NCBI GenBank assembly: GCA_030141605.1
Contig: JAQGDQ010000123.1
Location: forward strand, 496,001 to 560,000
Direction: 5' to 3'
Length of the DNA stretch: 64,000 nt
Source of the DNA: Tubiluchus corallicola
Taxonomy: Eukaryota > Animalia > Priapulida
Shown here: positions 1 to 64,000 of the stretch, one piece after another
Layout of the letters: each line of letters opens with the position of its first letter
Position numbering within the stretch: position 1 is the first letter of the stretch
Program-made: the position numbers and the translations under genes
Notes under the pieces: generated by a model
The model's input: only the letters and a program-made list of their open reading frames with translations
Database searches by the model: none
What the model was told of the DNA's origin: nothing

Positions 1-159
1 TGTTTGCAATCTGCAGCTCAGCTCACCCGGCCACAGAACACAGGACAAAAGTAAATATTTAAAACATCTAAAGTCTAATATTTTAAACTAAAAATGTTTT
101 TATAGCATCCGAAAACATGTGTCAATCTACACTGACTCATTGAAGTTCATTGAAGTTTG

Positions 160-980
160 AATTGCTGTGTTCTTTGCATTACCTCTTTGCTGTGCGAGTA
201 TTTTCACAAGAATTATAAGCTGCTATGTTGTCTGCAATGCCCGTTTGCTCAGCAAGTACTTTCCTATGCACCTGAGCTCTTTATCGGACACATTTATTAG
301 CTAGCCCAACAAAGTTTAAAATGATAAACACAATCCAGATGAAATTCTGAAAATGAAATACGGTTTTCTGTTGTACTGTTTTCATTACCTCATTGCTTTC
401 CAAGTACTTTTACAAGAATTATAAACTGCTATGCTCTTTGCAATACCCGTTTGCTCTGCCAGTACTTTCATAATAAGTTGCTGTGCTTTTTGCATTACTT
501 CTTTGCTTTGCAAGCAGTTTCATAATGAATACACGCTGCTTTGCTATTTGCGTTACCTGTTTGCTCTACGAGTACTTTCGTAACGAGTACAAGTTGTTGT
601 GCTCTTTGCTTTACCTTTTTGCTATGCAAGTACCTTCACAGTGATTACAAGCTGCTGTCCCCTTTGATTTACAAGTACTTTCATGATGAATACAAGCTGC
701 TGCGCTCGTTGTAATACCCGTTTACTCTACAAATACTTTCAGAATGAGTACAAGGTGCTGTGCTCTTTGTATTACTTCTTTGCTCTGTAAGTACTTTCAC
801 CAAAATTACAAACTGCTGTGCTCTTTGCATCACCTCTTTGTTCTGCAAGTATTTTCACGATAAGTACAAGCTGCTATACCCTTTGCAATATCCGTTTGCC
901 CTACAAACACTTTCATAAGTTTATATACGACTGTGCACTTTCCATGGCCTCTTTGCTCTGCAAGCACTTTCACAAGAAAT
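160..980. repeat. Degenerate ~58-bp tandem repeat (minisatellite), about 12-14 copies
   Basis: The motif CAAGTACTTTC...TACAAGCTGCTGTGCTCTTTGCATTACC(T/C)(C/G)TTTGCTCTG recurs, with anchors near 511, 569, 627, then 672, 730, 788, 846, 904, 961 (mostly 58-nt spacing). Confidence 0.85.
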
Positions 981-1023
981 GCAGATTAAATTTCTGAGAT
1001 ACAGAGTCCAGCTTTTTCCACGT

Positions 1024-2592
1024 TGTTATGATATATATAAATCGTATCTATTTAATCCTGGTCGCAAGTGCCAGTTATGATCTATAAATCTTATGATCCT
1101 TTTTATACTGATCTAATACACCAGTTATCTCTTATTAATTATTATATCTTGTGATCGTATAGCATTCACTTGATTTATATATCCATTTAAAATTGATTTG
1201 AAATTGATTCGCTTCCTATCTTAATTAATCGCCACAAGGTGATTTAACACCTGGCTCCTAGGGCTTAAGATTAGTCTATCGGGCGATAATCTAGTCCCTC
1301 TAGACTGACTCTACGACTTCGCACTGTGAGAAAAGTCTTTATCCCAAAAGCTTTCTAGCTTAGCTCCCGCAATTGAGCTTTATTAAATTAATTAATGATT
1401 AATACAATGCGAATCTACAGGTTCGTTATCGAATCTAGTGTTGCTTAACTTTAAACACCTATAAGCATACATGAACTCGTAATTTAAGTCAAAGTGAATA
1501 CTTTTATTGGTTTACAACAATTACTCTTAGCTAGATATTTGTACACGATTTGGTCTTAGACGCTGGTCGGCATTCACAAATAATGTTTTAGCTCCAAGAG
1601 ATACACGAATAATTCACTTATCAATTTTCCGTGCGTTGCACTTAAGGTGCTAAATACAATGTGAAGTATACACTTTACAATCAAACCGTATGCTACACTT
1701 AAGGTGTCTACTACAATGTGAACTACTACTATGCAGAGTTACTCTCAAGTTACAAATGCGTTAAGATTACTTAACTCGGTGGAATGGCCAATGCAACTCC
1801 CGTACACAAATCCAATGCTTCTGTAAGACTATTCGTAGATCCAGTGCTCAGATTAGCTGAGGACGTAGAACGATGGTCCACGCTGGTTCGAAACGAAGTC
1901 TATACACTTGTCAGATTTCCTGTCGCCTCTCTCTGGCTCCTCTCTCCCTGATGTTGCTCTCTGCTCGCACCCAACTAACTAACCACCACGTGTCTTCAAA
2001 CACGGGCTTATAACTCCAAGTTCCGCTTTGCGTAATGTCGCGCTGAAACGCAATATGGTGCAATAGGTTAAAGGTGACATCCTTGGCTTTACCCTGCCAA
2101 GAAGTTTATGACCATCCAGGTGGTTCAAGAATTCTTTCTCCTCCGTGGGAAGTTAGCTGCACGCCAGGTCTGTCTTTCAGAACTCCTTGCTCCCAAAGTT
2201 TCATCGCAAGCTTGGCGTCGGCCATAAAGCTTTCTTTCCAAAGAAGTTTTGCTTCTCGCGACTTCTTAATAATTATATATTCTTAAGAATTACGTGTAAC
2301 TCTGCATATGTTATATAGAGCGTTTATCTACGCTTGCATAAGGTTATAAACAAGATTACGCTTTCTCTTAATGAACACCTGTTTACCTTCAGTAAACGCA
2401 AAAACACACCTGTGAAAATAATTTGCTTCGCATTAAATCTCGTGCCTTGCCAGCTGAGTGAGTTCATATAATCAATCAATAAATTTATCTTATCAAATCA
2501 AAGAGGTATCCGTTTTATCAACTGAATCTAATTCAGTAGATAATTCTATTAATTAATCACCAAATTACCGATTCATAAATTTATTCATAACA
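1024..2592 (-). mobile_element. Putative solo LTR (Gypsy/BEL-like), ~1.57 kb
   Basis: Inverted termini TGTTATGA (1024-1031) and TCATAACA (2585-2592), i.e. TG...CA. On the minus strand a TATAAG (~2007-2012) is followed by a GA-rich stretch and a later AATAAAA (~1502-1508). There is a short internal repeat CACTTAAGGTG...TACAATGTGAA. No clean TSD found. Confidence 0.5.
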
Positions 2593-4157
2593 TTGTACTT
2601 TATCGTACTGGGCATACCGTGGTGCATATCTAATAAGCTCGTCTCTGAGAAATGATCAATGGAACTTCAAGCTATTCTTGAGTACTCCAGAAGCGGGACA
2701 TTAACGGAAGTTAATCAAAACTTAAGTATACTTGTGGCATTCTCGATGCAACCACATGCTGTTACATTCGCAGAATATAAATTTCATTGAGATGAAGCAC
2801 ATGCTGTTACATACGTGAACGTGAATTTTATCGAGATACTATATAACGCTAATGAGAGATGGTTTTCAATAATAAATTCAATAAAGACTACGCATTATGA
2901 TAATTTTACAGGTGCCCAGATCCTCAGATAATTTCTTAAACAAGGCGGAAGACCCTTGGTCTAATGATAAAGGTACTAGAAAGGTTTAAGAAATAAAACA
3001 TAAACAAAAATTGTATTAATGACTCTAACCTGTTCACTTAGCAAGTTACCATGGCAGAGAAGCCATGGGAGCTCATTGATTTTTCTTTTCTTTTATTCTT
3101 TTAAAGTCATAATCATGGTTCAATACTGCTAGAACATATGTATGGAAGAATTTCTGTGAAAAACATAGGGGGTCTAGATGCTGATATACATAATGTAATA
3201 AAATCATTGCAATGTGCGAACGAGTGAAATTCGAAAAGCAGAGTACTGATTAGAGAAGCACGCAAAATCATTGCCTCCCCAGCAGAGCCATGTTATGATC
3301 TTTTGGGATCCCTAGTATAATAAAATTATGGGGCCCCTCGACAGAGCTACCTTCTAATTCGCACGATGATAAAGAAACATGGACCGAGGCCCACGATTTA
3401 CTGCTAGGACCCAAAACTAGGGCCCCCTATGTCAAATAACGCGCCACAATAACAGGCCACACCATTCTTTTAAAATTGGGTTTTTAGACTCCTAGGCCTC
3501 CCTTTTTAATTCAGCAATACAAATAATTGAAATATTATACTCATTTTACGAAAAAGTTAATTTGAAGATTTTTAGAAGAGCACTTCAAGCCTGAGGGTTC
3601 TAGGCAGCAACCTATACTAGCCTTCAGAGTAATATGGCCTGCATTATAGAAGCACCCTTCCATGAAAAATGCCAACAAGCAGAGAATCAGAAGTGTCACT
3701 AATGAATGATTGACTCATAAACGTACAAAATAGACTTTAGCACATGTTGCATTGTTGCTCGCACATAAATAAAAAAATCCGCTCATCAAAAACAGAAGGT
3801 ATGTATCAATTGATGTTCGTCTTCAGTTTAGAGAGAGTCAATCACTTATCTTCGACGATGTCGGGAAAATGAGATCAATACTTTTCTGACAGCACACAAT
3901 CTAGAAGCAATGATGGAACTGAGTTAGATTTTAATAGCAAGTTTTATTTAAATGCGAAATGCGCTTCCGTTAAATCTGTTCACTTAAATGTGCAGTTAAA
4001 TTAGATGACTGTCGTAAAACCCAGTTGAAAAACGTTAGAAGATGCCCAAGGTTTTTTTCGTGGTATTGTGTACAGTAAATATCAGTAACCAAAGTCAAGC
4101 CATGCCTGGGGGTTGGCCCGTAGTTGCCTTGGTGGCTACCTAGTTCACTATTCACTG

Positions 4158-4172
4158 TAATAGTAGTAGTAT

Positions 4173-4208
<36 letters not shown>

Positions 4209-4344
4209 TGGTAGTGGTAGTGGTGGTGGTGGTGGTGGTGGTGGTGGTGGTGGTGGTGGTGGTAGTGGTAGTGGTAGTGGTAGCGGTAGCGGTAGCAGTA
4301 GCAGTAGCAGTAGCAGTAGCAGTAGCAGTAGCAGTAGCAGTAGC

Positions 4345-4412
<68 letters not shown>

Positions 4413-4490
4413 CAGTAGCAGCAGTAGTAGCAGTAGCAGCAGCAGTAGTAGTAGTAGTAGTATTAATAGTAGCAGCCTTAGCAGCAGCAG
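4158..4490. repeat. Compound trinucleotide microsatellite (GTA)n/(GTG)n/(GCAGTA)n
   Basis: Directly visible. It generates the spurious poly-V, poly-T and poly-L ORFs in the track. Confidence 0.97.
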
Positions 4491-7400
4491 AGATAAACAA
4501 GATTCTGGTTCTGCCATTAAGTATCCCTGTCACCGAGTGCTTGAATCCAGCTTGCAGAATGCTGAACTGTAAAACATGTCCGGAATGCGAAGGGTTGTGT
4601 TGCCTGCTTACCACATACGTGCACGTATGCACTAATGTACATTTTGCTTGCACTTATTTGTAAAATGTACAAATTCTAATGACATGGTATGTGTTAAATG
4701 ATATTTCATTTAATACTTCTGCAATAGCTCTCCATTGTGACTTCACAATATTAAAAAACCTCTTCACACTACCCACATCAAACGGTACCACCCACGCCAG
4801 TCTGTTGATGCGCTATCCGAACATCAATAGTGCACGAACGTCCTGTATACAGGTAGTCTTTGCTTACTGCTTGCAAAATGATGGTAATAACCATAACAGA
4901 TGGACGTTTATAGTTGTCGTAGAACCATTTTTTGTTAAACTTTAAAACGCATTGTTTACCGCAAAATGAGTAAATGACAAACTTTTGTATTACACGAAGT
5001 AAAACCAGGCCGGCATCACAGCAAAATGAACGGCTTCATAGAGTTAATCACAAGCGAGTAACTTAAACATCTAAATCCTGCAGTTACTTAACTAAAGGAA
5101 ATTAAAATCTACATTAAACATATTGTATTAGTCATTGTTGTTGCGAATGCCGAGTTTCTCTGATGCACGCTTTCAAAAATGAGGCGCAATTATGCATTTG
5201 TTATAAAACATATACATAGAATAGGAGAAGCCACGCAGGCACATGGCGCTTACGTATTGTAATTTAATTAAACCATGTTCTATTACAATTAAAAATGCAT
5301 TTATTTAACAGTCCACTATAATTCTGTTGGGCACCCTGTGTCAATCCTCAGAATCTTTGAAAATCATTTAAATGCGTTTTTGCATTTTTACGTTAGCAGC
5401 TTATTTACATTTAGACTTACTTATTACTCAAAAATTACTTATTTCTTCAAAATACCCTGAGTTCAGGCATTCTGGAAATATTTAGAAGTTGTCGAAGACA
5501 CGGTAGACTCAATAGAGCTGGCATCCTATTATACACTGACTATGACACAAAATGAATAGAAAGAAATCCAGGAGAAGAACCAACAAGCCATGAAAAGGCA
5601 TGTAATTCCCCATAAAATCTGCTCCAAACAGAGTCTTGAACTGAAACAAACCTGTATATGTAAGCTTTGAAACTTGAAAGGTGGTAGATACCATCTTTTA
5701 GCATGTACATCAAACGCCATTTTCCTATGCCAATGGACATATAACTCAATTATTACTGTTATGCTTGTTAATCAGAGTAAAAAATTCCCTTTATTGTATG
5801 CTTGTTAAGCTATTTTAGCTTAATATTTGTAATTTTATGACTAGTGTGTTTTAAATTGCCATACCTGGTGTAATAAAATATATGAATTAAAAAAAAATCA
5901 TTTATTATTGAGAACTTTACTAAACAGTGAAAAGGATGTAACGTAACAAGCGCGGAATGATCAATGAGCATAGTGGACGTTTTAATTAAATTACTTCATA
6001 CTGCTGTTTCCAATGCTATGGTATTAGTCGTATAGAAGTGGAAAAGATTTCTAATTACAAACAGACTTTCTCTTCCCCTTTCATATAACCGCCAAATGAA
6101 AGGGTAGCCTACAACATGATAGAGCAGCTAATCGCCCAGAAAATATTTTCTTTGCATTCCTACAAACGAATTTCATTAATTCGCTTTTCTGACATCAAAG
6201 CGTTTGAGAAATGTTTAGCGTCACAAAACATTCGTTTTTTCTCCTCTGCGTAGATTAATGCATTCAAGACATTAATCACTAGCATTCAGGAAAACGAGTA
6301 CGTTTTTTAAAGTTCAAACGAGTATTAAACTCCCTAATTTGTGGACTGGCCGGATGTCTGATACACTGAATTGGTCTTTCTGGAGTTCTCCGAACTGGCG
6401 ATGCTTTAGATGTTGACAGGCGATTTAGATCGAGAATTCCGATGCGTTTTGATGAAGTTTTGATGAAACTGATCAATACTGGTGTTTTTACTTTCGCCAG
6501 TAAATAAGTCTCAATGTAAATAAGCTGCCGCTAATTTAAACACAGTAAAATATAAAATACGACAATAATAAAACAAAACGTAGTGTTATTCAAAGATTTT
6601 GATGATCGATATTGGGTGCTTGGCAAAAATTATAGTACAGACAGTTATATAATTATGTTGTAATAAAACAAGTTTTTAGTTAAATTACAATTTTTAATAC
6701 GTAAACGCCCCGTGCCTGGGTGACTTCTCGTATTCTGCATGTTTTATTCAAGATTTCATAATTTGTAAATCATGTAAATACGTAAGTATTTTGGAATGAA
6801 TAATATAATGATAGTGAGGCACGCTGCCACCTCCAGCACCGTTGGTCTTTTATTTCGGTTTTCTGTATGATTTAATACGTACTTACTCTTCCTATGCAAA
6901 GTAAATTACTCTCCAGCGAAATTATACCTTGTACTTTGTAAGCCAACAACTGAGAGGAGCTTGTGAGCCCTCCAGCCGGTATTCCGGGGAGCCCACCGGA
7001 ACTCAGAAGTTTGCTTCGTCATAAAGAAATGGCATACACCCACCTCTCTGCCACGGAAATATTTGTAAGTGAATTTTCGAAACAATGCGTGCTTTGATCA
7101 AGTAGTGTTTACTATCAACATTGATTCGTGACACGAGGTTTGACTGGCAGCTCTGGAATGCTCGGAACGCAACAACCTGGCTTCAAACTGGCTTCCCTTG
7201 TTTGCATGATGATATACTAAGTAAATAATCACATTGCACCGGGTCAAGCTGCAGCTTTAACTACATCTGAACTCATCTTTTTTGCACAAAAATGGAGCTC
7301 ATACTCACTGGTAATGTTCAGAATTACTTCATTACAAGGCATTAGGCATCAATAATATGGTTCTAATTTTATTATTTCATTAATGCTCATTGAAAGTACA

Positions 7401-7789
7401 ATAATATTAATGGTGACTTATACCAGTAGATTTGTTTATTGGCGCTGCTATGAGTATTATAAGCTACTATTTATAATTATGTAAAACTATTACATTTAAT
7501 TCGATTCTGTTCTATTTTTTTCATTTGGACTAGTTCAGTCCCATTGTTACTTATTTGATTTTATTAGATAACTTTTTATACTTAAGTTGTAATGGTGTGC
7601 GGTTGGTGAATACTAAGAATATTAAAGTGTGTCACAGTCAACTTATAGCAATTCAGATTAAGTTGACAGCGACATACTTTCTAACTGATGAAGATCGAGA
7701 AACTGAAAGCTTCTGGTCTGAAATAAACTTTAAACTACAAAGCAATTTTGTGAACTTTATGGAAGAATTTTCATTAATTGTTTTAATTT

Positions 7790-7940
7790 CTAATCTAATA
7801 TAATATAATCTAATCTAATCTGATCTGATCTGATCTGATCCGATCCGATCCGATCCGATCCGATCCGATCCGATCCGATCCGATCCGATCCGATCCGATC
7901 CAATCCAATCCAATCCAATCTAATCCAATCCAGTCCATTC
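7790..7940. repeat. Compound pentanucleotide microsatellite CTAAT/CTGAT/CCGAT/CCAAT
   Basis: Directly visible run of 5-mers. Confidence 0.95.
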
Positions 7941-9559
7941 TACATGATTCTACTACCTCTACAAATCAAATAACGTGCTCTAATAACGCGAATGAGTTAG
8001 CAATACTCTGAACTCAAAATCGCTTTGCCTTCAAATTTATTGTACTTGTGTGTATTGATTAATAGTAACTAGAGCTATAACAGCCGTAAACTTAATGCTG
8101 TTTGCGTGTTGAACGCGTTAAGTACTAGTGCCACATTATAATTGTAGGAGAGGACTGAAACGCCTACACTAATCAGTAATGGCTGCTTGAAATCTTCATA
8201 TCTGCACAGGCAAGCATGTTTATGGTAAAGTAAAAAGTAACGTGCAAATTGAAAGGAAAACGGGACGATTGGTTAAACCCAACTTCCTTTTTACGGTCCA
8301 AAATATACATTTTCTTGTCTATAACAGTTTCTTATATTTTCTGTTTCTTAAATTTCAATAATTCGCTTGGAATGTTAATTAATGGCAACCGAACACAGCT
8401 ATCGGTTATGTCACAAACTAATCACAATTTGTGCGATGGTACACATCTTCCCTAAGCACGTTTGCGTAAGCGAAGATTGCTATAAGACGCCGACGTGATG
8501 TCACGAAAATTGGCTCTACTGATAAAAAGGGAAAACACTGCTGTTCATGATCATGCTTATTAAGGTGCCGCGCCTATCTGTCGGCCACGCGAAAGGTGAC
8601 AAGAAGGCGCCATTACCAGTCTTAGTCGATTCACTGAGCCAGGCATAGCTTTGAACGTTTAACACAATGTAACTGTCCGAGGTAATTATTATTTAATATG
8701 AGCTTTGGTTTAAAAAGCTATTGCAGTTTTCAGTATTTTAGAGCATACGTTATTTTTAGTCAAATGTCTACACAATGACCCGGTTTTCCTTTAATTATTG
8801 CGACGAGCATTATTCAAAGCTATTTATATTTCCAGAACTATTTTGCTTATGTGACACTAAACCCGCGTGTTACAGTCCATACACGACAGTTTAAGCTTAG
8901 CGCGAATGCAAAAATCTCTAGCATGACGTATTGTTTCTTAATACAACAATTAGAAAATATCATAATACTCTCTAATATAAATGACAGTGTTGCACAGTTT
9001 GCAATGGAATTAATCGATAGAGATAAAGAAAGACATTGATGTCTACTTGAAACGCTTGGTATACACTATAATCGTAGTAGATGAGTTGATACGGTCTACG
9101 TCAAGGATTCTTGATATTTTGAGGCACGGAGGACAGAAACACGACATTTTGCTTGTAAACAAGGAATGTTATTTTATGTTACTGAATGATGATTGTCTCG
9201 CACACAACGTATAAGTATCCTTACAAAGTGATGATTGCCTCAAACACAAAGAAAAAGATTATTCTCACAAACATTATGTATATGATCTATTCTCACTTTT
9301 TTCATGCAACTGTACCCAACTTCTTCAAATTAAACATTTTGCATGACTTTCAAGGGCACGTTGGTGCCTGTGCTTGTACTCCAAAGTGGTCCGTAAACAA
9401 TAAGCCAAGAGTTCCTATCGGATAGAAACTACGTGTTAGCGTCACGTCATGTCTGATGGCAGGGTTGCTAATGTACAGGCTGGAAATTCTCCTGTTTCTG
9501 TAAGTTTTGAAGTTAGAAATTTGGGAATTAGCCATGATTTGGCCCTATGAAAGCTCACA

Positions 9560-10140
9560 TTAATAACATTTGTAAATCGTTTAGTTTACTTCTTCGCAGA
9601 ATTGGCGTAGTTCGTAAATTTATAACATTATCTGCAATTGAGCAACTTGGCTTGACTATTGTATTTTTTATAAATTAATATTCCTGCTTAAGAAACTAAT
9701 CGTTTACAACGTCTTCAGAATACTGCTGCAAGAATTGTTACTAAAACTTGACGTTTTGATTATATAACTCGAATCTTAATGGACTAGCTTCCTGTCAAAT
9801 AACGTATTATTTTTAAACTATTGCTTATTATCTTTATACGTGCTTTTACCAGTGCAGCTCCACGTGAATGGAATAAATTCTCTTTTAACTTGCGATCACA
9901 CACTGATTTTTACTGTATTAAAATTAGTCTCAAATCTTACCTTTTTACCGTTTTTATCGTTTAATTAATCTGCCTGGTGAATTTTTTAGTATATATATGC
10001 TTGCATTATTGTGTGTTTATAAATTTATAGTAGTCACTAATTCTAAACCTAAATTTTATGTATTATTGTGTACTATAGACACTGAACTATTCTGTCGATT
10101 TTTGCGCTCTACAAATGATTTATCATTATTACTAAATTAT
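9560..10140 (+). mobile_element. Decayed 3' end of an L2-like LINE
   Basis: Broken frames encode LDYC...RLQRLQNTAARIVTKT.RFDYIT..LPVK.RIIFKLLL, typical of the C-terminus of L2/CR1-group ORF2. It ends in a GCGCTCTACAAAT...(ATT)n-like tail. Confidence 0.65.
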
Positions 10141-11984
10141 TATTGCCACTACGTCGTGAATGTGTCAGCTTGTCTACGAGTGAGATTCTAGTTTTAGAGT
10201 CCGCCTAGTGCTTCGTAAATTGTACTCTAACAAAAAACAATTAGTAATATTTAACGTTCAAAGCGAAACCAAATATATGAAGCCATAGCAGATCCTGTAA
10301 CGTTAAAGAATAAAGCAGGAAAGCTCATATGTTAAAGATAAATTACTCATACCTTTACTTAAAAGAACGTTGGGCAATGTTCACAGCAGGAAGTAAACTT
10401 CAATCAATGATATACGCAACGTAGAAAAAATTGTCGTGTCAAAAGAGTTAACGTTTTCGTCCAGCAGCTGGCTTCACTTGCAGCTAGTGCGCGGTTGTTG
10501 TATTCAAATACCACAGCATCTTCCAACGTTACCACTCATGTTATAAAGCATGAAGCCAAGGCATGCGCTGTTGGTTTTTAAACGTATTGTGACATGGTAA
10601 ATTTATGCGTAAAGAATGCGCAACCAAAGGGGCAGTTTAAAAACTAAACAGGGGCTGCTTGAGTAGGGATTCCGGTCGATAATTGTGGACTTTTAGCAGA
10701 GAAAACCCCCGAGGTGCGTTTACAGTTGCTGACTACGCATTGAAGAGAACTAGCATTTTTGTTTGAGATTTCTGCATCCATAATAACCAGTAATTTGTAC
10801 GCATGAAGTGGTACGTCTACACAAAGAATGGCACACATTAACATAATTTTAAACACGGGAATTACAATAATAAAAATTATATTATAATTATAAAATGATC
10901 TATAAAAATGATATTATAATTACATACTCAATACGACACGTCAGTGAGTAAACAAATGCCTTTAACATTTTATTGCACTTGTGATAGATTGTGTAATAAA
11001 AATAAATGTTTTTATAGGTTATCTTACAGATGTATAAAATACGGTAGACCAAGGTCGACACAATATCCTTTGTAAATTCCTTTCATACAAAGTGTGTGTG
11101 AACATCTGAATCTGCCTACCTTATCTCAGCCGGTTCATTGTTTTTTGTGGAATCAACCTTGATTATCATCCGTGTTCTAGTCACGCATTAGTAATAAGCT
11201 TGGTGTTGAAAACTGGGTTAAGGCGTGCACAGTGTGTCGCATCGCACTATATAAAAAAGAGATCTGACCTACATGTCCTGACAATTTGCAAAGATTCCAG
11301 TGATTTTATATTGTTAAGTAGCCCTCTATCAATAACAACGAGTGGGTTTTGATGCTTATTATCCATCTTGTCTGCAGATAAGCGCCTACGGTGAAATACC
11401 CAACGTAAGTTTGCTTTGGATTCTGAAGAGCGTTGGCAGTAAATGCTTCCATGCACATTTCATCTGCGTAGATAAGCTGATTGACGCACATAACAACAAA
11501 ATATCCTATTTTAAATTCAGTAATTGTTAATTATTAGATGAGTTAAAATACAGGCGACATTTTACTGCCTTGTCTTGAACCATTTGTAACTCTAAAATTA
11601 TTTCAAACGACATTTTCCCCTCTGACGGACACATTTTTTGCAACATATCGCGCACAAAAATTTTGATTTTAATTACTATAAATTTAGTTTTAACATCATT
11701 TTAATTTGATTAGTCTAGTTTGCCTTTTAGTGTGTTTTGTCTTCAATGCTTCAAGGCTGTTACAATGAGTACTAAGTAATCATATTAAAAACTGCATTGA
11801 TTTTAGTGTGAGCGATCTAACATTGGAAATTCAGAATTTGGTTGGCCAGTTATAAGCGATAGAGCTATAAGAGTTTAGACGACTGCCTGGACCACTGGGG
11901 AGTACAATGGCCTACTGGTCTAAGGCATCTGCCCTAGAAGTGCTCTCATGCTCTCATTATTAACAGGACTTAAGGGTAACAAAG

Positions 11985-13710
11985 CCCCTGGTGCAGATGG
12001 TGTCAGTAATTTTTTTTGTTCAAATTGCCAGTTCCGTCATTTCCAAGCCATTAACTTTAATATATAGTCAATCATTTAATACTGGTATTTTTCCTGAACA
12101 GCTTAAACTCACTAAAGTAATTCCTGTTTATAAATCAAATAATAAAGCTAAGTTATCTAATTATCGACCAATTTTGCTATTAAGTGTTTTTTCTAAAATA
12201 CTTGAAAAAATCGCATTTAATCAACTGTCCTATTTTCTTCTACAAAACAAAATTTTATATGACCATCAATTCGGTTTTCGTAGAATCGCATTCAACAGCA
12301 TTAGCATTAATTAAAATAACTAATAAAATTGCAGAGGCGGTTGATAATGATCGGTATGTCTGTGGTCTGTTTATAGATTTATCAAAGACATTTGATACGG
12401 TAAATCATTGTATTGTTCTAGACAAATTGCATTATCATGGTATAAGACATTCAGCTCAATCATGGTTCAAAAGTTATCTTTGTGATCGTCTCCAGTATGT
12501 GGAATTAAATGAATGTAAATCCAATACACTTCCAATTAAGCACGGTGTTCCCCAAGGTTCTACTCTAGGGCCACTTTTATTTCTTCTATATATAAGTGAT
12601 ATGCCACTAAGTTGCTCAAATTTAATCTTCAGACTTTTTGCAGATGATACAAACATTTTAAGCCATTCAAATATAGATAACTTGGAGATTTTATGAATAC
12701 CCAGTTAAATAAAGTATCAGAATGGCTGAATGTAAATAAACTCTCACTGAATAATATAAATCAAATTTCATGATTCTAAAAAAAAGGAGAACACCATCAA
12801 GAAATATCACCACAGTTCTTAGTAATGTTACTGTTGAAAAAAGTCACATGTTAAATATTTGGTAATATTTCTTGATGAGCACCTAGACTGGAAGTACCAA
12901 ATAAGTATAATAAAGGAAAAATTGAGTAAAACCTTGGGAATCATCTATAAATTAGCAAGTTTATTAATAGAGAAACATTGATGAAAATCTATTACAGTCT
13001 AGTTTACCCATATCTAATATATGGCGTCACGTCTTGGGTGGTGTGTATAAACGTAATCTGGAAGCTTTACAAATTACTCAGAACAAATTTCTCAAACTAA
13101 TATATCATGTAAGGTATGACCATCCCTCAAATATAATTTACTTGTCTGTTAAAACTCTTAAAGTGAAAGAAATATATGACATGTATTGTCTTCATTTCAT
13201 GTATCAACATCATAATTCACTACTTCCACCAGCTTTCAGTCATACTTTAGTCCAGTTTCAAAGCAACATGGTCATTACACAAGATAGTCTGTCGGAAACT
13301 ATGTACTCCCTCTTCCAAAAACAAATATAATGAAATAGTAATCAAAATATGACGCTATTTAAATATGGTCATCAATTCTGCGTGAAATGAAAACTTAGTC
13401 TTTATCAATTTAAAAAAGCATCAAATAATTACTTACTACAACGGTTATAATTAATTCACAATTTTACTCATCCTGATCTTAAGTTACTAATAAAACTTTT
13501 TTGTTCTAATGTACTACTATGAAAATACTATGTAATGTTAATTGCCAATTGTTTCACTTATCTGGAGGAGAACTCGAAAGCTTAATGCTCCTTCCTCTTC
13601 CTCACAGTAACTCGTTTAGTTTATAATTCTTTTCAGTGTAATAACAATTTGTATGTATGTTTATGTGTTGCTGTGGAATAAATTCATATTATTCATATTA
13701 TGATTCATGT
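11985..13710 (+). mobile_element. 5'-truncated, frameshifted non-LTR retrotransposon (CR1/L2/Crack group) reverse transcriptase pseudogene
   Basis: ORF pieces 11991-12314, 12184-12696 and 13034-13330 carry RT motifs KVIPVYK..NYRPI.LLSVFSKILEK, FIDLSKTFDTVNH, GVPQGSTLGPLLFLLYISD and LFADDT. The 3' end has AATAAA followed by a short ATTCATATT repeat tail (~13677-13710). Confidence 0.9.
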
Positions 13711-14582
13711 AAGGAAAAGCCATCTGATTCAAATTCAGACTATATGCCAACCATTCATATTTCCTGTCTTTCAAGATCAAAGTTAATTAATTTTGGGTTT
13801 GTACTATTAATATTACGATTATAATGATTAATTAAAACTGCATCTTTGTGTACAGAAAAATTGAAATAATTGAAAATGAAAGTCAAGTTTGAGGCATCAT
13901 TGTTCCCATCTTTCTTTTCTTACATTCCCTCTATATAAATTCTATATAAATATTCTACTGAATCCGTTCATTACTAAACAAATATTAAGCTTTAATCGTT
14001 TTTTTCTTAACATGATGGTGACAAATATGTTCCTGGAATTCTGCCTTGTGGGATTGCATGTTTCTCGCTGACAGTTTTATGTTTTCGATTTTTCCACAAG
14101 CGACTAATATAAAAAAATCAAATACAAAGAAGAGCAGTTGATTTCGCACAGTCTATTAAATTGCTGAACGTAATCGATACATCAATTGTGTCAAACATTA
14201 ATTTTGATATAATTTCATATAATTATTAAGTTTCTTATAACTAAAACACCAAGTGCTTTGCCTGCTTTCTCCAGGCGGATTGTTTTTTAAATTAGTGTGC
14301 TATATATGATTGGCTATGCCAGGAGGTTACCAGTGTTTTTGTGATTTTAATAAACTTTTTTCTTATAAGCTATAAGAAAAGTAACTACGATTTTGCAAAC
14401 TTCAGCCAATTAAACAACTATCCTCAAATACACGTATTAATAATCCTAAATGGTGAAACGATGTGCAAAATGATCTTTTTTAAGACTTTAAAAAGCAATC
14501 TATTTGTATTGGCACTGCGCGAAATTTTGCAGAAAAGCAGCCTTCAACATAAATATAAGTATCGAAAAAGACTGGAAGCGAG

Positions 14583-15295
14583 CTAAATGAGTCTGGAGGG
14601 CTACTAAATGTGTCTAAGAAAAGTCTCACATACTAATATGTCTAGCACGGGTCTCCTATATTAAATGAGTCCATGAGGGATTACCCATACTAAATGAATC
14701 CAGGACGGGTCTCCGATACTAAAGGAGTCCAGGATGGATCTTCCAAACTAAATCAGCCCCGGTTTCTCATACTAAATGAATCCACGATGAGTCACTCATA
14801 CTAAATAAGTCCAGGATGAACCTCTCATACTAAATGAGTACAAAATGAGTCTCTTATGCCAAATGAGTCCAGGATTTCTCTTTCATATTAAATGAGTACA
14901 CGATAAGTCACTCATACTAAATGGGTACAAGATGAGGCTCTCATATTAAATGTGTCCTGGATAACTCTTTCACACTAAATAAATCCAGGATGAGTCTCTC
15001 ATACTAAGTGAGTCCAAGATGAGTTTTTGATACTAAATGAGTCGAGGATGAGTCTTTTATAATAAATTAGTCAAGGATGAGTCAGTCGAACTAAACGAGT
15101 CAAAGATGAGCGTTGCATACTAAATGAGTCCACGATAAGTCACTCATACTACATGAGTTCACGTGAGTCTCTCATACTAAATGAGTACAGGATGAGTCCT
15201 TCATACCAAATGAATCTAGGATGTTTTTTATGCTAATTGCGTCTAGGATGAGTCTCTCATACTAAATGAGTCCAGGATGGGTCAGTGATGATAAA
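14583..15295. repeat. 29-bp minisatellite, consensus ACTAAATGAGTCCAGGATGAGTCTCTCAT, about 24 copies
   Basis: ACTAAATGA-like anchors at 14771, 14800, 14829, 14858 and onward (period 29). Copies are more degenerate at the left edge. Confidence 0.92.
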
Positions 15296-16074
15296 TGGGA
15301 TTGAAAATGCGCCTTTTTGGCGATGTAGTGAGATGAGATTGTTATTTAATATGCAGTTATGGTCTTCTTGGTGTTTTGTTTTACAAATCCTTTTTACACG
15401 GGACATGTAAAAAGTGGGACATTGAACAGGAATTAGTGCTAATGTGAAAGGCTTATTATCTCTTAAAAAGTCCTCGGTTTTTTTTTACTTTTTCAATTTC
15501 ATTTTTCGTTTATTATTAAGTATAGTTAAAATATCCGTATCTAGTTTATAAAGAATTATCAGGAAATTACTTGATTTATTTTTTCTTTGGTATCAAGGAA
15601 CTTAGAAAGTTGTATTCTACAAATACATGTTTTTGGGAATTCGGCCAGGTGCGGCAGCAAACCATTTCCAGGCTTCAGCTCTAGACATCCGGGTACATCA
15701 CACCACTGAAGTTTTTTGTACACTTTTCACAATCACGTAACAGATCGCACAAGTTTGTAGAAGGAATAAATCACCAGAAGAAGGTGATTTTCCTTGCTTC
15801 ACAAAGAGTCTGACACGTCTTAATTTACAGCCGGTTGAGTTTCTGTTGCTGAAGCCAAAGCTAAGCTTCCATTCATCATTTTATATTCTATGAACTACCC
15901 GCAGTTAACCAGGATAAAAGAAGCCAAGTAAAATAATGTAAGGAAAGCCGTGCAGTGATTGCAATAATTAAAGATGTGTAATACAATGCCGAATGCGTGA
16001 CCGTGAACAAGCAGCACGTTCATGCACATAGAAGGGCTCGAAATAAATTGAATAGAAATCAGTAAAGTGCAGTC

Positions 16075-16460
16075 GTGTTAGGGTGTGCGATGATGCAAGC
16101 ATGATGTGGCGTGAGGACTGCAGCCAGATTAGGGTGGTGCAACAGTGCTGGGATGGTGCAATCGTATTGGGGTGGTGCGACAAAGCAATTGTGTTAAGTG
16201 GCGCAATGGTGCAATAGCCCTGAGAAGGTGCAACCATGGAATAGCATTGGAGTACGACAGGGAAATTATGGTGCGATGCACTGCAACCGTATTGGGAAAG
16301 TGTGACCATGTAATCTCGAAAGCACAACTGCGTTGGGGTGGTAGTGTAATCACTGCATTGAGTATTGGTGTCGCACCACCGAAATACACTTGCAACACAC
16401 TTGCACTATTGCGCTACCTCAATACCGTTGCGACTATTGCAAATGCTGCACTGTTATGTA
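16075..16460. repeat. Highly degenerate short-period repeat (GGTGCGA/GGTGCAA...GTATTG motifs)
   Basis: Recurrent GGTGCRA and GTATTG/GCATTG words explain the overlapping non-specific ORFs at 15968-16468. Confidence 0.45.
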
Positions 16461-17718
16461 CGTCGTAAACACAACACTCTTCAAAACACCTATGTTCGTT
16501 GAGTGGCAATTAAGGAGATAAAGGCAGATGTCACTGCTTATTTCTCTCGCGCAGTGACATTCATGTTCACATTAGATAGAGCGGTCCCAGCAAAAAGGAG
16601 GGGGCTCCTTCCTGTTAAATTTGGTTATGTAATTAGTCTTTTTAAAAATGCTATAGATAATGCAAAATTTACTAAAGTTGACTACGACTTTGACTTTTCA
16701 GCCTCATCAGGAACTAGCAGTTTAGGGCGAAATTTGAATACATTTTCGCAGAAATCTTTGTTTTGTTTTTAACATGTGTTCACGATGAACAGACAAACAG
16801 GCAGGTAATGATTGTTGCTGCAAATCTAATCTACTCCCCAATGCCATTAGTGAAGTGAAACGAACGTTCTTCAGTATAATCTTCTCCAAGTCTGATTTGA
16901 AAAAGTTATCATCAGTACAATGTTATAATGCTTTGAGTTTAACAAAAATAGTGTTACGGCATCTAACTTAACAAATGCTTATCGATTTGCCCTTTTCTCT
17001 GCATTATGTAATTTACACAGTTTGACAATGATATGGTTACACATAAAAAGAACTTTTACAAGGCAAACACGCCTGAGCTGTTTATAATTGATACAGGTTT
17101 GCTTTGTTTGTTCCAGAACAGGTGTTGTTCCTAATGGATATTCTCATGGAAGTTGACAGTGATGGTTAAATACAGAGAAACTAAACTGCAGTTTAAATTG
17201 GCGGAAAGGCCGAGCCTTCTGTGAAGTTAGGATTATCTCAATGCTTGCGAAAAATGTTAGAAGGATTTAGTCTATTCTTCCACTAATGGTCATTCATCGG
17301 TTGAAGAAAAGCAGCCCACTGTGAATTCTTGTCACATCATTGGTACTTATGGGAAGCCACAATGCGCTTACGGAAAGTCACGAAGTCCACCAGTTGTCAA
17401 CATTTGGGGATAGGACTTTCAGTGTTTGTGGAGCACATTTATGGAACTGGTTGCCTATGAATCTGAAATTGGCTACAAATGTTAAATAATTTAAGAAACT
17501 CACTTAAAACTCACCTGTTTCAGCAAGCATTTACGTAATTTTAACACTTTATCATTTTATGCTAGAACTTTTCACTAGTGTGATAACATAATTTTTACCG
17601 ATGATTTTTCTTGTGATAACTTAAAGTAATTTTCAGATTTTAAGTGATTTTCTTTTATTTCTGTACAGCACCACTGATAGTACAGTATGCCTATAAATAA
17701 TAAACTGTAAACTGTAAC

Positions 17719-17720
<2 letters not shown>

Positions 17721-17811
<91 letters not shown>
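17721..17811. repeat. (TAA)n(TTA)n palindromic microsatellite
   Basis: An AAT run switches to an ATT run at an AATT centre (17770-17773). Confidence 0.95.
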
Positions 17812-18761
17812 GTATCTGTGACAAATGTTCAAAGATTTTTAACAGTAATACACACTTAAAACTACATGTAATTTAAAGTCAACACTATTTATTCAGCATT
17901 CAGATTTCTCTCCACAACAGGACAAATTTATCTGTACTCTAACACATAATATTACTTCATAACAGTTACATATGACTTAAAAAGCAATATATACATGATA
18001 TTTAGTTCATAAGAAGAAATATACACAACTCTAAAGCAACGTTAATGAAAAAAACTTCAAGTTTGGAGTGACCTCTGTGTAACAGTTAAACAAAGTAGGG
18101 ACAGCAATACACAATTTTTTGGATTGCAAATAACAGAGATTCGCACATGCAGTTTTTCAGTCCACAAAGAGTGGTTCCACAGACCGATGCCATGTGATTC
18201 AACCGCCACTGAGTGGATCTGGTATAAAAAATCAATAATTCTTGCAGCTGAAATGCATTGATTTTAATTTTATTAAGTCCTTTGTGTTCACCATACCATT
18301 TTTTCGGGGGGTATGACGATAGCAGATGAGCAAATAACGTGCAAGTTTTTGGTGGAAAACTTTTGATTTTCGGCTAACTCATACCCAATATGAAATTCTG
18401 AGAAAAATCAGTGTTACGTAAACATATGTAATCATACTAACCATACTTCTCATCATTAATTCACAGCAATATTTCAGGTGTCGGACATAGAACTTAAACA
18501 AGATAGAGATACTGCACACATAGTTGCAATACTACTTACACAAGTTAAACAAGATTGGCTGTAAATTGATAAAAACACTTTTGTTTGAGCTTAGGGCTTC
18601 CAAGCTCACAATTGGTCAGAAAAAATTCTACATTTGATATATACCACATTTTAAAAATAATTATTTATGGTCCTTTGAAACTTAAGGTATGTTGAATATT
18701 TGCAAGACATATTTACCAATAATGAATTAAAGTTTTTACAAAGTAGTATAAACAGTTCTAT

Positions 18762-21700
18762 CTACTTCTTATATTCTATCCGTTCCACCTTTACTTCATC
18801 ACCAATGAGTTGATACACGTAAGTGACAACAGTCGAAGCTTGTATATCCATTAAAACAAATGACGGTGTTACTGTACTGAAATACAAATATAACTATAAT
18901 AGATATTTGTAAAATTTGTATGACTAAAGAAGTTAAATAAAATAGAGACAAAAAAAATTTTAGTGAAAGCCATTTGTAAGAACGGCAACACTTATGCAGC
19001 TAAGAAGACGATGTAAATCTTCTTTCAAGTTATTCTGCAGTGAACACTGACAAACTTTATGCATTCTTAAGGGTTTTAAGTAGCTTAATTTTTTGAAACG
19101 ACCGGAAATCTAAATTCAACAGCTACCAAAAAATTCATTCGACTTTCTCTTGTTACAAGGTCACAAACATACATGCGAAGTTACATATAATTTTGTACTA
19201 GCATGATTTTCGGCTCTCTTTTCGTGAATTTTAGGCTTTTTTTCCTCAGGCATAAATTGCCTTTTCAAATCGTGCGACGACTTTTGTGATACTTATGCAA
19301 CAGGGCATCAAAATGTTGAAAAATAGTAGCAAAGTCGACGTAGCATTCTCACAAGCATCTCAAAATGTTCTCCAAGTTTTCGCAAATTTTGAAAGAGTTG
19401 GCAAATGTCATAAATAATTGGCGACATATATACACAGGTTTGGAGCATGACCAGACAAAATAACGACACTTTGGAGAAATTTTGGAAAGGTGGAAAGTTT
19501 TGCAACTCAGTAACAAACCTTAAACATTTTAAAAAATCCTACCAAATTGCCTACGACCTTTTGGAGACATTAGCATGTTTGGCGACCATGTGGGAACTTT
19601 TGGCACTTCTGTTCAGTGACTGTTGGACTTAGAAATTTTCGGACAGTCGCCAAAGTTGCGAAAACTGTGAAACCTAGGCTTCAACAAAATAAAATTAGTT
19701 ACCTATCCGAGGGATTATATGCTCCTGTGGCAGTACCGGGGTTGATATAAAATTTGCCTTCATGTTCAAATGCCTCGAACTTGTGGGTGTGTCCGCTAAT
19801 TAAAATATCAACGTCAAGCTGTCTCTGTAAGAAAATTGATAATTAATATGGAAGTTCACAACGAATGGAACAAATGACAAGGTAAATAACTGCTACAGTT
19901 TAAAATGTTACTAGAAAGTCGTAAATTATTTCTTTCAGTAAAAGCGTACTATAGTTATACATGCAAGTCATTTTGTACACTTACTTTTATTAATGCTCGA
20001 GTATTCTTCAAAATATTAATAAGCCAATTAATTTGTTAACCAATTAATTAATCTAAGCAAGTAACTAATTAAAAAATTAGTGCTTTGTATTTAAAATTTT
20101 TGCAAAACCCACATTCTAACGATTACGATAGCATTAAGCACATTGCTAAGTATTCAAAACACGAATGTTTGAAAATCAAAAGTACATCATTTATATACAA
20201 TGTACTTTGCAATGTACAAATATATCTGTTGTACTGGACTTTTTCTATCATCATTATTACAGTTTTCTAGAAATATCTACCTTGGCTATTTTAAGTGTTT
20301 TCTGATGCCATCAGGGCTAATTCATTCAATCAAGAATCGATCTGACCAAAATTAAAACCTCATTGCTTTCCAAATAATAGGCTGATGCTATCACAAGTGA
20401 TAGACTAGTAACATATGCACTATATGCAGAAACAAAGTTTGTACAGAAGCCTACATATGTAGATCACTACTATGTATAATGCACATTTTGGGTGTAGTAT
20501 CAGGAACTACTTTAACTATAAATCTTAACAACCTTTGCAGCATATGCAGTTGTCCTCTTCTCTTCAGTGTATTATAAAATAATGTAATAAGGGCTTGAAA
20601 GATGCTATACCTACCAGGACAATATGTCACTCAATTTCTTAGTGCGTAGAATATCTTAAATTGCAATTAGCCTTTTCACAGTTTCAGCGATTGATGAAGA
20701 TTGTGAAACAGTCAAAGGGTAAGTGAACCTAACAAAGTTATCTGAACCAAACAACGCATTTGCTTACACTTGACAACACCTTGAGGCCCATGCTGTTGTA
20801 GCAGCAGTTCTTGGCATCAATATTTGTTTCCCTTATTTCATTAAACATGGATTGTTGCTGCTATTTTGTTAGGTGTTTTCATATAAGAATAAAATGCTAG
20901 TTTAAAACTATACACGTGTAGTATATAATAAAAATAACCATGTATTTCACCAGTTTCACCTACATATTGACACATGCATAAGGTCATGTGACCGTTGCAG
21001 TTAAGTAAGATGCTCTGGGTCCAGTTAACTTTTGATGTACAGTAACTGGGTGCGCACATAGCGAAACAGTGAAAAGGCTTATTGCCATGAACTAATTGAT
21101 ATGTAGCCGGGTTTGAGGTTAGAGGTGCTTGAAGCCCAAACCTTGATCAGGTTCCTCTCAATGACTTCAGATGTGGTGTGGTAGTGTGCGGTGTGGATAA
21201 GGTGTGTGGCTCAACGAGTTTGCAGTTGTTTTGATTCAATTACATTGAAAACCACTTAACTAGTATCATAATTGTATTGTTGTTATAATTATGAACAGCA
21301 ATTTATTATTTCAAAAATACCGAATGCATTGACTCATCAGTTCTTTAAGCAGATGATCCAGAAACATCATTTTTCTGCTCCTTGAAAACGGGTCCCTAAC
21401 AACTAAATTAACACCAAGCCAGGAATAAACAAACAAATGAAATGAATATAATTTTGGGTATAAATTTTAGTTTTATTCCTACCTGAATTATTGCTAAACT
21501 TTCTGTATCACCCCACGGCACGACTTGATGTCCATGACAGAGGCCAATCCTAAACTGACCTACAGTCACCACTTTCTGTTCAGGATAATTCAAATTCTGA
21601 AAAAAGATATTCGTCAAATTGTCACTATAGCTGGTTAAATAGTAATGACTTAGAGACTCTGAGATTAGAATATATAGATAATAAAACAGTACAGAAGACA

Positions 21701-22363
21701 GTAAAATAATGTTAGGCAAAAAGCTATACTGTTTGTTAATTCGCATCGTAAATTTCGAACATACCTCGTCAAAATCACCTCGTACTACATGAACATCACT
21801 AGCAAGTGTTTTCAAGTAATCAAAAGACTCCTTTGTGCACAGATTACCCGTGCAAAGAATGTGCTGAATCTTTCCAGGAACTAGTAGTTTCTTGAACTTT
21901 TGAGGTAGACTGTTGCATCGATGTGGAATGTGCAGGTCTCCTAATACCAACACCAACTGAAATGTTAAAAACACATTTTGCACCAGTAATAATAATAATT
22001 ATCATGTACTAATTATTATAATATTAATAATAATTATTATGTAAGAAGAATAGTGGTACTGTTCTTCTGATCAAAAAAGAACTCACTGCACACAAGTTCA
22101 TCTGGAAAGTATTGACTCTGTGTGAATGTACTTAAATTACATCACAGATAAAACTGAGAACTTGAGTGATTTACCATCTTAGTGGTGCTAACGGTAAATA
22201 ACATCTGTGGCTAATCTCAAGATTTTTATGTATCACTACTAGCTGGTGCTAAAAAAGGCCGCGGGCGATAGTACTTTTAATATAATTTTTTTAGAAAATA
22301 AGGCACATGTGAACAAAATATAATTAAAACAGGCGAATTATCTAACTAAAATAAACTCACCAT
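18762..22363 (-). CDS. VPS29: Vacuolar protein sorting-associated protein 29 (retromer/retriever subunit), 5 coding exons, 181 aa
   Basis: Exons (minus): 22361-22363 (ATG|gtgagt), 21765-21956 ([43 protein letters not shown]...GDFDE), 21483-21596 ([30 protein letters not shown]...), 19703-19824 ([36 protein letters not shown]), 18762-18876 ([34 protein letters not shown]). All introns are GT-AG, phases are consistent and the total is 546 nt. A minus-strand AATAAA lies at 17888-17893. Confidence 0.98.
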
Positions 22364-23633
22364 AATTAAAAACGTTATAACGTTCAGTCGGTAGAGAACA
22401 CGTTATGCTGTATGAAAACACCCACGTCTAACGTAACAGTGTTGCCGTCAAAATATCGTTTTCTCGCCAAATCATAACTAAAACGTCGCCAAGTTTGGCC
22501 AAAATTTGGCCAAAATTTTAAACAATCATAAAAACTTTCAATATAAAAAACAACATATTAATTTCTTCGTGTCTTTTTCTGCGTAATATTTGTGCAGACT
22601 GCGTTACAAAAAATAATGAAATAGTTAAATAAAAAAAATTGATAAAAGACAGACGTGCTGTATATACCTATTGAAGCTGCAGCAAAATTAAATATTGAAA
22701 GAATACTGACTTCAATATTAATTGATTATTAACATTTTCATTCATTGAATTTCTATTTCGAACGGAAATATTCATAAATTATTTCTATTAAAACACTTGG
22801 ATTGCAACAACTTAACTGTTTTACAGCAGATATATAATATAGCTGGTGTATCCTGTATGTCAACGACAGTGAACATCTCATCTGATGTCGGAATGATTTA
22901 TGTAGTAAACGATCCAAATCTAGATGCCAACTTTTCTGTTTGAGAATTAACTGAAACTATAAATAGATTATTTTAGAGTCTGTACTATATTTATTGCCCC
23001 CAGTAGGCATCGTTCAATATGCAATAGCATACATTCCTAAAGTGAATCGTAATTATGTGTAACAGAGTTCTAAAATTAAGGTAGATAGGTTGCACTAGAT
23101 TATTAATGTTCTGTGTCTATCTGACAGATAGTGTAGACACAAAGGAAACAACAATTGAGTTGCATTACTTTTTTATTCGTACTGAATTGTTATACAATTG
23201 AGCCAAAGTAAAATTTATTTCACTCTAACTTAGTCGAACTCAAGTTTCGAATAGCTTCTTTCTCAAAATGTATTATAGCCTTAACCTCCTAACTCTAGCA
23301 ATTAATAAAAATCAATAGAATCGAACAATCAATTAAATAGCGCTAAAAGAGGCTAATTACCTAATATTACCTACTTGGCAATACTTGAAGAAAGTTGTGA
23401 AATTGAACTATAGATGGCGCAAACGTTGCAAACACAGAGCTCATTGCTCACTGGGTACAGTACGATTATCGTACACTTTATTGATTTAGAAATTTGTCAG
23501 TGTATGTCTTTACGTCGTGTCTTGTTGTCAATAATTACATCGTTTTCTTGTGTACTTTAGCAAAAGTTTTATGTAATTAATCCATTATCTGGGATCTTCT
23601 GGTGTTGTGTGTATCTTGCTGTATGCGACAAAA
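22364..23633. promoter_or_regulatory. Putative bidirectional promoter region between VPS29 and the SEC14-like gene
   Basis: Divergent start codons 1.27 kb apart. Tandem TTTGGCCAAA palindromes at ~22494-22516 and a YY1-like AGATGGCG at ~23412. Inferred from geometry only. Confidence 0.5.
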
Positions 23634-26600
23634 ATGAGTGGTTATTTTGGGGACTTAAGTCCTACTCAATCTGAAACTTTAGCGGAGGTATTCGTTCAAT
23701 TTTTCTTTTTCAGTGCACGATTATTAATTTACACCGCCAGGTAGATACTATCAGTTATTATTTTACACCGCCAGGTGTTTGTAAATTATGTAGCTATCGC
23801 GCGGACGCTACAATATTGTCAATAATTATGTTTTAGGCTACAGTTCTATGTGGTATTGGTGCTAACACCTAGTAATAGCGGTTTATGGGATGTGTGTGTG
23901 TTTCACATTATACAATTCGTCATTTGGTTCGCCAAGTAGCTGAAAATATAATTTATTTTAAAATGTTCCGTAAAACATTAACTAATTTAAGAAATTAATT
24001 AAAATGCCAAAAATAAGCTACTGTCTAGCAGTATATAAGAAAGTCTGACCTTGGTAGAGAGGTGTGGGCAATATGATTGTCAACACGTAAAACACTTTTT
24101 AGAGAATTTGCATTTAAACTTGAAATTCGCTAATATAGAAAGTGTCGTCTAATTTGTCAATCATTATGTCAATCATTTTCGTTGACTGTCCAATCAGCGT
24201 GCAAGTTATTTCACGCACCTGCAGAGCTTAATTAACGCAGGTACGTTCAGGACATTTAACCACAGCACTGTCTAACACTGTTATGAAAAATGCTCAACTT
24301 TTCATTAAGTGGGAGAAATATTGGCCTGGTTCTAAGTGTTATTATTGTCAATTGAAATTGCAAGTGAATTAGTGGAAATATATAGTCTAGTTTCATTTAT
24401 AGGAAGAAATGCACAACGCTTACGTCTGTGAGTTGTTGATTAAATCATTTTGCAATGAAGAAAATATGCAGTTTAGTTTAGTTTATGGCTTTGCAAGTTA
24501 GATAAAAACAACTATTTGATTAACTATAAATAAAGGCAAAACAAAATGTTCTCTTTTCTGGCCAGTTTTTATAAACCTCAATGAGATCGTCACACTCAAA
24601 ATTAATTTAAATGTGGTCAAAACCTATATTATACATCAATGTAATATTAGTTAATTTTACGCTATTTTTCTGGTTGTAATCATGGTTAAAAGATGCCATT
24701 GGGACTCATGTAACTCGGACATTCAATATAAGGGTCGTCGATGGAATGGAATAATCAAATTTATTCTATTTCTGTAGCCTAACAAACGGAAAAATACAAA
24801 AACTGAATAAATCTTGCAGATGAGCACATGATCAGTTAATATAGAAAAATACATCGCAGGCATGATGGTATTCAAAGGCAAGAGAGACTTTTAATATTTT
24901 TGTTGCTCATTTATTTTAAAGCCATGCTAGCTGGCTTAGTCTCTTTATTATACTTATGTCTCTGTGTTTTGTAGTGCTTTAGAACTTCGTCTCTACATTC
25001 TGTTTAAATTTAAAAGTCATTTCCTTGGCTACTTGAAGTGTTAATTTTGTGTTAAAATAGCTGCTGCTTTGCAAATTTGTGTTTATGAAAAAGAGCAATC
25101 AGTTTATCTGCTGATTAGACATTAGTTGTGACTGTCACGTTGTTCAGGTCAGTTTAGTTTAGTTTAGACAGTTGTTATCCAGCGTGAGCTGTTTTTCCAA
25201 ATGCCGCTGAGCGTGCTTACGTTACAGCGGAGGCAGAGCGATAGACCAATATGTTTGACGTCAATTGTGAAGGTGTACCGATTGTCCTACTATAGCGAGA
25301 TGTTGTGAAAATATTTTGCATAGCGAGAAATATAGTAAGTTCTCGCTTAACAACCACTAATTTGGATTAATGTGTTCCAGTAAAAACACGAAGTTAGGCA
25401 AAACGTCTTTAAATGATGCATATCTTCTATAGAAAGTAATGTAAAAGTGTTGAGATATATTCAATGGAGAAAATTAATGAGGCTTAACTCAGGTAAGTTA
25501 AACGTTTTGAGTTTTATGAGTTTTTGACTTTTCTGAAAATTTTCATAAAGACGCTAGTTGCTATAGCTACAGGTTGTAGGCAGAATTCCTGTGCATAAAG
25601 TTTCACACAGGTGCCTGGAGACGTAACTGTAGGTAAAAATGGTTTTAACATTTGGCAGCGTGTTGGGAAGCAAAAGCAAATAATATTGTGCTATTGTACT
25701 TTACTAGCTGTGTTTTAGAATAAAGATTTAAAAGTTTTAGATTTAAAACTACAAAGTTGATATGATGCACATCTATGACATTATTTGATACTTTTCACCT
25801 TCTTTGGCTTTTATGGATTTTTTAGATGCCTCTATTTTTGTGCTCGATTTTCATTTAGTTAGTGTATTTTCTTATCATAACAGCACTTGCTTATGCCACT
25901 GGCATAAATTTGGAGTTTAACCTTTTAGTCTGTGCTGCTGTGTCAACAAATCAGTTGCTATTAATTTGCATTGACATTCTTAATCTTGATCGGGAGATAC
26001 TGATGGTGTCTGAAAGTGCGAAAATCTTGCATGTGATTATGACCAAAGATCAACAAGTTCTTCTTTGACGTTCTTAAGCTGCTAACAGCCTAAATACATG
26101 ACACAGGAAGTGGTTTAGAACAATGCATGTGTTTGAATTGTCATTGCAAATATATTTACAAACAGTAGTACCACAGTTGCATAATAGCATTATAACTTTT
26201 ATAATTTTCATTACAGTAGAGATTTTAATAACAAATAATGATGAAAAATTTCCTGAAATGCAAAATATATGCAGGTAAATGATGAGGGAAATGTGGTTAC
26301 TAATCGTATGACGAGCATTAGGTGATTCATGTGTCAAATTATCAGTTACTCTAAGAGATAATCAAATCTAAAGCGTAACTTTGTTTTTGTGTTGGAAAAG
26401 CAACATGTTGTGATAAACCAAAAGAATCTTTAAAAAAATACAAAGGTAGCAGCAGTTTTGCCATTTGTACAATCAACATGAAAGTTAAAATTGCCCACTA
26501 TTAAAGGTCTGCACTAGCTTTATGAAGAAGGTGGGAAAACTCGTCAAAAATCAGAGTAGGTGAATATCTGGTATAAGTTAGATGTCCATAATCTAGATAC

Positions 26601-29600
26601 AATCAGTAATCAGCACAGATATATTTTTACACATCACAAGTGCTTCCAAATATGCAATGACTTGACCTTTGTTCTCAGAAAAGCTTTATCTGGTGTTAAC
26701 GTTGAAAGATTGTGGAGTGCAAAAATGCATTACTCTGTAAACTGTAAAATTGTTCACAGGTCGATACAAAGTGGTCTCTAAAGCGTGGTCATCTTATCGT
26801 CACATTTATCTTTGAAAACTACTGGAGGCCACAGTTTACACTGTAGGAGGCTGAAGTTTGCACGAAGTTGGTGCGGACCATTGTGCAGAGCCCGATTTTT
26901 CAATTTTGAGGATTCTCTCAAATAAATGGTTCTTTTTAACGTTATTACGTCGTTGGGTTTTTTTCGTAAATGGATCTCCTTCAACACTGTTATTAATTTT
27001 TTTGTGAAAAACTGATTCCACGGTAACCATAAATGCTTTCTATGATTTTTTTATTGTAGCTATCAAATTTTACGAGAAGTAACTTTTGTTTTTCCTTTGA
27101 CACGGAATTAGTTTTTTAGTGGTATAATATTATTGTTATATATCATTGTGGATAACTATGGAAAACACTAGAAATAGACTCTTGTTAGGGGGGGGGGGGA
27201 GTTGAGCAATTAATATTTGTGTTAAAAAACTAAACATGTGCCTACGTATCCAGATAACTGCACAAAGAAAGTATCTGCTTTCACATATAGGAATGTTCAA
27301 AGTATAATAATGTAAACATACATTTTTAGTTTCAGCAATTTAGTCTAAACGTTTCATGCGTGCCGGTATCATTAAGCTTTAATTTGTGTTTTTCTGAGAT
27401 CTTGAATAGGAGGCTTGATTTTCCACTAAAGCCCCAGTTTTCCAAGTTTCTTCAGTTACGTATGGGCTACTCTAAACTTAACTATACCATCTTCATAAAA
27501 TTGGAGGCGCTAATTCTTCACTCTGTGAGTGTGGTTTAGTGAATTCTAGCTTTAGTGAACATTTTTTGTCCGAGTGTGTGCTTTATTCTAATCAAAGGGA
27601 TATACTGTTATACAACATTGCCAGGCATACTGGCTTGTCTAATTTCAAGCTAGTAGATATATTGTCAGATATAGAAGATGCTGACCCAAGAGATTTTGAT
27701 TTTGAAGCGATAATTGAAGGTCTTGTTTTATAGACAGCACTGAACGTTTAAGCAAACGGACACCATTTCAGTGTTAGAGTCACATTGCCATGTACTCCTT
27801 TTTCAGTTTTTGTGAGGAAATTTTCCCTTTTGATAAATAGCTCCTATTGTGTTGATTGAAACATCTGCGTGAACATTTCGTCCACAGATTTTGATGTGGA
27901 GAAAAAGCTTTATATAAGAAGCTACCTGTTATTCTTTTTTCAGTTTAAAACTCAAGTAAGGGATATAGCAAGGCCAGAATGGGATGACTACTATTACCTT
28001 CGATGGCTGAGAGGTATGCTAATAATTAACGAATACCAATAATAGATGACATCACTTTTATTAGTTTCACATCCTGAGTTTAAAATTAAAATAAACTTTG
28101 TTTTATACAAATCGTGGTTGAAGAATCCTTAGAAGAATTAGTTAGAATATGTATAAATGAAAAAGTTATTTCTCCCATTGACCATCATTTTGCTACCTTA
28201 TGAAAGTTTGTGATTTGACTGGCAGTGGTTTTGTCTATTATGACTGACACGTTACCCGCTAACTAATATCGATAATTAGGTTTTAGTGAAACTGATGTAC
28301 CTTTGCTATATTCAGGTATCTATTTGACGAAAATGACTGACGAAATGACATCAAAAAATGTTGTCCATAATTTGTCCATTGATCCCTTTAGTTGTAAAAA
28401 ACTCATTTAATTATCATTAAATCCACTTCAAAATTTCTATTTCAGCACGAGACTTTGAACTGAAGAAATCGGAGTTGATGCTTAGAAATGTAAGAATTCC
28501 ACTTTTTAATATGGTGTCTGAAGATTGTAATGACACACATTTAATTCTTAATGATAGGTAGATAAAACCACCCTAAAAGCAGCCAAGGTTTTAATAATTA
28601 TATACACGATGTACCTGCTTAGTTTATATTATCTTATAGAAATGTAAACATGTTTCAAAGGTTTTGGACCTACAACCAAAGATTAAGATTAAAATTGTTT
28701 ATTTATCAGCTTTAAGTTTGACAGTGCATAATAAACAAAACAGTAATTTTGACAATTTTACATACTAATCAGTATTTGCTAGTAGCTTACTTCATGTTAA
28801 AATTAAAGTTAATCATATGGAGAAAGGGTGGTGAACAACCACACAGTCAACTAAGTCAGCCACCCCAAAGTCGGCCTTATTTTGTAATGTACTGGTAATA
28901 TGGTGTATGAAATGGCATTTCATAATATTGTTTATGTGTTTGTAACAATAGAAAATTGCACTACCATTAGTAGCTTTGTGATATACATTAACAACACACA
29001 GTATGCATTATCTGTCTAACTTATATGTAATAAACATTCAGCTTTCCTTTGTAGGATGTCATTTGGCGAAAGCAGATTAATGCTGACAAACTATTGGAAG
29101 AATACAAAGTTCCAGAGGTACTGATCTTTGGGCATTGATAAATATCTTACATAATTTTCATATCATTTCTCTTGCTAACTGCAAAGACTGGGCCTTAATG
29201 CAGCATTACTGTGTGTGTAAGAAAAATGTATTATGGTCTGTGAATAGAAATTCTAATTTTTTTAAAATGTTGTTTTCTAGATAAACAGTCATTAAGGGTG
29301 CTGTGTTACTCTGAGTGGTTTAACGTTTGTTCCTTAAATTTATTAAAGTTATCCGTGTATTACTTGATCGTTAATGATTGATAGTACCATAAGTATTATG
29401 ACATAGCTTTCCATTTACTCTTCCACGTGTTATACATTACTATTTACAATGTTGCAATAATTGCTAAGCTTTACATCAAGTGGACTTAGGGGATTAGCTA
29501 TCGCTGCTTGTGTTTTCTCAGGTACAAAACATAAATTAGGACATAGAGGATAATGCAAATGCCAAGCTCGCTTAACACCCAAATTTTTAGCAAAACAAAA

Positions 29601-32600
29601 TATCCGTATTTGCATAGACACATATGTATCAATCAACTCATTAGAATATCGGATTCGCTATTATGCCAACTTTTTTTTAGTCCCAAATAAGGTGTAAAGA
29701 TTTCTGAACGTATATGTTTCTGCTCAATAAATAACGGTATAATGCTTCTGAATTACCAGTAAACTATGACCAGTCAGCAACGTCATCCGTATTTCGATAA
29801 CGGACATGTGCAAATGCAACCCAAGTCGAGCTGATGCTCATATGCTGGCAACTTGAAGTGTAGGGCAAATAACCATGAATAGTTTTGCTTTGAGTTGACA
29901 AGCAACCATTAAATGTGCAGCATTTTGCTGAGGAATTAGTATTTCTTTTGCTAAAGATCTAAGAGAACAAAAAAAAGTTGCTGCTTGAAAAGTTACTCCA
30001 CTTTTCATTTTACTATAAGTTTAAGTTACAACACGATCACATTCTACTGTGAGTTGATTGCTTGTACAGTAGTGATGTGTCATGTGAGCAAGTTGCTTAC
30101 GACTGTTCCTGCTTTCCGTAATAAAATTTCTCATAACAAAATGGAGTGCCCATTCTTATGGTCTGCAGCAGCTACAAAATCAGAAGTGACAATCTCAATA
30201 TTAATTTGCTGCCACACAAGTGAAGTTCAGTGGATAAGATGTCACTTAAGCGACAAAATCTTTAACTTGTGAAAAAAGCGTAAAAGTTATTATATGAGTA
30301 GTTTAAATTTTGGGCTTTCTATTCGAAAGTATACCTGTGTCTAGTCAGATGCCATCACACGTAAATTCTTACCAAATTTATGAGGGATAATGGGATTACG
30401 TTATATGTGCCAAGGCGATCTTTGCAGATATCCTAACATGCGCAATTATAAAATTATCGGTTCCAGCTGTCAGTCCTTCTGTCTCCATTTTTTCTTGGCT
30501 CTGGAGTAATGTTGGAAGTTGATACTTTGCACAGTGGTAGGGCAAGGTTCAAGCTTAGAGCTTGTAGATTTTGGGGTCATGTGGCACAAATATGAATTTT
30601 TTTACTCTTCACATTTATCGATGTTCTACAATATTACCTATCACCCAGGTATATTTGATATATAAATTTTAGTGACATCAAAATTGATTTATGATTCATT
30701 AGCAACGCAGTCAGTAAAATATATTAAGCCCTTACAATGGTGTCTACGTTTCTTCACAGTCATTACTATAATGTCTTTTGGATTAATATTACAATCCAAT
30801 GCAGAAGATACATTTTAGTTAAAATAAATTTTGAATCTGGATCTAGATTTAACGTGAAATATATTATGATTATGATACCATATTGTGATAGTGGCTGTAC
30901 AGAGGTTTAGTACATTTTAAGTGGAGGCCACTATACATGTCAATTGCAGTACCTAGCCTCGACGTACATTGATTTCATCGGGCAACTATGCCTATGTACT
31001 GAGACTCCAGCTAAAGATGCTGTTGTCTTAAATTTTGTAAAACGAATGTATTTGACAATTATTTTGCATTTCAATCACGAATGATGTCAATTCTCAACTT
31101 GTGTGTAGTTTCTGGAAAGCCTTGTTATATTTCTTGTGATAGGACATAGGAAACTAGAACTAATTTTTCCATTTAATTTGTCACTACAGTATAGTATAAT
31201 ATGATTATCAATGTAACATAGGGTAGCACCTGATTATTGTTTTAAGCTGTGTGCATAGGCTAGTGATAAATCCATTTTTCAAGTATTTTTCTAAGTTGTG
31301 GGTACAAGGCTACAAGCACTTCGTTTGCTGAATAAACTGTCATGTAAACAGTTTGGAATTTTAATATAAGAAAGTCGGATTGATTTCTTGATACAAAAAT
31401 TAATGATTTCTGCAGGTTTTGCTAAAATACTCTCCAAAAGGAATATGCGGAGAAGATAGGGAAGGCCATCCTGTCATGTACTATTATTTTGATCTGGATC
31501 TAAAAGGTAAACGCAGGCATGTCCATTAGTTAATTGCATTGCTTTGTACTATTTTAATAGCTGCACAAATAAAGATGCATTAGCTGAAAGCTTGAGCTCA
31601 GTCTTGAAGTCCTGTTCGAATTCTTTCTTTGGCATAGAGGAGTATGCCATAACTATTGTCATAATTAAGGATAACTGTCTCGGTCTAAATATGAGTTAAT
31701 CCAATTATACAGTGTTGTGTTGTGCTATTACTGATTGGATTGATTTTTTTCCTACTGCTGCTGAGTAAATTGTGATTTTGGGGTTTGTGTGTGCATGCGT
31801 GAATGAATGAATGAATGAGTGAATGAATGAACTAAAACTTGTTACTAGTTAAATTACTTTTAATATTTTAAGGTTTTTGAATGACTGAATTTATAAAGGA
31901 ATTGAAATTTGTTATTGATCAAAGTATGTTTATGCTAGTACTGGATAATATGTGAAAAGTGACATAATATTATAATGTGTTTTGCATGAAATATACAGTC
32001 TGCTATAAGGAATCATTCTATATTTTAGTGGATGCATTATATCAATTAGTTCATAATTTTGCATTTATCTTAGGCATGGTACACTCTGCTACTAGAAATG
32101 ATGCACTAAAGTCCATGGCTCATGAACTTGAAAAAATGTACAAAGCCATGGAAGCGCAATCAAAAAAGGTAGGTGTATATATGTTGGAATGAAAACATTT
32201 TGTAAAAAAATTCCCTGCAACATGTTGTATTTTTGTTTATACCTGCTAAGTAACCTCTTACTGAATATTCTAAACCATGTATAAGTCAGTTCTTTACCTT
32301 AATATGCCAAATGTTTTGTTTTTAAGAGTGTTAAGTATCAATAAGTGTTTTAAACATAATTAATATAATTGCTCACATATAAATTTTTATTGATAAAATT
32401 ACTGTCAGTATGTGGAATATCTGAAATGACATTTGCCAACTACTTACTTTCGTTATTGCAAAGTCATACGTAACCTGTATCATATTCTTTGTTATATTTT
32501 TTTCTTAGCACGATAAGAAAATAGAGGGCATTACAGTTGTGTTTGACCTAGAGAATCTTGCCCTGAAACATGTTACATACAAGCCTGGTATGTATGATGT

Positions 32601-35600
32601 CTGAGGTAGATGAGTGCAAAAAGTTCTGTGTATGTGGTCATTCTATTGATGTACAATCAGTGATCATCGTTTATTATAAGGGTGGGAATTTCGAATAATT
32701 TATTCTTCGAAGATTCGAGGAAAACATTTTTGAATAATCGAATGTTCGCCCCTGAGATATTTGACCTCGGTAGTCCACTCATGGAAATAGACAAACGCAA
32801 AATACAGGGCAGCAGTTACTGTACCACTGTAGATGTTAACAGATGAACTGATATGATAAATTATGCATACCACACTCTTATCTGGATTGAACTGTGGTGT
32901 TAATTACTGCAATATCACTGCATTACTTAGGGCTGTACATGATTGAATATAGGGCTTGTTGATTTTTTAATAACTTGTTTTTGCATAATAAACATTTTAC
33001 TGTGTTTGAATGGGACTTTTTCGAAATGTTCCCATACCGAGTTCTGCTGTTTGTTGTCATATGGACAATTAAATATATATCCAACTTCCCAGTGAATTAG
33101 TATTGCCCAGGCAATGAGCTGACATTGGTGTAATTGTTTTTCGGCTGTATGGGAGCAAAGACAGCAGATTCTTTTCATCGGGACAATGATGTTCGCTTAG
33201 TGCCAAGGTTTTTGTCTCCGCAAATGTGTGGGTGGTATTCAATATGTGGTCAATGCAGTGTGTAGCAGAATTGGATAGTATTTTATTTGAAGCTTCAAAT
33301 TATCGTTATTTGTGTACACCCCTAGTTTATTATTCGTTCAAAACAAGCTCTGAGAAGTGGTTACAGTCCCATTGACTACAGGTTGATACTCGAGGTATAT
33401 TCATGGCTTTCAGAAGCTACTTACTGCCGACAACTGAATTTAGAAATGACAATGTCTTAGATATTGCCCTGTATCAATCTTTAAAAAACCTGAACACTAA
33501 TTTATTTACATATGATTAACGTTTTTCTTCGTGTAGGTATAGATATGTGCCTAGATTTACTGCGGATGATGGAGGATCATTATCCAGAGACTTTGTACAA
33601 ACTAAATGTTGTAAATGGTAAGTGTAGCTACCTGACTCTAACCATAGATATTAAACACATTGTGTTTTGTACTTAATTTGTAGTGTAAGTTTTGTCTTTG
33701 CTTTTACATATCATCGTATAACGTGTTTTCTAAACTAGTAAAGTAATACTCGATTTACACCATTTAGAAAATTAGTTTGTACCTAGACTTATTGTTCTGA
33801 ATTAGTTTATACCTAGACCTATTGTTCTGAACTAGTCTGTACCTAGACCTATTGTTCTGAATTAATCTGTACCTAGACCTATTGCTCTGAATTAATCTGT
33901 ACTTAGATCTATTGTTCTGAATTAATCTGTACTTAGACCTGTTGTTCTGAATTAATCTGTACCTAGACCTATTGTTTTGAATTAATCTGTACCTAGACCT
34001 ATTATTCTGAATTGGTCTGTACTTAGACCTATTGTTCTGAATTAGTCTGTACCTAGGCCTATTGTTCTGAATTAGTCTGTACTTAGACCTATTGTTCTGA
34101 ATTAGTCTGTACTTAGACCTATTGTTCTGAATTAGTCTGTACTTAGACCTATTGTTCTGAATTGGTCTGTACTTGGACCTATTGTTCTGAATTAGTCTGT
34201 ACCTAGGCCTATTGTTCTGAATTAGTCTGTACTTAGACCTATTGTTCTGAATTAGTCAGTACTTAGACCTATTGTTCTGAATTAGTCTGTGTCTAGACCT
34301 ATTGTTCAGAATTAGCCTGTGCCTAAACCTATTGTTCTGAATTAGTCTGTGCCTAGACCTATTGCAGTTAAATGGTAAAGTTACAGATCTGGCTATTTTC
34401 TGCATTGTTTTTGTTTAATAACTGTAAACAGGGATCATGAGACAATTCTCTTTACACTATCTAATTTTGAATTAGTGTAGTTGCTGGACTAGAATGAGTA
34501 GTGTAAATAAAAATTTTCACGAAGTACTATTTTGTTTTACAGCACCAAAGATTTTTCCTATTGCCTATGCTATTGTGAAGCCATTTCTAACACAGCACAC
34601 ACGAAATAAAATTCGAATACATAGCGGTAAGAAGTCTATAAATATGTAACAGAGGCTGGAAGATAATTTTGACTATATGATTGTTTAAAGTGTAAATATG
34701 AAATATGTAATTAATGTAATTACTGTATAAAGCTTTATTTAGTTAATTTGACTGGAGAGCAAACTGCTATTACAATTTGTGCAGAATAATAAAATAAGTT
34801 TAATTTCAAAGACTTATATGTTTTTTGGATTTCCTTAATTTTAACTAAAGAAGTCATTTTTTCAGATTAGATTACAAACTAATTGCTGAGAGAATCAGTC
34901 ATTAATGTTAAGATGCTTAATCATTTCGTGTAATAGAAAATTATTTAAAAATTCTGAAAATTAGGCATGCTCACTAATTGTGGCCAAACATTTTGTGTGT
35001 TTGGCTTGTGGCAGATGACAGTTGGTTGTTCTTTAACAAGACAGTGCTGTTGGTTAGTCAGCTCCAACATAGCAGTTTTAGTTGATGAAATCAAGTTATT
35101 GTTAAACTCATACAGTCTTACCTCATTATAATGCCAACCTCGCTTAATGCTCATATTTTCAGCAAAACAAAATGTCTATATTTGTGCAGATGTAAGTATT
35201 AATACACCTTGTTATAATGCCAAATTCACTTAATGCCAACTTTTTTGCAGTCCCAAATTGGGCAGTAAGAGGAGGTTTGATTATATTATGGAACACTTTA
35301 ATTTTTCAGATAACTGGCAACAGCTAATACTTGATGATATAGCAATGGAAGAGGTTCCAGTGTTCTTTGGTGGTCAGAACAGAGGTCCAGATGGTGATCC
35401 CAAGTGTTCTCATCTTGTATGCAGCACTTGTTTGTTTGTTTATTTTTCTTCTTTAAATTAAAGATCACAGTCAAACCTTAACAGCCTGGTCTTCATTAAT
35501 ATTTGTTGCCGTAACTTAAATGCAACGGTGGGTGGCTGCAGTATATTGTATCATATTCTGTACTGGACTGCAACGTTATAGACAAAAGTTTGGAGTACTT

Positions 35601-38600
35601 TTTGTTAACTCTAGATTGCCTGTAATTTAGAGAGAGAAAATGTCTATGTTTTGCAAGTTACTCTTAACAGTACAAAGAAGAGATTTCTTACTAGCCAGTA
35701 TGTCCCACGTAAACAGATAATTTGCATGCTATCATATTTTGTACTGGACAGCAACGGTCTAGACAAAAATTTGGAGTAGTTTTTGTTAACTCTAAATTTT
35801 TATTATTAAAAAAAAGAGAAAATGTCTCTATGTTTCTTAATAGCACCAAAAGAGAACAACTGCTGCTGAGAGATTCCATGTAATCAAAGAATTTACCCTC
35901 CATTTGTGGGATATACTAGTTATTCTCAGTGCTGTTAAAGAGTGTAAAAATTCTTGTTGCTGTTTAATGTGAATATGAATGATCAAGTCCGATCCGCCGG
36001 CAGGTTGATAATGTTAGTATAATATAATGTATGCAGATTAGTGAGAATATTTTGACTATGAGAAACCAATATGTCATTCAAGAGCTGAACATAATTGCAC
36101 ATTTGTTTGTTGATAATTATTTAAGAATAAATTTGCATTTTGGGTGCCTTGTGGTTTTGCTCAGTGTTCTGATTGGCTGTATTAGAGGTTTCATTTTGAT
36201 GAATTTGTTCATCAGTGAATTCAGTTAATGAAACCGTTAAGTCAAGGTTGCTTTTCGTTGATATGTTTACCGTATATACTCGCATATAAGCCTACATCGC
36301 ATATAAGCCGACCCCCTAACACTGCTTTAAAATGGCCAGTTTTTGCAAAAACCCGTATATAAGCCGACCATCAACTTGTCTAATTTGACTCCATACCCAA
36401 TCAACAAAATTCATCCCTTTTTGTCACATTTTGTTACATTTTCTTTTTTCTCCAGGCATGGTGTATTGCACAAATAATTTTACAACTAAAATTATCAAAA
36501 TTCAGCACACTTTTAAATTCTGTGGCCGCGTGCTCACGTTTGCCTCATTGGTTTGCTGTTCCTCTATAAGCCACGTGACCCTCGTCTCCCCACGCGCTGC
36601 CTACCAATTGGCTGATGACGTCGGCTTGGTTACGGCTCGCAACTGGTGACACACAGTGGTGTATTGCTAAATAAAAAGTAGGTGGACGGCTAGTCTCAAG
36701 ACTTACCATTTTACATTCACAAATTTGAAAGAAATTGACATTATTTAAAACCGTTTTTTGAAAAAATGAAAACAAGTAGATTTAATATTAAACCTGTATA
36801 CATTTTTAATGTTTTTTATCTAATGAATACAAAAAGCAGACATTTATTGAATTGTGAATTTTTTCTAAAAAAAAAAGTGGGTGGACGGCGATCCCCCACG
36901 ATCCCCCTCCAATACACCACTGGTGACACACAACCAAATAAAGAGTCAGATAGCGATGAAAATGTGTGGCTGGAAAATTGGCATTAGTGTCTGTCCTTGT
37001 GTTCATTTTGTTTCATGTGCATATAAGCCGACCCCCTGATTTCAGTATTGTATTTTACAGTTCTAAATTCGGCTTATATGCGAGTATATACGGTATGTTT
37101 CGCTTTTTATTTGTCAAAACAGTTAAATCATTTCAACTGCAAGGTTTGTTTTACTTAATAATTTGTATACTTTTCAATTAATTTTTCATATACACTAAGT
37201 GCCTTATTAATTGTGGTGTTTCTTTTGCAATATTTCAGATTTGTTATGGAGGGGAAATCCCAAAAAGCTATTACCTTCAAAACAACAAAGAAGCTATAGA
37301 TAAGACTAAGATGGACATGGCTGTTGTGAACAAGAGGGCAAATTTTTATGTTGAACATCATGTAGGAAAGGCAGGGTCCATAATCAGGTAATGAATGACG
37401 GACTTTAAGTAGATTTCTGATTTTCTAGTAAAACAGCAAATCGTGTTTTCAAATAAAATTGAAAGAGCCCTGTTGACAAAAAGAATGTCCGAAATAAGGA
37501 AGGTGTCATTGTAGATTTTTATACTCATCCTTCCCATTATTTAAAGAATTTATGCATATTATCAGCCATAGTGACAAAATTTCTGCAGAGTAAAGTGGTC
37601 TTTTCTTTCTACCAATTAGCAATCTGTTCTAGTCCTATATTTCCACATTTCTCTATGTCATGTTATGTCTGCAAACAAAAACTCTCAAATATATGCATTT
37701 TTGTACCCAAATTAAGTTAAATTGCTTGGAGAAGTATTCTGAGAAAATTTTGTCTGCAAAAATATAACAGTGTTGTACTGTTTGACTAATAATATTTTAT
37801 ATTTTGTCCTGACATGTAGGTAAGTTTATAATCAAGGGCGGATACTGGCTTTTGAAAAATGGTGGGCCCAACAAAAGGCAGTTAATGGGTCTGGGGAAGC
37901 ATTGTAATATTCAGCAATATAGTGGTATACAGTGTACATGGTGTACTTAAATTTCATGTGTTTTGAAAAGTAGAACTCTTGTGATATAGGATTTTTATAG
38001 GTATTAAATTTTAGTAAAGCCACTGCTAGGATTTAGCAAATCGTTCTAATGCTTATAATCCAGAGAAAATATTTATTTGATGTGTTGTAAGTGCTACTGT
38101 GAAAGGGGAGCAGGTTTCTTAGACCCATCCTCTAAATCTGCAACTGATAATCCATAACCTGATCCTGAAAGGTATGGCTAGGTAGTTGCTAATTGTCTCT
38201 AAGCAGCCCTAATCAGAAAACATTATAACTGCAAATGTTAAACATTTGGTGGGTTTTCTGTGTTTTAAATATTTAGTATAACTGATTTGTTATAATTGTT
38301 TAGGTTAACGCTTCTAGTGGACCAAGTCATTTTCTTTAAAAGAGATGCACAGATAGATCTTGTTTTGATGTCTCACCAGCTTTGCTTATCACTAGTATAT
38401 CTGTATTAACAAAAAGCAGGCAACCTTATAGATTTTTTTATAATGCTGTCACACTGATCTGTTTGCAATAATTAAAACTGTCGATGTCTAAAATAAGCAC
38501 TGTAAAGTAGCTTTGGTTGAGCCATCGTTCTTCATGGGTATTGGCCATTTATAAACGTCTTTGTTTCCTACTACAAGTTAATTTTGGTTTGTTTGCAGGT

Positions 38601-40035
38601 GGGAGTTCATCACAGACGAAAATGACATTGGCTTTGGCTTGTACCTGAAAACGGATGGCACTCCCATTGAAAAACTCAAACCGTCTGATTTAACGAATGT
38701 GCGAAGCTTGCAGCGGTGTAACTGCCATCTAGTGCCAGAGACAGGAAGTTTCATTGCAGAAGTTCCAGGCATATGTAAGTATATGATTATGCATTTGTGC
38801 AGCCCATCTTAGTTTTTTTAGCAAACACTATTGTTAGCCAGTTTCTGGATGAGTTAGTGCTTGTCACATAGTTCTTCTAGTTAGTTGAAAAGCATCTTTA
38901 ATGTTATTTATAGAACAGAAGAACAGAGGACAGAGATGCTTATCTATGCAGTGACAAGTAGGAGTGAGCATCGAATGTTCGAGTTTGAACATTCAAATCA
39001 AATTCGAACGAGTTTTTTTAGTTTGAATTCGATTCGAATGTAAAACTATAGATTCCAATATTCAGCACTTCAATCACATACATTCTTTATCATTAAAGTG
39101 ATTGAAACATCATGCAATTAGCATAATTCAGCTGTGATTTCTGTGCACAATTTTAAACAAATTATTAGTGTTTTTTCAAATTCGATTCTATAGATTCGAA
39201 TATTCATCACTTCAATCACATACATTTTTTATCATTAAAATGATCGAAACATCATGCAATTAGCATAATTTAGCTGTGATTTCTGTGCACAATTTCAAAC
39301 AAATTATTAGTGGTTTTACTGCAGAACAAAATCGAGTAATATGTATGATCCTTGTAAGACTATTTTACTGGTGATTCGAAAACTTGTTTGAAAATCTTTC
39401 AATTTGAATTTGAATTTGAAATACTGAAGCTCGTTTCGATTCGAATTTGCTTTCTGGCAGAGAATGCTCACCCCTAATGACAAGGTCGTTCAACCCTGTA
39501 GGGGATGTTAGTAGATCTGGTATTTCAGAAAATTATTTCAATGGTAGTCTAGTCCTCGTCTGGAGCTTAGACTACAAAATGATCTAATTAAATTTCAAAG
39601 AGTAAGCTCTTTACAGACAGTAATTTAACATAAAAGTTACAAGGCATGAACAGAGTGAATTTTTTCAGACTGATTTTTTTTCATCAGTTATTTGACAATT
39701 ATGCATTAAAAATTGATATATAATTAAGCTATTTGCGCAATCGATGATTAGATTGCTCTAACTGTTGCTGTATGCGACTTTCCAGATATGGAAGAAAGCT
39801 GTTTTTTTGTTTAAAATGCTGAAGAACAATTGGAAGCATATTGTTATAGTACTTTACAGCAAATGAATATTGCAGGTATTCTGTTTCGTGCAGCAAGCCA
39901 CACTTGTAAAATTTCTTAGCGGAGTTTATTGTATTGTTTTTAGATGTCACGTTATTCGACAATTCGTACAGTTGGACAAAGAACAAAACACTATGGTATA
40001 AGGTTGATGTTCTTTCGCCTGATGATCGCTTGTAA
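23634..40035 (+). CDS. SEC14L2: SEC14-like lipid-binding protein (SEC14L2/3/4 type: CRAL-TRIO N, CRAL-TRIO, GOLD), 13 coding exons, 394 aa
   Basis: Exons: 23634-23687 (MSGYFGDLSPTQSETLAE), 27944-28013 (DDYYYLRWLR), 28446-28489 (ARDFELKKSELMLRN), 29055-29117, 31416-31506, 32074-32168, 32509-32587 (ITVVFDLENL), 33537-33617 (EDHYPETL), 34543-34626 (APKIFPIAYAIVKPFL), 35310-35416 (PVFFGG..GPDGDPKC), 37239-37387 (ICYGGEIPKSYY), 38599-38774 (WEFITDENDIGFG..LVPETGS), 39944-40035 (YVTLFDNSYSW...*). All GT-AG, phases consistent, 1185 nt total. The symbol marks the family; orthology within SEC14L2/3/4 is not resolvable. Confidence 0.95.
32677..33324. mobile_element. Non-autonomous hAT-type MITE in a SEC14-like intron
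   Basis: Termini TAAGGGTG / CACCCCTA with a perfect 8-bp TSD GTTTATTA (32669-32676, 33325-33332). Subterminal TTCGAA repeats. Confidence 0.75.
33770..34365. repeat. 30-bp minisatellite, consensus ATTAGTCTGTACTTAGACCTATTGTTCTGA, about 20 copies, in SEC14-like intron 8
   Basis: Exact 30-nt period visible in register with the 60-nt lines, with substitutions only. Confidence 0.97.
35112..35285. mobile_element. Small Tigger/pogo-like MITE remnant; a related copy lies at ~29550-29690
   Basis: TA|CAGTC start and a degenerate GAGGTTTGATTA end. It shares ATGCCAA-CTCGCTTAA...TTTTAGCAAAACAAAAT...ATGCCAACTTTTTT..AGTCCCAAAT with the 29.6 kb copy. Confidence 0.5.
36270..37093. mobile_element. Non-autonomous Tc1/mariner (Tc2/pogo-like) element
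   Basis: Perfect 23-bp TIR CCGTATATACTCGCATATAAGCC at both ends and a TA TSD (36268-36269, 37094-37095). Subterminal ATATAAGCCGACC repeats. Confidence 0.9.
36654..36922. mobile_element. hAT-type MITE nested inside the Tc2-like element
   Basis: Perfect 13-bp TIR CAGTGGTGTATTG / CAATACACCACTG and a perfect 8-bp TSD GTGACACA (36646-36653, 36923-36930). Confidence 0.9.
38959..39476. mobile_element. Non-autonomous hAT-type MITE with an internal ~142-bp direct duplication
   Basis: TIR TAGGAGTGAGCAT / ATGCTCACCCCTA and an 8-bp TSD GTGACAAG / ATGACAAG (1 mismatch). TTCGAA/TTCGAT arrays. Duplicated block at ~39047-39170 and ~39189-39313. Confidence 0.8.
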
Positions 40036-40207
40036 AGTCTGTTCATTGTCGAGTCTTCCAGACACTTTCAGGCTTCGAGTAACAGGTATAAAGATTTGCA
40101 AAGGATATGAATTTTTGCATTAACCAAAGACCATTGCTTGTCTTTATGGCAAGTGTCACTGTGGTATGGTTGTATACATACAGGGCAGTAGCGTGACAAA
40201 GTTATTA

Positions 40208-40487
40208 CAGTAAAGTCTCAGTTAACCAGACTGATAGTCAATTATGGCAAATAACTGATTCTTGGCTAATTTGCCATAGTTATAAATCACACTACATTTA
40301 TTTGTTGCATTGTATGTAGGGTTAATTGGAAATGATGAATGTTTGAAGTATTCAGGTTTTAAGGGTCAAAAACTTCGAAAAGCAGTGCTTGACCATGTAT
40401 TTAAACACAAGGTATAAAACGTGCTACAAATAAAACACGAACTCGTTCGTTTGGTTAATAAGTGTTCGAGTAATTGAGATTCTACTG
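40208..40487. mobile_element. Tigger/pogo-like MITE just downstream of the SEC14-like stop codon
   Basis: TIR CAGTAAAGTCTCAGTTA versus reverse-complemented end CAGTAGAATCTCAATTA (14/17 identical), with TA on both sides. Confidence 0.7.
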
Positions 40488-43400
40488 TAAGTGCAAGATG
40501 AGCGGCAAAACAATAGGTAAAACATCTTCAGTCTTTCCTTTAAGATGGAAAATGGTTGACATTATATTAGATACAATGTGCAATATAAAAGCATGATTAT
40601 AGCATTATTTAAGGTTATTTTAGCAAAATAAACTTGTTTTACAACATGAGGAATTACTATACTTAATTTTTAGATGTTATATTACTTGGAGTGATAGCTT
40701 TGAGGCTTTCCAACTGCATAACTACTTGCAGATCGTTTTAAGCAATATTATTTAACTTGATGCTGATTTTGTTATATTTAATATTTTATGTTTTAAGTGC
40801 ATTTGCTTATAACTTTGTTAATTGTTAAAGTACAGTCTAAGCTTACTTGCTATTAGTTCATTGATTATGCACCCAGAAAAGTTGTGGTGTATTGATAAGG
40901 TTGGCAGTAAGACAAGATGTGAATGTAATTGCTGTTGCACAAAAGCTTTTTGTTCAACCAGTGCATATTGAATACTATGCAACAATAATGGTAGTCAGTA
41001 ATTTGTTCATATAATTTTAAATATTTACCTCACTGAGGTCATGTAATTTATTCTAGAAGCATTGTAGGTACTATAGGTGGTTACTTTGCCATTGTTAATG
41101 TTGTATTTGTTAGTCTGTAGCACACTGGTTGTAATTGTCATTAGAGATGTATTATTAGGTGTTATTTTTTAATTTTATAGTGATTTTGTTAGTCACAAAA
41201 GCCAAAGAGTTAATGCAGTTCTTGCAGCAATGCCAAATTCTTGCCCTCGTTAGTAGTCTATTTTGTGCATTTAGGTGTTTTAGTGATACATGTGTCCATT
41301 ATGATTTATTAAGTTATAATTTGTTTGTGATTACTAATGTCTGAGTATATTGTTACGTGTTAAGGCTGAAAAGTTGTTTAAGTCATAATTATTATAAAAT
41401 TACGTTTGGCCTAGTCACCTTGCCATTATGCAGAGGTAAAACACTTTTGTTCTTTTGGTTTATGATTTCATTTAGAAGCTTTTGCTTGGTATTCCTAAAT
41501 TTATTTTTGCTTAGTGATATTATACATTTTTGCAAGTTTTCTTTTTTTACTTTTGACTGTATTATGATTGCAAATGCTTAATTGGCCCTGACAATTGATG
41601 CTAGTGTTGCTATTGCACTTTATTTTCTCTATTTTTCGCAGCATTTGTAATAGCTAAAGTTTGCCAAGTATTCCATTCCATATATTGTATGCCCAGCCAA
41701 CATTTATCTCAATACTATAGCTTGAGCAATAAGTGATTGGCTGAACTTTAATTTGCACAATTAGTTGCGAGAATTTGTGAATCATTTAGTGTATTGTTTT
41801 TGTAGCCATCTGTAATTACGCTGAGAATTTTTTTTGTCGAGCATGTATAAATTGCACACATTTTCAAAAACTCTTTATTCTCTTTCAAGCTCAACTCATT
41901 TTCGATTAAACAGCAGATAAGTTACTTATGTGTGTTTGTGAACATACTAACATGGTTTTTCATTTTTTTAGTTTTAAGTATGTCATAGCCTTCAGAATTT
42001 GATGTATAATCACAATTTGACATACTAGTAATTATTCAGACTGGTTTTAAACATCATTCATGGAGCCTTTCTATAAGGTATCTTTAACAACGAGTATGCT
42101 TAGACATATATGTAATGAATTATTACTTTTATTGGCCTCAGTTTTTCATTACTTTACATTTACTATTATTCCTAAATTCCTAGCATTCATTTTGTTTAAT
42201 TTGTGATTTGACTGTTTGGTAGGTATTATAAACTATGCTTATAATGTCTGTCATTTTCAGTATCATATTTTATTGGCATGAATGTATTACTATGATAATT
42301 TACTGTCTGTGGACTGATGAATTAATAACAACTGTTAACATCACTAATCATACGTGAAAAAAAAAATAAATGATTTAATTTAGTTTATTGATCTAGTCAT
42401 AGTCGTTTTAATACGAGTTTTTTTTGTTTAGATGTTATTAAAATTATTATGTGATTAAGTGTTAAATTATCCTAAGTTGCCTACTAATTGTATTGATGTT
42501 GTTTGTAATTAAAAGTAATAACTGTGTATAAATAGTTGGTGTTTATAATCTTGATTTTGCATTACATGTATGTTGTTAGCAATTAGAAATTTTTCACTAT
42601 GTGGCAATAATCATGAAGTCATGGATAACCTTGTCAAATTTTCATTGTTATATAATTTAGTTGTTTAGCAGGTGATGTGCAATATACATTTTCGTGTTTC
42701 AAGTTTATTGGTGTGCAGTTTTGCATTAATTATATTGTTGATACAGTTAGAAATTCTACATTGTGGAATAGTCAGTAATTGTAGATAGTACTGTTAGATT
42801 TTCATTATAGTAAATGCACAGAACTTTTTTTAGCAAGGGATAGTTATTGATACGTTTAAAGTTCATAGATTTGCATTTATCATGTGCTAATGTGATGAGA
42901 CTCGTTAGTTATAATTTTTAATGGTTATTCATTTCATCTGAATAATCTGTGATTGAAATATATTTGATTTGTTTGTTGGGCTATGGCCAGTTCTCGTAAA
43001 TTTGTTCATAACGGGTAATCAGTGTTGTTATGTTTTATGCTTTGTTATTATTATTTGTTTTGATTTGTTGATTTGATGACCATTCCAACATAAAATCACA
43101 AAGATTTGTGCTTTCATTAAGATTTTACTTGTAAGCACGTTTTGGCATTCCAGAAATGAATTCACTGAACACACTAGATAAATGAGTTATTGCAGTTTTA
43201 TTTTGGCTGTTTTTTTCATTGGAAATGCATTAAAAATTAGCATTGCAATGGACAAGTAATGATTATTAGATAGTACATAAAGTGATAATTAACTTGTAGA
43301 AAAAATATAGATATTTTAAGTATATGAAAGAAAGACTTGAAGTTGATTAGTTTGTAAGTCATTCTTAAACAGTACAATAGTTTACTGCAGAGATATACAA

Positions 43401-43667
43401 TAAACAAGTATGAGTAAATAGACAACTGTCTGTAACATTTTTCAGCATGTTGATACACGTATGTACAACTACTCCATTCAGTTATTCAATCGGCTGGAGG
43501 TATGAGGTTCAAACATATGTTAAATTATGAGGTTCAGACATACTTACAATTGAAAATATTGTTTCAGTCCACATCTTAAGCACATCTGTTGCTACTATAT
43601 ATCGTGTACATAGAATCATGGTGCACAGAACCTCATTTGCCACATGCTGTGAATCGGTGTGGACTAA

Positions 43668-46600
43668 TTATGTTGTTGGCTTGTTGACTTTATAGGAGAA
43701 GACAAAGCTGACTGCATTGCCAACAGCTTGCAAATGGCTGCCCTGTAATTAGTTGCAAATAATAGTAACTTATACGTATAACTTTTTTAGTGAAATTAGA
43801 AAGACTCGTAGATTACTTTCGTCGAGATAATATTAATAATTTTAATACGATTGATGCTATTATATTGCTTATGGTGAACACAGCCAGGCATTTTATAGTA
43901 GCTAATTCTGTAAGTGGTATTTACTCTGCTTTGGCATTTAAGATCTGTTTTTATTTAATTTAAATGAGAAGTATCGTTCATTAAAATACTGGACAGCTGA
44001 ATTGGGACTTGGGAGACAAAAAGAAAAAAATGCTTAAAGTCAAATTTTGTGATCTCACCAATTTATGGTAAAGCAGTAGGGGCAGATGTTAAAGGAAAAC
44101 CAGTTCTTGAATTAACAAAATTTATTGCATTTTAATATACACTGAGAAGTACTGAATTCACCGCACAATATATGCACATAAGATGCCTTGCTTAAAAATG
44201 CAAAATAATTTTTTATGTTCCGCCAAACGAACCTCGCTGAGGACAAACACAAAAAATGATGTAAGCTGGTAAGTAACAGGAAAGCACGCTTTTCATCAAA
44301 TAGCAAAAAATGGTATTATTAATATCTACTATTATCGTGGGTAACTGATTTTATTATATAGTGGGCAATAAAGATTCATCAAACAGCAAAAAAATGGTAT
44401 TATTAATCTCTCGTTTTATGTTTTGGACTGCTTCTAAGTAATATAACAGCAAATGCAGCTGCAAAAAAGTTTGCTGAAGCACCTGGCAGGATAGGTGTTT
44501 ATACTGAACGGCAACCATATGACGTCATTTTTCATTCAAAATGAGCACCCCAAGTGTGAAATTATCATGACTTTAAATTGACTTTACTAATTGCACCAGG
44601 CTTTAAACTGAACGGCAACCATATAACGTCATTTTTCATTCAAAATGAGCACCCCAAGTGTGAAATTATCATGACTTTAAATTGACTTTACTAATTGCAC
44701 CAGGCGCCTGTAAACTAAAGCTGAAGTTACTGCTGAAACTTTCTTAACATTTTCCCCCCAAATGTTAAAATAAGTTCAACTTCCTAAAAGTCCTGATTTT
44801 TCCTTTAATGTATCCAGCATGACGCAAACAGGGCACTTTTTTTATTTTTTCGATAAGTTTTTAACCACTGATAAATTTAATGTGTGAAGCTTAAGAACGC
44901 GTCCGCCAGAAGACCATGCAAATTCGAAAAATTCCGGCACAAGGTTAGGTAAACCGATTCAGACCAAAGTTCGGGTATGAGGTCCACTAGTCACTAGTAT
45001 TCACTATGTGAATCTGCTTGGTCCAACTCCTCATAGTAGCAGAGGTACGACATAGGCCGATTTTCATGAAAAAGTGCCTATTTTTCTCTATTTTTTTACA
45101 CATATTTGAAGGATTAACCATGCAACAACCACTGAGTTTGAATAAATCTGACTCTGCACAGTATTGGGTCTTGTTATCTTCTCCAAAATGACTTTTCGAC
45201 TTTTGTCCCAAACCCCCCTCTTTCAGCTCGCATTACGCACAAGATGCAAATACTCCGTCATTTCAAAGTCTTATATCTTACCCACTGCGGGGGCGGGAAC
45301 AAAAATATCGATATGTATGTGAACAGAGCATCCCATCCCACTATGTTGCAGTGACAATTTCGATGGAGCGAATTTCCACCCTATTGTAAATGACCCTTGA
45401 AAGAGGCATGTATCAGGGTGAAAATATAGGTAACAACGTTCATCAAAAAGCTTCGTGTAGGTAACATGAGTTGTCAAATCCTGTCAAAATACTTCAAAAC
45501 GTCATAAATATTCATCTTTGGCAACTAGGGGCCTGGACAGCACATTGGTTAAACTACCGACAGGACTGGACTCTAGCATTCAAGATGGCGGCCACTGCTG
45601 GACTAAAATGTTCGTTTTCTGGGCTGTTTACCAGCGTTAAATGCGGTATTCTGACTAGTTATCCGCACAAAACGAATATTGCGAATCTGTTAGCCTGTAC
45701 TAAAGACACTGGAGCGCATTTAGAGCGCTTCCATCTTCAAAAAATGAAATATCTACGGAATGGAAATTGCTTCTTGCAGGGACTGGAAAATGTTTTATGT
45801 ACTGTTTATTTTCTATGCTTTGTAAATGTTATGTACAGGTTATTGCCTAGTTATTACTCATTGTCTTACGTAGGCGTACAAGCCAGGACACAAAGAAAAT
45901 TGCCATAAATCTGAGCGAATGCCCAAAAAGTAGGGGACAGATGGTTACCCACCTCTGGTCTCATTGACCTACAGTTATCTCATCTCTTTGTTGCAGGATG
46001 CCATTATGCAATATTGAAAGGGTCGGTTAGTTGCACAAAGTTACCCTACCTACATCTGTATATTAAGTCACTAGAGTTTCTGTGCTAAATTAAACTTTCA
46101 CTTGCACTGGCCTTTAAAAGCTTTTATCGATAAATTAACTTTTACCAAATAAAATTTACAGTAAATAATATTAATTGCTGTAAAAACATCGTTACAATAA
46201 AACTTTAATTCTCACTTGAAGAACGCAGTTCTGTATTGGTCCTTTGTAATGCTCCCACTCCATCAGTTGATCCATAGATAAGTGTTTGGCTTTCACATTC
46301 ATAGGTACCATACTGTCAATTTTGGAAGATGAAATGGCACCACATAGTTGGTCACACACGCAGTTCAGCAAGTCATGTGTAGCACAGGTTTCACTTTTCA
46401 CCAGAGTAAATAAATCCTGCGAACAATTTGTCATAACATAAAGACAGATAGGAAAATCCTATTAATAAAATACCATTAGGCATTGTTGTGGCAAGAAATT
46501 TTTAATAAAAAAGGAAATAAAAATAAATTTCATCAATAATGCAAGTATTTACACATTACCTTGTGCATTACCACATTTGTTTATGGTGTTGATGCTGCAA

Positions 46601-49600
46601 ACCAGCATATCGCACAAGCAGACTTGAATGTTTGTCTCTGATTTTCTTTAATAAACTTCAGTATATTAGCTCAAAAGTCATTGTAATAATAATAGCAATT
46701 TATTTCCTTAATACTCATGGTACAGTTCAACCAATTATGAAGTTGAAGTTTCCAATTGCTGCTTAAAAACAATTATCGTGATTGACAGTTTGTTTCAAAA
46801 TGCAGACTCACACGAGTTACTCATGCATTCCCTTTTTTACCAGAAATTCAACTGATCAAAATTTGCATATACAACCTTTAATTCCTCTTGAGAAAAAGTG
46901 ACAGTGCTGCTGCAGCTGCTGGCATCGACTATGGCACTGCTCAAGCCTTGTTTCATTACTTGCCGCTGATAAATCTTTTCTTCTATGGTGCCCTGTATAA
47001 GACAAAATAACTAACACACCTGCAAATAAATATGTAATGCAACAGTAACATTGGTTAATACATATAGACAGCTAGGTAACAGAACCATCTCAAAACAGTA
47101 TTGTAGGCCCCCAGAAAAGCAGTGTATTGGGACCCCCTACCTACACAACCATTCTGGAACAAAAATGTAAATGTCGATAAAATTAAACATATATTTATTG
47201 TATTGGTACTTCCAGTATAGTATAGTATAGCTTAGCATAGTATTTATTTATTGACAGCAAATCACAACATTCATAGATTAGCATGGGCCCGATGCACATC
47301 GAGTCCCGGGGCAACTGCCCAGCATGCCCATGCATTAGAGATGCCTCTGCCATGCAAGGCTAATAGTACAACAGTTAAAGGTCTACATTTACTAGGAAGT
47401 GAAATGTGAAAGCAGGTTTAGAGAAAACAGAATTCCTACAATTAAGCTGTTACCGAATTGAAATATTTTATAACATATTTTCCTGAAGCAAAAGGTACAA
47501 TGTAAGTACTGCCAACAAGTTGTTGGCATTTAGCAACCAACAAACAAGGATCGTGAATGCATCTTCTCAAGCGGAGCAATAAGCGGCTTCATGTAACAAT
47601 AAACCTTCGTTGTACAAAAGACTGCAGATCCCAAGTCAGATGTCACTAGAATGGTTATTTGCAATCTGCCAAGTGCTTTACAGTAAAAAAGACAATGACA
47701 CCATCCCAGACACGGACTCCATAAGTGGTCCAATGGTTGAACTGCGCAGATAGAGTACAGTATCAGGAATTAGGTCTTTACAAGTGAGAACAGGCATATT
47801 CCAAGTTTTTTCACGTACTCCCAGCCACTAATGTGAGCTACTTTTCTTGTCTAAGAGTCACACCACAAGTTGAAAAAGTGCAAGGAAAAGATTGGAAGAT
47901 TCATCTAGTAATACAACATCTACATTCATCAAGATTAAGATTATGACAGAGGTTCGGCAAAACGTTTGTCAGTAATACGGTCATGTATTTGAGTGGGCCG
48001 GCTGACACTTTAAATGAGATCCTGACCTCCCCAGACAATGTGATACTTGCTGAAAGACGATGTGATCAACCTGACAAGACGTTGTCCAGGACATGTGGGT
48101 CTCCCGCTATGATTCATCACAATTCAAATCAACAACTCTTATGCATATAAAAAGCTAACAGTGCATTTCTGTAACTATCTACATAGTAGATGACAATGAG
48201 TGCAAGTTTTCTTGAACAGCTTGAACCACTTTCTGTCTGCAGAAGCAGAGAGTGGAGTCCTTTTGTTAGACATGTACAATTGTGCAGGCATTAGTATCCA
48301 CATCATTTTACATCATTCAGTCAATTATAGGCATGACATCAATACCATGGGACACTTCCAGCACCTGTGCCATAGTGGCCAGTATGCTGTGGATGCCTGT
48401 AATAAGCAGCATGCTAGGGTTCCCCGTTTGTGCATGGTTAGTATGCATTATCATAATCTATAATTACATAATAATTCATAGGTTTTTGTTACTATTTTTA
48501 CTAGGTGGCATTTAGCTAGCATGGCACATTACTGGGAAAGGGGAGACCAGAAAAGAAAAGCAGCAACCGCTACCTGCCAATTTCATGTGACGGGCAAATG
48601 ATCCAAAAACTGTATCTAAACTAATTGCGTTATGGTTAGTAAATAAAACGATATTGTAGAAGAAAACACCTAAAAATGATTCAATCCAATTCTAAGAATA
48701 AAATTGCTTTTAAAAGACAGTAATAAAATACCACTGTGAGCAGACGATATATGTGCACTGTTCTTTTCTGTCCATCTCGCCATACACGAGCCATGGCCTG
48801 CAGGTCATTGGCCGGATTCCAGTCAATGTCGTAGAGAATAAGCCTCGAAGCTCCGATCAGGTTTAATCCTTGTCCGCCAGCTTTGCAGCTTAGTAAGAAT
48901 ACAGCTAGAATGCGAATACAACAGAATTTAATTAATAATTTATGCAAGTCATGGATCGAACTCATCGTTGACAAAGATATCAAGCAGTTTCTTCTAGTAT
49001 TAGTATTTATAAAATTTCATGTCCATAAGCTTAAATAATGATGCCAAATTTAGGTGTGTTTGAAGTGACATATACCAACAAAATTACCACCTTTTTAGCC
49101 ATTTCTAAATATGAGCAAGAATGCAAAACCAAACTACATCACGATTTCACTAACCACATAAACAACTAAAACTCTACATACTTTCTGAAGCGTTCCTGTT
49201 GTTAAACTGATCTACCAGTTCTTGCCGTCTACTGGAAGGTGTTGTCCCATCCAGTCTCAAGTAACGATAATTGCTTTTAACGCACACTTCTTGTAAAATA
49301 TCTAACGTCTAAAAACATTAACCACTTGATTACAAATACATTTCAACTGCATCGATGTACAACAAATTTAGGACGAGGTTTCTCAGGAATTTACAAAATA
49401 AACAATTTAGTGGTTGTAGTTTACAAATAGTGGTAACTTTTAACACAATTTAATTACGGTGTAACAATTAATACTCATAGTATATAGTATAATAATAAGT
49501 GCTATTAATACAATTATGAATGCATGTTTAAACTTTATTGCATTTTCTTTATGGCATATTCAGACGTCGAGACTTCTCCCGCAACTTCTCTCTGAGAGTA

Positions 49601-49947
49601 CGCCACACGTGTGAATGGTTGGCAACTTTTCTTGCAGCTTATTGCAAACCCAGAAGGAAAAGAGAAAAGTTGCACAGCAAGTTGCGAGAGAAGTTGCCAA
49701 ACCACTCACACCTGCAACTACTCTCAGACAGAAGTTGCGCAGCAAATTGCGAGATTAGTCTCTACGTCTGAACGTGCCAGTAGCATACCTCAGTATAATT
49801 TGAAACAACAACAGATTTCTCTACATTTTTGTTTGTTGCATGAAAAGAGTACAGCAAGCTAGATAACACAAGGAGTTTCCCTGAATGTTCTGCCAGTGAC
49901 ACGTGCTCTCCAGAAAACAATGACAGTATATCGTCAAAAAGGCACAA
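43668..49947 (-). CDS. RAD54B: DNA repair and recombination protein RAD54B (SNF2 family), C-terminal six coding exons (helicase-C lobe and C-terminus); 5' exons not in the window
   Basis: Exons (minus): 49789-49947 ([13 protein letters not shown]...VVVSNYTE), 49182-49308 ([27 protein letters not shown]), 48732-48904 ([56 protein letters not shown]), 46876-46992 ([24 protein letters not shown]), 46216-46416 ([25 protein letters not shown]), 43668-43742 (AVSFVF..*). GT-AG with consistent phases. YDIDWNPA and LSMxQL match RAD54B rather than RAD54L as I recall them. Confidence 0.93.
44093..44804. mobile_element. Putative non-autonomous Kolobok-type element containing a 104-bp tandem duplication
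   Basis: TTAA|AGGAAAACCAG ... CTGATTTTTCCT|TTAA (TTAA TSD, AG termini). The internal duplication 44503-44601 / 44607-44705 has one mismatch. Confidence 0.55.
49553..49778. mobile_element. Palindromic MITE (Harbinger-like GGC...GCC ends) in a RAD54B intron
   Basis: GGCATATTCAGACGTCGAGACT versus reverse-complemented end GGCACGTTCAGACGTAGAGACT. Internal inverted GCAACTTCTCTC / GAGAGAAGTTGC. TSD unclear. Confidence 0.65.
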
Positions 49948-50689
49948 CTGTATGGAATAACAGACAGCCAAAATTAATATGCCATAAGAGTAATAAAACA
50001 TAAGTTACATGCAGAAATTTAGTACAGTTAACTGTGCATGCTTGCACAGACAACAGTAATCAGAAAAATAAGGATTTTGATCAAGAAGTTGATTGACTAA
50101 GATACTAAGCTGGCGAATTCAGACTCAATTTGTGAAAGGAAATTTATCTTTTTTGAGAGGGATTACAATATTTTGTTTACGTACAGTATGTAGATTTAAC
50201 AGTACTGCTAATTTACAACAGCTAGTGTTCTTGTTGGTAAGACAAAGTTAGTTTCAATTGTAGAAAAGTCATGTTCAAGACTACAGAATGTAAAATACCA
50301 AAAGCAAAATCAACATCAGAAATCAAAATTTTATAAGACATAGACAATTTATTTTTCTTCTCTTAAGCATAATGCAACAAATCAACAATTGACTGGATGT
50401 ATGTTCCTTCCATTTCAGGACTGTGAATTTATAACGATATCATTTTGAAGTAACTTTAAAAAAAATAAAATCTATAATACTAACTAACATGTACCTAATA
50501 ATAGGCCCAGATCTATAATAAAGTCACAGGAAAAAAGTCACGGAAAAAGCCACAGTTCTGGCTAAGGTCAGGGTTAGGGTTATTTTTTTTCCAATGCATT
50601 TTGTCAGCAACTTTTTTACCTGGGATCAGATAACCAGTAATGATAGTAATGCTAGTTGTTACAGTAGTCAGCTATAAGACTAGATCTTA

Positions 50690-51300
50690 ACTTTAATAAT
50701 GTTTATATTTTAGATTACGATAGGAAGCAGTTTTCATATCACTGGGAAGGCTATTCCACAAAATAGACCCTGGAATTTCAGTGACCTGTCTCAAATTTGT
50801 GTTGAAACGTTCTATGTCATAATTGCTGCTGCTTGCAAATCTAGAGTTGTAATCATGTGTTGTGTCTATAGAGTGATAGTAATAAGAAAACAGTACTGGA
50901 TGAGTGTTATGTTTGAATCTGTAAACAAAATTGTTTAATTCTAATTTATGTATGTTTTAGTTTTAGCAGGTTTAATTCATAACACAACGATGTAACATGA
51001 GCTCTTCTACTGGCAAATGTCATTAATTAAATAAATTTATTTTGATTGATTGTAAGGGGTTTCAAAGCTGAATTAGGGGCAATGCCATGAACAGTCAGAA
51101 ATGAGTTTCATTGTATCTTTATTGATATTATGCCCAATTTAAAAAAAGACATTCCATTAATTTTGCTTATTTTGCTGTTAACATGTTGGAATGGGAATGC
51201 CATGCCAATTAATAGTCAATTATTATTCCCAAGTGTTGTTCCTATATCTGTAATTGTCATGTGGCCTAAAACCAATTATTGCACCAAAATAATTGAGATT
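50690..51300 (-). mobile_element. Decayed LINE (CR1/L2/Crack group) 3' fragment
   Basis: The minus strand encodes broken RT C-terminal text (..HDYNSRFA...FQGSILWNSLPSDMK-like), similar in style to the 12-13.4 kb LINE. Confidence 0.55.
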
Positions 51301-52092
51301 CTTTTATCATTTGTCTGGGAATAGTTTGTTCATCTAGCCCTGTGTTTAGCTACAACTCTGGCAAAGATGTAGTAATCGGTAATTTATGCTACGTATCGTC
51401 CATTGTTAAAGATCCAACATGCCAGATAATACAGAAACAATTTGTATAACGACTATAACACAAAGCATGGTAAATGAGCAAGCATTCAGTAACTCAGCGA
51501 GCGTCTGCTTGTACAGTGAATGAGGCGCATGCGCATTTTTCCCACGATCTTGTGCTGATAGGCAAGCCTGTTCGAGTGCTTGTTGCTGGAGCTGATGTAC
51601 AAAGGAAAAGTACGGCAGAAAATATTGCCCTCAACGCGAAGCACAATGTAGCAATGAATGATTTCAGTGAATTAGTTGAGGAACGTACTGATCATTACAA
51701 AACGAATCGGAGAATCATCATGTGAAAGAAATTGCCACAAATACCTTCAGTAATGCAAGTTATGAAGATTACGAACCGGCTGTGCCGAGGAGCTTAATGA
51801 ATGGAAAGCAGTTCAAACGCAATTCGATACTCGGGTAAGACGTATTACAAACATATTCGCTCCGCCATATTGACCCCATACTAATGCGATAAATTAGTTA
51901 AGGACTGCAATTAGAAACGTTTTTTCCAATAACAAGAAACGTCTTATGATACAACAAAAAATTGCTATACGGGAAGAATGTAGCAACATAGTTTATGAGA
52001 CATTGAGTTTAATTTAATAAATGTACCGGCAGTCCATAAATGCAAGTACATTTTTGGTGGGGAGGGGGTTTGAATCTCTCCAAACTTAGATC

Positions 52093-52311
52093 GTGAGAAA
52101 CAATTTTAAGTTGAGTGTAAGAGTGAAGTCATGTGAAAGAAGCTTTTCAAAGCTTAAACAAACCAAAAACTGCTTGCGATCCACAATGGAACAGTCAAAG
52201 CTATCTGATCTTTCGGTTTTATCTGTTAAAATTGACTTAGCAAAAGTAATTGATTTTGATGAAGTAATTGACAACTTTGCAGCAGTGAAATCCAGGAATG
52301 GAAAGTTCTGA
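52093..52311 (+). pseudogene. hAT transposase C-terminal dimerisation-domain fragment (ZMYM1-like)
   Basis: SCERSFSKLKQTKNCLRSTMEQSKLSDLSVLSV...IDFDEVIDNFAAVKSR matches the hATC signature (ERSFSxLKxxKxxLRSTMxQxRLxxL). Confidence 0.85.
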
Positions 52312-52679
52312 TTGCTGACATAAATTATAATTAGTAAAATACTGAACTGTTTGTGTTTTAATGCCAGTTTCTTTTGATACTTCAACTAAGAAGTGTATTT
52401 TCATATGATTAAAAGTGCTGCTTCAATGTGCAAATATATCATAAAAATTAAAAATATTAAGTTTTCAATTTAAAATAAACATTGTCAGTATACTAATGTG
52501 TGCTTAGCACTTTAACTCAGTAGGATGGAAAATAAAGTGATGTTGTCTAGATGATGTTTCTCCTAATCGCCATGCAGCAAGTACTAGCTATGCACATAAG
52601 ATCATACTAAAGGATACAGTATATAAGCTCCAATGCACGTTTGATACCATGAGTACTGCACCGAATGACACCAACCTTG

Positions 52680-52801
52680 TGGTTGCCAGATTAGAAAATT
52701 AGAAATATGGGACACTCTTATAATCTCTTTCCATACACACACATATATAATATAAGAGATTATAAGTGTCCCATATTTCTAATTTTCTAATCTGGCAACC
52801 A
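52680..52801. repeat. Near-perfect fold-back inverted repeat (~48-bp arms) derived from a hAT-like end
   Basis: TGGTTGCCAGATTAGAAAATTAGAAATATGGGACACT(CT)TATAATCTCTT pairs with its reverse complement at ~52754-52801. A related end (AAATATGGGACA...CAGCAACCCTA) lies at ~53156-53200. Confidence 0.85.
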
Positions 52802-53626
52802 TAGGGCAACTGTATATATATATATATAGACATAAATTTAAACACGCCTAACACCCAGATCAATATATTATATAAAAGTAGAGACATAAGTTAAAAACAT
52901 TAAGCAGGGATTTTAATGGGTTATGAGGAAAACAAAAGTAAAATCATTTGAAAATATTTATTTAATACCGAAAATGGAGAAATATTATGATTATTTAATA
53001 ATTACATTTGGGATATTTTCATCAAAAGGATCTGAGAAAAGAAAATACAATTATTCATAAAGTTACTAGTAAGAACCCGTAAGAAGGTAGTAAAAATGCA
53101 TTTTTATCACGAAATTTGAAAATGAACTAAATACGCCACGGGGGACAAAATTATCAAATATGGGACATGTCCTGTATATAAGGGACGTCCAGCAACCCTA
53201 ACCCTAGCGAAGCCCCTGTTCACCAGACAGGCACACCTTAGACGTAGATATTTTTCTTCTCCGTCAGTATATGATTAAATTATTCGTGAGGCAAACAAAT
53301 AATAAATTTATTTAGGAGATGGGCTAGGAAAGAGCTCAATGAACAACTTTTAGCTCCTTTGATGATTTTCAAAATTTATAGTAATTCTTTTCAATGGAAG
53401 GCATCTGTTACATAATAGCAAAATGTTTACTACAACAATGTTGTGAGATACATAAGTTATTAATAACATCCTAGCATTTTAGGAATAACTCATCATTTAA
53501 ATTTTTGACAGGACAAAGTTTATAGGCTTCAAAGTAAAATATCCTCTAAAATCTAATAAATCTTAACAATTTTATGCATACTAAAACTGCTGTGATGCCC
53601 AGGTATTGCCTTTTCCACAGTTTTTG

Positions 53627-53710
53627 TGTGGCACTCCAGCACTCAGCCTTGGCTTATTTAATACCAGTGATTGTGGCACACCAGTACTCAGCCCTGGCTT
53701 ATTTAATACC
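53627..53710. repeat. 45-bp-period direct duplication
   Basis: TGTGGCACTCCAGCACTCAGCCTTGGCTTATTTAATACC followed by TGTGGCACACCAGTACTCAGCCCTGGCTTATTTAATACC. Confidence 0.8.
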
Positions 53711-55478
53711 GGCGGTTGTGACAGGATCTGGCAAAGGATTCTGTGATAATCAGGAATTATCAAGGATAATCCTTTAGATGAAACAGTGAATTGGCAGAAG
53801 TGTCTCAGCCCGGTTGGGAAGATGAATACACTCCCTGAAGGAGATAAGCAGCCCGAATCAGTGTAGTAAGTGAAACAGTTTAAAGTTCATATAGAATCCA
53901 GTGGTCATCTATATCGCATTCACTGACCAGTGCTAGGTTGCGGAGTTGAGCCTAAAAGCACATCAATGTGGGTTCCTGATTGATGAAAGTCGACCCCAAA
54001 CCTGACTCTTGAGGCCTGACTCCCAGAAGTTCTTAAAATTTTGATTTTTGAGGCATTTTATTAACCAGACTCAAACCATTAGATGATAGATATTATATTA
54101 TGAACCTTAAGTAAAGGTACTGCTTAATATTTATGTTTAAGGCAGGAGTATTTTATTATCAACAGACTGTGGCTTTTCTTTACCTGAAGATCTAATCAGC
54201 AAAACATTAGAACCAATGGAATTTTAAATGCATTGTTTTAAGCTGCAGACCCTGCATTGATCAGCTTCAGTATTGTTTAATTTTACTTATCTAAGCATAT
54301 GCCATTATAATTCGGCTATCACCCTTGCCACAGAGATACTAAAAAGTATTATTATACTGTATTAATAGCATGTAATTATATAAAAATAACTTCCTGAAGT
54401 TTTTCTAGACAATAAAAGAGTAGCTATAAATTGTTGATATTATGATTTATAAATTATTGAACATGTTTTATTTGTTTTGACTTAAAGATTTGAAAGACAT
54501 GGGGAAGCATTTTGCAATTTTTTAACTCATTATCATTGAATATTAGAGCTACATTTATAGCCGAATGACTGTTATAAGTCTGTTGCTACTAAGCTTTAAT
54601 TATCTGACTTTTTTGGTGAAACAGTTGTCTTAGCTATCAAAACTGACTAATTTGTTGCTAAAATAGAACATGTGACAGCAATTTTTGCAAAAAGTTAAAA
54701 GTCAAATGAAAACTAACATGAGAAAACGAATAATTTTTAAGAACAAGAAACAAAGCCATTAGAAGTGCTATTTAGTACACCGCTGTGCGCTATCTTCCGA
54801 TATGATTTATTGAAGACATTTTATTTTGTTTTCCAAACTCTTAGCATCGACTAAGCACGGCATCGAATTGCACCAAGGAAATTCTGTCCTTTTGTCCGTT
54901 ATGCTACAGATTTTGTTATGTTACTTTTGTTTTCTATATTATTGTGTTATGGTTTTGAAGTAGTTTTGCAAGGTTGTCTCTCATACCAGTTCAGTTCTTT
55001 GGTGTCTTGATCATCTTAGGCGTGTATTTTTTGTTGCCTCAGATGTGAGATATCAAAAGCCGACAATATACCTTTAGTCTGTTCCCGCAAAATTCAGTTA
55101 CTTTTTTAGTCACTTTTCGATTTATACATGCCCATTAAAAAATTTTACGAAACGAAATTGTGTAAATACATGGCAACAATTTCAAAATAGAAAGCATGAA
55201 TTTTTTTTACTCGAGAGAGGTACTCTGACTTTTCAGACTCAGAAATAAACACTTGTACTTCAATTACTTGTGTTGGATAAGTAATCCATGTTGTTTATGT
55301 TGGGAATTAGGGTTATGATTCTATTTAATTTTACTGTAGCATTATTCTTCGAGAAAAATCATTATTTAATGTTTTTAATCTCGAATTTTATATTAGTTAA
55401 AGTTAACGTTTTATTCACAGGTGAACAATTTGATGCTAGGAAAGCAAGTGAATAGTCTGCACAATCCCTTGTTCAATC

Positions 55479-58400
55479 ATGAATGCTTATGAAATGAACG
55501 AAGAGCTGCAAGCTGCCATTGAACAGTTAGAACTTGAGCAAATCGATCTGTGTGGAGAGCAGGCTGGCGAAAGCTCTATTTCAGAACTGGTTTATACTAA
55601 CAGCATCAAAAATATTACTAGCAGCGTAACAGATGTGGGCTCAGTACAGCAGCAGCAAGCAGGCAGTCAGACTCGTTCAGCTGTGACTCATGCTACGTAT
55701 CAGCAGCAGGCTCTATCCAGAATAAATGAGTTTAATGTCAGCCTTGAGCTTATGAATACAGCCTGCGTTGATAGTAGAGATGGTTTGTGTGCGCTGGGTA
55801 CCGGGACCGCTGTAAAAGATTTTGTCACTTTGGACGAATTCCAAGCTCTGCAGCAGAATCAAATGAAAGAATCATTTTCTGCTAGTGGGTTACTAGAGAG
55901 TTTAAACAATAATGAAATAACTAATGGTACACCAGAGCATTTAGACAATAATGAAAATGTTTTTGACACTCTACAGAGTGAAGGGTACATTGAAACTGCT
56001 ATTGATTCATTAGGGACATTAGAGAATAACGACGTTGCTGTGACTATTGGCAGCAATGCATTAGATATAAATCTACTGCCGTTCAGCCAGCAAGACTCAG
56101 ATCATTCGTTGTCTAGGCAACAACACACTACTTCACAAAAAGTAGAAATCAATAAGCAATATGAATTGGATCTGCCCATAGAAGATGTTACGGAGCAACG
56201 TCTTGCTAGTGATGTTACCAAGCAGATGTGCAGTGATTATGGTATTGATGTGAAATTCAGTGTGGAAAATTTTACAAGTATGCCTGTAAATAATCAGGAT
56301 AATGACTTGAATCGTGATATAGATGATTCTGATTCTGATTCTTCAGATTCAGATTCTAATTCTGACGACTTTGATAATCAGGACAGTATTCAGAATTCAG
56401 TTGCTCCTTTAAATGAAAAAACTTCTGATAGCATAATTAATGGTTCGGTTTTCGAACGCAATGAAGCTAAAGTGATAAGTGGTTTTCCCATTAGTCTAAA
56501 CAGTGATAATGTTGAACAATTACAAGTAGAATGTAAAATCACAAATTCTCCAGTAAATATTGAAGAATGTCAAAAATACACAATAGAAAATTCCTGTAAG
56601 ACGATCTTATTCAAAACTGATGAACAGTGTGAATGTCTCGACTGTGGTGCATCACTGAGTAATCTTCTGAGTTCACAAGAACATCTTGGATTAATGACAG
56701 CCGTTGTGAAGTTGTGTACATGCTTACAGGAAGGTAGAAAATGTTTACATTATGCAAATGAAGTAAGCACCTCTAAGTTACATGTGAGTGAACTATACAG
56801 TTGTCATATGTGTGAAATAACTTTTCACAGACTGTCTGCATTAACAAATCACATGGTTATGAAACATAATGATGAGGACTCAACTGACAATCAAAGTGTT
56901 GCTGCTAATTACATACAACCACCTGCTAGTTTGCAAAAGACCCATAAATGTGGAATTTGTCCAGCTTCATTTTCCAATGTTTTTAATTTGCAAAAGCATG
57001 GTAGAGTTGTTCATAGTGCAATACCAAAACAGTATCGATGTACTAAATGTACTGCTTCTTTTCAAGCCTTGAAGAATTTAACATTACATCTTCGGCTTCA
57101 CGAAAATGAGCAGCAGTCATTTGAGTCTCAGCGAATAGATAAAATAGCGACAAAAACCCCAACAGCAGGAACTGATGAAGCCAGTAAGCCTGATCAAGCT
57201 AGTAAGCCTGACAGTATTGACAAAATACCAGTGAATGGCATTAAGAAGGCTGGGAATACAGATGAGAAATCAATAAAGTGTAGAATGTGCCCGGCTGCAT
57301 TTAAACATACAGCAAGCCTTAAAAGGCACATACAAATCACTCATAACAAGATAAAAATGTATTCATGCAAACTCTGCCCAGCTAGATTTGGAGTTAAATC
57401 AACAGTTAAAAAACATATGAGTGATGTGCATGGGGGTGTGCCTAAAAAGTATAAATGTCAACATTGTACTGCTTCATACAGAGCCCTGAAGAATTTGCAG
57501 CGGCACATGAAACTTCATATTGCTAAATTACAGCCTGTACAGGAAAAAAAGAAAAACCAGTACCTCTGTTTTTTGTGTAGCACAAGATGTTCATCAGCGG
57601 ATGTTCTTAAAGAACATATTAAAACCCACTCTGAGACGAAAGAGCCAACGGCAGATATAACAACTACACCAAGAAAAGCACTTCTGAAGATATTTAAGTG
57701 TAATGTCTGCTCAGTTAGTTTTCACAGTCGACTAGACAGGGATGTGCATTTGCAAACTGCTCATGAGAAGGCAAAATCAACACCTGAGCAACAAAACAGT
57801 AGCTTGGATTCCAGTATATGCAGGGTATGCAAAAACAGTTTTAATTCTAAAGCTCTCTTGGACCAGCACATGAAGCAGTATAAGAAGCTGTATGAGTGTA
57901 ATGCTTGCCCTGCTATGTTCAAAGTATCCACTAACAGAAATAAACACGTGAATAATGTGCATTCTGGTGCATTAAAGGCTTTCCGATGCGATGTTTGTGG
58001 AGGTGGATTTCACAGAGAATATAGCTTGCAAAGCCACATGCTACTGCATAATCAAGCCCACAAAGAGCAATATAAGTGTGATAAGTGTGATTTCAATTGT
58101 AATTCGTCAGAACAGCTGAAGACTCATATCATTTGCAAGCATTCAGTAACTGCACAAAGTCCTGGAATTATCATAATGGACACTCCAACTGTAAGCCTGC
58201 AAAAAATCAAAGTAGAAGATTCACATGCCGAGGCTATTACTATTCAGGAGTCTGCAGACATGGATTTTTGTGAAGATATGGAGCACTGTTGTGACATTTG
58301 TGGAAAGTTTTTCATGAAAGAGTCAGAGTTACTAGTACATGAAAAAGTACACATGGCACTAAAACCTTATAAATGTGGAATTTGTGGTCTAGACTTTTGT

Positions 58401-61400
58401 GACATGAGTACACTTGACATCCACCAAACATCACATACCAACAAGTCATATGAAGCATACACAAAAATGGTTGCCGAGACTTCAAATTCAAGCTGCTATG
58501 TTGACTTCCAAAATATTGGTATGCGAGAACTACACAGCAGTGGTAATGAAAATCTTAGTAATGAGAGAAAAGTGCCATTTGGGAAGAAAAGAGAAAGAGT
58601 TTATGAGTGTGACACGTGCAAGAAAGTCTTCAAAGATGGAGGAACTCTGAAAGTTCATAAGCGCATACACACAAACGAAAGGCCATACATTTGTCACATT
58701 TGTCAAGCAACATTCAGACAACACCACCATCTAGTCAGACATGTAGCAAGCCATAGTGATGATAAACCATTTTCTTGTGATGTGTGCGGAAAAAGATTCA
58801 AATTAAGCGAATACCTCACAACACACAAGGCTGTGCATTCACAGGCTAAGAAATTCAAATGTGGAGTATGCGGCAAAGATTTTCGCCTATACAGCGATTT
58901 GAGAGCTCATCAGAAAGTTCATGCATCAAAAAACGCAAAGACTGATGGTATGTTTGACAATAAGCTTGCTTTTGATAGTCATGATACTAGTCACTCTAGG
59001 CTTAAACCCCACAAATGTCCCGTTTGTAAGAACGGTTTTAAAGTGGTTCGCCACATGAAAATTCATTTGTGGTCACATTCTAAGAACAATATGCACTATT
59101 GTCTCACTTGCGGAAAAAAATTTCAATCTCAAGTTGGCTTAGCTGTCCACAAAAGAATTCACATTGTAAAAAAAGAACTTGAAGAGGTTGTGAATGCAAG
59201 CACTAACTTGACGCAGTACGTGACCAGCACTAGTAAAGGTAAACAGTACCAATGTCCCGTATGTGAAGTGAAATTTGCACAGTCTACCTATCTGAGTGTA
59301 CACTTGCGAGTTCACACAGGCGAGAAGCCATATAAGTGTGAGGTTTGCAATAGTCGTTTTCGACAAAGAGCCCATCTTAAATGTCACATGTTCACTCACA
59401 CAGACCACAAACCTTTTTCTTGCAAAATATGTGCTGCATCTTTTAAGCAACTTTCAGCTTTAAAAAAACATGGTTTAGTACACACTGACTTAAAGCCATA
59501 CAAATGTGATTCTTGTAGTGCAGAATTTGCACAATCAACCGACTTGCTAAATCACATTATGGTACATAACGAAAATAGACCCTATACTTGTCAAACTTGT
59601 TTCGCTACATTTAAAACTGAATCATTCTTCAATAGCCACATTAAAGTACACACCCATCTTAAACCTCACGTTTGTGATGAATGTGGAAAAGACTTTCGAA
59701 TCGCTGCAAATCTAACAGTTCATAAGAGAACTCACTCTAACGAAAAGCCATACCAGTGTCAAATCTGCTCAAAGCGATTTAAACAAACAGGACACTTGAA
59801 AGTTCATTTGTCAATACATGCAGACTCGAAACCATATAAATGTGATTCTTGTGGTGCCAGTTTTAGGCAACCAGGAAACTTAAAGAGTCACCAAACCGTT
59901 CACACAGATGAAAGGCCACATGTATGTGACATTTGCCAATCAGCTTTTAAAACGTTTAGTTATTTGCAAAGCCACAAGCGAATACATACAGATTTGCGTC
60001 CATATAGCTGTACATGTGGAAAAACATTTAAAACACCAGATGGATTGAAAGCGCACGAGAAAACTCACACAGATGAAAAGCCATATGAATGTCGCCATTG
60101 TCATGCACGCTTTAAGCAGCAGCCTCACCTCAAAACTCATCTACTTACACATAGTACTCACAAACCTTATTGCTGTGACACTTGTGATGCACGCTTTAAA
60201 CAGTCATCCCACTTGAAAGTTCACATGGCTGTTCATAGCGATGTGCGACCATTTCCTTGTCATATTTGTGGTGCGGCATTTAAAACATCAACTTCACTCA
60301 GTAGTCATAAGCGCATTCACACGGACCTGAAGCCATATGTATGTGACGTATGCAACAGAGCCTTTAAATTTTCGGAAGGACTAAAATCTCACAAGAAAAC
60401 ACACTCAGCTGACAAACCTTTTTCATGTGACCAGTGTGGAGCATGTTTTAAGTTGGCTGGTTATCTCAAAAGCCATATGCTAGTTCACACTGAAATACGA
60501 CCCTATTGTTGTTCTACATGTGGAGCTACTTTTAAAACAGCCAGTTACCTCCATAACCACAGCAAAATTCACACAGACATTCGACCTCATATTTGCCACA
60601 TTTGTGGAAAAGGTTTTAAAATGTCATCAAACTTGCGAGCTCATGCACGAACTCATTCAAACGAGAAACCATATTCTTGTGACCAATGCTCTGCACAGTT
60701 TAAGCAAATTGCTCATTTAAAGATGCATGTCAGAACTCATTCTGATTTGAAACCCTATAAATGTGATTCCTGCGAATCTCGTTTCCGACAGTCTGCGCAT
60801 TTAAAAGTTCACATGGCTGTTCACACTGAATCACGACCATTTGCTTGTGAAATTTGTGGAGCTGCATTTAAAACACAATCATCATTAAACTCACACAAGA
60901 AAATCCATACAGACATTAAACCTCATTCATGTGATGTATGTGGGAAATCATTCAAATTTGCTGTTGGATTAAAAACTCACAGGCGAATTCATACAAATGA
61001 GAGACCTTTCTCTTGCGATACATGCCATGCTAGTTTTCGACAGGCTGGCAATTTGAAAAGTCATATGGCAGTGCATACAGATGTTCGACCGTACGCATGC
61101 CCAACATGTCAAGCTGCCTTTAAAACATCATACTATCTCCAGAATCACATTAGAATACACACGACTGCTCGTCCATTTCAATGTGATGTCTGTGAAAAAT
61201 CTTTTAAATTTAAGGAGGGATTACAATCTCACAAAAAGACACACACAAATGAACGCCCATTTGAGTGCGATACATGCCATGCACGATTCAAGCAAGCTGC
61301 TTATCTCAGAAGTCACATGCTTGTACATTCAGATGAAAGAAATCATTTTTGTGACATTTGTGGATCAGCTTTTAAAACTGCTGTTTATCTTGCCAATCAT

Positions 61401-64000
61401 AGGCGCATTCACACTGATATGAGACCATACAAATGTGATATTTGTTACAAGGATTTCAAGCTGCCCGATGGCTTAAAGGCACATAAGAAGACACATTCCG
61501 ATGAAAAACCATACTCGTGTAATATATGTGGTGCAAAATTCCGGCAAACAGCCCACGTAAAGGCACACATGTTAACCCATTCAGATGCTAAACCTTATAA
61601 GTGTGACACCTGTGATGCTTGTTTTAAGCAGTCAGCTCACTTAAAATCACATCTTGCTGTACACAGTGAAGAAAGAAAGTACTCATGTGATATTTGTTAT
61701 TCTGCTTTTAAAACATCTACTGCTCTAAACAGTCATAAAAGAATACATACTGATATAAAGCCTTATATATGTGCTACATGTGGCAATGCTTTCAAAACAC
61801 CAGACGGATTGAAATCTCACCAGATTAGTCATATGGATGAACGTCCGTTTGAATGTGATACATGTCATGCTAAATTTAAGCAATCCACAAACTTGAAATA
61901 TCACATGGTGGTGCATTCGGAAGAAAGAAATTATACATGTGATATATGTGACTCTGCTTTTAAAACTATGGCATATCTTACCACACATAAGCGTATTCAT
62001 ACAGAACTGCGTCCATACATTTGTGAATGTGGAAAAGACTTCAAGACACCTGATGGACTGAAATTGCATAAACGTACACACACAGGTGAGAAGCCATACT
62101 TCTGCAGTTTATGTGGTATGAGATTCAGGCAGTCAGGACATCTTAAATGTCACATGCAAACTATACATTCCGATTCTAAGCCATTTAAATGTGACACATG
62201 TGATGCATGTTTTAAACAGTCAGCAAACTTGCGCAGCCACATGGCCGTACATTCTGATATTCGTCCTTATCCATGTCCTATTTGTGAGGCCACTTTTAAA
62301 ACATCTACTTCATTAAGCAGCCATAAACGAATACACAGTGATATTAAACCACACATTTGTGACGTATGTGAAAAAGCATTTAAAACATCAGAAGGACTGA
62401 AGTCACACAAACACTCACACACAGATGCTAGACCCTTTGAGTGTGATACATGCCATGCCAAATTCAAGCAAGCAGGAAATTTAAAGAGCCACATGGTAGT
62501 GCATACTGAAGAACGTCCATGGACTTGTGATGTTTGTGAAGCCTCCTTTAAAACACAAGCATACCTTCATAGTCACAAACGTATCCACACTGATATAAGG
62601 CCTTACATTTGTGAATGTGGAAAAGATTTTAAAACACCCGATGCATTAAAACTTCATAAACGTACACATAGTGATGAAAAACCGTACGCTTGTGAAATTT
62701 GTCATTCAACATTTAAGCAGCTTGCCCATGTACGAGTTCACATGGCTACACATTCTGATCTCAAGCCATATAAATGTGACACTTGTAGTGCTAGCTTCAA
62801 GTTGGCAGCATATTTGAAAACCCACATGATTGTTCACACTGAAGAAAGACCATGGATATGTGACGTTTGCCAAGCTGCTTTTAAAACGTCTAGTTATCTT
62901 AGCTCACATAAGAAAATTCACACAGATTTGAGACCATACATTTGTGATCAGTGTGGAAAAGACTTCAAGCTTCCTGATGCCCTGAAACTTCACAAGAGAA
63001 CACATTCAAATCTAAGACCGTTTTCATGTGATGTATGTGGTCAGAAATTTCGGCAAACTGCACATGTTAAAGCACACATGCTTACGCATTCAGATTCAAA
63101 ACCATTCAAATGTGATACTTGTGATGCTTGTTTTAAACAGTCCGGGAATTTGAAATCTCATATGACAGTACATTCTGATGTTCGGGCTTACTGTTGCCCC
63201 ATATGCGGAACAGCTTTTAAAACAACCACATCATTAAACAGTCACAAACGGGTTCACAGTGACATTAAGCCTCATATCTGCTCCACTTGTGGCAAAGCTT
63301 TTAAAACTAGAGAAGGGCTAAAGTCACACAAATACACACACACAGATGAACGTCCATTTGCATGTGATACATGCAGTATGAGTTTTAAGCAATCCTCCAA
63401 TTTAAAAAGTCACATGATTGTGCATACTGATGTAAGACCACACGTTTGTGATATATGTCAGGCAGCTTTTAAAACAGTTAGTTACCTCACTAGTCATAAA
63501 CGAATTCACACAGATTTGAGACCATATAACTGCGAAATATGTGGAAAAGATTTCAAGTTACCAGATGGATTGAAACTCCATAAACGAATACACACCAATG
63601 AAAAACCTTTCTCGTGTGATACATGTCAAGCTGCCTTCAAGCAGTCTGCTCATCTCAAAGTTCATATGACAGTTCATACAGACGAGAGAAATCACATTTG
63701 TGATATATGTGAATCAGCTTTTAAAACTGCATCATACCTAGCCATTCATAAAAAAACACACAGTGATGTAAGACCTCATATCTGTGATATCTGTGGCAAG
63801 GGATTCAAGTTTACAGATGGGCTGAAAGCTCATAAAAAGACTCATACATCTGAGAAGCCATACCAATGTGAGATATGTTTTAGACGATTTCGACAAGGAG
63901 GACATTTAAAAATACATCTTCTTACACATTCTGACTCAAAACCTTTTAAATGTGACACATGTGATGCATGTTTTAAACAGTCTGGCCATTTAAAGGTTCA
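55479..64000 (+). CDS. Giant poly-C2H2 zinc-finger protein, single coding exon, >2840 aa, at least 77 fingers; runs off the window end
   Basis: ATG at 55479 (MNAYEMNEELQAAIEQLELEQ...), preceded by an acceptor TTTATTCACAG at 55420 and an in-frame TGA at 55422. Manual translation found no stop up to 64000 (ends ..FKCDTCDACFKQSGHLKV). The ORF track lists nothing in this frame, consistent with an ORF lacking a stop. Architecture: ~439-aa acidic N-terminus, 20 scattered fingers (56796-59160), then 57 tandem fingers with TGEKP-like linkers (TDERP, SDLKP, TNEKP) from 59247. Confidence 0.96.
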   Translation, partial: MNAYEMNEELQAAIEQLELEQIDLCGEQAGESSISELVYTNSIKNITSSVTDVGSVQQQQAGSQTRSAVTHATYQQQALSRINEFNVSLELMNTACVDSRDGLCALGTGTAVKDFVTLDEFQALQQNQMKESFSASGLLESLNNNEITNGTPEHLDNNENVFDTLQSEGYIETAIDSLGTLENNDVAVTIGSNALDINLLPFSQQDSDHSLSRQQHTTSQKVEINKQYELDLPIEDVTEQRLASDVTKQMCSDYGIDVKFSVENFTSMPVNNQDNDLNRDIDDSDSDSSDSDSNSDDFDNQDSIQNSVAPLNEKTSDSIINGSVFERNEAKVISGFPISLNSDNVEQLQVECKITNSPVNIEECQKYTIENSCKTILFKTDEQCECLDCGASLSNLLSSQEHLGLMTAVVKLCTCLQEGRKCLHYANEVSTSKLHVSELYSCHMCEITFHRLSALTNHMVMKHNDEDSTDNQSVAANYIQPPASLQKTHKCGICPASFSNVFNLQKHGRVVHSAIPKQYRCTKCTASFQALKNLTLHLRLHENEQQSFESQRIDKIATKTPTAGTDEASKPDQASKPDSIDKIPVNGIKKAGNTDEKSIKCRMCPAAFKHTASLKRHIQITHNKIKMYSCKLCPARFGVKSTVKKHMSDVHGGVPKKYKCQHCTASYRALKNLQRHMKLHIAKLQPVQEKKKNQYLCFLCSTRCSSADVLKEHIKTHSETKEPTADITTTPRKALLKIFKCNVCSVSFHSRLDRDVHLQTAHEKAKSTPEQQNSSLDSSICRVCKNSFNSKALLDQHMKQYKKLYECNACPAMFKVSTNRNKHVNNVHSGALKAFRCDVCGGGFHREYSLQSHMLLHNQAHKEQYKCDKCDFNCNSSEQLKTHIICKHSVTAQSPGIIIMDTPTVSLQKIKVEDSHAEAITIQESADMDFCEDMEHCCDICGKFFMKESELLVHEKVHMALKPYKCGICGLDFCDMSTLDIHQTSHTNKSYEAYTKMVAETSNSSCYVDFQNIGMRELHSSGNENLSNERKVPFGKKRERVYECDTCKKVFKDGGTLKVHKRIHTNERPYICHICQATFRQHHHLVRHVASHSDDKPFSCDVCGKRFKLSEYLTTHKAVHSQAKKFKCGVCGKDFRLYSDLRAHQKVHASKNAKTDGMFDNKLAFDSHDTSHSRLKPHKCPVCKNGFKVVRHMKIHLWSHSKNNMHYCLTCGKKFQSQVGLAVHKRIHIVKKELEEVVNASTNLTQYVTSTSKGKQYQCPVCEVKFAQSTYLSVHLRVHTGEKPYKCEVCNSRFRQRAHLKCHMFTHTDHKPFSCKICAASFKQLSALKKHGLVHTDLKPYKCDSCSAEFAQSTDLLNHIMVHNENRPYTCQTCFATFKTESFFNSHIKVHTHLKPHVCDECGKDFRIAANLTVHKRTHSNEKPYQCQICSKRFKQTGHLKVHLSIHADSKPYKCDSCGASFRQPGNLKSHQTVHTDERPHVCDICQSAFKTFSYLQSHKRIHTDLRPYSCTCGKTFKTPDGLKAHEKTHTDEKPYECRHCHARFKQQPHLKTHLLTHSTHKPYCCDTCDARFKQSSHLKVHMAVHSDVRPFPCHICGAAFKTSTSLSSHKRIHTDLKPYVCDVCNRAFKFSEGLKSHKKTHSADKPFSCDQCGACFKLAGYLKSHMLVHTEIRPYCCSTCGATFKTASYLHNHSKIHTDIRPHICHICGKGFKMSSNLRAHARTHSNEKPYSCDQCSAQFKQIAHLKMHVRTHSDLKPYKCDSCESRFRQSAHLKVHMAVHTESRPFACEICGAAFKTQSSLNSHKKIHTDIKPHSCDVCGKSFKFAVGLKTHRRIHTNERPFSCDTCHASFRQAGNLKSHMAVHTDVRPYACPTCQAAFKTSYYLQNHIRIHTTARPFQCDVCEKSFKFKEGLQSHKKTHTNERPFECDTCHARFKQAAYLRSHMLVHSDERNHFCDICGSAFKTAVYLANHRRIHTDMRPYKCDICYKDFKLPDGLKAHKKTHSDEKPYSCNICGAKFRQTAHVKAHMLTHSDAKPYKCDTCDACFKQSAHLKSHLAVHSEERKYSCDICYSAFKTSTALNSHKRIHTDIKPYICATCGNAFKTPDGLKSHQISHMDERPFECDTCHAKFKQSTNLKYHMVVHSEERNYTCDICDSAFKTMAYLTTHKRIHTELRPYICECGKDFKTPDGLKLHKRTHTGEKPYFCSLCGMRFRQSGHLKCHMQTIHSDSKPFKCDTCDACFKQSANLRSHMAVHSDIRPYPCPICEATFKTSTSLSSHKRIHSDIKPHICDVCEKAFKTSEGLKSHKHSHTDARPFECDTCHAKFKQAGNLKSHMVVHTEERPWTCDVCEASFKTQAYLHSHKRIHTDIRPYICECGKDFKTPDALKLHKRTHSDEKPYACEICHSTFKQLAHVRVHMATHSDLKPYKCDTCSASFKLAAYLKTHMIVHTEERPWICDVCQAAFKTSSYLSSHKKIHTDLRPYICDQCGKDFKLPDALKLHKRTHSNLRPFSCDVCGQKFRQTAHVKAHMLTHSDSKPFKCDTCDACFKQSGNLKSHMTVHSDVRAYCCPICGTAFKTTTSLNSHKRVHSDIKPHICSTCGKAFKTREGLKSHKYTHTDERPFACDTCSMSFKQSSNLKSHMIVHTDVRPHVCDICQAAFKTVSYLTSHKRIHTDLRPYNCEICGKDFKLPDGLKLHKRIHTNEKPFSCDTCQAAFKQSAHLKVHMTVHTDERNHICDICESAFKTASYLAIHKKTHSDVRPHICDICGKGFKFTDGLKAHKKTHTSEKPYQCEICFRRFRQGGHLKIHLLTHSDSKPFKCDTCDACFKQSGHLKV

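Follow-up and report, generated by a model that had tools for sequence, protein, structure and literature searches.

The final 8.5 kb of the analysed stretch of Tubiluchus corallicola DNA (64 kb, hereafter the window) contain the coding exon of what appears, judging by its sequence, to be a real, old and constrained poly-C2H2 gene. The exon runs into an unbroken array of 57 zinc fingers, most of which follow a fixed order of four classes and all complete members of which lack arginine at the base-contacting helix positions. We put at about one half the probability that the product is a lineage-specific poly-zinc-finger chromatin protein gripping long periodic A/T-rich repeats with a large number of modules, each of them weak. 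The order of the finger classes, the arginine-free helix code and the position of the gene relative to RAD54B are new with respect to the initial annotation of this stretch. The located features are listed in Table 1.

Table 1. Coordinates of the zinc-finger gene and the neighbouring RAD54B exons in the window
Feature	Positions	Strand	Details
RAD54B 3' exons	43671–46993	−	46867–46993, 46234–46419, weakly 43671–43748
RAD54B exons	48732–49950	−	49786–49950, 49177–49308, 48732–48905; profile positions ~644–797
Probable RAD54B intron holding the zinc-finger gene antisense	49951–64000	−	at least 14 kb
Splice-acceptor-like site	55398–55420	+	CAG at 55420 preceded by a pyrimidine tract
5' UTR	55421–55492	+	four stops in the main frame
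Coding exon	55479–64000	+	frame analysis; contigs of run X1 tile 53945–63974
Acidic N-terminal region	55479–56801	+	aa 1–440; 74 D/E vs 24 K/R; finger remnant at 56634
Dispersed fingers	56802–59170	+	19, singly or in clusters of up to four; a further, degenerate one at 57819
Unbroken array	59247–64000	+	56 complete fingers and one cut
H-(Q-T-G)n order of classes	59751–64000	+	n = 1, 2, 3, 2, 2, 1, 3; 49 fingers, 14 units of three or four

Reading frame and zinc fingers

A single frame is free of stops from 55452 to 63998 (+). Counted from the ATG at 55479 to the window edge at 64000, it comprises 2,840 codons and no stop, that is, one coding exon no shorter than 8.5 kb, and the chance of such a frame at the base composition of the window is about 10^-93. 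The initial annotation had described this frame as uninterrupted and open at the edge, which agrees with our analysis. Its count of 77 fingers also holds. The pattern C-x1/2-C-x12-H-x3/4-H is matched by 75 complete fingers, which places the frame among poly-C2H2 ORFs (at least five fingers in one ORF); a near-finger without the last His at aa 781, the degenerate ninth finger of the annotation, and one finger cut by the window edge make up the remainder. A second remnant without the last His, at aa 386, had been overlooked and brings the total to 78 if counted.

The back-to-back run of 57 fingers from 59247 was likewise reproduced, without a gap. The spacing is 28 aa, apart from 27 aa for three C-x1-C fingers and 29 aa for a single H-x4-H finger. 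A search of the frame against Pfam returned only C2H2-type families, zf-C2H2 and zf-H2C2_2, together with a marginal match to zf-C2H2_jaz (23.1 bits, cut-off 22.6). Six of the 19 dispersed N-terminal fingers carry Arg at a base-contact position. ORF tracks and annotation can overlook the longest finger arrays.

Gene structure and genomic context

The acceptor-like CAG lies 58 letters before the ATG, with four in-frame stops between them, and a contig of run X5 starts to match the window at 55398, the first 75 letters of this contig not fitting. These observations together make an upstream non-coding first exon probable. The gene had been called intronless; this applies to the seen coding part only, given the 5' acceptor. 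An upstream ORF of 19 codons at 55433–55492 (+) is out of frame, overlaps the ATG and ends two letters before the second in-frame ATG (55494); it could tune translation.

No Pfam domain was detected in aa 1–500 of the frame, and the Atlas look-up of the N-terminal region gave generic C2H2 clusters with low recognition. There was no Pfam match to KRAB in the ORF or in any of the 96 plus-strand frames of at least 30 aa from 43.7–55.5 kb, nor to the ZAD, BTB and SCAN effector domains in the ORF or plus-strand frames of the same region, nor to PR/SET in the ORF up to 64000 or in upstream plus-strand frames. The description of the protein as KRAB-less is accurate for the part seen, up to 64000, and extends there to other Pfam effector domains.

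Six exons of RAD54B between 43.7 and 49.95 kb (−) encode the C-terminal third of this protein. They have AG/GT ends where inspected, and the exon at 49786–49950 (−) has its own acceptor. Among the RAD54B proteins longer than 600 aa within the 120 matches listed, the best is that of Priapulus caudatus, with 343 bits against 313 for the next, which is a best match and not a phylogenetic placement. Residues 1–643, the most conserved part of RAD54B, have no profile match in the whole 64-kb window, and local scores do not exceed 41, compared with at most 38 for reversed controls and 56–173 for the known exons. A RAD54B-like stretch at 51489–51671 was rejected as an exon, its score being at background. 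Since residues 1–643 are absent from the window, the zinc-finger gene, if RAD54B is complete, probably lies antisense to it, upstream of its last six exons and inside one of its introns.

High-copy interspersed repeats with very deep cover by many contigs are found in the RAD54B introns at 47150–47250, 49600–50570 and 52010–53140; a weak match to the hAT dimerisation domain is at 52090–52308. Elsewhere in the window, two metallophosphoesterase-fold exons (Pfam Metallophos_2) at 21411–21998 (−), joined by an intron that is in frame and stop-free, belong to what we take to be VPS29. An exon with a weak GOLD_2 match at 38582–38809 (+) is presumably part of a SEC14-like gene spanning approximately 24–44 kb, and the base skews of that region fit a gene on the + strand. 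A broken retroelement reverse-transcriptase fragment (RVT_1) occupies two frames at 11964–12693 (+), and tandem arrays lie at 372–975, 14602–15283 and 33770–34364 (periods of 58/116, 29 and 30 bp, respectively). The CpG observed/expected ratio is mostly 0.4–0.6 over the gene-rich 24000–64000 and 0.8–1.1 in parts of 0–24 kb; the depletion over 24000–64000 fits gene-body methylation.

Authenticity and selective constraint

The array was compared with contigs from several sequencing runs. Contigs of run X1, which may be the source sample and hence not independent, tile the region, one of 5,386 letters spanning 56530–61915; their depth is flat across the array (181–196), although depth is no copy number. 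Run X5 belongs to a different study with the same species label and is 4–15% diverged. Five X5 contigs among the matches listed are in register with the array; over 2,177 letters they differ from it by 117 substitutions and an insertion of 3 letters. Near the gene start 9 letters are inserted in all, so that net insertions over the matches listed are limited to these 9 and 3 letters. Run X6, guessed to be RNA, yields three short array contigs (59938–60114, 62369–62539 and 63525–63743) that are 91–95% alike, and its other matches are of only 40–55 letters, to repeats.

Frame-shifting deletions are seen in contigs of run X3 (depth 5–7), where 1–2 letters are missing in the frame at 56935 and 57152 and in two gaps within 62544–63183, and in one minor X1 contig (depth 46 of 235) that lacks one letter at 56568. 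They would suit an array expanded in assembly, a coding minisatellite of recent origin or a pseudogene, but we read them as errors because they are absent from the deep X1 contigs and from X5.

Assembler multiplication of a unit is contradicted by the highest DNA identity between any two array fingers (0.77), and by exact repeats within the frame being no longer than 38 bp. The 38-bp repeat, shared by two Q-type fingers (62184–62221 and 63945–63982), is the only exact one above 25 bp in the ORF, amid otherwise saturated divergence, and may stem from local gene conversion. The long X1 contig and the in-register X5 contigs also speak against an assembly artefact, the latter from a different study, and the identity ceiling and the saturated synonymous sites bear out the earlier opinion that the array is not a fresh minisatellite.

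Codon changes in the X5 contig covering 56823–57502 (34 of 35 differences) divide unequally. In the fingers, 9 changes are synonymous and 6 non-synonymous (pS 0.116, pN 0.020); in the linkers the counts are 3 and 16 (pS 0.049, pN 0.068), i.e. pN/pS is about 0.17 in fingers and above 1 in linkers (Fisher p = 0.012); this constraint between individuals refers to the N-terminal fingers of one contig and not to the array. A low ratio in fingers is at odds with a pseudogene. Altogether, the artefact and pseudogene explanations are largely refuted, and we regard them as highly improbable. The long-term purifying selection suggested in the initial annotation agrees with this ratio and with the divergence among array fingers described below.

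The array had been noted as still open at the edge, and its continuation past 64000 is probable from the end of one X5 contig. The loose end of this contig, which sits on the paralogous finger 62172–62225, agrees with 13 of the final 14 letters of the window, then completes the edge-cut finger and adds at least 255 letters. Other X5 pieces of equal depth resemble fingers of the T and G types defined below, and run X1 contains sequences that resemble 62225–62585 by 80% or more yet do not occur in the window. The simplest reading of these sequences is that the array goes on by at least three fingers; the alternative is a paralogue.

Finger classes and their order

Array fingers were assigned by hand, with clustering as a guide, to four classes: H (Q at −1, H at 3), Q (Q at −1, N/H/Y at 3), T (T at −1, Y/S at 3) and G (D/E at 2, G at 3, often P at +1). 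From 59751 onwards they follow the order given in Table 1, the units averaging 3.5 fingers each. Pairwise finger similarity is highest at lags 3, 4, 7, 10, 11 and 14. The excess at lag 7 is 0.116 (z 5.9), a value reached in none of 500 shuffles; a similar level occurs in two of 45 other arrays of at least 14 fingers, which are shorter and offer less power. The order of 3- and 4-finger units does not keep phase significantly (p = 0.074).

Fingers of the same class (295 pairs) differ by pS 0.81 and pN 0.27, and nearest pairs by pS 0.69 and pN 0.18. Since the order persists despite saturated synonymous sites, class identity must have been maintained for long, and the duplications that formed the array are old, with the classes kept ever since. 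A C-x1-C deletion common to three distant G fingers is a mark of block duplication.

Contact residues and linkers

None of the 56 complete array fingers has Arg at helix positions −1, 2, 3 or 6, compared with 1,722 of 4,767 (36%) tandem fingers of the 276 proteins fetched for comparison. One of 173 proteins with at least 15 tandem fingers has none either. The 23 tandem fingers of the Logan protein P0166 (1,645 aa) likewise lack Arg at contact positions; at 36% identity, its array is probably independent. Lys or Arg precedes the helix (position −2) in 54 of 56 array fingers and in 19% of fingers elsewhere. Gln−1, His3 or Asn3 account for 46 of 168 canonical contact positions, the remainder being mostly small or hydrophobic residues. 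TGEKP-like (Kruppel-type) linkers are found in 2/56 fingers vs 1,852/4,767 (39%) elsewhere; Asp or Glu stands at the linker Gly position in 42 of 56, and the K/R-P of the linker is kept in 50 of 56. The p-values for these helix and linker differences overstate significance, since related fingers are treated as independent. Non-canonical linkers may weaken DNA-coupled docking.

Two further explanations bear on these residues. One is an RNA-binding scaffold, a basic, Arg-free periodic array coating long or structured RNA, as has been proposed for Xfin and for TFIIIA fingers 4–6. The lack of Arg base contacts, the non-canonical linkers, a net charge of approximately +1.8 per finger and the weak zf-C2H2_jaz match are in its favor. 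However, that match is marginal, the 28-aa spacing is canonical, the K/R-P linkers are mostly kept, and Gln−1, His3 and Asn3 are classical DNA contacts, making this role unlikely in our opinion. The other is a protein-interaction or zinc-binding polymer whose fingers are structural repeats and not nucleic-acid readers. Mostly small or hydrophobic contact positions would agree with it, while the near-invariant basic residue before the helix, the preserved K/R-P and the positive charge would not, and we consider such a polymer very unlikely.

Possible mode of action

The repeat-gripping chromatin protein that we favor would act as follows. Its array would have been built through old block duplication of a module of three or four fingers. 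Q-type (and H-type) fingers would make the few base-specific contacts of each module, Gln or Asn to A and His to G, in keeping with the pairing of Gln/Asn with A and of Arg/Lys/His with G described in PMC12264921. T-type fingers, whose residues are small or aromatic, would contact the methyl groups of thymine; the same source ascribes versatile or thymine-methyl contacts to small and hydrophobic residues and A/T-rich targets to the small-residue fingers of SALL4 and Zfp568. G-type fingers (Gly at 3, often Pro at +1) would be spacers that relieve winding strain. Spacer fingers are exemplified there by CTCF ZF8 and TFIIIA ZF4/6 and described as not yet predictable from sequence.

The Lys or Arg that almost invariably precedes the helix would serve to grip the DNA backbone. 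The 46 Gln−1, His3 and Asn3 residues would specify a purine-A step each 9–12 bp, with loose A/T-leaning sequence between the steps. Single modules would be weak, and the array would be specific only on long periodic DNA. The acidic N-terminal region is proposed to recruit chromatin partners because no KRAB, BTB, ZAD or SET domain was seen. Metazoan poly-zinc-finger proteins have a predicted preference for transposons and often target repeats, satellites included (PMC10547256).

Against this mechanism stand the non-canonical linkers described above. The periodicity, moreover, could be a footprint of block duplication, with finger classes kept only for folding. The motif predicted from the contact residues is too degenerate and holds too little information for a target search.

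A more specific version is a helical-phase ruler. With 3 bp per finger, the mean unit of 3.5 fingers corresponds to 10.5 bp, or one turn of B-DNA, and a 7-finger block to two turns, so that the same finger class would face the same side of the helix for at least 16 turns (>170 bp). A purine-A signal with a period of 10–11 bp, as in satellite or nucleosome-positioning DNA, would then be read as a periodicity and not as a motif. We rate this version as improbable because phase-keeping lacks significance and a 7-finger ancestral block gives an equal mean.

An ordinary, if unusually long, lineage-specific poly-zinc-finger transcription factor or transposon silencer would use subsets of fingers at several unrelated sites, the periodicity being a by-product of block duplication. 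Several observations agree with it: a single large finger exon behind an acceptor, as in KZNF and FiNZ genes, and the 394 ORFs with at least five fingers in a priapulid genome (PMC10547256 and its supplement); other predicted giants, as 11 of 171 proteins compared have at least 50 fingers; the conventional look of the 19 N-terminal fingers; and the existence of paralogues, shown by partial matches to other X1 finger contigs. On the other hand, fast-evolving silencers should diversify their contact residues, whereas here the classes and their order persist with synonymous sites saturated, and Arg contacts are absent from the array. We find this explanation rather unlikely, though the likeliest of the alternatives.

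Long natural arrays might be used whole or in subsets of fingers, a general question in the field. As only four classes occur here, in a fixed and long-conserved order, the 7-finger block could be expressed, its target selected in vitro and a periodic genomic target predicted. If repeat gripping is true, the array would show how a reader of long repetitive DNA is built in nature, and how repeats can be recognised without KRAB in an invertebrate lineage.

Comparison with known zinc-finger arrays

The 276 proteins used for comparison comprise 21 matches of 1,562–4,970 aa, the best 150 of 186,823 representatives and 105 further ones from the best 120 of 6,942 shorter proteins. No orthologue was found among the 21, in the best 150 (highest identity 44%) or in the best 120 (also 44%). 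The set is not a census and gives no proteome-wide maximum; it under-samples long canonical arrays, as human ZNF91 and the like are absent. By the same finger pattern, two of the 276 have at least 75 fingers, both uncharacterised gene models: XP_059608031.1 from a sandfly (4,842 aa) has 109 with a longest contiguous run of 7, and XP_043936739.1 from a lungfish (5,807 aa) has 77 with a run of 4. They show 29–36% identity and do not share the order of classes. The longest unbroken run in the set is 28 fingers, half of the 57 here. The placement of this protein at or beyond the extreme was therefore right for the unbroken run and wrong for the total, which is not a record. Cephalopod C2H2 expansions are documented (PMC12513265, PMC9068888). 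Some octopus C2H2 transcripts reportedly have more than 60 domains, a figure that would reduce the novelty in length.

C2H2 finger repeats are said to occur "as often as 30 times" in PMC5291267, and our literature search met no characterised protein in which over 50 fingers are contiguous or finger classes recur periodically. An unbroken, ordered, Arg-free array is without counterpart in the material searched.

On the features considered, the gene does not appear to be of the KRAB, ZAD, BTB or PRDM9 type. Human ZNF91 has 36 fingers, and both ZNF91 and Xenopus Xfin have KRAB domains and canonical linkers, which are absent here. The resemblance to the two proteins lies in a very long C2H2 array, which here has approximately twice as many fingers (Xfin has "as many as 37", PMC7614390). 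The array shares with the PRDM9 zinc-finger minisatellite the 84-bp coding repeat. Unlike PRDM9, no SET, KRAB or SSXRD domain was seen in the part of the protein within the window, and the fingers do not form a homogenised array that varies mainly at its contact residues, having at most 77% DNA identity and pS of 0.69–0.81.

The closest likeness is to lineage-specific tandem poly-C2H2 genes of metazoans, i.e. KRAB-ZNF, cyprinid FiNZ-ZNF and the cephalopod expansions, as described in PMC10547256, PMC9068888 and PMC12513265. Common features are 28-aa fingers, one large exon behind an acceptor, an acidic N-terminal region and no orthologue found outside the lineage. The gene differs from them in that its seen part has neither KRAB nor another Pfam effector, and in having at least 57 contiguous fingers, four classes in fixed order, no contact Arg and TGEKP-like linkers in only two fingers. 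In mechanism, and by analogy only, the small or hydrophobic contact residues resemble those of the A/T readers SALL4 and Zfp568, and the possible spacer fingers those of CTCF and TFIIIA (PMC12264921). These proteins use from two to eleven fingers, whereas the present array repeats its pattern 14 times or more.

Follow-up and report, generated by a model that had tools for sequence, protein, structure and literature searches.

The window (the whole stretch of DNA that was analysed, 64,000 nucleotides) ends inside one large coding exon, the features of which are collected in Table 1. The exon would start after the AG acceptor, and the match of the window to a contig of a diverged relative (run X5), which bears on this start, does not continue upstream of 55398. 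Gene content and introns suggest an animal gene, and the exon may lie nested in antisense within a RAD54-like gene. The open frame runs from 55452 to 63998 (2849 codons) and an in-frame stop at 55449-55451 precedes its first ATG at 55479. The first 440 residues carry a net charge of -50 and match no Pfam family, with KRAB, SCAN, BTB, SET and ZAD all absent. For the whole frame, Pfam returns zinc-finger families only (zf-C2H2, E 8e-249), and a SET domain is absent from the frame and from the 74 other open reading frames of 70 or more residues in the window. The acidic N-terminus may act as the effector region, and it is possible that alternative splicing joins on an upstream coding exon, which might bear an effector domain. 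Three short pieces from run X6, guessed to be RNA, match the finger array; they are not evidence of expression.

Table 1. Features of the zinc-finger exon, in window coordinates.
Feature	Position	Strand	Basis
Large coding exon, at least 8.6 kb, open at window end (putative start)	55421..64000	+	Pyrimidine-rich AG acceptor at 55419-55420; sequence
First ATG of the frame and acidic N-terminal region, 440 residues	55479..56798	+	ORF; Pfam search
Fingers 1-19, single or in groups of 2-4, outside the class code	56802..59162	+	Finger parse
Uninterrupted array, complete fingers 20-75 and partial finger 76 cut by window end	59253..64000	+	Finger parse
Class-coded part, fingers 23-76, 15 complete A-B-C(-D) modules	59484..64000	+	Parse; clustering; tree
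Seven-finger cassette D-A-Bs-C-A-By-C, copy 1, fingers 30-36	60069..60656	+	Alignment; tree
Seven-finger cassette, copy 2, fingers 37-43	60657..61244	+	Alignment; X5 comparison
Seven-finger cassette, copy 3, fingers 47-53	61497..62081	+	Alignment; tree
Seven-finger cassette, copy 4, fingers 54-60	62082..62669	+	Alignment; folded model
Seven-finger cassette, copy 5, fingers 65-71	63006..63593	+	Alignment; tree
38-nt exact repeat, shared with 63945-63982	62184..62221	+	A fingers 55 and 76, 21 fingers apart

Seventy-five complete C2H2 fingers are parsed in the frame and the last 56 follow one another without interruption. They satisfy the classical pattern C-x2(4)-C-x12-H-x3(5)-H with its conserved Phe and Leu, and the His spacing is three in every array finger but one. 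Among the 426 proteins fetched for comparison, the longest unbroken array has 41 fingers. Run X1, a possible source of the window itself, has contigs that follow the array colinearly and at even depth, so there is no sign of assembly collapse or expansion. None of the contigs of runs X4, X5 and X6 spans the array. A strand-switch joint in X5 (59846/60485, depth 2.6) was dismissed as a likely assembly chimera.

The array can be subdivided by helix class. The sequence-only reading had described four classes, A to D, in fixed order, and both the classes and all of the helices it quoted are present. From finger 23 (Cys at 59505), which it numbered ZF24, the order is as it stated: ABCD ABCD ABC ABCD ABC ABC ABCD ABC ABCD ABC ABCD ABCD ABC ABC ABCD and a partial A. 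The A fingers start at 59505, 59841, 60174, 60426, 60762, 61014, 61266 and 61602 in the first half and at 61854, 62190, 62442, 62775, 63111, 63363, 63615 and 63951 in the second, and are therefore 4, 4, 3, 4, 3, 3, 4, 3, 4, 3, 4, 4, 3, 3 and 4 fingers apart (mean 3.53). Fingers 23-75 comprise 15 members each of A, B and C and eight of D. Average-linkage clustering without labels (k=5) recovers the four classes for 52 of the 53 fingers, leaving finger 24 as a singleton. Consistent with this, the nearest neighbour is correct when each finger is left out in turn in 51/53 cases using all columns, 49/53 using the helix only and 50/53 using everything but the helix. The class signal at scaffold positions +10 and +8 and in the beta-hairpin equals that at -1 and +3, while +2 and +6 are poorly conserved within a class (0.29 and 0.32). 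Overall, fingers of the same class are only 55-60% identical.

A tree of individual fingers requires three label changes, the minimum possible (shuffled mean 28.8; equally low in 0 of 200). Four clades had been expected. The classes are indeed resolved, but into three deep groups, namely C (support 99/99), A+D (98/97) and B, with D nested within A (83/77; bootstrap not yet settled). Judged by its sequence, D is a class derived from A.

Finger identity peaks at lags of 3, 4, 7, 10, 11, 14, 17, 18, 21 and 24 fingers. Of these, lag 7 stands out most (z 6.8; reached by none of 2000 order shuffles) and lag 2 is depleted (z -4.6). The expected period-7 diagonal is thus present at the level of finger identity, but the best nucleotide diagonal lies at lag 11. 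The unit proposed to recur, D-A-B(TSTS)-C-A-B(xxxY)-C, is found in five whole copies of D-A-B(S/A)-C-A-B(Y)-C, arranged as two adjacent pairs and one alone amid modules of three and four fingers. The YICECGKDFKTPD fingers do begin at 62016 and 62604, 588 nt apart; a strict 588-nt period is rejected and the seven-finger unit is only quasi-periodic. The cassettes are 59-72% identical to copy 4, and direct repeats in the array fall at multiples of about 84 nt. A folded model of copy 4 shows seven canonical beta-beta-alpha fingers (pLDDT 83.5) and, with an alignment of only five rows, no confident arrangement between them (pTM 0.33); the matches of this model in a fold search are ordinary finger-DNA complexes. 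Periodicity is common in long arrays, as 11 of 23 control arrays of at least 20 fingers are significantly periodic at p<0.01.

Growth by duplication of multi-finger cassettes, as first proposed, is supported by the repeats, the clustering and the tree, and homologous multi-finger blocks lie in register within one protein. This mode of growth is established for C2H2 proteins (PMC13541613), in which multi-domain repeats expand (PMC1553488). Most module pairs here are older than the published duplication criterion of five edits per finger. Four-fold sites are 38% identical within a class, as against 35% at saturation, and between modules pS is about 0.8 and pN 0.27. As synonymous sites between modules are nearly saturated, the duplications are old, and a module of three to four fingers, duplicated in register, likely established the A-B-C(-D) order in the distant past.

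In the proposed history, an ancestral A-B-C unit would have acquired D as a diverged copy of A. Modules with and without D would then have fused into the seven-finger cassette, which was copied several times, and 10- and 11-finger variants would have arisen as D was gained or lost again. Class order would be preserved automatically when like fingers mispair. In line with this scheme, A fingers that follow C have a D-like linker and those that follow D do not (p 0.0004), a pattern that A/D mispairing would leave where it fused linker and finger. All five Ser/Ala-type B fingers lie within D-A-B-C-A, while two of the ten Tyr-type B fingers lie in D-less modules (p 0.007, calculated by hand). A sub-class signal is present in C (p 0.004) and in the linkers and absent from the finger bodies of A and B (p 0.33 and 0.42), and seven separate clades are not recovered in the finger tree.

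The 38-nt exact repeat is likely a single short, recent patch of gene conversion. A match this long arises in 2 of 500 codon shuffles, and the depth of the X1 contig is doubled at the second copy. Ongoing concerted evolution is otherwise rejected, save for a slight residual codon identity (0.498 versus 0.478, z 3.1; lag 11, z 3.0).

Further information on the state of the array comes from the X5 relative. Over 210 codons of the array, the X5 contig differs by 38 synonymous changes and two conservative changes outside the helix, giving a dN/dS of 0.011 (0.014-0.021 uncorrected for multiple hits, with an upper 95% bound of 0.05-0.07); the estimate draws on one contig at depth 6.7 from one run, on 40 of 44 listed differences and on 7.5 of the 56 fingers. 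In the N-terminal fingers (56860-57440), 14 synonymous and 20 nonsynonymous changes give a dN/dS of 0.35-0.5, and the two sets of counts differ strongly (Fisher p 3e-7). In cassette copy 2, none of the 28 contact codons (-1, +2, +3, +6) is altered in protein among the listed X5 differences. Outside these regions, X5 is about 15% divergent over 56407-56809, and its indels near 55694 and 55778 keep the reading frame overall. Four more X5 array contigs are colinear at 4-6% divergence and carry a single in-frame insertion of 3 nt. The contig behind the dN/dS estimate may itself be a full-length paralog. The low dN/dS shows the array to be functional where it was compared, a property that was not visible in the window alone. 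Since silent sites are saturated and present-day change is almost all silent, the history of the array is one of duplication, divergence and freezing.

Predictions of what the array would bind come from its helices. None of the 53 fingers carries Arg or Lys at -1, +3 or +6 (control median 18%); three of 219 controls share such an Arg-free contact set, two of them from cephalopods and the third being the gecko KRAB protein P0241. A and D have Gln at -1 and mostly Asn or His at +3, B has an invariant Thr at -1 with Tyr or Ser at +3, and C has Gly or Ala at +3 and retains the canonical basic scaffold residues. The site prediction is taken from Table 2 of PMC3607563, which describes engineered modules of three to six fingers with TGEKP linkers; there, Gln-1/Asn+3 helices bind GAA, Gln-1/His+3 helices AGA, TGA or GGA, and Thr-1/Ser+3 helices GTT. 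By this recognition code, AT-rich sites are predicted, in which A and D would read nAA/nGA, B would read nnT/nTT and C may act as a backbone anchor or spacer. Spacer fingers are known (PMC10484683).

The basic residues outside the contact positions also follow class. Position +9 is basic in 0/15 A, 15/15 B, 12/15 C and 1/8 D fingers (control 78%), and the second residue past the second Cys in 0/15 A, 0/15 B and 14/15 C fingers (control 87%). As Arg at +9 docks a finger on the next one (PMC6040777), A and D, which are without it, would each be followed by a hinge in the chain. Class A is without two canonical basic residues, and this might mean that DNA is bound weakly or not at all. An extra Lys at -2 is present in 52/53 fingers (control 15%), and the net charge per finger is +1.75. 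The linkers retain the seven-residue length and the T/S-x-x-K/R-P-Y/F pattern, and only 1/53 has the linker Gly (mostly Asp, Asn or Glu; control median 85%), unlike the engineered modules from which the recognition code is taken. The array may resemble the ZNF384-type A-tract binders.

Taken together, the favoured reading, to which we give about an even chance, is a lineage-restricted poly-C2H2 protein with an old A-B-C(-D) order and an array near-frozen against X5 in the stretch compared, which would bind AT-rich DNA through overlapping sub-arrays of three to seven fingers and not through one continuous periodic site. With so many related modules, the protein may bind long AT-rich stretches with avidity and use alternative registers at numerous related sites; in human proteins, modular and alternative use of duplicated sub-arrays is the norm (PMC13541613). 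Loose binding to AT-rich DNA would not seem to call for constraint as strict as a dN/dS of about 0.01 across all residues.

Among known proteins, ortholog searches return generic finger proteins only, at up to 41% identity for lengths of 1562-4970 (best 120 of 1453) and up to 45% for lengths of 230-734 (best 120 of 2298). Shorter and intermediate lengths were covered by a profile search of 1.84 billion proteins alone (best 150). Class profiles run against 368 proteins give a best mean of 2.7 bits, as against 21.4 for the window left one out. Searches of the PDB show only generic similarity to TFIIIA. P0075 (1645 residues, 36 fingers), which ranks fourth in the profile search, is on its sequence a possible distant relative: it holds the best of 4760 finger pairs, to window fingers 14-15, and has similar helices and 3% Arg/Lys at contact sites. 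However, it differs in its TGEKP linkers, 35% identity and mostly negative class scores, and neither its order match (z 1.1) nor its own periodicity (p 0.08-0.11) is significant, so that orthology is not established. A search with P0075 as query gave no clear ortholog among the best 120. The gecko protein P0241 (Heteronotia binoei, LOC132571818) is similar in having 41 unbroken fingers whose helices fall into three recurring classes (Tyr, Asn or Ser at +3) and lack Arg/Lys at -1, +3 and +6, mixed module lengths and a period of its own at lag 12 (z 6.8). Its copies, in contrast, are 76% alike at the best lag as against 48% here over the same columns; it has a KRAB domain and mostly TGEKP linkers, and homology of its classes to those of the window array is not established.

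Array duplications within 140 human proteins, such as ZNF775 and ZNF721 (PMC13541613), likewise involve multi-finger units, homologous sub-arrays of three to eight fingers in one protein and long arrays in one exon; the duplicates in ZNF775 are both old and conserved. Here, by contrast, at least 15 modules in strict class order lie in one unbroken array of 56 or more fingers; the protein has neither a KRAB nor a SCAN domain, its linkers are not of the TGEKP type, and Arg/Lys are missing from the contact sites. ZFX, ZFY and ZNF711 also combine an acidic N-terminal region with finger classes that are position-specific in scaffold and helix (PMC11030341), but with a period of two over 13 fingers, as against 3/4/7 over at least 53. 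Their even/odd two-finger repeat with alternating His spacing is not seen in the window array, where lag 2 is depleted. The N-terminal effector domain that marks the KRAB, SCAN, BTB and ZAD families is absent as well. PRDM9-type arrays are long single-exon tandem arrays with a SET domain, homogenised fingers and hypervariable contact residues; the window array shares the long single-exon tandem form but has no SET domain, is not homogenised and has contact residues that are frozen where compared. The "second-order" finger repeats of Xenopus are a comparable system. In the literature that was searched (most subscription journals lay outside its scope), nothing was found on this protein or on helical phasing of three- and four-finger modules.

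The sequence-only reading had further held that the protein is made for reading a ligand that repeats every 9-12, 21 or 30 bp. This is neither shown nor required, since in-register duplication keeps the A-B-C order without selection and neutral duplication can yield the phasing: in neutral simulations from one or two seven-finger seeds, the observed phasing appears in 0-40% of runs, depending on block size. That the array is a phased reader of periodic nucleic acid, with modules of about 10.6 bp and a selected 3/4 alternation, is in our view rather improbable. As 10.6 bp is one helical turn, like fingers would fall on one face of a repeat, a satellite or curved AT-phased DNA, and at a mean of 3.53 fingers per module the drift stays within one finger over 15 modules (equalled by 255/6435 orderings). 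No more than 3.5% of simulations seeded with a single four-finger module arrive at this phasing, whereas up to 23% and 40% do when the seed is one or two seven-finger units. Class-specific residues at -1 and +3 persist though silent sites are saturated, and duplicated sub-arrays of human ZNF721 recognise alpha-satellite sequences (PMC13541613); fingers of one class are nevertheless not homogenised, as a single repeated ligand would seem to favour. The proposed satellite scan, carried out in the 64-kb window, gave no match of the predicted 21-mer with up to two mismatches in the 30-bp or 29-bp satellites. Sites for it are not enriched in the window (16 at one mismatch versus 12.3 +/- 3.6 shuffled), and a 58-bp array there holds one at one mismatch and four at two. 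The strong purifying selection would also fit poorly with pursuit of a fast-evolving satellite or transposon, and continuous wrapping of DNA by 50 or more fingers is sterically demanding. A narrower version, very unlikely as it stands, is a helix ruler: the mix of three- and four-finger modules (about 10.5 bp each) would bring an AA-reading head to each turn over at least 160 bp, with hinges after A and D and with C as anchor. Phased A/T tracts, whether in curved, nucleosome-positioning or satellite DNA, would then be read as a long-range shape code instead of a motif.

DNA need not be the ligand. The array might mainly bind RNA or protein, or be a repeated scaffold, with classes that reflect finger packing or surface; we consider this unlikely but worth weighing. 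The lack of Arg/Lys at base-contact sites, the non-canonical linkers, the loss of basic residues in A, the equally strong class signal outside the contact positions and the near-total amino-acid freeze all fit it, and protein binding has been proposed for the ten repeated fingers of ZFX/ZFY/ZNF711 (PMC11030341). Helix ends are hydrophobic in A and D and basic in B and C. However, residues that typically read bases, Gln/Thr at -1 and Asn/His at +3, are retained class by class, the array is net basic with its extra Lys at -2, Arg-free contact sets do exist among the controls, and the model of copy 4 shows no confident packing between fingers. Somewhat less probable is that the periodicity is a fossil of growth, in which a few fingers do specific work and module order is meaningless. 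The periodic control arrays and the 140 human proteins with array duplications (PMC13541613) are compatible with this, as is ZFX, where a conserved two-finger repeat coexists with DNA binding for which the last three fingers suffice (PMC11030341). Dispensable fingers, though, would not be so frozen as the 7.5 mid-array fingers (dN/dS about 0.01-0.02), and the four further X5 contigs are colinear across the array.

Cassette duplication is already known, from the 140 human proteins and the couplets of ZFX/ZFY; the length, age and freeze of this array, together with its class-wise pattern of basic residues, are what is unusual. It bears on the open question of why some zinc-finger arrays are so long and whether the fingers in the middle of them are important. 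Long arrays in which cassettes can be seen are mostly young, with near-identical copies, whereas this one is old and frozen mid-array. Classes A, B and C are each replicated naturally 15 times in it and D eight times, each class with its own basic and base-reading pattern, which makes it a clean object for testing modules, the cassette and phase-shifted versions. If phase proves irrelevant, the array would be a well-documented case of duplication, divergence and freezing in an Arg-free array; if phase matters, the array would represent a novel mode of DNA reading by a protein, one that extends across many turns of the helix.

The four finger classes of the array (A, B, C and D, defined by helix and running A-B-C, with or without D) are real and were correctly described by the sequence-only reading, and the proposed class order proved exact. 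Clustering without labels gave this order for 52 of 53 fingers, and nearest-neighbour assignment was correct in 51 (49 using the helix alone and 50 using the non-helix columns alone). Mean finger identity is 55–60% within a class and 35–47% between classes. In a finger tree built on 28 columns, with bootstrap unsettled and finer forks rough, the labels change three times, the minimum possible; the supported groups are C (99/99) and A plus D (98/97), with D nested in A. Finger identity peaks at lags 3, 4, 7, 10, 11, 14 and beyond, with lag 7 highest (z 6.8; 0 of 2000 shuffles). The seven-finger super-repeat proposed earlier stands in part: the cassette D-A-Bs-C-A-By-C (B with Ser/Ala or Tyr at +3) occurs whole five times, yet threes and fours are mixed along the array, and its best nucleotide diagonal is at lag 11. 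The tie between B subtype and neighbours, which had been half seen, holds: all five B fingers of the Ser/Ala type are set in D-A-B-C-A, and C-D comes next in 8 of the 10 others.

The frame encodes 75 complete C2H2 fingers, 19 scattered and then 56 unbroken from 59253, followed by one partial finger. Residues 1–440 of the protein are acidic (net charge −50) and matched no Pfam family; across the entire frame, Pfam matches are to zinc-finger families only. The window has a G+C content of 29–39%, and its VPS29-like and RAD54-like genes, both spliced, point to an animal genome. Of the RAD54-like gene, the C-terminal ATPase lobe alone is present; on the minus strand no motif or Pfam match to the N-lobe was found at 50–55.5 kb, nor by motif scan up to 64 kb. 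Therefore, the giant zinc-finger exon likely sits antisense within one of this gene's introns, or else the gene is incomplete. The spliced metallophosphoesterase-fold gene is one that we take to be VPS29. A short telomere-like repeat lies near 53196, within 53170-53215, and this and the hAT-like match are possibly transposon remnants.

Features of the window
Feature	Position	Strand	Remark
Tandem array, period 58 bp	372-975		
Reverse-transcriptase fragment, broken, two frames	11964-12693	+	likely non-LTR retroelement
Tandem array, period 29 bp	14602-15283		
VPS29-like spliced gene	19700-21998	-	Pfam: metallophosphoesterase fold only
Tandem array, period 30 bp	33770-34364		
RAD54-like SNF2 helicase exons	46195-50004	-	best PDB match zebrafish RAD54-like, E 3.5e-24
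hAT dimerisation-domain match, weak	52090-52308		E 0.003, below cut-off
Likely splice acceptor before finger exon	55419-55420	+	from sequence
Open frame	55452-63998, running past window end	+	class-coded fingers in its 3' part
First ATG of finger frame	55479	+	in-frame stop upstream

Four-fold sites between same-class fingers are 38% identical (564/1479) versus 35% expected at saturation, residual codon identity is faint (0.498 versus 0.478 in shuffles) and one exact 38-nt repeat links fingers 55 and 76 (2 of 500 shuffles). The duplications are therefore old and, a likely rare conversion aside, there is no ongoing homogenisation of the array. Between same-class fingers, pS is approximately 0.8 and pN 0.27.

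Public sequencing run X5 carries a diverged relative's copy, colinear and approximately 94% identical over the array pieces covered. Across 60650-61275 (210 codons), 38 synonymous and two conservative, non-helix changes were classed (40 shown of 44 listed), giving a dN/dS of 0.011 (uncorrected 0.014–0.021 by transition weight; upper bound 0.05–0.07), or approximately 0.04 by hand calculation if all four remaining differences are replacements. Among the differences shown, none of 28 contact codons has a residue change. The N-terminal fingers have 14 synonymous and 20 replacement differences (34 shown of 35; dN/dS 0.35–0.5). This contrast (Fisher p 3e-7) comes from single contigs of one run, and the silent rate is unequal between the stretches: pS is 0.09–0.12 at 56823-57502 (contig depth 15) versus 0.21–0.29 in the array at 60584-61425 (depth 6.7), approximately 2.5-fold apart. 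As same-class fingers differ at approximately 40% of residues yet barely change today, every copy appears to have been individually tuned and later frozen. Runs X5 and X6, which carry the species label of X1 (possibly the window's own source), are approximately 4–15% off the window over 55300-64000 and X4 is nearly identical, a pattern that hints at cryptic species, or at deep splits between populations, beneath one label.

Comparison was made with proteins returned by our own searches, which are biased to long vertebrate arrays. Here, 11 of 23 control arrays of at least 20 fingers are significantly periodic, their copies being 65–87% alike at the best lag versus 48% in the window; the longest unbroken array in 426 proteins has 41 fingers. 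Absence of Arg/Lys from −1, +3 and +6 is rare, not unique, being shared by 3 of 219 controls (median 18% Arg/Lys). One of the three, the gecko Heteronotia binoei KRAB protein (P0241), has its own three-class, mixed-length repeat. The usual linker Gly is present in one of 53 window linkers, and position −2 is basic in 52 of 53 fingers versus 15% in controls. The best matches listed from the protein collections included no ortholog; P0075 (1645 residues) failed the finger-order test and is a possible distant relative. Clear higher-order helix repeats also occur in the giant finger proteins P0302, P0095, P0241 and P0303, which include a 5807-residue protein whose multi-finger blocks recur and one from octopus that repeats an Arg-free block of five fingers.

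The hairpin Lys, a phosphate contact, is kept in 14 of 15 C fingers and lost in every A and B. Position +9, which docks a finger onto the next one (PMC6040777), is basic in 0/15 A, 15/15 B, 12/15 C and 1/8 D. As basic residues sort by class, A, D and partly B may be readers and C an anchor or spacer, with hinges after A and D; spacer fingers are described for CTCF and others (PMC10484683). In the engineered code, Gln and Thr at −1 specify a 3' A and T; Asn, His and Ser/Ala at +3 specify a middle A, G and T; and a 5' G pairs with Arg+6 (PMC3607563), which is absent from the class-coded fingers. The predicted reading is nAA or nGA for class A, nGA for D, nTT or nnT for B and little for C, which has Gly at +3, so that the whole site would be AT-rich and low in information. 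A structure model of one cassette gave seven normal fingers but assigned them no fixed geometry.

We favour, at roughly even confidence, modular and avid binding to AT-rich DNA, because in human proteins a long array usually engages its sub-arrays alternately, and duplicated sub-arrays bind related sites (PMC13541613). Binding to RNA or protein is unlikely. That the array reads a periodic ligand such as a tandem repeat, as first proposed, is less probable still: the predicted 21-mer shows no enrichment across the window, and the 29-bp and 30-bp satellites do not match it, 64 kb being a weak test. Modules average 3.53 fingers, or approximately 10.6 bp, suggestive of one per helical turn, and drift from a 3.5 phase by at most one finger, as do 255 of 6435 orderings. 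However, neutral in-register duplication gave the same phasing in 0–40% of runs from a seven-finger seed (0–3.5% from a four-finger seed), so history alone may account for it. That the array is a ruler of the DNA helix is very doubtful. ZFX/ZFY/ZNF711 likewise have an acidic N-terminus, and conserved two-finger classes, yet their DNA binding is described as needing three fingers only (PMC11030341). That the periodicity is a mere fossil is just as improbable as a periodic ligand.

The origin of the array is a known process, as described in PMC1553488 and PMC13541613. What sets it apart is its length, its age, its freeze and its class-wise chemistry.
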